Part shown: in pieces, positions 1-21,724 of the stretch
Numbering within the stretch: position 1 is the stretch's first letter
How the letters are laid out: every line of letters starts with the position of its first letter
Assembly (NCBI GenBank): GCA_917627385.1
Contig: CAKJTL010000092.1
Coordinates: 35,523 to 57,246 of the forward strand
Direction of reading: 5' to 3'
DNA length: 21,724 nt
DNA from: Frankia sp. CIT1
Lineage (GTDB): Bacteria; Actinomycetota; Actinomycetes; Frankiales; Frankiaceae
Notes under the pieces: model-generated
Database searches by the model: none
Seen by the model: the letters and a program-made list of their open reading frames with translations, nothing else
What the model was told of the DNA's origin: nothing
Made by a program: the position numbers and the translations under genes

Positions 1-193
1 ACGCTCTTAGAGCGCTCCGGCAACAGGGGACGCGGCGTCGCGGGGTTGGGGCACGCTCGCATCATCGCTCCCCGTCCATCGCCGCGCGATGCACGGGTAC
101 CCCGGCTCGTCAGTCGCCACCCAGCACCTCCGGTGGCTGTCTCCGCCGCCTCGCGATGCACGCACCCCAGCCCCGCTCCTTGACCCGCACTCC

Positions 194-670
194 TATTGCC
201 GGGCGCTCTTACCCGCGGTGTACACGGCCGCGTACGAAACGAGCTTGCGGATGCTGATGGCGATCCAGGAGTTGCTGACGACATCGCGGGCGAAGCTGTC
301 CCGATCAGCACGGTGCGGGCGGCCCAGATAGCTGCTCAGCCCCAGGTTGTTCACCAGGTAATCGATCCGGCCGAACTATCGACCCGGCCGAACTTCCGCG
401 TGGCCGCGGCGACCAGGGCCGCGGCCGAATCCGGCTCGGCCGCGGCCGCGATGGCGGCGGCCACGCTCACCCCGGCGGCGGCGAACTACGCCCGGGTATT
501 CTATAGATCATTTTCATGACGGGCGTTGAGGACGACGCTGGCGCCCTCCGTCACCAACCGCCAGGCGATCGCCCGCCCGATCCCCCGAGACGACCCGGTG
601 ACGATGGCCACACACCCGCTGAAACGTCCGTTCACAACCAGCCCCTGGTATGCGCGGAGTTCCATGACAA
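194..670 (-). pseudogene. Disrupted short-chain dehydrogenase/reductase (SDR) gene remnant
   Basis: Minus-strand translation from ATG at about 668-670 gives a Rossmann N-terminus 'VAIVTGSSRGIGRAIAWRLVTEGASVVLNAR', then two in-frame TAG stops in a low-GC patch around 480-505. Downstream in shifted frames the SDR continues as '...ALVAAATRKFGRVD' and 'IDYLVNNLG', and the protein ends near 194. An imperfect 17/18-bp tandem duplication at 359-392 (taatcgatccggccgaac / tatcgacccggccgaac) shifts the frame. No intact ORF spans the gene in the six-frame track. Confidence 0.55.
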
Positions 671-677
671 CATCCGC

Positions 678-720
678 TTGACAGACGTGACGTAAAATAA
701 TAACACTAATTTAAAAATTA
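678..720 (+). promoter_or_regulatory. AT-rich promoter-like island upstream of the amidohydrolase gene: TTGACA at 678-683, then an AT-rich quasi-palindrome (TAATTTAAAAATTA) at 708-720
   Basis: A stretch of about 30 nt with <20% GC sits in an otherwise ~70% GC sequence. There is a perfect -35 hexamer, several TAnnnT-like candidates downstream, and a near-palindrome AATTTAAAAATT. Confidence 0.35.
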
Positions 721-870
721 GTGAGGCTTTCGAGAGCGGTCAACCGGCACTGGAGGGCGCTTCCTCCGACGGGACACGGCGACCCGGAGACCTGCAGACC
801 TGGGCCACCGGCGGCGCGCGATGGCACGATCGCGCCACCGCTGGCCCCTGGCGGGAACTAAGGAGTGGGC

Positions 871-1938
871 ATGGACAAGATCTGGGCGAACTCGGGAGAT
901 TCGCACCTGTTGGAGCCGGTCGACCTGTGGACGTCAAGGCTGCCGGCGCACCTGGCGGACCGCGCTCCACGCACCGAACGGGGCGACCGGCACGAAACAA
1001 TCTACGTCGACAACGTGGTCCAGCGACGGGCGCTCAACGACTTCATGGACTCGTTCCGTCCCCCGGGCGCCTACGACCTCAAGCTTCGCCTCCAGGACAT
1101 GGATGCCGAGGGCATCTGGGGGCAGCTCGTATTCCCGTCGATGGGCCTGTGGACCGTCCTGATCACCGATCGGGAACTCGCCGCCGCCTCCGTGCGGGCG
1201 TACAACGACTGGTGCCGCGAAGAGATCATGGATGGCTCGCCTCGCATCGTCGGCGCCGCGCTCCTGTCGATGGCCTCCATCGAAGACGCCGTGGCCGAGA
1301 TCGAGCGGGTCGCCGGGATGGGGTTCCAGTGCGTGTTCCTGCCCACCGTCGTCCCCGACGGGCAGGAGTACGCCCAGGAGCTGTGGGAGCCGGTCTGGAC
1401 CGCGGCTGAGGAAGCAAACCTCCTGATCGCCTTCCACATCGGTACCGGCTCGGACGCCAAGGCGTTCCGCGGTCCTGGAGCGGCTGTCATCAACTACGTG
1501 GAAACGACCTTCCCCGGCATGCGGGTCGTCACCCACCTGGTCGGCGCGGGCGTGCTCGACCGTCACCCGCGCCTGCGGATCATGATTGCCGAAGGTGGGG
1601 CGTCATGGGTGCCGGCGCTCGCCGACCGGATGGACGAGGGCTACCGCCAGCACGGCAACTGGGCGCTGCCCAAGCTGTCGGCGCTGCCGAGCGAGCTGAT
1701 CTACCGGCAGGTCTACACGTCCTTCCAGCACGATGTGAGCGCTGTTCCCGCGGTCACCGCCATGGGTTACCGCAACGTCATGTGGGGTGACGACTACCCC
1801 CACCTCGAGGGTACCTACGGCCACACCCAGCAGACGCTGCACGACCTGTTCCAGGATGTCCCGGACGAGGTACGCCACACCATCACCCTGGACACCTTCC
1901 GCACGCTGTTCACCGTGCCGGACCGGGTCGAGGCCTGA
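871..1938 (+). CDS. Amidohydrolase-2 family metal-dependent hydrolase (ACMSD/LigI-like, PF04909-type)
   Basis: ORF 865..1938. An AGGAG Shine-Dalgarno at 861-865 precedes ATG 871 (MDKIW...). Motifs 'NSGDSHLLEP', 'AFHIGTG' and 'MWGDDYPH' match the amidohydrolase_2 signature (vlfGSDYPH). Third-position GC is high and native-like. Confidence 0.85.
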   Translation: MDKIWANSGDSHLLEPVDLWTSRLPAHLADRAPRTERGDRHETIYVDNVVQRRALNDFMDSFRPPGAYDLKLRLQDMDAEGIWGQLVFPSMGLWTVLITDRELAAASVRAYNDWCREEIMDGSPRIVGAALLSMASIEDAVAEIERVAGMGFQCVFLPTVVPDGQEYAQELWEPVWTAAEEANLLIAFHIGTGSDAKAFRGPGAAVINYVETTFPGMRVVTHLVGAGVLDRHPRLRIMIAEGGASWVPALADRMDEGYRQHGNWALPKLSALPSELIYRQVYTSFQHDVSAVPAVTAMGYRNVMWGDDYPHLEGTYGHTQQTLHDLFQDVPDEVRHTITLDTFRTLFTVPDRVEA

Positions 1939-2004
1939 GGCCTGAGGCCTTCCGGACCTCGGCACAGGCGGCCTGACCACAGGACATGGCCAGGCCGCCT
2001 GCCC

Positions 2005-2042
2005 AGGCCACGGCCACGGCAACGGCAACGGCAACGGCAACG
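2005..2042. repeat. Hexanucleotide microsatellite (GGCCAC)2(GGCAAC)4 in a convergent intergenic region
   Basis: Read directly: aggccacggccacggcaacggcaacggcaacggcaacg. Confidence 0.6.
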
Positions 2043-2084
2043 TGGAGAAGCCCCGGACGCAACCGCCTCCGGGGCTTCTCCACG
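2041..2084. terminator. Bidirectional intrinsic terminator hairpin between the convergent amidohydrolase (+) and livF (-) genes
   Basis: Perfect 16-bp inverted repeat cgtggagaagccccgg / ccggggcttctccacg around a 12-nt loop, followed by TTCAA. It lies between the stop codons of two convergent genes. Confidence 0.65.
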
Positions 2085-2120
2085 TTCAACGCCGGCCCGC
2101 GCCAGCCCGCGACCGCGGGG

Positions 2121-2828
2121 TCAGGCGTGCGCCTGGGCCAACGGCGCGCCGGACAGATAGGACTGCGCGATGTCGTCCAAGCGGCCGCGCAGGTCCTGCG
2201 CGGTACCGCTGAGCGCGATCCGGCCGCGGCTCATCACATAGGCCCGGTCGGCGAACTCAAGAGCCTTCGCGATGTGCTGCTCGACGAGGAGCACGCCCAC
2301 ACCGCCGTCCGCGGCCTGCCGGACCGCACGCAGCAGCCGTGTGACAACCAGCGGCGCCAATCCGAGCGAGAGCTCGTCGGCCAGCAGCAGGCTCGGGCCA
2401 CGGCCCAGCGCTCGGGCCAGGGCCAGCATCTGCTGCTGGCCACCGGAGAGCAGCCCGACCCGCCGTCCGCGGAACTCGGCAAGCTCCGGGAACACGTTGA
2501 ACGCAAGCGCCAGGTCACTCCCGCTGACCCGCAGGTTCTCCTCGACGGTCAGGCTCATGAACACCGACCGCTCCTCGGTGACCAGGCCAAGGCCCGCCCG
2601 TGCGCGCCGGTGCAGCGGGGCCTTGGTGACCTGGCCGTTCACCCGGACCTCCCCGCCGAGAACAGGCAGCTCACCACACAGCGTGAGCAGTGTGGTGGTC
2701 TTGCCCGCGCCGTTCGGGCCGAGCAGCGCGACAACCTCGCCCGGCTCCACGTGTATGTCGAGGTCGCGCACGACCGCGAGCGAACCGTAGCCGGCCGACA
2801 GTCCTATCGTTTCGATCAACGCTGGCAT
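2121..2828 (-). CDS. livF: Branched-chain amino-acid ABC transporter ATP-binding protein, LivF type
   Basis: ORF 2121..2870. The likely start is ATG at 2826-2828 (MPALIETIG...), preceded by GAGGAG. It has a Walker A 'GPNGAGKTTTL', an ABC signature 'LSGGQQQMLALARAL' and a Walker B 'LLLADE'. It is the last gene of the minus-strand liv operon. Confidence 0.9.
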   Translation of the reverse strand: MPALIETIGLSAGYGSLAVVRDLDIHVEPGEVVALLGPNGAGKTTTLLTLCGELPVLGGEVRVNGQVTKAPLHRRARAGLGLVTEERSVFMSLTVEENLRVSGSDLALAFNVFPELAEFRGRRVGLLSGGQQQMLALARALGRGPSLLLADELSLGLAPLVVTRLLRAVRQAADGGVGVLLVEQHIAKALEFADRAYVMSRGRIALSGTAQDLRGRLDDIAQSYLSGAPLAQAHA

Positions 2829-2879
2829 CGTGTGCTCCTCAGCCGACCCTCGGGGCGGCACGATCATCAAACTCTCGCG

Positions 2880-5846
2880 TCATACTTTTTCGGACTGAAT
2901 CAGCTTCTTGGCGGCATGCGGTTTCGGTGACCCGGCCCGCTCACCGGGCCTGCGGGAGTCAGCCGGGGCCGCGTCGGCCGGCTCCCCGGTCGGCTCCCCG
3001 GTCGGCTCACCAGCCGGCTCGGCGGTCAACTCGCCGGCCGGCTCCCCAGTCGGCTCACCAGCCGGCTCGGCAGTGGAGCCGGCGGTGTCGCTGTCCTCCC
3101 CGAGATAGGCACGGATCACATCGGGATTGGTCCGGATCTCCTCAGGTGCCCCTTCGGCGATCTTCCGACCGAAGTCGAGCACCGCGATGCGGTCGCAGAT
3201 GCCGAGGACCAGCGGAATGTCATGCTCGATCAGCAGAACGGCGGTGTTGCGCCGCTCGGCGATCCCCCGGATGACCGTCCCGATCTCGGCGCTCTCATGG
3301 GAGTCCAGACCGGCGGCCGGCTCGTCGAGGAACAGCACGTTCGGATCAGCGAGCAGCGCCCGAGCCACGCCGACGAGCCGCGCCCGGCCATGCGGAAGCT
3401 CAGCGGGCTTGCTGTCCAGCAGATCCGTCAGCCCGAACTCCTCGATGATCTCTTCCATGGTGACGGACGGACGCTGCCGCCCAGGACGGATCATGTCGGT
3501 GAAGTAGTACCCCGGCGCCTGGGTGTCCGCGGCGGCGAGCAGATTCTCCCGGACCGTCATGTCCGGGAACAGCTCGACCGCCTGGAAGGACCGGGCCAGC
3601 CCGGCCCGTGCCCGCCGTACCGGCGACCATCCGGCGATGGGCTTCCCGTCGAGCAGCACCTCACCCGACGTCGGCTTGGTGAAGCCGGTGACGATGTCCA
3701 GCAAGGTCGTCTTGCCCGCGCCGTTGGGGCCGATCAGCCCCAGCACCTTGCCCGGCTCAACGCGCAGGTTGACGTCGATGAGCGCCTGCACCCCACCGAA
3801 ACGGACGCTGAGATTACGCACCTCAAGAACCGCGGGCTCACGGCGACGGCTGGCGGCCGGACTGTCAGCGGCAGCTCCGTCGGCTCCGTCGGCTCCGTCG
3901 GAAGCGGCGGTCGCGCCGGTCGCGCCGGTCGCGGTGGTACCAGCGGGCGCCGCACCGTCTACAGCCGGCGCTGGTGCCGATCCGCCGCCGCGCAGCCGTG
4001 CGACAAGTGCCTGATAACCATCGGAGTTGAGTTTGGCGATCCCGTCCGGGGCCTGGAAAAGTGTCAGGATGACGCCACCACCGGCGATGAGGGGCAGCCA
4101 GCCGCTGATGTCACCGAGCGAATCAACGATCTTCGCCGTGACACCGCCCGCAATCATGGTGGCGCCGGCCAGGCTGCCCGACGCCCAGCCAATACCGCCA
4201 ATCACCGCATACATGACGACGTTGATGGACCCGAACACGTCGAACTGAGTGAAGACCACGGTCGGGCTGCGGAACCCGGTGAGGATCCCGCCGATCGCGC
4301 CGATCGCGGCGGCCAGGCCGAAAGCGTAGAGCTTGGCCCCGTAGACCCCGATGCCGATCGACGCGGCAGCCCGCTCATTGCTGCGGATCGCCAGCAGCCG
4401 CCGACCGGTGCGGCCACGCCGCACATTGGCCACGAGGAGACCGAGCAACACCAACATGATCAGGACAAGAGTCGCGTAGCGCCGAGGGTAGGTGATCGGG
4501 TCGAGGTCGACACCGAACAGGGACGGCGTCCCGACATTGGTCCCGTCAAGCCCGCCGGTAAGCTCACCGTTACCCAAGATCATATTCTGGATCACCAGTG
4601 CCAGGCCGAGCGTGGCGACCGCGAGGTTAACCCCACGGGTACGCAGTGCGGGCAGCGCCACAATGAGACCGGCCGGTATCGCGGCAAGAACACCGACGAG
4701 TGCCGCCAGCCAGAATGGCCACCCCGACGCGGCGACCAGCCGGGCCGCGACCCAGGCACCGAAGCCGGCCAACGCCCACTGACTGAGCGAGAGCTGTCCA
4801 GCGTAACCGGTGACGACGACGACGGACAGCACGAGCACCGCCGCGATGAAGGTCGTGGCGAGCGAGTCGACCCAGTCGGTAGGCACTGTCCAGACGAGCA
4901 ACGCACCCGCGGCGATCGCCGGAATGAGCAGCGGCAGGTTCACCCGTCCTGGACCGGGCAACGGCAACCGCACGGGAAGGTCACCGCGGGCGGGCCGGGC
5001 ACGTCCACCGAGAGTGAGAATGACGATAATCAACAGGAACGGTACGGAATCCGCGAGCCCGGTGACGTCGGCGAGGTAGCGTCCGACCTCCGCCTGCACG
5101 ACACCGAGCAGCATGGCGCCGCCGATCGTGAGCAGGAAGGACGAGAAGCCTCCGACCAGCGCCGCCGCGAGCGCGGGAACGACAAGCAGGGTGAGTGCAC
5201 CCGCGGACAGTCCGGTGATGGGCGCGAGAAAGATCGCGGCGGTGGCGTACAGCGCGCCGCCGACGCTCCAGTTCACCAGCTCAATCATGGATGTCGACCA
5301 TCCGGAGGCCGCTGCCGTGCGCCGGTTCTCCGCCACCGCCGTGGTCGCGAGACCGAACCGGGTCCGGGAATAGATCAACCACAGGACGGCCGCGAGCACG
5401 ATCAGAAGACCGATGAGGACGATACGGTCCTTACCGATGACCAACGAGCCGGTCACGTGGACCGCCTTGGTCGGCAGGATCGACTTCACCAGCTCCTGCA
5501 CGGACCCCCAGACAAGCACCACCACGCCCTCGAGGAACAGCAGGACTCCGAGCGTGGCGATGAGCTTGACCAACGCGGAGGCCCGGCGCAGCGGGACCAT
5601 GACCAACAGGTGGGTGGCACCACCCAGCGCCGCCCCGAACGCGATACTCAGCACCAGCGCGGCGATCCAGTTCACATGATGGGTGTCGCGCAGGTCATAG
5701 AAGACGAAGGCGGCGAAACCGCCCGTCACGCCGCTGGCGAAGTTCAGTACTCCGGAGGCTCGGAAGACCAGCACGATCCCGAGCGCGGCCAGCGCGTACA
5801 AGCTGCCCGTGCCAAGACCCAGCAGGGCAAAGCGGAGGAAATCCAC
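2880..5846 (-). CDS. Triple-fusion ABC transporter subunit: LivH-like permease + LivM-like permease + LivG-like ATPase, with a low-complexity C-terminal tail
   Basis: Single uninterrupted 988-aa ORF. Residues 1-290 are a LivH-type permease (MDFLRFALLGLGTGSLYALAALGIVLVF...). Residues 300-640 or so are a LivM-type permease (...GYAGQLSLSQWALAGFGAWVAARL...). A Thr/Gly/Ala/Asp-rich linker (TTATGATGATAASDGADGADGAA) follows. Then comes a LivG-type ATPase (VLEVRNLSVRFGGVQAL...GPNGAGKTTLL...LDEPAAGL...). The C-terminus is an (EPxG)n tail. Confidence 0.85.
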   Translation of the reverse strand: MDFLRFALLGLGTGSLYALAALGIVLVFRASGVLNFASGVTGGFAAFVFYDLRDTHHVNWIAALVLSIAFGAALGGATHLLVMVPLRRASALVKLIATLGVLLFLEGVVVLVWGSVQELVKSILPTKAVHVTGSLVIGKDRIVLIGLLIVLAAVLWLIYSRTRFGLATTAVAENRRTAAASGWSTSMIELVNWSVGGALYATAAIFLAPITGLSAGALTLLVVPALAAALVGGFSSFLLTIGGAMLLGVVQAEVGRYLADVTGLADSVPFLLIIVILTLGGRARPARGDLPVRLPLPGPGRVNLPLLIPAIAAGALLVWTVPTDWVDSLATTFIAAVLVLSVVVVTGYAGQLSLSQWALAGFGAWVAARLVAASGWPFWLAALVGVLAAIPAGLIVALPALRTRGVNLAVATLGLALVIQNMILGNGELTGGLDGTNVGTPSLFGVDLDPITYPRRYATLVLIMLVLLGLLVANVRRGRTGRRLLAIRSNERAAASIGIGVYGAKLYAFGLAAAIGAIGGILTGFRSPTVVFTQFDVFGSINVVMYAVIGGIGWASGSLAGATMIAGGVTAKIVDSLGDISGWLPLIAGGGVILTLFQAPDGIAKLNSDGYQALVARLRGGGSAPAPAVDGAAPAGTTATGATGATAASDGADGADGAAADSPAASRRREPAVLEVRNLSVRFGGVQALIDVNLRVEPGKVLGLIGPNGAGKTTLLDIVTGFTKPTSGEVLLDGKPIAGWSPVRRARAGLARSFQAVELFPDMTVRENLLAAADTQAPGYYFTDMIRPGRQRPSVTMEEIIEEFGLTDLLDSKPAELPHGRARLVGVARALLADPNVLFLDEPAAGLDSHESAEIGTVIRGIAERRNTAVLLIEHDIPLVLGICDRIAVLDFGRKIAEGAPEEIRTNPDVIRAYLGEDSDTAGSTAEPAGEPTGEPAGELTAEPAGEPTGEPTGEPADAAPADSRRPGERAGSPKPHAAKKLIQSEKV
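2975..3080. repeat. 12-bp periodic in-frame tandem repeat (about 8 units, cggctcNNNNgN) encoding the C-terminal (P-A/T-G-E)n tail of the fused transporter
   Basis: Read directly: cggctccccggt cggctccccggt cggctcaccagc cggctcggcggt ... It translates on the minus strand as PAGEPTGEPAGELTAEPAGEPTGEPTGEP. Confidence 0.7.
3873..3934. repeat. 9-bp in-frame tandem repeats (gctccgtcg x3; gtcgcgccg x2.5) encoding the permease-ATPase linker
   Basis: Read directly. It translates as TGATGATAASDGADGADGA within the fusion protein. Confidence 0.6.
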
Positions 5847-5933
5847 GTCGGAAAGCCTTTCTGCCGAGAACGCGGGTATGCCGGCGCACCCGGCCGCGGG
5901 AGGAACCGCGGCCGGGTGCCGAAACAGCCGCGG

Positions 5934-7151
5934 TTAGGAGCTGCCGAGGACGTTGAATGCCTGGTTGTCGAACAGTGGTGTACGGGTACCGTTTTTGACC
6001 TCGGAGAAGTACACACTGGTGGTGAAAATCCGGTTACCGTCGAACAGAACCTTGATCGGCTTGGCGAAGTCCACCTTGGGCAGCGGCGAGAAGTCGATCT
6101 CTCCGGCGGTATTCAGAGCATTGGCCAGGCTCTCCCCGTCGATCGTGGTCAGCTTCGCCGCGTACTGGGCCACCAAGTGGACGGTCGCCCACGCGGTCAT
6201 GGCACCTTCGCTGCGGGTGTCAGCGGCAACACCGGCGGCATCCAGCTCGGAGTTGAACTGCTTGATCGCGGGAATGGTGGTATCGCTGGCCGGTGGCATC
6301 GAACCAACCAGCACCAGCCCGTCCGCGGCCGATCCAAGCGTCTTGATCATTTTATCCTCGATGACCGTAGCGCCGTAGGCGGTCGTGACCTTGGAGCCCG
6401 CCTGCGAGAGCGCCTGCAACAGCTTGGACGCCTGGCTCGAGCCCAGCACCATGTCGATGCAGTCGGTGGTGCCGCTGGTCAACGTGGCCGCGCTGGTCGT
6501 CAGGTCGGTGGCAGTCGGCGCGATCGGCACAGTCTTGTTGATGTTCAGGTTGAACGACTTGAGGCCGATGCCGAAGAAGGAAGCCGAGTTGCGTCCAGCC
6601 GCGATGTCGACGACCGCGACGGCCGGATCCTTCTTACCCAGCTTGCCACAGGCCGTCCCGCCACCGGCGATGTTGACCGCGCCGCTGCCGAACGGGAAGG
6701 AGTACGGGCTCTTGAGCTCACTGGCGCTGCTCGGTACTTCACCGATCGCCGGGATCTTCGCCTTCTCCAGGATCGGCATGTACCGGTCGCCGGTGCTGGA
6801 GTTGGCCGTCACGAACAGGTACTTGCCCTGAACGGCCTGGGTCGCACAATCAGCGCCCTTGTTCGGGTCGAACTGGTCATCGCAGGCGGTGACCTCCAGC
6901 GGCCGGCCCTTGATACCGCCGGCCTTGTTGATTGCTTGAGCCGCGGCCTTCACCGCCGCGGGGACTCCCGGGTAGCTGTCGGACGGGCCTGACAGCGCCT
7001 GGATCGTCATGATCTTTATGGGTTCGCCGGAAAGCTTGGTCGCCGACCCCGACGCGGCACTCCCGTCATTCGACGAAGAACTACCGCATGCGGCCAGCGC
7101 GAGGGCACCGGCAAGCGCTACGGCGAAGGGTGCCTTCGAGCGGACTTTCAT
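5934..7151 (-). CDS. ABC transporter substrate-binding lipoprotein, branched-chain amino-acid (Leu/Ile/Val-binding, Peripla_BP_6-like) family
   Basis: ORF 5934..7256. The best start is ATG at 7149-7151 (MKVRSKAPFAVALAGALALAACGSSSS...), preceded by AAGGAGG. It has a lipoprotein signal peptide with a lipobox LAAC. It is the first gene of the operon. Third-position GC is noticeably lower than in neighbouring genes. Confidence 0.85.
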   Translation of the reverse strand: MKVRSKAPFAVALAGALALAACGSSSSNDGSAASGSATKLSGEPIKIMTIQALSGPSDSYPGVPAAVKAAAQAINKAGGIKGRPLEVTACDDQFDPNKGADCATQAVQGKYLFVTANSSTGDRYMPILEKAKIPAIGEVPSSASELKSPYSFPFGSGAVNIAGGGTACGKLGKKDPAVAVVDIAAGRNSASFFGIGLKSFNLNINKTVPIAPTATDLTTSAATLTSGTTDCIDMVLGSSQASKLLQALSQAGSKVTTAYGATVIEDKMIKTLGSAADGLVLVGSMPPASDTTIPAIKQFNSELDAAGVAADTRSEGAMTAWATVHLVAQYAAKLTTIDGESLANALNTAGEIDFSPLPKVDFAKPIKVLFDGNRIFTTSVYFSEVKNGTRTPLFDNQAFNVLGSS

Positions 7152-7370
7152 GATCCTCCTTGAGAAGGGTAACTGAATCACCGAACGCAACAGTATGAAT
7201 CGCTTAATCGGATAGACATTTCTACAGTGCGCGAAGTGTGACCTTTGACACCACACCCGTCAAGTCCCAGACTCACCGCATGCCCGGAAATCCACGAATA
7301 TGACTCTTGGTGTCAGTACCAGCACAATCTGGTCCACCGGCGCGGTCAGCGGAGCCGGCTCGGCAAGGGC

Positions 7371-8309
7371 CTAACCGCGCGCGATCGCCGAGGCCGCGGC
7401 CATGGTCTCCGCGCTCAGCTCCCACTCGGCGGCGGCGACGTTGGTGCGGAGCTGCGCCGGCGAGGTCACACCAGCGATCACCGATGCCACCGCGGGTTGC
7501 GCGATCAGCCAGGCGATCGAGAGTTCCAGGAGGGTGTGCCCGTCCTGGCCAGCCAGCCTCTCGAAGGCCTCAAGGCGGTCGTGTGTGCGCTCGGAGAGGA
7601 TTTTCGCCGCCACCGCAGGGGCTACATGATCTCCGAGGCGGGTGCCCGCGGGGGGAGCCTGCCCCCGGCGATACTTGCCGGTGAGAACTCCGGAGGCGAG
7701 GGGGAAGAACGGAAGAAACGCCATGCCCTGGGCGGACGCTGCTGGCACCGTGTCGGAAAGCGCCTGCGGCCGCAACAGATTGAGCCGGTTCTGGACGCTG
7801 GCGAACGGCCTCAGGCCATGATCGTTCGCGGCGCGCGCCGCCTCGTCGATCTGGGCGGTGGCCATGTTCGCACACCCGATCTCCCGGGCCTTGCCCGCCT
7901 GAACGAGGCCGTCCAACGCACCGAGGGTCTCCTCGATCGGCACGGACGGGTCGGGGAAGTGCAGCTGGTAGAGGTCGATACGGTCGGTGCGCAGCCGCCG
8001 CAGGCTCGCCTCGACGGCCGTCGTGATCCAGCGGGGGCTCGCGCCGCCTTCGCCGGGCGCCGCGCCGTAGCGCGACCCGAACTTCGTCGCGATCACGACT
8101 TCGTCGCGGCGGGCGGCCAGCAGACGCCCGAGCAGCTCCTCGGACGCGCCGGCACCGTACTCGTCAGCCGTGTCGAAGAAGGTCACGCCGCTGTCGGCGG
8201 CAGCGGCGAGGATTGCCGCGGTCCTGGTCTCGTCGCAGGTGGTGCCGAGCTGGTTGCAGCCCAGCCCCACGACCGAGACCTCCAGGCTACCGATCCTTCG
8301 GGTACGCAT
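7371..8309 (-). CDS. Aldo/keto reductase family oxidoreductase
   Basis: ORF 7371..8345. The likely start is ATG at 8307-8309 (MRTRRIGSLEVSVVGLGCNQLG...), preceded by GGAAGGAA. AKR motifs are 'DTADEYG', 'ATKFG' and 'LRTDRIDLYQLH'. Confidence 0.85.
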   Translation of the reverse strand: MRTRRIGSLEVSVVGLGCNQLGTTCDETRTAAILAAAADSGVTFFDTADEYGAGASEELLGRLLAARRDEVVIATKFGSRYGAAPGEGGASPRWITTAVEASLRRLRTDRIDLYQLHFPDPSVPIEETLGALDGLVQAGKAREIGCANMATAQIDEAARAANDHGLRPFASVQNRLNLLRPQALSDTVPAASAQGMAFLPFFPLASGVLTGKYRRGQAPPAGTRLGDHVAPAVAAKILSERTHDRLEAFERLAGQDGHTLLELSIAWLIAQPAVASVIAGVTSPAQLRTNVAAAEWELSAETMAAASAIARG

Positions 8310-8401
8310 TCCCGTTCCTTCCCCGTCCGGCACCGCTGTCGGCACCGGTACCGGCAGCCGCTACAGCCATGCCGGTCCTCCTCGTGGTTCGCGGCGGTAC
8401 G

Positions 8402-9484
8402 TCATGAGCCCAGGAGTGCCAGCGCGCTCTCGATCAATCCGGGGATGGCCCGCGCGTAGCGCTCAGCGGACGGGTCCGGGCTGGGCCGCCGCCGGTTGTG
8501 CTTGACGATGAGAGACAGCGTGGCCGCCGACTTGAAGTGGACCAGCGCGTCGAACCAACGCAGATCGGCCACGGCCGTGCCCCGGGCCTGCTCGTAGGTG
8601 TCCAGGACGGCAGCGGCGGACGGGACGCCCGGCGGGTCGAAACGCGCGATCGGGCTGCCCGTCACATCGCACATGGACAGAAACCAGGCCAGGTCCAATC
8701 TGGGATCGCCCACCGTCCAGATCTCCCAGTCGATGACGGCGGTGATGTCGCCGCCGACGGCGAGCATGTTGCCCAGCCGCCAGTCACCGTGCACCACGAC
8801 CGGGGCAAGCTCCGCCGGCAGCCGGGCGCGCAATGCCGCGGCACACTCCGAGTGGCGCGGCCGCAACGCCTGTTCGACCGTGTCCAGCGCGCGCTCCCAC
8901 CGACCGACCTCATCCGCCAGGGACACCGGCCGCTCATCCCCCAGGCCCACCGACACCGGCGAGATGGCCTGCATCGCCGCGAGCATGCGCGCCGCCGCGG
9001 CGAAGCGGCCCCGCACCGCCGCGGGTGCGAGCGGCGCCCACGGCGCATCCATGATCGGCTCGTAGGAGTCCCCGTCGATGAAGTCCATCGCGAACAGCGG
9101 TGGGATTCCCGGCGGATCCCCCGGGTCGCCGAAGAGCACCCGGGGGACCCGGATGTCCGGCACGGCAGCCAACGCGCGCAACAACCGGGCCTGTCGTAGA
9201 ACGTCCCGGTTGCGGACCGGAGACACACCGGGCGTGGCAACCTTGAGCACGACCCGGCGGCGTCCACCGGCGGCGTCCACCAGTGACGCGGCGAAGGTGT
9301 GGCCCGACTGGCCGCCGGTGAGCTCGACAAGATCCTCGACCGCCACCTCGCCCGCCGGGCCACCGGCACCGGCACCCGCACCCGCACCCGCCCCCGCGGC
9401 AGCGGCAGCGGCAGCGGCAGCGGCTGAACGCACCCGCCGAGCGAGCTCGTCGAGGTTGATGACCGGCGTCGCGGCAGGCCGCAT
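8402..9484 (-). CDS. Phosphotransferase family protein (APH/choline-kinase-like, PF01636-type)
   Basis: The ORF extends to 9967, but the upstream 161 codons overlap the CoA-transferase gene and look like a spurious high-GC extension. Start ATG 9482-9484 (MRPAATPV...) sits 2 nt after the upstream gene's TGA stop, suggesting translational coupling. Motifs are 'LTGGQSGHTF', a catalytic 'VVHGDWRLGN' and 'IDWE'. Confidence 0.8.
   Translation of the reverse strand: MRPAATPVINLDELARRVRSAAAAAAAAAAGAGAGAGAGAGGPAGEVAVEDLVELTGGQSGHTFAASLVDAAGGRRRVVLKVATPGVSPVRNRDVLRQARLLRALAAVPDIRVPRVLFGDPGDPPGIPPLFAMDFIDGDSYEPIMDAPWAPLAPAAVRGRFAAAARMLAAMQAISPVSVGLGDERPVSLADEVGRWERALDTVEQALRPRHSECAAALRARLPAELAPVVVHGDWRLGNMLAVGGDITAVIDWEIWTVGDPRLDLAWFLSMCDVTGSPIARFDPPGVPSAAAVLDTYEQARGTAVADLRWFDALVHFKSAATLSLIVKHNRRRPSPDPSAERYARAIPGLIESALALLGS
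9361..9426. repeat. Hexanucleotide in-frame tandem repeats ((caccgg)2(cacccg)3 ... (cggcag)5) encoding an A10-(GA)5 tract in the phosphotransferase N-terminus
   Basis: Read directly. The protein reads AAAAAAAAAAGAGAGAGAGAG. Confidence 0.65.
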
Positions 9485-9486
9485 GG

Positions 9487-10650
9487 TCACGCCTGGCTCG
9501 TCGTGGGTGCCACGCCCCAGGTTGCGAGCACCTCGCCGACGCTCGTCGCCACCGGGCCGGGTGGGGTGGACGCGGGTGTGCGGCTGAAGCGCGGGGCGGG
9601 CGCGGGACGCACCGCTCCCCCGCGGTCGGTGAAGGTCCCGCGGTGGGCGATGTGCGGATGCGAGGGCGCCTCGTCCATCGACAGCACCGGGGCGAAGCAG
9701 GCGTCGGTGTGCTCCAGCAACGCGCACCACTCGTCCCTGGTCCGCGTTCTGAACACGTCGGCGAGCCGGGCCTTCATCGGCCGCCAGCCGCTCTTGTCCC
9801 ACTGTGTCGCCGCGTCGACCGGGTCGATCCCGATCAGCTCCAGCAGGATGCGGTAGAAGTTGTTCTCTATCGCGCCGACCGCGATGTGACGGCCGTCGGC
9901 GGTCTCGTAGACGTTGTAGAAGGGTGCGCCGGTGTCCAGGGTGTTGGTGCCCCGCGGGCCATCCCACGTCCCGGACGCACGCATCTCGTGCGTCATCATC
10001 ATCATCAGCGCGGCCCCGTCGACCATGGCCGCGTCAACGACCTGACCGAGCCCGGACGCCCTCGTCTCGAACAGCGCGCACATCACCCCGAAGCCGAGCA
10101 GCATCCCGCCGCCACCGAAGTCACCGACGAGGTTGAGCGGCGGGACCGGCGCCTGTCCCTCCCGACCGATCGGGTCCAGCGCCCCCGCGAGCGCGATGTA
10201 GTTGATGTCGTGGCCGGCCGCCCGAGCATAAGGACCCTCCTGGCCCCAACCGGTCACCCGCCCGTAGACGAGCCGAGGGTTGCGGGCAAGGCAGACCTCG
10301 GGGCCGACACCGAGACGCTCGGCCACGCCCGGTCGGTAACCCTCGATGAAGACATCCGCGGCGTCGGTGAGCGCGAGCACCGCGGCCACCCCCGCTGGAT
10401 CCTTGAGGTCGACGGTGACGGTCCGCCGGCCGCGGGCCAGCAGCGCGGACGCCGGCTCGGCCTGCGCGCCGGGTGAACGGTCCACCGAGACGACGTCGGC
10501 TCCCATGTCGGCGAGCAGCATCGCGGCGAACGGCCCAGGCCCCTGGCCGGCGAGTTCCACAACGCGCACCCCTCGCAGTGGCCCGCCGGTTAATGTCCCG
10601 GTCGTCTGTTCCTCGGTTGCCTGTTCCTCGGTCGTCTGTTCCTCGGTCAT
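9487..10650 (-). CDS. Family III CoA-transferase (CaiB/BaiF/alpha-methylacyl-CoA racemase-like)
   Basis: ORF 9487..10746. The likely start is ATG at 10648-10650 (MTEEQTTEEQATEEQTTGTL...). The conserved N-terminus is 'GVRVVELAGQGPGPFAAMLLADMGADVVSVD', with 'GYRPG' and 'GHDINYIALAGAL...LVGDFGGG' typical of CoA_transf_3. Confidence 0.85.
   Translation of the reverse strand: MTEEQTTEEQATEEQTTGTLTGGPLRGVRVVELAGQGPGPFAAMLLADMGADVVSVDRSPGAQAEPASALLARGRRTVTVDLKDPAGVAAVLALTDAADVFIEGYRPGVAERLGVGPEVCLARNPRLVYGRVTGWGQEGPYARAAGHDINYIALAGALDPIGREGQAPVPPLNLVGDFGGGGMLLGFGVMCALFETRASGLGQVVDAAMVDGAALMMMMTHEMRASGTWDGPRGTNTLDTGAPFYNVYETADGRHIAVGAIENNFYRILLELIGIDPVDAATQWDKSGWRPMKARLADVFRTRTRDEWCALLEHTDACFAPVLSMDEAPSHPHIAHRGTFTDRGGAVRPAPAPRFSRTPASTPPGPVATSVGEVLATWGVAPTTSQA
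10600..10647. repeat. 15-bp in-frame tandem repeat x3 (ggtcgtctgttcctc / ggttgcctgttcctc / ggtcgtctgttcctc) at the 5' end of the CoA-transferase gene
   Basis: Read directly. It encodes TEEQTTEEQATEEQTT immediately after the start codon. Confidence 0.65.
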
Positions 10651-10690
10651 CGCCCGCCCATCCTGTCGGCCCGCCCATCCTGTCGGCCTG
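10651..10690. repeat. 17-bp direct repeat x2 (gcccatcctgtcggcc) in the 5' leader of the CoA-transferase gene, each copy carrying an SD-like AGGATGG on the mRNA strand
   Basis: Read directly. Copies are at 10656-10671 and 10673-10688. The mRNA sense is ggccgacaggatgggc x2, directly abutting the ATG. Confidence 0.55.
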
Positions 10691-10743
10691 TCCGGTGTCC
10701 GGTGCCGTGCCATCGGCCGGTGGCACAGCACGCTGCCCCCGCT

Positions 10744-10767
10744 CACGTGTTCACGTGTTCACGTGTC
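10744..10767. repeat. Three tandem CACGTGTT units (palindromic CACGTG cores, 8-bp period) overlapping the enoyl-CoA hydratase stop codon
   Basis: Read directly: cacgtgttcacgtgttcacgtgtc. The ECH TGA stop lies in the second unit. Confidence 0.55.
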
Positions 10768-11577
10768 GCCGAAGACGGGCGCGCGCCTGGCGAGGAAGGC
10801 GGCCTCCGCCTCGCGGCAGTCCTCGGTCAGGCTGGCGAGGATCTGGGTACGGTTCTCCAGCTGCATCGCGGCGTCGAGGCTCGGGGCGTCGATGTTCTTC
10901 CAGAGCACCTGTTTGGTCATCCGGACCCCGAACGGGCTGTTGGCCATGATCGCCGAAGCGATCGACAGTGCCTCGTCCAGTACCCTGCCGTCGTCGACGA
11001 CCCGCAGCACCAAGCCGTTGTCCCTGGCCTCCAGCGCGTCGATCAACCGACCGGTCAGCATCATCTCGGCTGCCGCCGTCGGCCCGACGATCCGGGGCAG
11101 GAAGTAACTGGTGCCCATGTCCGCGCCGGACAGACCGATACGCACAAAGGCCACGTTGAAGCGGGCGGAGCTCGCGGCGAGCCGGATGTCCGCGGCCAGC
11201 GCGAGGGCCAGCCCCGCGCCCGAAGCTGGGCCGTTGACCGCGGCGATGACCGCCTGCGGCAACTCGTGGATGGTTTTGATTAACTGAGCCGCCCGGGTCT
11301 GCCAGGCCATCCCGAACTGGATCCGGCCGAGATCCGACGCGGCGGGGTCCGCGCCGAGGTCGCGCAGGTCCTGCCCTGAGCAGAAGCCCCGGCCCGCACC
11401 CGTGATCACCAGGACCCGGGTCGAGGCGTCCCGGGACAGGGCGTCGACGATCTGTTCGATCTCGTCGTACATCTTCAGCGTGATGGCGTTCAGCCGGTCC
11501 GGCCGGTTGAGGGTGAGGACGGCGACGCGCGGAGCCACTTCCTCGAAGCTGATGGTCTCCAAACTGCCGGTCTCCAA
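10759..11577 (-). CDS. Enoyl-CoA hydratase/isomerase (crotonase family)
   Basis: ORF 10759..11664. The track's ORF start is TTG, and the N-terminal 30 codons look spurious. The likely start is TTG at 11575-11577 with GAAGGAG 10 nt upstream. An alternative is TTG 11560-11562 with GGAG 8 nt upstream. Crotonase motifs are 'VAVLTLNRPDRLNA', 'VITGAGRGFCSGQDL' and 'AAVNGPASGAGLALALAADIRLA'. Confidence 0.8.
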   Translation of the reverse strand: METGSLETISFEEVAPRVAVLTLNRPDRLNAITLKMYDEIEQIVDALSRDASTRVLVITGAGRGFCSGQDLRDLGADPAASDLGRIQFGMAWQTRAAQLIKTIHELPQAVIAAVNGPASGAGLALALAADIRLAASSARFNVAFVRIGLSGADMGTSYFLPRIVGPTAAAEMMLTGRLIDALEARDNGLVLRVVDDGRVLDEALSIASAIMANSPFGVRMTKQVLWKNIDAPSLDAAMQLENRTQILASLTEDCREAEAAFLARRAPVFGDT

Positions 11578-11720
11578 CGCTTCAGCGCTCCTTCGGCCGG
11601 GACGACACCGCCCCCACAACAACATGTGCGACCGGCCGTCCATGTCAGGGGGATGGCATCGCAACGGTGGCTGCCGACGCTACGCTTTCGCGTACTTGTA
11701 GTGCAATGCGTTTGATAGTC

Positions 11721-11735
11721 TAACTTTAAAAATGC
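11721..11735. promoter_or_regulatory. AT-rich element TAACTTTAAAAATGC in the divergent ECH/ABM intergenic region; TTGACA at 11750-11755
   Basis: A low-GC patch in a high-GC intergenic region. It shares the TTTAAAAAT core with the element at 708-720. Confidence 0.3.
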
Positions 11736-11841
11736 AGGCTTCCGCCCTGGTTGACAACGATCCAGCGTGCTGTGCTGACCGCCCGCCAAGCGTCTCCCGC
11801 TCCCGCTCCCGTAGCTCATGGCTCATAGGAGGAAACGGCCC

Positions 11842-12168
11842 ATGCCACCCGTCGCGGTCATGTTCACCTTCTCGGTGCCAGCGGACAAGATCGACGATGC
11901 GATCGGGATCCTGGGCGAGATCAGCGCGGCCATGAAGACCGAGGAACCGGCCGTCCTGATGCACGTCTCCCACCAGCGGGCCGACAAGCCGGGTTCGTTC
12001 GCCTTCTACGAGCTCTACCCCGACGAGACGGCGTTCAAGGCCCACGGCAAGGGTCCGATCATGAAAGCGGCCGGTAGCCGGCTCAACGCCCTGATGGAAC
12101 AGCCGGGCAAGGGCTTCATCCTCAGCCCCGTCACCGGCGTCGGCCTGCCCACCTCAGCGCGCCCCTGA
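11842..12168 (+). CDS. Antibiotic-biosynthesis-monooxygenase (ABM) domain protein / putative quinol monooxygenase
   Basis: ORF 11818..12168. The likely start is ATG 11842, with AGGAGG at 11827-11832 (9-nt spacer). The protein is a ~108-aa ferredoxin-like fold, 'VAVMFTFSVPADKIDDAIGILGEISAAMKTEEPAVLMHVSHQ...FAFYELYPDETAFKAHG', typical of ABM. Confidence 0.75.
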   Translation: MPPVAVMFTFSVPADKIDDAIGILGEISAAMKTEEPAVLMHVSHQRADKPGSFAFYELYPDETAFKAHGKGPIMKAAGSRLNALMEQPGKGFILSPVTGVGLPTSARP

Positions 12169-12171
12169 GCG

Positions 12172-12219
12172 TCCCGACCTTCCGACCTTCCGACCTTCCG
12201 ACCCTCCGACCCTCCGACC
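12172..12219. repeat. Octanucleotide tandem repeat (YTCCGACC)6 immediately after the ABM stop codon
   Basis: Read directly: tcccgacc ttccgacc ttccgacc ttccgacc ctccgacc ctccgacc. Confidence 0.7.
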
Positions 12220-12220
12220 G

Positions 12221-12260
12221 AGTTTTATACAAGCCTGCCTTGACAGGGTGGTATAAAACT
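12221..12260 (+). promoter_or_regulatory. Perfect 10-bp inverted repeat AGTTTTATAC ... GTATAAAACT bracketing a -35-like TTGACA (12240-12245), 4 nt upstream of the GTG start of the Schlafen-like gene
   Basis: Read directly. It is a low-GC island. The geometry suggests an operator overlapping the promoter and a leaderless or near-leaderless transcript. Confidence 0.45.
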
Positions 12261-12264
12261 ACTC

Positions 12265-14031
12265 GTGACTGTGAGTCGCGAGCAGCTCCGCCGTGAAGCG
12301 GACAGGGCGATCGACGAGGTGCTCGCGGGACGGGAAGCGTGCGAGCTGGAGTCGCAGACACTCGACTTCAAGGAGCTGAAGCGTCCCGCGGGCAACGACC
12401 GCGACCTGCTGAAGGCCGCGGCTGCCGACCTCGCCGAAGCTGTGGCCTGCCTGGCCAACAGCCGGGGCGGGACGGTCATCGTCGGGGTGCGCGACGATGG
12501 GGCTGGGCCCGCGGCCATCGTGGGCGTACCCACCGACCTCGACATAGACGATCTTCGCCATCGAATCTGGCAGCACACGTCGCCATCCTTGGTAGTCGAT
12601 ATTGAAAGTCGCGTCGCACACGGCATGCGGCTGCTTCTCATCACCGTGGAAACAGCATTTGACCTGGTTCGGGCTGGTGGAAAACTTCGCGAACGGATGG
12701 GCACCTCCTGCGAACCGATGGCTCCTGGCCGGGAAGCCGTCATCCGTGACGAGCGCCGTGGATACGACTGGTCCGCCGAGCCCACGCACCTGCGGGTCGA
12801 CGACGTGTCCCCACGCGCGGTCGAGGAGGCACGCCGTGGGCTCACCGAGGCGGGAGACGCCCAGAGCCGTCGGCGTGCCGAGCTAAGCGTCACCGACCTC
12901 CTGCGTGAGTGCGCGGTTCTGGACAGCAGCGGACATCTCACCCGGGGAGGTGCCCTGCTGTTCAGTAGCCTGCACCCTTTCGCCGCTGATCCGACAATCC
13001 AGTACCTGCGGCGGCGGACGCCGGCCGGTCCCCTTACCCGTCCATCATCAGTCCACCGAACTCCCCTGATTGTCGCCCTGGCCGATCTTCTTCGGGATAT
13101 TGACGCAATCAACGAGACCACGTCGGTCACACTTCCCACCGGCGTGCAACAACAACTCGAAACGATTCCCGGCCCGGCCGCGCGCGAAGCCGTGGTCAAC
13201 GCAATCGCACACCGCGACTACCGGCATCGTGAGCCGGTAGTCGTCGAGCACAGCCCCAGCCGGCTCGTTGTGACATCACCTGGGGAGCTGGTGTTCGGGG
13301 TAACCGAGGAGAACTTGCTCACGCATGTGTCCAAGCCGCGAAACCGCTGCCTGGTCGAGGCGCTGCGGGTGCTCCGCCTGGCGGAAAGAGCCGGCACTGG
13401 TGTCGATGTGATGGTACGGGTCATGATCCGCGCAGGACATCCGCCGCCGGTCTTTACAAGCAGGAGCGGGAGCGTCCGGGTCGTCATCGACGGCGGTGCT
13501 CCTGTGACACGCCTTGCGGTAATGATCGCAAGCCTGCCTGTTGAGGTGCAGGACGACACTGATGCAATTCTGCTCATTCATTTCCTGCGGTCCCATGCGA
13601 CCGTCGATGCGGTTAAGATCGCTCCTATCCTCCAGAAGAGCGTTGAAGAGGCATCCGAGGCTCTCCGGCGGCTGTCGGACGACACCTACGATCTGCTGGA
13701 GCCGGTTCGAGCGACACGCCGGTACCGGATACCCGCGTATCGCTTCCGGGAACGTACGCGCGCGGAACTGGGCACGCTGCTGCCCTACCATCGCAACGAC
13801 TCCGATGAGATCGAGCGTCGTATCGTCGCACACCTGCGCGAATATGGGACGATCTCCAACCAGACCGTCCAGAACCTGTTCCTGGTGGGGGTCCAGCGGG
13901 CGAGCACGCTCCTGCGTTCGCTCGCGGAGAAGGGCGTGCTCCAGCGCACGGCCGACTCGCCGACCCGCGGACCGACCGTCAGGTACGAAGCCGGGCCGGC
14001 GTTTCCACAACGCGGCAGCCGCCGCCGATGA
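12265..14031 (+). CDS. Schlafen-like ATPase/DNA-binding protein: AlbA_2 (divergent AAA) domain + HATPase_c_4 ('RecG C-terminal-like', COG2865 family)
   Basis: 588-aa ORF starting at GTG. N-terminal 'LDFKELKRPAGNDRDLLKAAAADLAEAVACLANSRGGTVIVGVRDDGAG' fits AlbA_2. The central 'AREAVVNAIAHRDYRHREPVVVE' matches the NAxxHRDY signature of HATPase_c_4. The C-terminus has a wHTH-like region. This is recalled motif similarity with no search. Confidence 0.7.
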   Translation: MTVSREQLRREADRAIDEVLAGREACELESQTLDFKELKRPAGNDRDLLKAAAADLAEAVACLANSRGGTVIVGVRDDGAGPAAIVGVPTDLDIDDLRHRIWQHTSPSLVVDIESRVAHGMRLLLITVETAFDLVRAGGKLRERMGTSCEPMAPGREAVIRDERRGYDWSAEPTHLRVDDVSPRAVEEARRGLTEAGDAQSRRRAELSVTDLLRECAVLDSSGHLTRGGALLFSSLHPFAADPTIQYLRRRTPAGPLTRPSSVHRTPLIVALADLLRDIDAINETTSVTLPTGVQQQLETIPGPAAREAVVNAIAHRDYRHREPVVVEHSPSRLVVTSPGELVFGVTEENLLTHVSKPRNRCLVEALRVLRLAERAGTGVDVMVRVMIRAGHPPPVFTSRSGSVRVVIDGGAPVTRLAVMIASLPVEVQDDTDAILLIHFLRSHATVDAVKIAPILQKSVEEASEALRRLSDDTYDLLEPVRATRRYRIPAYRFRERTRAELGTLLPYHRNDSDEIERRIVAHLREYGTISNQTVQNLFLVGVQRASTLLRSLAEKGVLQRTADSPTRGPTVRYEAGPAFPQRGSRRR

Positions 14032-14084
14032 AACCGAGGGATGCGGGTCACTGTGAGCGCGCCAAGACCACCCACGACAACCAC

Positions 14085-14759
14085 ATGACCGAACGCCCCT
14101 ACATCCTGCTGTCGGCCGCCACATCCGTGGACGGCTATCTCGACGACACCGCCAACCAACGGCTGATAATCTCCAACAAGGCCGACCTCGACCGGGTCGA
14201 CGAAGTCCGTGCCAGCGTCGACGCCATCCTGGTAGGCGCGAACACCATCCGCCGCGACAACCCCCGGCTGCTGGTCCGCTCGATAGCCCGCCGCACCGAC
14301 CGGATAACCCGCGGCCTCCCCGAAAACCCCATCAAAATCACCCTCACCAGTCGCGGCGACCTCGACCCCACCGCCAGCTTCTTCACCACCGGGCCAGCCG
14401 AGAAAATCGTCTATGTCACGACTCCCGCCGTGAACAAGACCCGCGAGCACCTCACCGACGTGGCATCTGTCGTGGACACCGGTAACCCACTCGACCTCCA
14501 CACCCTCCTGGCCGACCTCGCCGCGCGCGGCGTACGCCGGCTGATGGTCGAGGGCGGCGGCACCATCCACACCCAGTTCCTCACCGCCGGGCTCGCCAAC
14601 GAGATCCACCTGGTGATCGCACCGTTCTTCATCGGCGACCCGGCCGCACCCCGCTTCGCCGGCACCGGCACCTTTCCCCACCACCCCGGCCACCGGATGA
14701 CACTGGCCGAGGCCCGTCAGCTCGACGACGTCGTCTTCCTGCGCTACCTGCTCGGCTGA
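14085..14759 (+). CDS. RibD C-terminal domain / dihydrofolate-reductase-like reductase
   Basis: ORF 14028..14759. ATG 14085 (MTERPYILLSAATSVDGYLDD...) fits the family N-terminus (xRKvilyiAxSLDGyIA). The alternative start ATG 14028 overlaps the upstream TGA as ATGA, implying possible translational coupling. The C-terminal 'RRLMVEGGGTIHTQFL' is typical of RibD_C. Confidence 0.8.
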   Translation: MTERPYILLSAATSVDGYLDDTANQRLIISNKADLDRVDEVRASVDAILVGANTIRRDNPRLLVRSIARRTDRITRGLPENPIKITLTSRGDLDPTASFFTTGPAEKIVYVTTPAVNKTREHLTDVASVVDTGNPLDLHTLLADLAARGVRRLMVEGGGTIHTQFLTAGLANEIHLVIAPFFIGDPAAPRFAGTGTFPHHPGHRMTLAEARQLDDVVFLRYLLG

Positions 14760-14811
14760 CCTCTGTTCTGTGGTCGGCATTGTCAGCGGCGTCCGAGCGG
14801 TGTGGTTGACG

Positions 14812-15354
14812 TCAGAGTGCCAGCCACTTGTCGAATGAGGGCCTGTCGATCACTTCAGGAGGACTTCCTCGCTGATGAGTGCGGAGGGTCTGGGTATATC
14901 CCCACAAGGCGTCAGCGTCGACCCATTCCCGCTTGGCCGCGACCTTCAACAGGTGCCAGGTCCTGACTACTTTGATCTTGTTCCGAGCGGCGAGCCGTAC
15001 GGCATCGTTGTCATCGGTGACGAAGAATCCGTGCACGCGGCGACGGATCATGATTGCGAGCGTCTCGGCTTCACCGAGGTGTCGGTGAGGGTGGTCGCCT
15101 GGGCTGGCAAGCTCCTCGCGAAGAAGCCTCGTGTCCTGAAGTTCTGCCGCGTCGGGGAACCAGGGCGACCCGAAAATGCCCCTGGCATCGGCCAACGCGG
15201 CGAGACCGGGTTTGCGTGCCGACGAGTCGCATTCCGCTGCCACGGTGGCGCACCAGTGGCCGTGGCCGTTCGCCAGCCGCTCCAGCAGATCCATCCGGTT
15301 GATGATCGCAAAATTGATCAGAACTGTGTTGTCCGGGAACAGGAGCACGGCCAC
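14812..15354 (-). CDS. PIN-like (VapC-like) putative nuclease / toxin partner of the upstream XRE-ImmA gene
   Basis: 180-aa ORF. The GTG start at 15352-15354 lies 3 nt after the upstream gene's TGA. N-terminal 'VLLFPDNTVLINFAIINRMDLLERL' resembles PIN strand-1 (DxNVLI). 'GEAETLA' and 'FFVTDDNDAVRLA' supply the further acidic residues of a PIN active site. Assigned from memory of motifs. Confidence 0.6.
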   Translation of the reverse strand: MAVLLFPDNTVLINFAIINRMDLLERLANGHGHWCATVAAECDSSARKPGLAALADARGIFGSPWFPDAAELQDTRLLREELASPGDHPHRHLGEAETLAIMIRRRVHGFFVTDDNDAVRLAARNKIKVVRTWHLLKVAAKREWVDADALWGYTQTLRTHQRGSPPEVIDRPSFDKWLAL

Positions 15355-15357
15355 GGT

Positions 15358-16461
15358 TCAGAGGTCCAACGCCCTAGCAAGATCATCAATGGTCACCTCA
15401 GGCACTGCGGGGATGTCAACATCCAGCGCATCGGGATCAATACCGAGCATCCAGGCGAGCGTTCCCTTGCCGAGGGTCCCGGCTTCGATCCCTTTGAGGT
15501 GCGCCTCCTGCAGCGTGAGGGGGAAACGACGCTGGGCGGCTGCGTCCATACGCAAAGTGATCTCATCTTTACCTGAATTGGGCGCCCGGTGACGCCGCAA
15601 CAAACGCTGGGTCGGTTGTCCGGCCCATTCCCGCACCACATCGGGCACGTAGCCGTTCAGGGCATGCAGGCGGCGGGCGAGTGCGTCGGTGGACACACCC
15701 CACCGCCACACGAGGTCAGCCAGCCCGGCCGCCTCGTACCGGTCCCAGTCGATCACGGCAAGCGACTCACGGGGGAGCAGAAGCTCCGCCGCGAACGCGT
15801 TCGCGGCCGCCTCGCGCTGGTCCCGCTCGGCCGCGGAGAACCCCTGGTCGTGGTGACCCCAGACGAGATGGCCCAACTCATGTGCCATTGACCAGTTCTC
15901 CCAGAACCAGTTCCCGGTCGCCGAGAGCGCGATCACATGGCGGCCACCGATGGTGAACGAGTACGCGGTGGACAGGTCTGCGATCCGCACAACATCGACG
16001 CCGAACCGGCTCTCCAGCCGATCCGCGAAGGGGCGCACGAAGTCCTCACCCAGCGCCACCCTGACCCCATCAGCACCAGCCCCGTCAACACTCTCTGGAA
16101 GGGCTGGTCCGTGCTGCGGTTCGGAGTAGGCCTGACGGTAGGCCAAGGCGATGTCGCGTAGCACCAGCCCGTCAGCGTCACGCTCGGGTACGCTCCGACG
16201 ACCCGTCAGGTGATTAAAATCGTGACGCGCCGCGACGATCAGCCGATGCGGGTCGGGCTGTCCGGTGATCAGCCAATGGATGTCCGCATCCAGCAGGTCA
16301 GCCAGGCGCGCCAACTCGATCGAGGAGAAGGCGCGCTTGCCGTTTAGCGCGCGCGAGAACGCATCGGGCGGCATCCCGATGTCCGCCGCGATGTCCCGCT
16401 GCCGGGTGGTGGGGCAGACCTGCCTGATATGCTCCAGCACGCGGTCACCAATACTGTGCAT
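15358..16461 (-). CDS. XRE-family HTH transcriptional regulator fused to an ImmA/IrrE-family Zn-metallopeptidase (COG2856)
   Basis: 367-aa ORF with ATG at 16459-16461. The N-terminal HTH is 'TRQRDIAADIGMPPDAFSRALNGKRAFSSIELARLADLLDADIHWLITG'. The HEXXH zinc motif is 'SMAHELGHLVWGHHD'. A C-terminal extension of about 100 aa follows. Confidence 0.85.
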   Translation of the reverse strand: MHSIGDRVLEHIRQVCPTTRQRDIAADIGMPPDAFSRALNGKRAFSSIELARLADLLDADIHWLITGQPDPHRLIVAARHDFNHLTGRRSVPERDADGLVLRDIALAYRQAYSEPQHGPALPESVDGAGADGVRVALGEDFVRPFADRLESRFGVDVVRIADLSTAYSFTIGGRHVIALSATGNWFWENWSMAHELGHLVWGHHDQGFSAAERDQREAAANAFAAELLLPRESLAVIDWDRYEAAGLADLVWRWGVSTDALARRLHALNGYVPDVVREWAGQPTQRLLRRHRAPNSGKDEITLRMDAAAQRRFPLTLQEAHLKGIEAGTLGKGTLAWMLGIDPDALDVDIPAVPEVTIDDLARALDL

Positions 16462-16476
16462 ACATGCATGCTACCT

Positions 16477-16503
16477 GTTCCGTTGGGAAAATCCCAACGG
16501 AAC
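16477..16503. promoter_or_regulatory. Perfect 12-bp inverted repeat GTTCCGTTGGGA-aaa-TCCCAACGGAAC, 16 nt upstream of the XRE-ImmA start codon; candidate autoregulatory operator
   Basis: Read directly. The arms contain CCGTTG / CAACGG half-sites, which recur at 16637-16656. Confidence 0.5.
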
Positions 16504-16636
16504 GCATCTGTCCGGGCCACGTGGCTACCTCCGCGGGGCCTACCCCAGCGCCGCAGCCACGGCACGACGGATGGACGTCCGAAACCCCCGTGTCGGGCAG
16601 AAAATACGTGTCGCTCTTCCACTCGTGACCTGCCGA

Positions 16637-16656
16637 ACCGTTGTGACCAACGGTAT
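16637..16656. terminator. Hairpin ACCGTTG-tgac-CAACGGT just downstream of the SPFH gene stop; candidate terminator and/or second operator
   Basis: 7-bp stem and 4-nt loop, 10 nt after the SPFH stop on the minus strand. There is no clear U-tract, as is common in high-GC actinobacteria. It shares half-sites with the 16477-16503 palindrome. Confidence 0.3.
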
Positions 16657-16665
16657 CGCGAACCA

Positions 16666-17925
16666 TTACTCAGCCGGTGACTCGACGACCTCCGCATGCG
16701 AGGCGTCCTGTTGCGCGGCGCGCACGGCGGCATCCGCGGATGAGCCGCCGGCCGGGGCGATCTGTGGACGCGGGCCGTCGCTGGAAAACTCGGCTGTCGG
16801 GCCGCCGCTGAGCGAGCCGATCAGGTTCGTCAGTTCACGCATGATGTCGGGCCCGAACCCGGCCAGCCCGGTCATCAGACTGACCAGCCCCTTGTCGTGG
16901 GAACCCGCAATGTAGGTCCGCAGGTTCGGCAGTAGTTTGCCCTTGGCCTCCAGGATCTCCGGTAGCCTTTCCACGATCATCCGTTGGATGTTCTCCTCGT
17001 GGTGGCCGCCTTCAATACGCAGCCGTTCGGCCAGTTTGTATGCCTCCAGCTCGGCCAGTGCCCGGGCGTGGTCGCGTTCCGACGCCCGGCTTTCATCCGC
17101 CACCGCTATGCGTGCCCTGGCGACTTCCAGCCGTCTCAGCTCAGCATAGGTGTCGGCATCCGCTCTGGCCCGCTCCGCCGTCAGCCGCTCGTTCGCCTCC
17201 CGCCGGGACCGCGTGGCACTGATCTGATCCTCTATAGCCAGTTTGGTCGTAAGCGTCCGCAGGTGAGCGTCCAGCGATATCTTCTTCTCCCGCTCCGCCA
17301 CCCAGTCCGCAGGCAGCACAACGTTCGCGACGGACAGTGGCCGCGGTTCGAATCCCATCTCCACCAGTGCCGGCCTGGACCTCCACATCACCTCGTCCGC
17401 GATCTTTCCGAAATCGCGATCGACCTGCCCCATGGCCCGTTCGCCCACCACGTCACGAATATGTACGACAAGGGTGTCGATGACTTGCCGGTGCATGTTC
17501 TCCGTGTCCTCGCCGAAATGCTCGCTCACCGTCCGGATCGCCTGCTCGTCTCGTGGGATCCGAAAAGCTGTACGAAGATCGAGCGTCAGCGGCACCTCGT
17601 CGGAGGACTGACAGGTCACCCGGAACTCGATCGGCTGCCACTGCAACGAAATCTTGGTGAGGATGGCGCCCGGAGGGAGGAAGATCCGCCCTTTCAGCAC
17701 CACCTTGATGCGATGATCCCACCACCCCGAGACGACACCCGCCTCGTCCTGGCCCAGCGGTTCCGACAATTTTGCCATGACGACTCCTAGAACAAACAGC
17801 GCCAGCAGCGCGAAGAATAATTTGGGGATGACGAACAACAGCCAGCCGGCCAGCGCTGTCACCGCGATCAGCGCGCCGAGATTCCAGGGTGACTGGTTCC
17901 TCAGCCATGCACGCCAGTCATTCAT
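16666..17925 (-). CDS. SPFH / band-7 (flotillin-stomatin-like) membrane protein with C-terminal coiled coil
   Basis: ORF 16666..17973 with TTG at the ORF end. ATG at 17923-17925 (MNDWRAWLRN...) is 17 nt after the subtilase stop. One or two N-terminal TM helices are present ('LGALIAVTALAGWLLFVIPKLFFALLALFVLGVVMA'). The SPFH core is 'IKVVLKGRIFLPPGAI...VPLTLDLRTAFRIPRDEQAIRTV'. A long Arg/Glu/Ala-rich coiled coil follows ('RREANERLTAERARADADTYAELRRLEVARARIAV...'). Confidence 0.8.
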   Translation of the reverse strand: MNDWRAWLRNQSPWNLGALIAVTALAGWLLFVIPKLFFALLALFVLGVVMAKLSEPLGQDEAGVVSGWWDHRIKVVLKGRIFLPPGAILTKISLQWQPIEFRVTCQSSDEVPLTLDLRTAFRIPRDEQAIRTVSEHFGEDTENMHRQVIDTLVVHIRDVVGERAMGQVDRDFGKIADEVMWRSRPALVEMGFEPRPLSVANVVLPADWVAEREKKISLDAHLRTLTTKLAIEDQISATRSRREANERLTAERARADADTYAELRRLEVARARIAVADESRASERDHARALAELEAYKLAERLRIEGGHHEENIQRMIVERLPEILEAKGKLLPNLRTYIAGSHDKGLVSLMTGLAGFGPDIMRELTNLIGSLSGGPTAEFSSDGPRPQIAPAGGSSADAAVRAAQQDASHAEVVESPAE

Positions 17926-17941
17926 ATCGGCCCCGGTGTCA

Positions 17942-19447
17942 TCAGACTGACTGGATGGCCCGCATGACGTCAACCAGGCCGTGCCCCTGAAACTCCCGTA
18001 CCCGGCCGAGATCGGTCGCGGAGTCCAGGAAAACCTTTTTTACCCGTTCGGGGCTGCCGATAAACTCGCTACGCACCGAGAGAAAGGCGGCGATGGCCCC
18101 GGAGACGTGTGCCGCCGCCAAGCTCGTCCCGCTGAACTCGCTGTAGTCTGGATAGTCCCAGTCCTCGTCGTCGGGCTGGGCCGTCGAGCTGACGCAGCTC
18201 ACAATGTGTTCGCCGGGGGCGACAAGGTCCGGCTTGAGCCGGCCATCCCCCGTCGGCCCCTTGGAGGAAAAATAGGAAACCCCGTACCGGTGCGGAGCGA
18301 CTCGATGCGTGGAGCCGACCGTGATAGCGCCGAAGGCGTTTCCTGGATCGTTGATCGTAACGCCCGCGCTGAAATCATCGGTGTTCCGGGCTACTTCCGT
18401 CCGCACGAAACCCGAATTGCCGGCGGCAACGACCACCAACACGCCCGAGGCGACCATGCGGTCGACCTCGTTGCACAGCGGGGAATACCCGCCGACAAAC
18501 CACTCCGGGTAAAACGAGTAGCCAAGGCTCAGATTTACTCCGTGAATGCGAATGTTACGGCCGTAGTCGTTGACCCGCTGGATGTGCTCCAGCGCCGCGA
18601 TCACCGCACTCACGTTGGCCAGCCGGCCCGCGCCGAACACTTTGTAGCTCACAATCTTACAACGCGGGGCGACACCGCCGATCCTGGTGATCGCGGACGT
18701 GTACGCATCCACCGTCTTGTCGCCGTCAAGCAGCATCTGGCGGACACGTAACCGACGTCCACCGGTTTCGGCGGAGTCAGCCGCCACCTCACCCGCGATG
18801 ATACCGGCGACCGGCGTGCCATGCCCGATACCATAATCATCCCGGGTTGGAGCGTTGCCGTCCGTCAGATCGACGTGCTCAAGTTGAGCCGGCAGACTGA
18901 GATTGTCCCATTTAGCAAAGTGTGGGTGCCGCTCGTCAACCCCGGAGTCGACAACCGCCCAGACAATGTTTTCACCGAACGCGCCGAAGGTTGCCTGAGC
19001 CGCGTCGCCCTTTATCACCGCCACGGACCTGTCCAGCAGCGCCGAAACTTCGAAGTCGGGCCAGACCCGCCGGATCGCGCGCAGCCGCCAGTTGCCGGCA
19101 TCCTGTTCAGCCTGCTCGACATCGACGTGGACGACCCAGCGCACAGCCTCCGGCGGGAGGACCGCGACGACGTAGGAACGGCCCAGCTCCCGAGACAGCC
19201 GCGACTCACCGATGTCGTCGAACACGTTCATCTCGCTGAACCGCACGGCTGCCTCGGTCAGCAGCGTGCGCACGGTATTCGCGGCACCGCGGCGGCCGGC
19301 GGGGAAATCCGGGTTGAGGTCGAAGATGACCCGGACGGTGCCCGATGCACTTCGGCTCTCCAGCTCTGTCAGCCGCGACTCCAGCGCAGGCGTGATGACG
19401 GACCGGGCATGCGTTACCGGCCGGCGGCCAGGATCATCGAATTTCAT
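17942..19447 (-). CDS. Subtilisin-like S8 serine peptidase lacking a signal peptide (predicted cytoplasmic)
   Basis: ORF 17942..19549. The 5' 100 nt of the ORF are AT-rich with A/T third positions and contain a palindrome, so they are probably non-coding. The likely start is ATG at 19445-19447 (MKFDDPGRRP...), with GGGGGA 6 nt upstream. An alternative start is ATG 19478-19480. The catalytic Asp is in 'WAVVDSGVD', the His in 'GHGTPVAG', the Asn in 'AAGNSG', and the Ser in 'SGTSLAAAHVSGAIAAF'. No hydrophobic N-terminal signal is present. Confidence 0.85.
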   Translation of the reverse strand: MKFDDPGRRPVTHARSVITPALESRLTELESRSASGTVRVIFDLNPDFPAGRRGAANTVRTLLTEAAVRFSEMNVFDDIGESRLSRELGRSYVVAVLPPEAVRWVVHVDVEQAEQDAGNWRLRAIRRVWPDFEVSALLDRSVAVIKGDAAQATFGAFGENIVWAVVDSGVDERHPHFAKWDNLSLPAQLEHVDLTDGNAPTRDDYGIGHGTPVAGIIAGEVAADSAETGGRRLRVRQMLLDGDKTVDAYTSAITRIGGVAPRCKIVSYKVFGAGRLANVSAVIAALEHIQRVNDYGRNIRIHGVNLSLGYSFYPEWFVGGYSPLCNEVDRMVASGVLVVVAAGNSGFVRTEVARNTDDFSAGVTINDPGNAFGAITVGSTHRVAPHRYGVSYFSSKGPTGDGRLKPDLVAPGEHIVSCVSSTAQPDDEDWDYPDYSEFSGTSLAAAHVSGAIAAFLSVRSEFIGSPERVKKVFLDSATDLGRVREFQGHGLVDVMRAIQSV

Positions 19448-19516
19448 TACGTCCCCCGATCTGCGGCATTGGACGGCCATGGGACCGCCGGATCCGACTA
19501 TATATGCGATAAGGCT

Positions 19517-19529
19517 GGGGAAATTCCCC
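19517..19529. promoter_or_regulatory. Palindrome GGGGAA-A-TTCCCC in the AT-rich spacer between the TIR-WD40 and subtilase genes
   Basis: Read directly. It is flanked by low-GC sequence (ctatatatgcgataagg). This is a candidate internal operator or promoter region. Confidence 0.35.
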
Positions 19530-19563
19530 CTGATACGGGATTGCCGCACTCACTCAAACGTCC

Positions 19564-21453
19564 CTACGGGTGGAAAGGTTCCGCATCGTCGACCGGATGC
19601 GTAGCCGACGGGGACGTGGACGGGTTCGGCAGACGCCACAGAGCCGCCTCACCGGCGTCGGATGCGGTGGCGAACCAGCGCCCGTCAGGGCTGAACGCGA
19701 CCGCGTTTACGCGCGGTTCGTGCACCGATCGGTGCCTCGCCGGCCCCGCGGAAAGATCATAAACAAAGACCACCCGATATGCCGGGCTGTGCGCGGCCAT
19801 GAAACGTCCGTCCCGGCTGACGGTAAGCGCGCCCGGCGTTCTGGGGTGGGAGAACCGTGCCCGTACCCGGCAGGCTGCCACGTCGATAAACGAGATGACC
19901 ATCGAACGGTGGCGTAACACAAGCAACTGGCCGGCCAGGCCGAGCGCGGCGTCCACTACCTCGGAGCCCGCCGCGGTGAAGTCCCCAGCATCTTTACCGG
20001 CCGCCGAGGGGTAGACGCAGGCACCGGTGGCGAGCGCCCACAGCCGTGGCGAACAGCTGTCATCCAGGGTGACCAGCCACCCGCCATCCCAACTGAACCG
20101 AGCCGCCGTCACACGACGTACCGTCTCCACGGTCTTCCTGACCTCGCCACTGGCGCTGTGGCGCATCACAAGGCACTCCGACCGGGTGTCCCGAAGCGCG
20201 ATGAAGCGACCGTCCGGGCTCGCCGCGACAAAGGCCTCCCCCTCGGCCCCCAACCGGCTTCCGGCCAAGGCAATGCCCAGGTCAACGCCCAGGTCAACGC
20301 CCAGGTCATGGCGCCAAGCACCGGCCTGCGGGAAACAGCTCAACAGGTACCGCCCAGCCGGGCCGAACAACAGCGCGGGGGGCGTCTGTCCACTCGCCCA
20401 GAGGTGGGTCACCCGAGCAGCCGACACATCCCACAATCGGGAATTCCCGTCCAGACAAACCGTTGCGAGCAGCGAGTCATCGGGGCTGAACACGGCATGC
20501 CGAACCGGTGCCGGATGCACGAAGGTCCCTTGGCAGCGGAGGCTGTCGACCTTCCAGCACCGGACCGCGCCGTCCCGACCGCCTGTCACCAGCCGCCGCG
20601 AGTCGGAACTGAACGCAACCACGAGTACGGGCGACGGCCGGCCGACGGCTGAGGGGCTGGCATGCCGCAGAACGCCCACCTTCGTCGGCCCGCCGTCAGC
20701 CACGATCCCGGCCAGCGGCCGAACCGGCTTCCGTCCGGTAGACGGGCCGTTCTCAGCCGCCGGAGATGCGGGCACCGGCCGCGCCCGGGACTCCGGCGGC
20801 TGCCGCGTGCTGTCTAGCGCACCGCATGGTGCGCCGTCTGGCGCGCTGTCTGGCGACCCCGGAAACGGGTATGGGGGTGGAACCGGACCGGCGCGATCCG
20901 CAGGCAGGAGGGTCGGGCCGGGGAAGTCCGGCTCGGACGCTGGTTTCCCCCGCCCTGACATGGCCGCGGTGACGCCCGCGAGCAGCCGCTCACGGGCGTC
21001 GTCCGCCGTCAGTCCGAAGATGTCGAAGGAGACCACCCGCCCCAGCAAACCCGGCCGGGGACAGTCCTCGACGCGGACGGGGATCAGCTTGCGTTCCGTG
21101 CCGCTCTGGTCGGCTAGGTGGGCGGCCTCCCATTCGGTGCGGCCCCACCCCGACTCAAGGTAGGCGGCCGAAAGGATCGCCAGGGTATGGCGGGCGCCGC
21201 GGATACCTTCCTCCATTCGCGCGGTCCAGTGTGTACCCGGCACGAAGTCCCATTTCTGGAACAGCACCCGATAGCCGGCTCGCTCCAGCTGCCACGCGAT
21301 CCACTCGGCCCAGGGCATGTCCGCGGCGGTATAGGAAATGAAAAAATGCCATGACGCGACGACAGGCAGCGGGACTGACATTGGTGGAGTGGCTGCCGCG
21401 GGCGGCGCGGCCCGCGGCAGCCGGCGCTGCGCATCGTCAGCACGCTCGAGCAT
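19564..21453 (-). CDS. TIR-domain protein fused via a Pro-rich disordered linker to a 7-bladed WD40 beta-propeller, with no NTPase domain
   Basis: ORF 19564..21495. The likely start is ATG at 21451-21453, with GGGGGGAA upstream. Alternatives are ATG 21493-21495 and ATG 21379-21381. The TIR domain is 'SWHFFISYTAADMPWAEWIAWQLERAGYRVLFQKWDFVPG...LAILSAAYLESGWGRTEWEAA', which carries the S..Y..S.W...E motif including the putative catalytic Glu. A linker of about 100 aa follows ('GKPASEPDFPGPTLLPADRAGPVPPPYPFPGSPDSAPDG...'). WD40 blades include 'VVAFSSDSRRLVTGGRDGAVRCWKV', 'AVFSPDDSLLATVCLDGNSRLWDV' and 'AVAFSPDGRWFATASDAGEAALWRL'. Confidence 0.8.
   Translation of the reverse strand: MLERADDAQRRLPRAAPPAAATPPMSVPLPVVASWHFFISYTAADMPWAEWIAWQLERAGYRVLFQKWDFVPGTHWTARMEEGIRGARHTLAILSAAYLESGWGRTEWEAAHLADQSGTERKLIPVRVEDCPRPGLLGRVVSFDIFGLTADDARERLLAGVTAAMSGRGKPASEPDFPGPTLLPADRAGPVPPPYPFPGSPDSAPDGAPCGALDSTRQPPESRARPVPASPAAENGPSTGRKPVRPLAGIVADGGPTKVGVLRHASPSAVGRPSPVLVVAFSSDSRRLVTGGRDGAVRCWKVDSLRCQGTFVHPAPVRHAVFSPDDSLLATVCLDGNSRLWDVSAARVTHLWASGQTPPALLFGPAGRYLLSCFPQAGAWRHDLGVDLGVDLGIALAGSRLGAEGEAFVAASPDGRFIALRDTRSECLVMRHSASGEVRKTVETVRRVTAARFSWDGGWLVTLDDSCSPRLWALATGACVYPSAAGKDAGDFTAAGSEVVDAALGLAGQLLVLRHRSMVISFIDVAACRVRARFSHPRTPGALTVSRDGRFMAAHSPAYRVVFVYDLSAGPARHRSVHEPRVNAVAFSPDGRWFATASDAGEAALWRLPNPSTSPSATHPVDDAEPFHP
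20275..20310. repeat. 12-bp in-frame tandem repeat x3 (gcccaggtcaac) inside the WD40 region, encoding DLGVDLGVDLGI
   Basis: Read directly. Confidence 0.6.
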
Positions 21454-21556
21454 GGTTCCCCCCGGATGAACCAGCGCCACCGAATGAATCAGCATCGACG
21501 CAGCGAAGCGTACGCCGAAGGCGACCCGCCTACCGGTACGCCCGCCCGGTGTGGAC

Positions 21557-21661
21557 GGGCGCCGCCGATCCCCACAGCGGATTCACGGCTTCTGCTGTCG
21601 CATCCGTCGGTGACGAGGACGGCTTGGACGGTGGATGGCCCGAACGGGGCGCCGCCGATCC
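21557..21661. repeat. Direct repeat of 15-17 bp (ACGGGCGCCGCCGATCC) at 21557-21573 and 21645-21661, upstream of the TIR-WD40 gene
   Basis: Read directly. The two copies are about 88 bp apart in a non-coding stretch. Confidence 0.45.
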
Positions 21662-21724
21662 AGCCCAGTTGGGCGGCCTATCCTCGGGCGCTCTAAGTGG
21701 TCGCCGCCGGGAGTTCGTCCAGGG

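Follow-up and report, generated by a model that had tools for sequence, protein, structure and literature searches.

Two adjacent genes, here termed A and T, lie on the minus strand of the window, the whole 21,724-nucleotide stretch of Frankia sp. CIT1 DNA that was analysed (Table 1). The TGA stop codon of A is followed after 3 nt by the GTG start codon of T (...GACCTC TGA ACC GTG GCC...). The ORF coordinates and the junction sequence agree in full with the original prediction as regards position, strand and stop-to-GTG spacing. Both ORFs occupy one common reading frame; since this layout is shared by some of the related loci only, its interpretation as a signal of readthrough or of A-T fusion was rejected. 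The protein encoded by A is 100% identical to a protein of Frankia sp. CiP3 annotated as 'ImmA/IrrE family metallo-endopeptidase'.

Table 1 Features of the A-T locus, with positions numbered along the window.
Feature	Position	Strand	Description or basis
Gene A, predicted antitoxin/autorepressor/sensor	15358-16461	minus	ATG start, 367 aa; XRE-HTH + ImmA-IrrE (M78) + helical C-terminal domain
Gene T, predicted ribonuclease toxin	14812-15354	minus	GTG start, 180 aa; PIN-fold protein
Cro/C1-type HTH, five helices, A residues 1-66	16264..16461	minus	profile + Foldseek
Linker, candidate self-cleavage/pseudo-substrate site, A residues 78-91	16189..16230	minus	invariant Ala-Arg-His 78-80, aromatic at 82
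Peptidase_M78 (ImmA/IrrE) domain, A residues 152-266	15664..16008	minus	PF06114, 57.9 bits
Four-helix C-terminal domain, A residues 300-364	15370..15564	minus	model helices + conserved columns
Operator-like perfect palindrome, GTTCCGTTGGGA-TTT-TCCCAACGGAAC (12+12, 3-nt spacer)	16477..16503	.	inverted-repeat search
Candidate -10 box TAGCAT, a TANNNT hexamer of the actinobacterial kind	16468..16473	minus	conservation

A joins a Cro/C1-type DNA-binding domain to an ImmA/IrrE-type peptidase

Pfam scores for a helix-turn-helix in residues 20 to 64 of A fell below the respective cut-offs (HTH_31, 18.8 bits against 27; HTH_3, 17.1 bits against 23). A profile of the N-terminal region, however, matched 4ich (E 2.6e-15) and the 434 repressor (E 8.5e-6) in the PDB. 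In the predicted structure, the helices of this domain span residues 4-15, 21-27, 32-39, 47-57 and 61-66, and Foldseek comparison with P22 c2, 434, SinR and ImmR gave target-normalised TM-scores of 0.75-0.9. Given the profile match to the 434 repressor and the superposition on phage-type repressors, the Cro/C1 HTH is solid despite the sub-threshold Pfam scores, and the XRE HTH originally placed at the N-terminus of A is borne out.

The HTH leads into a linker in which A78, R79 and H80 are invariant across alignments A2, A3 and A5, including the HTH genes of the split loci described below. All 115 close homologues carry the motif ARHx[FYWV]. Residues 81-91 constitute the sole low-confidence stretch of the A model (pLDDT <50). 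A comparable position is taken in VapB52 of Mycobacterium tuberculosis by a conserved FR motif, the proposed cleavage site of that protein at the junction between its N-terminal and middle domains (PMC13273310). By this analogy, residues 78-91 of A are a candidate self-cleavage or pseudo-substrate segment.

The central part of A matched PF06114 well above threshold (cut-off 22; E 1.1e-15). Its HELGH motif occupies residues 194-198 (nt 15868-15882), and H194, E195, H198 and E217, the last being the predicted third zinc ligand, are invariant in the family alignments, which reach down to sequences of 34% identity. When the family profile was compared with the PDB, the peptidase region aligned with VapB52 (9vzy_A, E 5.4e-5), IrrE (E 2.7e-4) and CapP (E 1.6e-3), while the best Foldseek match of the A model was CapP (7t5t). 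A family HMM score above threshold, an HEXXH motif and a downstream Glu are the characteristics of M78/COG2856/DUF955 proteins, and the zinc peptidase of COG2856 that had been read from the sequence is therefore confirmed. In a PADLOC scan, A matched 15 RmrA models (best 1e-15) and capP (3e-13), these being models that carry no curated cut-off.

No cysteine lies between H198 and E217 in the window A. A cysteine in this HExxH-to-Glu loop was found in 3 of 115 close homologues, and the loop is wholly missing from three distant members of the family. A conserved His203-His204 pair is situated at the switch-loop position of A.

The C-terminal domain comprises helices 300-310, 315-327, 333-339 and 358-364 of the model and contains the conserved motifs ITxRMDAAAxRRFP, TLAWMLG and LAxALGL. 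In VapB52, which self-cleaves with ssDNA, a four-helix C-terminal domain blocks the active site in the PIN toxin VapC52 (PMC13273310; 2026). By analogy, residues 300-364 of A are predicted to mask the toxin.

T is predicted to be a metal-dependent PIN ribonuclease

T consists of a PIN core (residues 1-132, nt 14959-15354) and a conserved helical C-terminal extension of 48 residues (133-180). The model of the core displays a Rossmann-like alpha/beta/alpha PIN fold. The three acidic motifs that had suggested a PIN-like protein at the outset are present (DNTVLINF, residues 8-15; GEAET, 94-98; TDDNDA, 113-118) and acidic residues are conserved: among 42 aligned relatives with 29-65% identity, D8 and D115 do not vary, E41, T113 and D114 hardly vary, and E95 and E97 are conserved as well. 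In the model these positions correspond to an Asp after strand 1, a Glu in the helix of the second motif (residues 36-45) and a T-x-D after the central strand. Beyond the last strand, no fourth acidic residue was recognised at the canonical PIN position. On the strength of the model and the conserved residues, T is a PIN-domain protein, as first proposed, and a predicted metal-dependent ribonuclease.

The nearest solved structure to T is SSO1118 (PDB 2mdt), a member of COG2405. Searches of T against Pfam, NCBIfam and PADLOC returned no usable family, only noise and weak matches to PDC-S70 candidates (E 5e-4). Neither T nor 19 homologues matched PF11848 (DUF3368) in the searched copy of Pfam, even with E values of up to 10 admitted; the source collection nonetheless lists PF11848 for T homologues, and the JGI label reads 'predicted nucleic acid-binding protein'. 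The T family profiles A1 and A4 retrieved nothing relevant at E up to 10 from a PDB copy containing 9vzy, and homology between T and VapC52 was rejected on this ground. One spurious PDB match to the T profile was a GPN-loop GTPase (E 0.62). The 153-aa representative P0210, considered as a candidate for Rv2514c (VapC52), was likewise rejected, as it is an N-terminally truncated T homologue that has no Asp at position 6.

A candidate operator and promoter precede A

The 15-bp core of the palindrome upstream of A (TTGGGA-N3-TCCCAA, 16483-16497) would cover roughly -36 to -22 were the ATG of A the transcription start. The core occurs once in the window, even with up to 2 mismatches allowed. In 53 of the 58 related loci the palindrome falls within the 120 nt that precede the start of A, at a distance of 26-44 nt in 51 of them and of 76 nt in two (L057 and L058). 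Elsewhere, a scan of 656 kb detected only 7 other sites.

The candidate -10 hexamer follows the palindrome core at 9 nt and is in turn followed, at 6 nt, by the A start codon ATG. A TANNNT hexamer 7-10 nt past the core was present in 53 of 54 upstream regions, against a background expectation of 1.8%, and in 44 upstream regions the start codon follows 6-7 nt after it. A generic sigma-70 scan upstream of A found no promoter, so the promoter call rests on the conservation of TANNNT and not on a consensus match. The distance of 6-7 nt between the -10 hexamer and the start codon implies that the A-T mRNA would be leaderless. The conserved palindrome, with its -10 box at fixed spacing, is a candidate operator, predicted to serve autoregulation by A.

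A and T are paired across otherwise unrelated contexts

An A homologue lies upstream of a T homologue in all 58 related loci, which come from different species, almost all of them Actinomycetota. The genes are direct neighbours in 57 of these; in L011 an insert of about 1.3 kb separates them. Gaps between A and T range from about -7 to +28 nt, and the identities of A and of T to the window pair are correlated (r 0.94, 44 loci). The pairing is far beyond chance. Adjacent, co-directional, tightly coupled and paired across otherwise unrelated contexts, the two genes display the layout of a type II toxin-antitoxin (TA) system.

In four distant loci (L050, L055, L057 and L058) two overlapping genes lie upstream of the PIN gene, one for the HTH module and one for the peptidase with its C-terminal domain. 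Frameshifts or internal deletions disrupt T in 8 loci, and A is intact in 7 of those 8. Among the loci compared, none had a disrupted A together with an intact T.

Flanking genes are not conserved across the related loci. Within the Frankiaceae the pair resides in a similar lipid and CoA-metabolism neighbourhood, and in the other genomes sampled it usually lies among metabolic genes. In the window genome and in sister Frankia assemblies it adjoins TIR-WD40, S8 and SPFH genes, and the original prediction held that the pair and the TIR-WD40 cassette may together make up a small defence island. In this Frankia the two do stand side by side, but the association is not conserved, being absent from the 58 loci and from the sampled contigs: SPFH, S8 and SLFN neighbours were found in 0 of the 58, and weak WD40-like matches in two. 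A functional link between the pair and the TIR-WD40/S8/SPFH cassette was consequently rejected. Since these neighbours are absent elsewhere and the flanks in other genomes are metabolic, the A-T pair and the TIR-WD40 cassette are independent modules, adjacent by happenstance.

A representative search of 1.8 billion proteins delimited a family of 554 clusters at 50% identity. Family members were present on 3 of 72,556 plasmids and in 1 of 50,697 phage records, that record being unverified. In the loci examined there is one copy per genome, and identity between orders is 60-70%. One metagenomic copy of the pair adjoins a transposase. For selfish TA or defence cargo it is less typical to be nearly always chromosomal, unusually well conserved and often embedded amid metabolic genes.

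Comparison with known systems

Fusions of Xre and COG2856 domains accompanying PIN toxins have been predicted since 2009 (PMC2701414); a later prediction named COG2405 PINs as the partners (PMC5499597), and NetFlax connected antitoxins of the ImmA type with PIN toxins (PMC10440598). Among characterised systems, VapBC52 of M. tuberculosis (Rv2515c/Rv2514c; PDB 9vzy, 9vzz) is the closest; in it, Rv2515c relieves the toxicity of Rv2514c (PMC6504116). VapC52 cleaves tRNA, and overexpression of the toxin protects against phage D29 (PMC13273310). Both systems occur in Actinomycetota and place the antitoxin gene first. Each has a large antitoxin with a five-helix XRE N-terminus, an IrrE/CapP-like HEXXH peptidase and a four-helix C-terminus, together with a PIN toxin that bears an extra C-terminal helix and has SSO1118 among its structural neighbours.

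The resemblance is one of architecture. T shares the PIN fold with VapC52 but no sequence match, is longer (180 aa versus 153 aa) and is COG2405/DUF3368-like, whereas VapC52 has been placed with DUF4411 PINs (PMC13273310). A aligns with VapB52 by sequence in the peptidase only, and not in the N- or C-terminal domains. Where VapB52 and CapP have a cysteine switch, A has no such residue and carries the His203-His204 pair instead. The linker of A has Ala-Arg-His-x-aromatic in place of the 'FR' of VapB52; the A motif stands beside a disordered linker, at the equivalent junction. Because T is unlike VapC52 and A is alike only in the peptidase, the VapBC52 mechanism is transferred here by architecture and not by orthology.

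The anti-phage system RosmerTA (PMC10440598; Millman et al. preprint 10.1101/2022.05.11.491447) likewise has an antitoxin composed of an HTH and an ImmA-type M78 domain, in keeping with the matches of A to RmrA models, and its toxin partner varies, PIN-like partners having been noted by NetFlax. One RmrT that has been studied, from Gordonia phage Kita, is however not a PIN protein and depolarises the membrane. Gene order in RosmerTA is variable and often toxin-first, and T falls under no RmrT-named PADLOC model, yielding only the weak PDC-S70 matches.

In ImmA/ImmR (ICEBs1), IrrE/DdrO (Deinococcus) and CapP/CapH (CBASS), an M78 peptidase activated by DNA damage or ssDNA cuts a Cro/C1-type repressor. 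In structure, the A core is closest to CapP and IrrE, and the split loci reproduce the two-protein repressor/protease layout of ImmA/ImmR and CapP/CapH. In the window A, by contrast, repressor and protease are fused, and in place of a regulon, a mobile element or CBASS, a co-transcribed nuclease forms the predicted output. A also differs from these pairs in having no GAF domain, its place being taken by the predicted toxin-masking C-terminal domain.

Relative to classical VapBC systems, A is a predicted antitoxin about four times larger that carries an enzyme domain; its DNA-binding fold is not of the RHH, AbrB or Phd type. T departs from COG2405/DUF3368 proteins in its conserved C-terminal extension and in its partner: the UPF0175 antitoxin family is found only beside COG2405 PINs (Matelska et al., PMC5499597), whereas T is accompanied by an XRE-M78 protein.

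Discussion

The module is real and intact, and it is of a kind already known, well supported and fairly ordinary. It brings a well-delimited subfamily, in which the PIN toxin is COG2405-like and the XRE-M78 antitoxin is cysteine-less, into the small set of TA systems with a sensor-protease antitoxin. VapBC52 and Rosmer now belong to this set, and CapP/CapH are its regulatory cousins. The subfamily comes with specific predictions (an operator with a 15-bp core, a promoter for a leaderless mRNA, a motif that may be the cleavage site) and with natural fused and split antitoxins, and it offers a convenient comparative system for the gating of M78 peptidases without a cysteine switch.

We consider it probable, at roughly 65%, that A and T constitute an autonomous two-gene type II TA-like module, with an XRE-HTH/M78 antitoxin and a PIN toxin, that probably acts as a stress- or phage-triggered growth-arrest switch of the abortive-infection type. 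A TA-like or abortive-infection-like function had been suggested for the pair from the beginning. It is supported by the strict pairing, the variable flanks, the decay of T beside an intact A and the PADLOC matches to RmrA and CapP, and it also fits the literature (PMC2701414, PMC5499597, PMC10440598, PMC6504116, PMC13273310).

Such a switch might operate as follows. A and T would be co-transcribed as a leaderless mRNA from the TANNNT promoter, with T translated by coupling across the short stop-to-GTG interval. Through its Cro/C1 HTH, A would bind the 27-bp palindrome over the -35 region and repress the operon, and by binding T directly it would keep this metal-dependent PIN RNase inactive, D8, E41 and D115 of T probably being masked by the N-terminal module and the four-helix C-terminal domain of A. 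A signal, maybe ssDNA or something else that DNA damage or replicating phage produces, as with CapP, IrrE and VapB52, would activate the M78 peptidase, whereupon A would cut itself in the flexible linker beside Ala78-Arg79-His80. Cleavage would both de-repress the operon and free T, which would then cut tRNA or another RNA and so arrest growth.

A further proposal, which we advance tentatively, is that the family represents a mechanistically distinct, self-cleaving branch that does without a cysteine switch. The Ala78-Arg79-His80 linker or the His203-His204 loop could then serve as a pseudo-substrate or histidine switch at the zinc site, the signal could be something other than ssDNA, and the PIN nuclease released could have a possibly very specific RNA target. 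If so, the conservation and chromosomal stability of the pair would reflect a domesticated stress or phage checkpoint and not a selfish TA system.

A different interpretation would dispense with toxicity and with an addiction or defence role, and would see a stress-response regulator with a nuclease under its control. A would sense DNA damage as a repressor of the fused IrrE/DdrO kind, or a LexA-like one, with its own operon as the sole target, and T would be a non-lethal PIN RNase that stress induces for RNA turnover or quality control. A chromosomal, single-copy and strongly conserved family with a similar metabolic neighbourhood within the Frankiaceae and very rare occurrence on plasmids and phages would suit such a regulator, as would the single operator site in the window and a peptidase resembling those of IrrE and CapP. 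We nevertheless judge it improbable. The family is small and patchily distributed with variable flanks, T alone has been frameshifted or deleted in several genomes, and a simple repressor would not need a conserved C-terminal domain such as that of A; moreover, the architectural equivalent of T, Rv2514c, is toxic and rescued by its partner (PMC6504116).

Somewhat less plausible again is a conventional type II system in which the M78 domain is a scaffold only and A neutralises T by binding and is removed by host proteases such as Lon or Clp in the manner of VapB, with neither self-cleavage nor a dedicated signal. The invariance of H194, E195, H198 and E217 and of the Ala-Arg-His motif down to 34% identity speaks against this, arguing that catalysis is under selection, and the split forms retain the peptidase gene beside its presumed HTH substrate. 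The scaffold interpretation draws instead on the lack in A of the cysteine that serves CapP and VapB52 as a gating switch, and on the finding that mutation of the VapB52 zinc site leaves toxin binding unaffected (PMC13273310).

That A might be the fused ImmR/ImmA repressor-antirepressor of an integrated prophage or ICE, with T as passenger cargo, is very improbable: ImmA/ImmR and phage cI-like modules do share the domains of A, its N-terminal domain superposes on ImmR and phage repressor DNA-binding domains, and there are the transposase-linked metagenomic copy and the match in an unverified phage record, but the flanks of the pair are free of integrase, phage and conjugation genes, both in the window and in the sampled loci, and its own promoter is the sole conserved surrounding.

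Under the preferred reading of a TA-like switch, genes annotated as 'hypothetical protein' downstream of an 'ImmA/IrrE family metallo-endopeptidase' in Frankia and its relatives become PIN-domain toxin candidates.

Organisation of the A–T pair

Gene A (predicted antitoxin, with helix-turn-helix (HTH) and M78 peptidase) and gene T (predicted PIN toxin) are read here, with a probability of about 0.65, as a self-contained switch of the toxin–antitoxin (TA) type. The original prediction of a TA-like module joining an XRE/M78 protein to a PIN protein was supported and its observation confirmed, including the 3 nt placed between the A stop and the GTG start of T: the junction reads TGA ACC GTG. Frankia sp. 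CiP3 encodes a protein 100% identical to the A product, and Frankia sp. CIT1 one that shares 99% identity with T.

Positions of features in the window, in the modelled A protein and in related loci
Feature	Position	Strand	Remarks
1256-aa ORF	3222-6992	plus	no family match
ABC transporter gene	2880-5846		antisense to 1256-aa ORF
Peripla_BP_6 gene	5934-7256		antisense to 1256-aa ORF
Schlafen/AlbA_2 + HATPase_c_4 gene	12265-14031	plus	588 aa; weak PADLOC matches to pAgo-associated models
RibD_C-domain gene	14028-14759	plus	4-nt overlap (ATGA) with Schlafen/AlbA_2 gene
ORF T	14812-15354	minus	GTG start, 180 aa
ORF A	15358-16461	minus	ATG start, 367 aa
TANNNT hexamer	16468-16473		TAGCAT
Perfect 12+12 palindrome	16477-16503		GTTCCGTTGGGA-TTT-TCCCAACGGAAC; 16 nt upstream of A ATG
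SPFH/Band_7 gene	16666-17973	minus	same strand as pair; no PADLOC match
Peptidase_S8 subtilase gene	17942-19549	minus	PADLOC 'subtilase' model 4e-49, weaker IetS matches
TIR_2 + WD40 gene	19564-21495	minus
A: N-terminal five-helix domain	residues 1-66
A: stretch within the linker	residues 81-91		sole low-confidence stretch
A: M78 core, then helical subdomain
A: C-terminal four-helix domain	residues 300-364
Split three-gene loci L050, L055, L057	about 4900-6600
Split three-gene locus L058	2500-4150

A and T lie in one frame (15355-15360), with the stop and one sense codon between them, as they do in seven related loci (L001-L004, L010, L015 and L017); readthrough of the TGA in the window would yield an A–T fusion. 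This layout is probably incidental, because it is not conserved in most other loci.

Gene A encodes a three-part protein

Residues 152 to 266 of A matched Peptidase_M78 at 57.9 bits (cut-off 22), and residues 20 to 64 gave matches to HTH_31 and HTH_3, both below threshold. In PADLOC, A matched 15 RmrA (Rosmer antitoxin) models, the best with an E-value of 1e-15, and capP at 3e-13. The structure model (pLDDT 84) shows the parts listed in the table. That the N-terminal part is a true Cro/C1-type DNA-binding domain follows from its profile match to the 434 repressor (E 8.5e-6) and from Foldseek, with target-normalised TM-scores of 0.75-0.9 to P22 c2, 434, SinR and ImmR. For the core, CapP was the top Foldseek match, and profile searches found the Mycobacterium tuberculosis antitoxin VapB52 (9vzy_A; E 5.4e-5), IrrE (2.7e-4) and CapP (1.6e-3). 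The predicted combination of an XRE HTH with an HEXXH M78 peptidase is thus borne out by the Pfam score, the profile matches and Foldseek. H194, E195, H198 and E217 are invariant, as is the triplet Ala78-Arg79-His80 just ahead of the disordered linker. Residues 3 to 76 are also unusually close to PDB 4ich_A (E 2.6e-15), an uncharacterised 311-aa 'transcriptional regulator' structure, the rest of which is unaligned.

Four of the most distant loci, L050 (Propionibacteriaceae), L055 (Propionimicrobium), L057 (Varibaculum) and L058, carry a split antitoxin. The first gene (113-132 aa, ending ...YRQAYG) encodes the HTH and linker and retains the Ala-Arg-His motif; the second (243-249 aa), joined to it by an ATGA overlap, encodes the peptidase and C-terminal domain, and the PIN gene follows. 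The module also occurs naturally in this three-gene form, which has the layout of the protease/repressor pairs ImmA/ImmR, IrrE/DdrO and CapP/CapH and corresponds to the 'three-component' system predicted by Makarova et al. (PMC2701414). This layout supports a putative action of the peptidase on the HTH module. A conventional TA pair, in which the peptidase serves as a scaffold only, is placed among the unlikely readings, at slightly lower odds than the main rival considered below.

Gene T encodes a PIN domain

T had no Pfam or NCBIfam family match, and in PADLOC only weak matches to the candidate family PDC-S70. When T was modelled with AlphaFold2 from 20 homologues (mean pLDDT 94.9), the top 50 Foldseek matches of the model in the PDB were all PIN, VapC or HARP chains. 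Among 42 relatives (29-65% identity), D8, W34, G94, E95 and D115 are invariant and E41, E71, E97, T113, D114 and T132 nearly so; the motifs of the original prediction lie at residues 8-15, 94-98 and 113-118. The model places D8 after strand 1, E41 in helix 36-45 and T113-x-D115 after strand 109-112, all of them canonical PIN positions. Together, the model, the Foldseek matches and the conserved acidic residues bear out the predicted PIN fold. As all of the conserved residues are present in the window copy, T looks catalytically competent. The PIN core is followed by a conserved helical extension of 48 residues (133-180).

The family is of modest size: a set of 1.8 billion proteins yielded 554 clusters at 50% identity. 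A PDB sequence search with the T family profiles found no relevant solved protein. PF11848 (DUF3368) is recorded by the source collection for nearly every member (homologues P0001-P0120; Frankia sp. CiP3 contig L059, 11108-11650), but hmmscan against the Pfam copy searched gave no PF11848 match for T and 19 homologues, even at an E-value of 10. This discrepancy may be a difference between model versions, and assignment of T to the DUF3368 subfamily is uncertain.

A conserved palindrome precedes gene A

The palindrome upstream of A, a candidate promoter-operator feature absent from the original prediction, contains the only TTGGGA-N3-TCCCAA core in the window. In 53/58 loci the 120 nt upstream of the A start contain this core (26-44 nt in 51, and 76 nt in L057 and L058); only seven other such sites were found in 656 kb. 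A TANNNT hexamer lies 7-10 nt past the core in 53 of 54 upstream regions, against a background expectation of 1.8%, and the start codon is 6-7 nt past the hexamer in 44 regions. In actinobacterial promoters, such spacing between TANNNT and start indicates a leaderless mRNA. If the A mRNA is leaderless, the palindrome would cover the -35 region, at about -36 to -22. This placement is that needed by an autorepressor operator, to which we infer that A binds.

The two genes are inherited together

A pattern search across genomes, one per species, found 58 loci, almost all in Actinomycetota, including Frankia, Pseudofrankia, Nocardioides, Rhodococcus, Mycolicibacterium, Cellulomonas, Arthrobacter, Micromonosporaceae and Propionibacteriaceae. 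The A homologue is upstream of the T homologue in all 58, with gaps of about -7 to +28 nt except in L011, where a 1.3-kb insertion separates the genes. Across 44 loci, the identity of A to its window counterpart correlates with that of T (r 0.94); the two genes are thus co-inherited, and no partner swapping is apparent. The pair is one unit.

T is disrupted in eight loci (L020, L023, L030, L037, L044, L046, L047 and L056), of which all except L023 retain an intact A; no broken A with an intact T was seen among the 58. The damage is a frameshift except in L056 (Frankia tisae), which has an internal deletion of residues 63-150. Several of these loci come from metagenome assemblies, so that some frameshifts may reflect sequencing error; more reliance can be placed on the two isolate genomes, Protofrankia coriariae and F. 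tisae. Decay of T with retention of A is as expected if T is harmful without A. The main rival, a non-toxic stress regulon, draws on the family being chromosomal, strongly conserved and present once per genome in the loci examined; beside the asymmetric decay of T, we consider it improbable.

Comparison with VapBC52 and a proposed mechanism

Modules of this kind are already known. A 2009 study predicted fusions of Xre and COG2856 beside PIN or RelE toxins and gave Rv2515c as the example (PMC2701414). Matelska et al. described co-transcription of HTH and DUF955 domains with several PIN clusters, COG2405 and DUF4411 among them (PMC5499597), and NetFlax associated PIN-like toxins with ImmA/Rosmer antitoxins (PMC10440598). 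In M. smegmatis, Rv2515c relieves the toxicity of Rv2514c (PMC6504116). A detailed 2026 study of this pair, which it renamed VapBC52, solved the 1:2 complex (PDB 9vzy and 9vzz): the four-helix C-terminal domain of VapB52 blocks the PIN site, and binding requires the XRE N-terminal domain (PMC13273310). Single-stranded DNA triggers zinc-dependent self-cleavage of VapB52, releasing the N-terminal domain; in the authors' view the cut probably falls at a conserved FR motif where the N-terminal and middle domains meet, and they propose that a cysteine-switch loop gates the peptidase (PMC13273310). VapC52 cleaves tRNAs, and its overexpression protects against phage D29 (PMC13273310).

The window pair shares this architecture but is not an orthologue. 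A aligns with VapB52 in the peptidase domain only, and the T family profiles showed no detectable relationship to VapC52 among PDB sequences. The switch cysteine is missing in the A family: a cysteine occurs anywhere in the 18-residue loop in only 3 of 115 close homologues. In its place the loop has a conserved His203-His204 pair, and three distant members lack the loop entirely. This subfamily is cysteine-less, defined by a putative operator and found in both fused and split forms, and is therefore of some value for comparative work.

Under the TA-type reading, and on sequence evidence, one leaderless transcript would carry A and T, and A would use the palindrome to repress their promoter. 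The later steps are modelled on VapBC52, CapP and ImmA: A may mask T by direct binding until some signal associated with DNA damage or phage replication switches on the M78 site, which would then cut A near the Ala-Arg-His linker. T, freed and expressed, would cleave tRNA or other RNA and stop growth.

Genomic surroundings

Lipid and CoA-metabolism genes flank the block around the pair, and this block resembles a small defence or accessory island. Upstream, the SPFH, S8 and TIR-WD40 genes (16666-21495) look like a separate candidate conflict system; the Schlafen/AlbA_2 and RibD_C genes, a Schlafen-like ATPase paired with a reductase-like protein, are both convergent on the end of T. A shared defence island with the TIR-WD40 cassette, as originally suggested, holds as adjacency in this genome, but the association is seen nowhere else among the related loci, and the island is therefore uninformative on how the pair works. 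None of the window's neighbour genes recurs beside the pair in the 58 loci. In annotated contigs it lies amid aldehyde dehydrogenase, peroxidase, P450 and CoA-metabolism genes, and in one metagenome-assembled genome it adjoins transposase, AAA_15 and GIY-YIG genes. The pair is rare on plasmids (3 partial matches in 72,556 records) and in phage records (1 in 50,697). A mobile-element immunity region is considered very improbable.

A distant copy (T 37% identical) on the linear plasmid NZ_CP134205.1 of Streptomyces sp. BB1-1-1 (L072, 415478-421882) is one of the few seen in a defence-gene context; it adjoins DUF2397/TIGR02678 genes, which we take to be part of a Wadjet-like system. In the contig of Frankia sp. 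CiP3 (L059, 3577-4537), a Gp49 (HigB-like) and HTH_3 pair stands directly before the TIR-WD40 gene, just past the window end; the island therefore has a second TA-like pair, outside the window. The 1256-aa ORF is almost certainly a spurious long ORF typical of high-GC DNA.

Follow-up and report, generated by a model that had tools for sequence, protein, structure and literature searches.

Prokaryotic SPFH proteins are classically found in operons together with a protease, as in stomatin-NfeD/STOPP, QmcA-YbbJ and HflK/C-FtsH. In addition, Gao et al. are said to have described in 2020 a defence system with an S8 protease, IetAS. Proteases also activate membrane effectors: a caspase-like protease acts on bacterial gasdermin, and the S8 protease HET-Q2 cleaves HET-Q1 (10.1101/2021.06.07.447441, PMC8851545), and pairs of a trypsin-like protease and a pro-nuclease are a further kind of protease-activated effector system (PMC12799240). 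In conflict systems of multicellular bacteria, EAD1 serves by definition as an adaptor for the recruitment of effectors, and takes turns with effectors that are fused directly (Kaur et al. 2020, PMC7159879). The cassette considered here lies in a 21,724-nt stretch of Frankia sp. CIT1 DNA (the window) and encodes a TIR-WD40 protein, a putative S8 pro-subtilase and a flotillin-like SPFH protein. It looks like an undescribed candidate module for cell suicide or immunity that recurs in a few other actinobacteria. The earlier note on this DNA knew of no named defence system with this combination, and we likewise found none in the literature found or among PADLOC and NCBIfam models.

Compared with the SPFH-protease pairs, the cassette likewise has an N-terminally anchored SPFH protein, with a long coiled coil and a C-terminal region, next to a protease, and the folds match. 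Unlike in HflK/C-FtsH and stomatin-NfeD, however, the protease is a soluble S8 enzyme, a putative pro-subtilase without a TM segment, rather than an AAA+ metalloprotease or an NfeD/ClpP-type enzyme, and unlike in any of these pairs, stomatin-NfeD/STOPP and QmcA-YbbJ included, the SPFH protein belongs to a very rare subfamily marked by a C-terminal motif of its own, and a TIR-WD40 gene is attached. With the gasdermin, HET-Q1/HET-Q2 and pro-nuclease pairs the cassette shares the tight coupling of a protease gene to a partner that differs from locus to locus; WD40 and other repeat sensors often accompany the proteases of those systems, and the fungal one uses an S8 enzyme. It differs from them in that its partner is an SPFH protein (assorted hydrolases elsewhere in the family), that its protease has a putative prodomain of its own, and that cleavage is a proposal; Pfam found no gasdermin or nuclease beside the protease, whose neighbours are the SPFH and TIR-WD40 genes. 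The likeness to the systems of Kaur et al. (2020, PMC7159879) lies in an actinobacterial host, the alternation of TIR and EAD1 on a constant protein, repeat sensors and a peptidase component, but the S8-SPFH core is absent from the systems described there and, unlike in them, no NTPase core (STAND, MoxR or GTPase) was found in or beside the cassette by Pfam and in the neighbouring genes.

ORF calling places three co-directional genes on the minus strand at 16666–21495, as the earlier note had read them, in the 5'-to-3' order TIR-WD40, S8 subtilase, SPFH protein (Table 1). The first two genes are separated by 83 nt (14 nt with the GTG start) and the last two by 16 nt. No promoter came up in a consensus scan, and the 83-nt spacer ahead of the S8 gene may hold an internal, separate promoter. 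All four domain calls made beforehand (TIR_2, WD40, Peptidase_S8 and Band_7) were correct by Pfam.

Table 1. Features of the three-gene cassette, in window coordinates
Feature	Position	Strand	Basis
Gene 1, TIR-WD40 protein, 643 aa, without NTPase	19564..21495	-	ORF, Pfam; same ATG annotated in sister strains
TIR domain, aa 51-172; catalytic-type Glu121, codon 21133-21135	20980..21345	-	Pfam TIR_2, alignment to solved TIRs
Pro-rich linker, aa 176-285, 22% Pro; 12-nt in-frame indel	20641..20970	-	Sequence composition, sister-strain comparison
Degenerate WD40 beta-propeller, aa 286-622	19630..20640	-	Pfam; 3 repeats recognisable, 7-8 blade-like units
Intergenic spacer gene 1/S8, 83 nt, AT-richer, with GGGGAATTTCCCC	19481..19563	-	Sequence inspection
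Gene 2, putative cytosolic pro-subtilase S8, 512 aa from annotated ATG; in-frame GTG further upstream, 19549	17942..19480	-	ORF, Pfam, sister annotation
S8 putative N-terminal prodomain, aa ~26-147, beta-alpha-beta-beta-alpha-beta	19040..19405	-	AF2 model, Foldseek
S8 catalytic domain	17945..18976	-	Pfam, family alignment
S8 codons D178, H220, N355, S453	18947-18949, 18821-18823, 18416-18418, 18122-18124	-	
Gene 3, flotillin-like SPFH membrane protein, 419 aa from annotated ATG; TTG further upstream, 17973	16666..17925	-	ORF, Pfam, AF2/Foldseek
SPFH-protein N-terminal hydrophobic hairpin, aa 13-53, two segments parted by Pro-Lys	17767..17889	-	Hydrophobicity, AF2
SPFH/Band_7 domain, aa 54-203	17317..17766	-	Pfam, AF2, Foldseek
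SPFH-protein long coiled-coil helix, aa 206-301	17023..17310	-	AF2
SPFH-protein subfamily-specific C-terminal helical region, aa 307-373	16807..17007	-	Alignment, AF2

The TIR domain of gene 1 matches Pfam TIR_2 at E 2.7e-37 (128.4 bits vs a cutoff of 28), and within its motif SAAYLESGWGRTEW the catalytic-type Glu suspected earlier, residue 121, falls at the Glu position conserved among TIR domains of solved structure. Judged by this motif, the protein is a predicted NADase. Residues ~285–620 match WD40/beta-propeller models in Pfam. Of the seven-bladed propeller claimed for this region, the WD40 assignment stood and the blade count is doubtful: just three repeats score as WD40, 7–8 blade-like units can be made out by eye, and the Pfam WD40 score is 75.6 bits vs 253 bits in one canonical Frankia TIR-WD40 protein. 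The Pro-rich linker of about 100 residues is present as described, and is a candidate protease-accessible segment. A Pfam scan found no P-loop NTPase between TIR and WD40, which confirms the reported lack of a STAND/NACHT NTPase and sets the protein apart from STAND/NLR-like systems (Avs, bNACHT, NB-ARC-TPR); nor did the scan find an EAD in the window proteins. TIR domains of this type are elsewhere shuffled with NB-ARC-TPR, EAD1, kinase, vWA and PNP architectures. Related TIR domains are fused to NB-ARC in other proteins.

Gene 2 encodes a Peptidase_S8 protein (E 8.9e-45, 153.6 bits) whose Asp/His/Ser triad and oxyanion Asn stand in family order and do not vary across an alignment of 48 family sequences. 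Hydrophobicity analysis found neither a hydrophobic N-terminus nor a TM segment, so that the earlier description, an intact D/H/N/S set without a signal peptide, was accurate. What it had overlooked is a probable prodomain. In the AF2 model, which like that of the SPFH protein is of moderate confidence (pLDDT 72–73), the N-domain has a beta-alpha-beta-beta-alpha-beta fold like that of subtilisin propeptides, and the top PDB matches in Foldseek are the unautoprocessed pro-subtilisins 3afg, 3whi and 2e1p. The prodomain segment has no Pfam match, propeptide models included. With a pro-subtilisin-like prodomain predicted at its N-terminus, the modelled S8 protein looks like a cytosolic zymogen. 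Its match to the PADLOC 'subtilase' model (166 bits) does not surpass the one to the generic S8 model of Pfam.

Gene 3 is a Band_7 protein (E 7e-11, 42.9 bits vs a cutoff of 23.6). Two adjacent hydrophobic segments at its N-terminus form a hairpin that serves as membrane anchor, and the AF2 model, for which the SPFH alignment comprised five sequences, shows an SPFH domain, then a helix of ~95 residues, then a C-terminal helical region. The best PDB matches in Foldseek are flotillin, stomatin, prohibitin, erlin, HflK/C and QmcA (E from 4.6e-10), so that hairpin, Pfam and structure searches agree with the membrane-anchored SPFH coiled-coil protein first proposed. It would be expected to oligomerise at the membrane, on the cytoplasmic side. 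The protein falls below the equivalog cutoff of bacterial flotillin FloT (NCBIfam NF058507; 25.1 bits vs 700), and PADLOC has no model for it. The most conserved motif of the subfamily lies in the C-terminal helical region (VERLPEILEAKGKLLPNLRTYIAGS...GLA.FGPDIM), which is a candidate docking or cleavage region; beyond it lies a disordered tail.

Proteins of this SPFH subfamily are very scarce: the subfamily has 10 clusters below 1e-30 among 1.84 billion (1.84e9) protein representatives, and is present in 2 species genomes of 185,579. An S8 gene of the same clade lies directly upstream in all readable contexts (6/6), and the S8/SPFH identities across lineages (89/74, 66/47, 63/41 and 60/32%) have largely concordant ranks. 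A WD40 gene lies upstream of the pair in three lineages: the window clade, Cpl3/Cc1.17 and JGI 3300041966. The three genes do therefore occur together outside this genome: in Frankia Cpl3 / Parafrankia colletiae, with a TIR-WD40 gene, and on the JGI metagenome contig, where the adaptor domain EAD1 (PF19955) takes the place of TIR on the WD40 protein. Such a swap is a signature of conflict systems according to Kaur et al. (2020, PMC7159879), and speaks for the conflict-system character that had been suggested. To judge from sequence identity, the upstream gene may have been replaced rather than co-inherited, since between two lineages the WD40 proteins of the cassette share only ~30% identity, and each is closer to paralogs from outside the cassette.

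The S8 family itself is large and multi-phylum, and its tightly coupled downstream partner is usually another enzyme and rarely SPFH. The partners lie at gaps of 9–170 nt and include an alpha/beta-hydrolase-like protein, 'X' (16 metagenome loci plus 4 genomes), a PF04185 (PLC-type) phosphoesterase, Metallophos and an MBL fold (3 loci); at one locus the S8 gene is accompanied by an 1828-aa protein and SIR2_2, and the genomic neighbourhoods are heterogeneous. The 'pro-subtilase + variable partner cassette' is our definition and not a published family: an S8 protein of at least 40% identity, prodomain region included, with a co-directional partner within ~170 nt. The window locus belongs to it, with SPFH as the partner 16 nt downstream. 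On the modelled fold, the constant member of this two-gene family would be a cytosolic pro-subtilase with an inhibitory-type prodomain, and the variable member its downstream partner; in the offshoot seen here the partner is SPFH, and an upstream WD40 protein with a swappable output domain (TIR or EAD1) has been added. The 'SPFH-gated subtilase effector' of the earlier note finds no backing in these comparative data, where S8 is constant, the partner varies and SPFH is rare.

Because of the gene linkage, the TIR/EAD1 swap, the variability of the S8 partner and an unequal constraint on the genes, we regard the three genes as a real, conserved unit with conflict-system hallmarks, which may serve in immunity. 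Our main reading, at a probability of roughly 0.45, is that the cassette is one module, a rare offshoot, centred on Frankia, of an undescribed and very large two-gene cassette family, acting by an abortive-infection-type mechanism. The WD40 or SPFH parts would sense a perturbation, for example an invader protein or a membrane insult, and loss of the prodomain would make the pro-subtilase active. The active S8 protease would then cut a partner, either in the Pro-rich TIR-WD40 linker or in the C-terminal region of SPFH, and this cleavage could free or cluster the TIR domain, leading to NAD+ degradation and arrest or death of the cell. If this holds, the cassette would be a conflict system of the abortive-infection or regulated-cell-death type.

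An unlikely rival is that the unit is the S8-SPFH pair alone, engaged in membrane protein processing or quality control as in stomatin-NfeD/STOPP or HflK/C-FtsH, and thus housekeeping or developmental rather than immune. The protease would trim the SPFH protein or the clients that it holds, possibly at the hyphal or vesicle membranes of Frankia, with the WD40 protein as substrate adaptor and TIR as a protein-interaction domain. The classical pairing of SPFH with proteases, the QmcA-YbbJ and HflK/C-FtsH chains among the structural matches and the adjacency in 6/6 contexts are consistent with this, as is the strong purifying selection on both genes (among sister strains the S8 gene differs by 7 synonymous and 0 nonsynonymous substitutions). 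The flanks of related cassettes also hold ordinary genes (sigma factors, LysR, SDR and luciferase-like genes) with no recognisable defence island among them, a context that the earlier note had proposed to check for. However, the extremely rare and patchy distribution is unexpected of a housekeeping function, the S8 protein is without a membrane anchor, unlike FtsH or NfeD, and its family is elsewhere paired with soluble hydrolases rather than SPFH. Furthermore, the TIR domain retains its catalytic-type Glu, and the TIR/EAD1 swap and lower GC3 suit a conflict system better.

Just as doubtful is the view that TIR-WD40 works on its own as a single-gene system, or is a paralog in decay, in which case the trio would reflect co-location in a hotspot and not a functional unit. 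TIR-WD40 paralogs are numerous in Frankia and are found without S8/SPFH, in an eCIS locus or stand-alone; an 83-nt spacer precedes the S8 gene; and WD40 proteins from cassettes in different lineages are not mutual closest relatives. Among sister strains, gene 1 has 21 nonsynonymous and 12 synonymous changes plus two in-frame indels, a nonsynonymous excess by Fisher's test (p = 0.003 vs S8; 0.046 vs pooled neighbours). Nonsynonymous change and indels are raised in the WD40 and linker regions, the repeats are degenerate, and the pN/pS of ~0.86 in the WD40 region could reflect decay rather than diversification. Against this, the reading frame is unbroken in all sister strains despite the indels, and the TIR domain is under constraint, as its pN of 0.007 vs pS of 0.032 indicates. 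In addition, across three lineages with an S8 identity of only 63–66%, the EAD1 variant included, a gene for an N-terminal domain plus WD40 keeps its place and orientation, and S8-WD40 fusion is known elsewhere, beside a STAND conflict locus (PMC10907252).

A third reading stays with a conflict system and makes SPFH the effector, a membrane scaffold that would be turned into a membrane-disrupting assembly through cleavage by the pro-subtilase, comparable to the cleavage of bacterial gasdermins by caspase-like proteases or of HET-Q1 by HET-Q2, with TIR-WD40 as upstream sensor or amplifier. We know of no pore-forming SPFH protein, and TIR is itself a typical effector domain. We consider this reading the least probable. 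In its favour are an SPFH gene placed where 'effector-like' hydrolase partners sit across the S8 family, a strongly conserved C-terminal region ahead of the disordered tail and a precedent in protease-activated membrane effectors (10.1101/2021.06.07.447441; PMC8851545). Against it, the S8 gene of Streptomyces cf386 has both an alpha/beta-hydrolase partner and an SPFH homologue behind it, and their coexistence suggests an accessory role for SPFH and not that of an effector put in place of the hydrolase.

Returning to the one-module reading, the cassette resembles Thoeris and one- or two-gene TIR defence in the retained catalytic-type Glu, from which an action on NAD+ might be expected. No ThsA-type effector (SIR2, Macro or SLOG/TM) was found by Pfam or PADLOC in the five genes at 12265–21495, the PADLOC Thoeris model gave no match, and the PADLOC TIR matches are weak and generic only. 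The same scans detected no CD-NTase or pyrimidine cyclase, as in CBASS or Pycsar, at the locus. The S8 protease in a candidate defence context recalls IetAS, an identity that we reject: the IetS/IteS models match weakly (PADLOC 1.8e-13; NCBIfam 34.2 bits vs a cutoff of 900) and the IetA ATPase is absent from the cassette. Outside prokaryotes, the vault offers a parallel, with TEP1, in which a TIR-like NADase is joined to WD40 repeats, inside its MVP cage (10.64898/2026.05.01.722283), and MVP chains among the structural matches of the cassette SPFH model. Unlike the cassette, TEP1 has NACHT, TROVE and DUF4062-type TIR-like domains rather than TIR_2, S8 proteases are missing from the vault, and MVP is a soluble protein. 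We read the parallel as one of architecture only, with homology probably extending just to the SPFH-like fold.

With respect to composition, the third-position GC noted as lower than in the window's metabolic genes is indeed so, at 0.76–0.77 in the three cassette genes vs 0.82–0.89, a deficit that is modest but real. A neighbour described as a 'Schlafen-like ATPase' is better annotated as an AlbA_2 + HATPase_c_4 protein, and the reduced GC3 is common to the adjoining SLFN, M78 and DUF3368 genes as well.

The three genes that the earlier note had read as a TIR-WD40 / S8 / SPFH immune or cell-death module are present as minus-strand ORFs, separated by gaps of 83 nt (gene 1/S8) and 16 nt (S8/SPFH). 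We class the cassette with those conflict systems of multicellular bacteria that carry TIR domains and proteases. Our preferred model, to which we give a probability of about 45%, has a core made of the WD40 region, a pro-subtilase and the SPFH protein, with the TIR domain as a fused effector; in other cassettes an EAD1 domain would recruit the effector instead. Activation of the zymogen would follow a trigger, perceived either at the membrane scaffold or by the propeller, and the active S8 would cut gene 1's Pro-rich linker or the C-terminal region of SPFH. This cleavage would release or cluster the TIR domains and so lead to NAD+ depletion.

Features of the window and segments of the cassette proteins (positions in nt unless given as residues)
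Feature	Position	Strand	Size	Content
Metabolic part	left two thirds			amidohydrolase; fused branched-chain ABC transporter; binding protein; aldo-keto reductase; CoA-transferase; enoyl-CoA hydratase; ABM monooxygenase
988-aa ORF	2880-5846	-	988 aa	two branched-chain ABC permease domains; ABC ATPase; C-terminal PT (Pro-Thr) repeat
1256-aa ORF	3222-6992	opposite to 988-aa ORF	1256 aa	
Right-hand part, in order	from ~12.2 kb rightwards			AlbA_2 + HATPase_c_4 protein; RibD_C; DUF3368; HTH + M78 peptidase; cassette
M78/DUF3368 pair	14812-16461	-		HTH + M78 (ImmA/IrrE-like) gene, 3 nt, DUF3368 gene
HTH + M78 gene	15358-16461	-		
Palindrome	16477-16503	-		12-bp arms
Cassette	16666-21495	-		genes 1 to 3
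Gene 3, SPFH	annotated start 17925	-	419 aa	
Gene 2, S8	annotated start 19480	-	512 aa	
Gene 1, TIR-WD40	19564-21495	-	643 aa	
Upstream of gene 1	21496-21724			
TIR_2 match, gene 1	residues 51-172			
N-terminal domain, gene 2	residues ~26-147			predicted beta-alpha-beta-beta-alpha-beta
SPFH model, gene 3	residues 13-53			hydrophobic helix hairpin
	residues 54-203			SPFH domain
	residues 206-301		~95 residues	helix
	residues 307-373			helical region, then disordered tail

The domain calls made from the sequence alone largely agree with the searches. Gene 1 encodes a TIR domain (TIR_2, E 2.7e-37) in which the motif SAAYLESGWGRTEW puts the catalytic-type Glu at position 121, and HMMER alignment to solved TIR domains identifies it as the conserved Glu. 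The Pro-rich linker comprises 110 residues (22% Pro), and the domain-model scan found no NTPase domain in the protein. Of the proposed 7-bladed WD40 propeller, a beta-propeller region matching WD40 models stands; only three repeats score, and 7-8 blade-like units can be counted by eye.

Gene 2 encodes an S8 protease (subtilase match, E 8.9e-45) without a hydrophobic N-terminus, as would be expected from the lack of a signal peptide that had been claimed, and its catalytic residues D178, H220, N355 and S453 are invariant across 48 homologues. In the structure model (pLDDT 72, pTM 0.80, alignment of 48 sequences), a beta-alpha-beta-beta-alpha-beta domain precedes the catalytic domain, and the PDB entries that fit best are pro-forms before processing: ProN-Tk-SP (3afg), pro-subtilisin E (3whi) and pro-Tk-subtilisin (2e1p). 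In its predicted fold the protein thus looks like a zymogen retained in the cytoplasm; no Pfam propeptide model matches the segment, so the putative prodomain is assigned from that fold. Identity as a type VII secretion (T7SS) mycosin was rejected (88.7 bits vs a cutoff of 278.75).

For gene 3, a Band_7 match (E 7e-11) and two adjacent hydrophobic segments at the N-terminus bear out a membrane-anchored SPFH protein. Its model (pLDDT 73, from an alignment of just 5 sequences) gave Foldseek matches to flotillin (E 4.6e-10), stomatin, prohibitin, erlin, HflK/C, QmcA and major vault protein. Because Pro-Lys splits the hydrophobic hairpin, the predicted topology is likely stomatin-/flotillin-like, with the SPFH domain in the cytoplasm beside the signal-less S8. 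A highly conserved C-terminal motif that includes VERLPEILEAKGKLLPNLRTYIAGS defines the subfamily, and few members exist: among 5.8 billion proteins a word-indexed search returned 4 matches, exhaustive HMMER on 1.84 billion cluster representatives left 10 below 1e-30 and then a gap before generic SPFH proteins, and a scan of 185,579 species genomes found two loci, in Parafrankia colletiae Cc1.17 and Streptomyces sp. cf386. Scans of the metagenome_contigs and viral_contigs sets with the SPFH alignment gave no matches.

Whether the trio is one unit can be addressed from its relatives. A same-clade S8 lies directly upstream of the SPFH gene in every readable context (the window clade, Frankia Cpl3 with P. 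colletiae, JGI contigs 3300041966 and 3300047160, GCA_963555855 and Streptomyces cf386). The full TIR-WD40 trio of the window recurs in Cpl3 and Cc1.17. Ranked by identity to the window proteins, S8 and SPFH agree in four of these lineages (89/74, 66/47, 63/41 and 60/32%), and one pair is discordant. Three lineages have, upstream and on the same strand, a gene with an N-terminal domain and WD40 repeats; in Cpl3 and Cc1.17 it is a TIR-WD40 gene whose product is only ~30% identical to the window protein, and in JGI 3300041966 it is EAD1-WD40 (PF19955). EAD1 is described by Kaur et al. (PMC7159879) as a non-enzymatic, effector-recruiting adaptor that alternates with directly fused effector domains and reaches its record copy number in Frankia. 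Judged from these gene arrangements, alternation of TIR and EAD1 on an otherwise constant cassette is the strongest sign of a conflict-type system. The S8-WD40 link gains independent support from Thiohalocapsa, where a further report (PMC10907252) describes an S8-WD40 fusion next to a STAND locus.

Two rival readings start from the same contexts. On one hand, the S8-SPFH pair might be a processing module of SPFH protein and protease with no immune role, which we consider unlikely in view of the TIR/EAD1 alternation; it is in keeping with the flanks of related cassettes, which are no obvious defence islands. A Pfam survey of 20 further neighbours of family S8 genes showed no consistent enrichment of defence genes. 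On the other hand, the TIR-WD40 gene might be an independent neighbour of the pair, a reading we also doubt given the upstream WD40 genes of three lineages. TIR-WD40 paralogs are common in Frankia, also without S8 or SPFH (the Frankia FMc6 copy is stand-alone), and the WD40 proteins of the cassettes have degenerated further than canonical paralogs and are not one another's nearest relatives; both points, together with the flanks, argue against a tight trio. One paralog, a 509-aa TIR-WD40 protein of Frankia sp. QA3 (CM001489.1, 2994552-3010081), is encoded within an extracellular contractile injection system (eCIS) locus with sheath, tube, eCIS_core, Pvc16_N and AAA genes, and could be a cargo or regulator of it.

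Between the window and the contig of one sister strain (L002), the S8 protein is identical (0 nonsynonymous, 7 synonymous changes), SPFH has 4 and 4, and S8, SPFH, M78 and DUF3368 pooled have 6 and 12. TIR-WD40, compared by codon alignment, has 21 and 12, plus in-frame indels that, against L002 and a second sister contig (L001), measure 18 nt near the N-terminus and 12 nt in the linker; within the propeller, a short DLGVDLGVDLG repeat also shows Leu-to-Arg changes. Counts are small, with Fisher p = 0.003 for TIR-WD40 vs S8 and p = 0.046 vs the pooled genes. The TIR domain is constrained (pN 0.007, pS 0.032) and the linker and WD40 region are without constraint (ratio ~0.85), a pattern compatible with a diversifying sensor and also with relaxed constraint.

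The S8 is not rare, with 7,986 proteins at E <= 1e-10, and among the best 120 of these most share ~50% identity over at least 86% of the query, prodomain included; those 120 span Actinomycetota, Chloroflexota, Gemmatimonadota, Acidobacteriota and many metagenomes. Viral contigs yielded generic S8 only (<=30% identity), with no close relative. The gene directly downstream usually encodes a ~440-aa protein with weak alpha/beta-hydrolase, DUF900 and lipase matches, as in Carbonactinospora, Arthrobacter, a Herpetosiphonaceae MAG, Streptomyces cf386 and 16 metagenome loci; blastp ruled out that it is SPFH, and it belongs to a different family. Other partners, at gaps of 9-170 nt, are a PF04185 phosphoesterase, a calcineurin-like phosphoesterase, a metallo-beta-lactamase (MBL) fold (three loci), one protein without family, and a 1828-aa protein with SIR2_2 behind it; upstream of S8, several loci carry a multi-TM protein. 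That the SPFH protein is itself a membrane effector activated by the protease seems improbable, although it occupies a partner's position beside S8; the order in cf386 (S8, hydrolase, SPFH homologue), which keeps both hydrolase and SPFH, suggests that SPFH joined as an accessory and did not take the effector's place.

One unchanging protease beside an exchangeable enzyme, as seen in these gene neighbourhoods, is the pattern of protease-activated effector systems such as gasdermin with a caspase-like protease, HET-Q1 with the S8 protease HET-Q2, and a trypsin-like protease with a pro-nuclease. A nuclease-protease pair of the NucA-peptidase type was reportedly described in Science in 2025. The S8 family would be one of cytosolic pro-subtilases in several phyla, each with a swappable lipase-like, phosphoesterase, MBL-fold or SPFH partner, and would extend to subtilases the logic by which a protease wakes a dormant effector in gasdermin and protease-nuclease pairs. 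On a broader reading, itself a long shot, pro-subtilases with variable hydrolases would form a new, widespread class of such systems.

Several family loci have further neighbours. Two genes upstream of its S8-hydrolase pair, Arthrobacter sp. B2I5 encodes a Trypsin_2 + Endonuclease_NS fusion, with M36 and M28 peptidases also near; such a fusion is of the NucA-peptidase type of Kaur et al. 2020 (PMC7159879). Among more distant members, two S8 paralogs flank an MBL-fold gene and a DUF900 hydrolase lies upstream (JAAUYH010204501.1), GMC oxidoreductases adjoin S8 at two loci (L033 and L034), and an animal-type haem peroxidase is nearby at another (L036). A 44-aa ORF behind the SPFH gene in Frankia and Carbonactinospora encodes unrelated peptides and was treated as gene-caller noise.

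In line with the view that no named system has this combination, full-text literature searches found no description of S8-SPFH or TIR-WD40-S8-SPFH. The cassette departs from the defining features tested for Thoeris, CBASS/Pycsar, STAND/NLR-like, IetAS and gasdermin systems and for FloT. No PADLOC model exists for the SPFH protein, and the PADLOC 'subtilase' PDLC03014 (166 bits) was set aside as membership evidence, being no stronger than the generic Pfam S8 match. A functional cassette would bring a membrane scaffold of the SPFH/flotillin type into the repertoire of bacterial conflict systems, and would be a case of a TIR effector controlled without any NTPase. It is a long shot that a membrane-attached SPFH cage keeps the TIR-WD40 NADase and pro-subtilase inactive until proteolysis or opening frees both. 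By analogy, such a cage might, at equally long odds, serve bacteria as a nanocompartment for 'containment and trigger' of an immune effector, the architectural counterpart of the eukaryotic vault, whose MVP cage has an SPFH-like shoulder and encloses the TIR-like/WD40 NADase TEP1; the likeness is architectural, drawn from genes and predicted fold. To our knowledge, the role of SPFH cages toward co-encoded proteases is still open for stomatin, flotillin and prohibitin, and the cassette offers a simple bacterial system for probing it.

The window is high-GC actinobacterial DNA with ~98% identity to contigs of three Frankia assemblies (GCA_917627405/395/335), and its proteins are 95-100% identical to NCBI entries named Frankia sp. 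Cj3 and CiP3. Its left two thirds hold ordinary metabolic genes, and third-position GC is lower in the cassette (0.76-0.77) than in these (0.82-0.89), as had been noticed. The three sister contigs end ~210 nt upstream of the TIR-WD40 start, within ~20 nt of the window end, so upstream context is readable to that point; this shared break in independent assemblies suggests a repeat or mobile element immediately upstream. An apparent SPFH disruption in the GCA_917627335 contig (L003, 2959-3368) is a 410-nt N run, a scaffold gap with no insertion, and something similar may explain why SLFN is called as split in L001 and L003.

The earlier note also had a toxin-antitoxin-like module and a Schlafen-like ATPase nearby; the module is the M78/DUF3368 pair, and the "ATPase" is the AlbA_2 + HATPase_c_4 protein. 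The pair has weak matches to PADLOC RmrA/CapP and NCBIfam 'spr1629 family repressor/antitoxin', and is a separate module given the 204-nt region behind the SPFH gene and its absence from other cassettes. A promoter/terminator scan was uninformative on the window's high-GC DNA. In the metabolic part, codon-position GC of the 1256-aa ORF is not coding-like. A perfect palindrome, GTTCCGTTGGGA-TTT-TCCCAACGGAAC, sits 16 nt upstream of the HTH + M78 ATG and is probably the operator of the XRE-type regulator or a terminator of the SPFH gene; a second strong hairpin lies slightly further upstream.

What the first reader, a model, noticed from the sequence alone, without database searches (positions are those of the whole stretch)
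19564..21453. TIR-(disordered linker)-WD40 architecture without an NTPase domain; the TIR keeps the catalytic Glu motif
Bacterial TIR-WD40 proteins in NLR-like systems normally carry a central STAND NTPase (NB-ARC or NACHT). Here the TIR joins the propeller directly through a low-complexity Pro/Ser/Ala linker. The 'LSAAYLESGWGRTEWEAA' segment fits the conserved TIR NADase motif. The propeller also contains an in-frame 12-bp x3 tandem repeat (DLGVDLGVDLGI) in a predicted loop, which could be a hypervariable sensing surface.
Basis: partly seen in the sequence, partly recalled or inferred. Interest (0 to 1): 0.6.

Follow-up and report, generated by a model that had tools for sequence, protein, structure and literature searches.

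The report
TIR-WD40 gene in protease-SPFH operon
This Frankia gene really does encode a TIR domain joined to a WD40 propeller with no NTPase between them; that layout is common in actinobacteria, and what stands out is that the gene heads a rare, undescribed three-gene operon with a cytoplasmic subtilisin-type protease and a membrane SPFH scaffold protein.

Summary
ORF 19564-21453 (-) encodes TIR_2 (res 34-160), a Pro-rich disordered linker (about 161-272) and a WD40 propeller with eight sequence repeats. It has no Walker motifs and no Pfam hit in the linker. The TIR keeps the SxWxxxE motif (Glu107). The 12-bp x3 repeat exists.

- NTPase-less TIR-WD40 is not unusual. 26 of 28 short proteins among the best 150 cluster representatives have it.
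- The DLGV repeat has three copies in all four related assemblies and is absent from orthologues. The real length polymorphism is a 12-bp indel in the linker.

The gene is the first of a conserved cassette: [TIR or EAD1]-WD40, then an S8 subtilase, then an SPFH/Band_7 protein. I found this cassette in four independent contexts. Two orthologous TIRs lack the Glu, and one cassette carries EAD1 instead of TIR.

I read it as an NTPase-free conflict module: propeller as sensor, TIR as NADase effector or homotypic adaptor, latent protease plus membrane SPFH scaffold as regulator. The mechanism is inferred. No paper or PADLOC model describes the cassette. Interest is moderate.

The parts
19564..21453 (-). 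TIR-linker-WD40 gene (629 aa from ATG 21453; an alternative upstream ATG at 21495 gives 643 aa)
   Evidence: ORF list, sequence with SD-like GGGGGGAA, Pfam TIR_2 plus WD40. It is 95-99% identical to Frankia sp. Cj3 and CiP3 proteins.
20974..21354 (-). TIR domain (residues 34-160)
   Evidence: Pfam TIR_2 E 2.7e-37. AF2 model of the domain has pLDDT 84.7. Foldseek TM is 0.7-0.8 to TIR structures, including AbTir 7uxu, SPARTA, SARM1 and MyD88.
21133..21135 (-). Codon of Glu107 in the SxWxxxE motif (SGWGRTE), the position of the catalytic Glu of NADase TIRs
   Evidence: Motif search. The column is Glu in 51 of 56 related TIR domains. It aligns to the conserved Glu of TLR and TIR-STING TIRs and sits at the start of helix 70-81 of the TIR model.
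20638..20973 (-). Pro/Ala/Gly/Ser-rich linker (residues 161-272), predicted disordered over 168-253
   Evidence: Composition and absence of Walker motifs. AF2 pLDDT is below 50 with no secondary structure. No Pfam hit at E<=10.
20826..20837 (-). 12-bp in-frame segment in the linker that is present here but absent from the Cj3-group relatives (a true length polymorphism)
   Evidence: DNA alignment. It lies within an imperfect 12-bp repeat, 20812-20855.
19624..20637 (-). WD40 beta-propeller (residues 273-610), with eight sequence repeats
   Evidence: Pfam WD40 and beta-propeller models. AF2 shows 30 strands over 257-607 with pLDDT mostly 75-97. Foldseek best target-normalised TM is 0.77 to ODA16 5nnz_A. 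The eight-blade assignment is inferred.
20271..20308 (-). 12-bp x3.2 tandem repeat encoding DLGVDLGVDLGI, in a low-confidence loop of the third repeat
   Evidence: TRF. AF2 segment 377-403 has pLDDT below 50. Copy number is the same in four assemblies. It is absent from orthologues L085 and L089.
17942..19480 (-). S8 subtilase (512 aa from the ATG used in relatives; an alternative ATG at 19447). It has no signal peptide or TM segment.
   Evidence: Pfam Peptidase_S8 E 8.9e-45. PADLOC 'subtilase' model E 4.4e-49. Invariant columns D167, H209, N344 and S442 in the family alignment, which I read as the catalytic Asp/His/Ser and oxyanion Asn. No hydrophobic segment. The protein is identical in the Cj3 group.
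16666..17925 (-). SPFH/Band_7 protein (419 aa) with an N-terminal hydrophobic hairpin and a long charged helical region. It starts 16 nt after the S8 stop.
   Evidence: Pfam Band_7 E 8.9e-11. One roughly 36-residue hydrophobic stretch. Orthologues sit next to S8 in L085, L089, L086 and JGI contigs. Identity is 41% to L085 and 32% to L086.

Best explanation
The ORF encodes a cytoplasmic TIR-disordered linker-WD40 protein of a Frankia strain. It is not a defective NLR. It is the first gene of a small, mobile three-gene cassette: [N-terminal TIR or EAD1 head]-WD40, then a cytoplasmic S8 subtilase with a conserved N-terminal extension that I guess is prodomain-like, then a membrane-anchored SPFH (flotillin/stomatin-like) protein.

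My reading is an NTP-independent biological-conflict module, meaning anti-phage defence or regulated cell death. The fast-evolving propeller is the recognition or regulatory part. The TIR is the output, either as an NAD+-cleaving effector (this copy keeps SxWxxxE) or as a homotypic recruiting domain. The protease and SPFH scaffold gate activation at the membrane.

The most plausible step is proteolysis of the exposed linker or of a partner, which would free or cluster TIR domains. TIR enzymes need self-association to become active (established knowledge).

Shown: domain anatomy, absence of an NTPase, conserved gene order, head swapping, relative rates of evolution.

Inferred: the conflict role, NADase activity, and every activation step.
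For: **Anatomy.**

**Cassette conservation.** The same order, strand and short gaps occur in unrelated neighbourhoods:
- the window and the Cj3 group;
- Frankia sp. Cpl3, L085: S8 63%, SPFH 41%, TIR 32% and WD40 28% identical, with the propeller collinear;
- Logan contig L089, TIR_2-WD40/S8/Band_7;
- a JGI contig with EAD1-WD40/S8/Band_7.

**Controls.** Generic TIR-WD40 paralogues P0005 and P0009 have no S8 or SPFH neighbour.

**Head swapping.** TIR and EAD1 alternate at the head position. P0023 combines EAD1 with the same TIR type (58% identical). This matches the effector/adaptor logic described for actinobacterial conflict systems, where Band7-like domains are listed as scaffolds (PMC7159879).

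**Sister cassettes.** In these, the WD40 gene is replaced by an alpha/beta-hydrolase-like gene placed between S8 and SPFH.

**Rates of change, window versus Cj3.** S8 has 7 synonymous and 0 non-synonymous differences. SPFH has 4 and 4. TIR-WD40 has 11 and 21, with in-frame indels. This fits a sensor evolving fastest.

**Neighbourhood.** An HTH-M78 (RmrA-like)/DUF3368 pair and a Schlafen AlbA_2 gene lie nearby.
Against: - There is no experimental datum for any cassette member.
- The SPFH subfamily is very rare: 5 hits at E<1e-10 in 5.8 billion proteins, and none in the metagenome or viral contig scans. The conservation argument therefore rests on about five lineages.
- Two orthologous TIRs (L085, L089) lack the W and the Glu. 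A NADase output cannot be the general mechanism.
- The dN/dS counts are tiny.
- The upstream neighbour is unknown, because every assembly breaks about 250 nt upstream.
- SPFH-protease pairs also serve ordinary membrane-protein quality control.
- PADLOC has no model for the SPFH protein or the hydrolase-like partner.
Confidence: 0.5

Rival explanations
1. Stand-alone sensor-effector. The TIR-WD40 protein works on its own, like a minimal NLR without the NTPase switch. Ligand binding to the propeller clusters the TIR domains and triggers NAD+ hydrolysis. The S8 and SPFH genes are unrelated neighbours.
For: Many TIR-WD40 proteins without an NTPase exist. At least P0009 has no S8 or SPFH neighbour. 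The TIR motif is intact.
Against: The specific propeller type of this gene travels with S8 and SPFH in four independent contexts with different flanks. Gaps between the genes are short and no terminator-like site lies in them.
Confidence: 0.2
2. The TIR acts as a non-enzymatic homotypic adaptor, in the same way as EAD1. The head only recruits other TIR-containing effectors encoded elsewhere in the Frankia genome. The Glu is a family relic.
For: EAD1 replaces TIR in one cassette. Orthologues L085 and L089 lack the W...E motif. Frankia genomes hold many proteins with a 55-70% identical TIR fused to other domains. The fold is as close to the adaptor MyD88 as to the NADases.
Against: This copy keeps the full SxWxxxE motif and a low TIR dN/dS of 0.21, though the counts are tiny. 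Glu is kept in 51 of 56 family members.
Confidence: 0.2
3. NLR split in trans or decayed. An NTPase is supplied by a separate gene, for instance just upstream beyond the contig end. Alternatively, the gene is a remnant of a TIR-STAND-WD40 gene that lost its NTPase and is drifting.
For: In L085 a weak NB-ARC-TPR gene lies divergently upstream. Frankia CiP3 has a TIR-nSTAND1-WD40 paralogue, P0026. The window's upstream neighbour is unknown. TIR-WD40 dN/dS is 0.70.
Against: No NTPase is annotated beside the JGI cassette; upstream of L089's gene only about 560 nt of contig are held, so that case is uninformative. The ORF is intact in all strains and all indels are in frame. The architecture recurs in many clusters. 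The TIR core is conserved.
Confidence: 0.08
4. Housekeeping membrane-protein quality control. The SPFH protein and S8 protease form a proteolytic scaffold like HflK/C-FtsH or stomatin-NfeD, and the WD40 protein is a substrate adaptor. No conflict function is involved.
For: SPFH-protease pairing is a known theme (established knowledge; the Tavernarakis 1999 title is cited in PMC7159879). S8 is under strong purifying selection.
Against: TIR and EAD1 heads are hallmarks of conflict systems (PMC7159879, PMC8195603). The cassette is rare, patchy and sits in different neighbourhoods, unlike a housekeeping system.
Confidence: 0.07

Closest known systems
Bacterial NLR-like TIR-STAND-(WD40/TPR) proteins, e.g. 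Frankia CiP3 TIR-nSTAND1-WD40 (P0026); the architecture is described in PMC9153377
   Same: The TIR head is of the same subfamily, with the conserved GR(A/G)KPxxxPxFP junction. The C-terminus is WD40 repeats. The host is actinobacterial.
   Different: There is no P-loop NTPase between head and repeats. This one is operonic with S8 and SPFH.
NADase TIR domains (AbTir, SARM1, SPARTA TIR-APAZ, Thoeris ThsB)
   Same: It has the TIR fold (TM 0.64-0.76) and the SxWxxxE motif with Glu at the start of helix C.
   Different: There is no ThsA, Argonaute or ARM/SAM partner. Activity is untested. Orthologues in sister cassettes lack the Glu.
EAD-linked conflict systems of multicellular bacteria (Kaur, Burroughs, Iyer, Aravind 2020/2021; PMC7159879, PMC8195603)
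   Same: TIR and EAD1 heads are interchangeable on repeat-containing proteins. Band7-like scaffolds occur. The systems are enriched in filamentous actinobacteria.
   Different: Those systems are defined by NTP-dependent cores (MoxR-vWA, STAND, GTPases). None is present in this cassette. I found no S8-SPFH-WD40 cassette described in those papers.
Gasdermin-protease systems (bacterial and fungal; bioRxiv 10.1101/2021.06.07.447441, PMC8851545)
   Same: They combine a protease (subtilase or caspase-like), a repeat sensor (WD40, TPR or NACHT) and a membrane-acting partner, with proteolysis as the activating step. The PADLOC 'subtilase' model matches this S8.
   Different: There is no gasdermin gene. 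The repeats are on a separate protein rather than fused to the protease. The membrane partner is SPFH.
SPFH-protease pairs (HflK/C-FtsH, stomatin-NfeD/STOPP)
   Same: An SPFH protein with a hydrophobic hairpin and coiled coil is encoded next to a protease.
   Different: The protease here is a soluble S8 subtilase, not an AAA+ or ClpP-type enzyme. A TIR/EAD1-WD40 gene is attached.
Widespread S8 + alpha/beta-hydrolase-like two-gene module (uncharacterised)
   Same: The S8 protein is about 50% identical over its full length, including the N-terminal extension.
   Different: In 74 of 80 loci the conserved neighbour family is a roughly 440-aa GHSFGG protein (directly downstream in 59 members), and none has TIR, WD40 or SPFH. 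The Frankia-type subclade adds SPFH and may replace the hydrolase by TIR/EAD1-WD40.

Membership tests
TIR domain (Pfam TIR_2, PF13676) | Profile match above the curated cut-off | tested here: met
   128.4 bits against a cut-off of 28, full-length match 1-122/122.
TIR domain (Pfam TIR_2, PF13676) | Flavodoxin-like TIR fold | tested here: met
   AF2 domain model has pLDDT 84.7. Foldseek probability is 1.00 and TM 0.6-0.8 to TLR1, TIR-STING, MyD88, AbTir and SARM1.
NADase-type TIR enzymes | Catalytic Glu in the (S)xWxxxE motif at the start of helix C | tested here: met
   S101-G-W-G-R-T-E107. The column is conserved in 51 of 56 relatives. It aligns with the conserved Glu of TLR and TIR-STING TIRs. 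Equivalence to SARM1 E642 and AbTir E208 rests on established knowledge of the motif; I did not obtain a residue-level alignment to them.
NADase-type TIR enzymes | NAD+ cleavage activity | not testable with these tools
   Needs an enzyme assay. Glu is necessary but not sufficient: TLR TIRs also carry it.
STAND / NLR-like receptors | Central P-loop NTPase (NB-ARC, NACHT, nSTAND) between effector and repeats | tested here: not met
   No Walker A or B. No NTPase family among the Pfam hits shown. The linker alone has no hit at E<=10. The 112-residue linker is predicted disordered. HHpred was not available.
WD40 beta-propeller | WD40 repeat profile matches and a closed propeller fold | tested here: met
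   Pfam WD40 scores 75.6 bits against a cut-off of 27. AF2 shows 30 beta-strands over 257-607. Foldseek E is 1e-22 to WD40 propellers. The blade count of eight is inferred from eight sequence repeats and the best TM to ODA16.
Thoeris | ThsB-type TIR gene next to ThsA (SIR2 or TM with SLOG/Macro) | tested here: not met
   No such gene lies in the 19.5 kb downstream. The PADLOC scan gave no Thoeris model. The upstream side is unknown.
Gasdermin-protease defence systems | Gasdermin gene adjacent to the protease | tested here: not met
   The neighbours are Band_7, HTH-M78 and DUF3368. There is no gasdermin hit in Pfam or PADLOC.
NTP-dependent ternary conflict systems (MoxR-vWA, GAP1) | MoxR AAA+ and vWA, or a GTPase core, in the operon | tested here: not met
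   None in the window or in L085, L089 or the JGI cassettes.
SPFH-protease membrane scaffolds | SPFH-domain protein with a membrane anchor encoded beside a protease | tested here: met
   Band_7 E 8.9e-11. There is a hydrophobic hairpin and a 16-nt gap after the S8 stop. The pairing is kept in L085, L086, L089 and JGI contigs.
SPFH-protease membrane scaffolds | Physical complex or regulated proteolysis | not testable with these tools
   Needs co-purification or cleavage assays.

The most novel reading that the evidence does not exclude
The cassette is a previously undescribed, NTPase-independent immune module. A propeller sensor carries a swappable TIR or EAD1 head. It is licensed by a latent cytoplasmic subtilase that is held on an SPFH membrane scaffold. 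Cleavage in the disordered linker, or of the scaffold, releases or clusters the TIR to deplete NAD+ or to recruit other TIR effectors. In this reading, proteolysis replaces the nucleotide switch of NLRs.
Probability: 0.25. Interest if true: 0.75.

Novelty: new variant of a known kind. Interest (0 to 1): 0.42.

Why it matters
TIR-repeat immune receptors are usually discussed with a STAND NTPase as the switch. NTPase-less TIR-WD40 proteins are numerous but have not been studied. Here one subgroup is tied to a protease and an SPFH scaffold, which gives a concrete, testable alternative switch: proteolysis at the membrane. It also links bacterial TIR biology to the SPFH-protease theme and to the EAD adaptor logic. 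If confirmed, this would add a new regulatory route to TIR activation. It would also assign a first function to a very widespread S8 family, which elsewhere is paired with an alpha/beta-hydrolase-like protein.

Tried and rejected
- **Cryptic NTPase in the linker.** Rejected: no Walker motifs, no Pfam hit at E<=10, AF2 predicts disorder.
- **Copy-number variation of the DLGV repeat.** None in four assemblies.
- **S8 neighbours across 80 genome loci**. I expected TIR, WD40 or SPFH and found an alpha/beta-hydrolase-like partner instead.
- **More cassettes.** The SPFH alignment found nothing in metagenome contigs or viral contigs. The SPFH homologue search gave only 5 hits. Two of their contigs were too short to show the first gene.
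- **Literature.** Six full-text searches, five of them aimed at this cassette (TIR-WD40; SPFH with subtilase or defence; Peptidase_S8 with Band_7), found no description of it.
- **PADLOC.** There is no model for the SPFH protein or the hydrolase-like partner, and only generic TIR and 'subtilase' hits.
- **Residue-level alignment to AbTir or SARM1.** Not obtained. The tool prints only the five best alignments, and these were TLR-type TIRs.
- **Exact-sequence look-up of the window protein.** Not on record.
- **Promoter and terminator scan.** Uninformative.
Full report
**Observation**

The window comes from a Frankia strain. The closest proteins are from Frankia sp. Cj3 (95%) and CiP3 (99%, partial).

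On the minus strand an ORF runs 19564..21495.

Pfam finds TIR_2 (E 2.7e-37, full-length match) and WD40 or beta-propeller models over about residues 270-606.

The stretch between them (residues 161-272) has these properties:
- It is 21% Pro, 14% Ala, 12% Gly and 9% Ser.
- It has no Walker A or B pattern.
- It gives no Pfam hit even at E<=10.
- AF2 predicts no secondary structure and pLDDT below 50 for 168-253.

A STAND module cannot be hidden there.

The motif SGWGRTE (S101..E107) is present. Its Glu column is Glu in 51 of 56 related TIR domains, and it aligns with the conserved Glu of TLR and TIR-STING TIRs.

A separate AF2 model of the TIR domain (pLDDT 84.7) matches solved TIR structures with TM 0.6-0.8. 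These include the NADases AbTir, SPARTA and SARM1, but equally the adaptor MyD88. The fold and the motif therefore allow catalysis but do not prove it.

The 12-bp repeat is real (20271-20308, 3.2 copies, 96% matches). It lies in a low-confidence segment (377-403) between two strands of the third propeller repeat.

The propeller has eight FS(P)DG-type sequence repeats and 30 DSSP strands. Its best target-normalised TM is 0.77, to ODA16, which I recall to be eight-bladed. The blade count is an inference.

**How unusual the architecture is**

It is not unusual.

Frankia, Parafrankia and Pseudofrankia encode several proteins in which the same TIR type, with the same GR(A/G)KPxxxPxFP junction, runs straight into WD40 repeats (P0003-P0009).

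In an exhaustive HMMER search of 1.84 billion cluster representatives, I scanned 28 short (<=800 aa) proteins among the best 150. All 28 have TIR_2 and 26 have WD40. No NTPase family appears among the 25 most frequent of the 75 Pfam families matched.

Reviews describe TIR-NBD-(LRR/WD40/TPR) as the bacterial and plant pattern (PMC9153377). The NTPase-less form is thus under-discussed rather than rare.

**The repeat as a variable surface**

This idea is not supported:
- All four assemblies of the clade have three units. The relatives differ only by the same T>G change in units 2 and 3.
- The segment is an insertion missing from the orthologues L085 and L089.
- The length polymorphism between strains is in the linker: a 12-bp in-frame indel at window 20826-20837, inside an imperfect 12-bp repeat. 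There is a further indel in the N-terminal tail.

**Context: the main result**

Downstream on the same strand lie two genes:
- An S8 subtilase (17942-19480). It has no signal peptide or TM segment, and the family alignment has invariant D167, H209, N344 and S442, which I read as the catalytic Asp/His/Ser and oxyanion Asn.
- An SPFH/Band_7 protein (16666-17925), starting 16 nt after the S8 stop. It has one hydrophobic hairpin and a long charged helical region.

The same trio, in the same order, recurs in unrelated neighbourhoods:

| Source | First gene | S8 | SPFH |
|---|---|---|---|
| Frankia sp. Cpl3 (L085) | TIR 32%, WD40 28% identical, propeller collinear | 63% identical | 41% identical |
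| Logan contig (L089) | TIR_2-WD40 | present | Band_7 |
| JGI contig | EAD1-WD40 | 66% identical | 47% identical |

Sister cassettes place an alpha/beta-hydrolase-like gene between S8 and SPFH and have no WD40 gene. These are Streptomyces sp. cf386 (L086) and a JGI contig.

The wider S8 family is about 50% identical over its full length across many phyla. In 74 of 80 loci its conserved neighbour family is a roughly 440-aa GHSFGG protein (directly downstream in 59 members). None of these loci has TIR, WD40 or SPFH.

Generic TIR-WD40 paralogues (P0005, P0009) have no S8 or SPFH neighbour. The gene in the finding therefore belongs to a distinct orthologous group defined by its propeller type and its operon partners.

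**What the head domain tells us**

In L089 the same TIR lineage has lost both the W and the Glu. In L085 the region is deleted or changed. In the JGI cassette the head is EAD1, a non-enzymatic adaptor (PMC7159879, PMC8195603).

P0023 of Pseudofrankia joins EAD1 to this same TIR type. This is a Rosetta-stone style link: EAD1-WD40 plus EAD1-TIR is equivalent to TIR-WD40.

The head is therefore an output or recruiting module, and the propeller, S8 and SPFH form the conserved core. In this particular copy the output is probably catalytic. Across the family, catalysis is not conserved.

**Rates of change**

I compared the window with Cj3:

| Gene | Synonymous | Non-synonymous | dN/dS |
|---|---|---|---|
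| S8 | 7 | 0 | 0 |
| SPFH | 4 | 4 | 0.34 |
| TIR-WD40 (whole) | 11 | 21 | 0.70 |
| TIR domain only | 3 | 2 | 0.21 |
| Linker | 3 | 6 | 0.85 |
| WD40 | 3 | 7 | 0.85 |

TIR-WD40 also carries in-frame indels. The counts are small, but the ranking matches the deep comparison: S8, then SPFH, then the propeller. It fits a sensor under diversifying or relaxed constraint.

**Mechanism: inferred, confidence about 0.5**

I propose an NTPase-free conflict module with these roles:
- The propeller recognises a trigger.
- The subtilase is kept latent, perhaps by its conserved N-terminal extension; I could not assign that region to any family. It would be positioned by the SPFH scaffold, following the known SPFH-protease theme of HflK/C-FtsH and stomatin-NfeD.
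- Proteolysis, most plausibly of the exposed linker or of a partner, frees or clusters the TIR domains.
- The TIR domains then cleave NAD+ or recruit other TIR proteins.

Kaur et al. list Band7-like domains among the scaffolds of actinobacterial conflict systems. Gasdermin systems give a precedent for the combination of protease, repeat sensor and membrane partner.

None of these steps has been shown.

**Rivals**
- A stand-alone TIR-WD40 sensor-effector.
- TIR acting as a pure adaptor.
- An NTPase supplied in trans. L085 has a weak NB-ARC-TPR gene upstream, and the window's upstream side is unknown because all assemblies break within about 20 nt of the same point.
- Housekeeping proteolysis.

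**Novelty and score**

The protein's architecture is a known, annotated kind. The S8-SPFH-(TIR/EAD1)-WD40 cassette is rare: there are five SPFH subfamily hits in 5.8 billion proteins. It is absent from PADLOC v2 apart from generic models, and I found no paper describing it.

I rate it a new variant of a known kind, with moderate interest (0.42). The operon context is the part worth following.

Noticed in passing
window 21700-21724 (upstream end); L001 and L002 starts: The window and two of the three related Frankia assemblies (L001, L002) end within about 20 nt of the same point, roughly 250 nt upstream of the TIR-WD40 start. The third, L004, starts inside the TIR-WD40 gene. This suggests a repeated or mobile element begins there, so the upstream neighbour of the cassette is unknown.
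   Followed up: partly
L005-L084 (80 genome loci), e.g. L019 2827-5634: There is a very widespread two-gene module. It pairs an S8 peptidase (about 50% identical across Actinomycetota, Acidobacteriota, Verrucomicrobiota, Gemmatimonadota, cyanobacteria and proteobacteria) with a roughly 440-aa GHSFGG alpha/beta-hydrolase-like neighbour family, found in 74 of 80 loci and directly downstream in 59 members. The partner has only a weak DUF900 hit and no PADLOC model.
   Followed up: partly
window 14812-16461 (-): An HTH_XRE-Peptidase_M78 (ImmA/IrrE-type) gene, matching PADLOC RmrA-like models, is followed by a DUF3368 gene. This toxin-antitoxin-like or defence-associated pair lies next to the cassette. 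It is not part of it, because it is absent beside the Cpl3 cassette.
   Followed up: partly
window 12265-14031 (+); L002 8160-8979; L004 7059-9149: A Schlafen AlbA_2 + HATPase_c_4 gene is intact here and in Cj3 (588 aa). It is broken into fragments in two related assemblies, so the gene is decaying or variable within the clade.
   Followed up: no
window 20812-20855 (linker of the TIR-WD40 gene): An imperfect 12-bp repeat (3.7 copies, 71% matches) carries the only repeat-associated length difference between strains, a 12-bp in-frame indel at 20826-20837.
   Followed up: yes
L085 3842-5962 (-): In Frankia sp. Cpl3 a 706-aa protein with TPR and a weak NB-ARC match is encoded divergently just upstream of the TIR-WD40 gene. 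This may be coincidence, or it may be an NTPase partner acting in trans.
   Followed up: no
window about 16530-16666 (-); L001 5006-5140: A 44-aa ORF overlapping the SPFH stop codon is called in the related assemblies. It is not seen beside the Cpl3 cassette.
   Followed up: no
window 2880-5846 (-) versus 3222-6992 (+): A 988-aa fused branched-chain amino-acid ABC permease-ATPase has a C-terminal PT repeat. The longer 1256-aa ORF on the opposite strand has no Pfam hit and is probably a high-GC shadow ORF.
   Followed up: no
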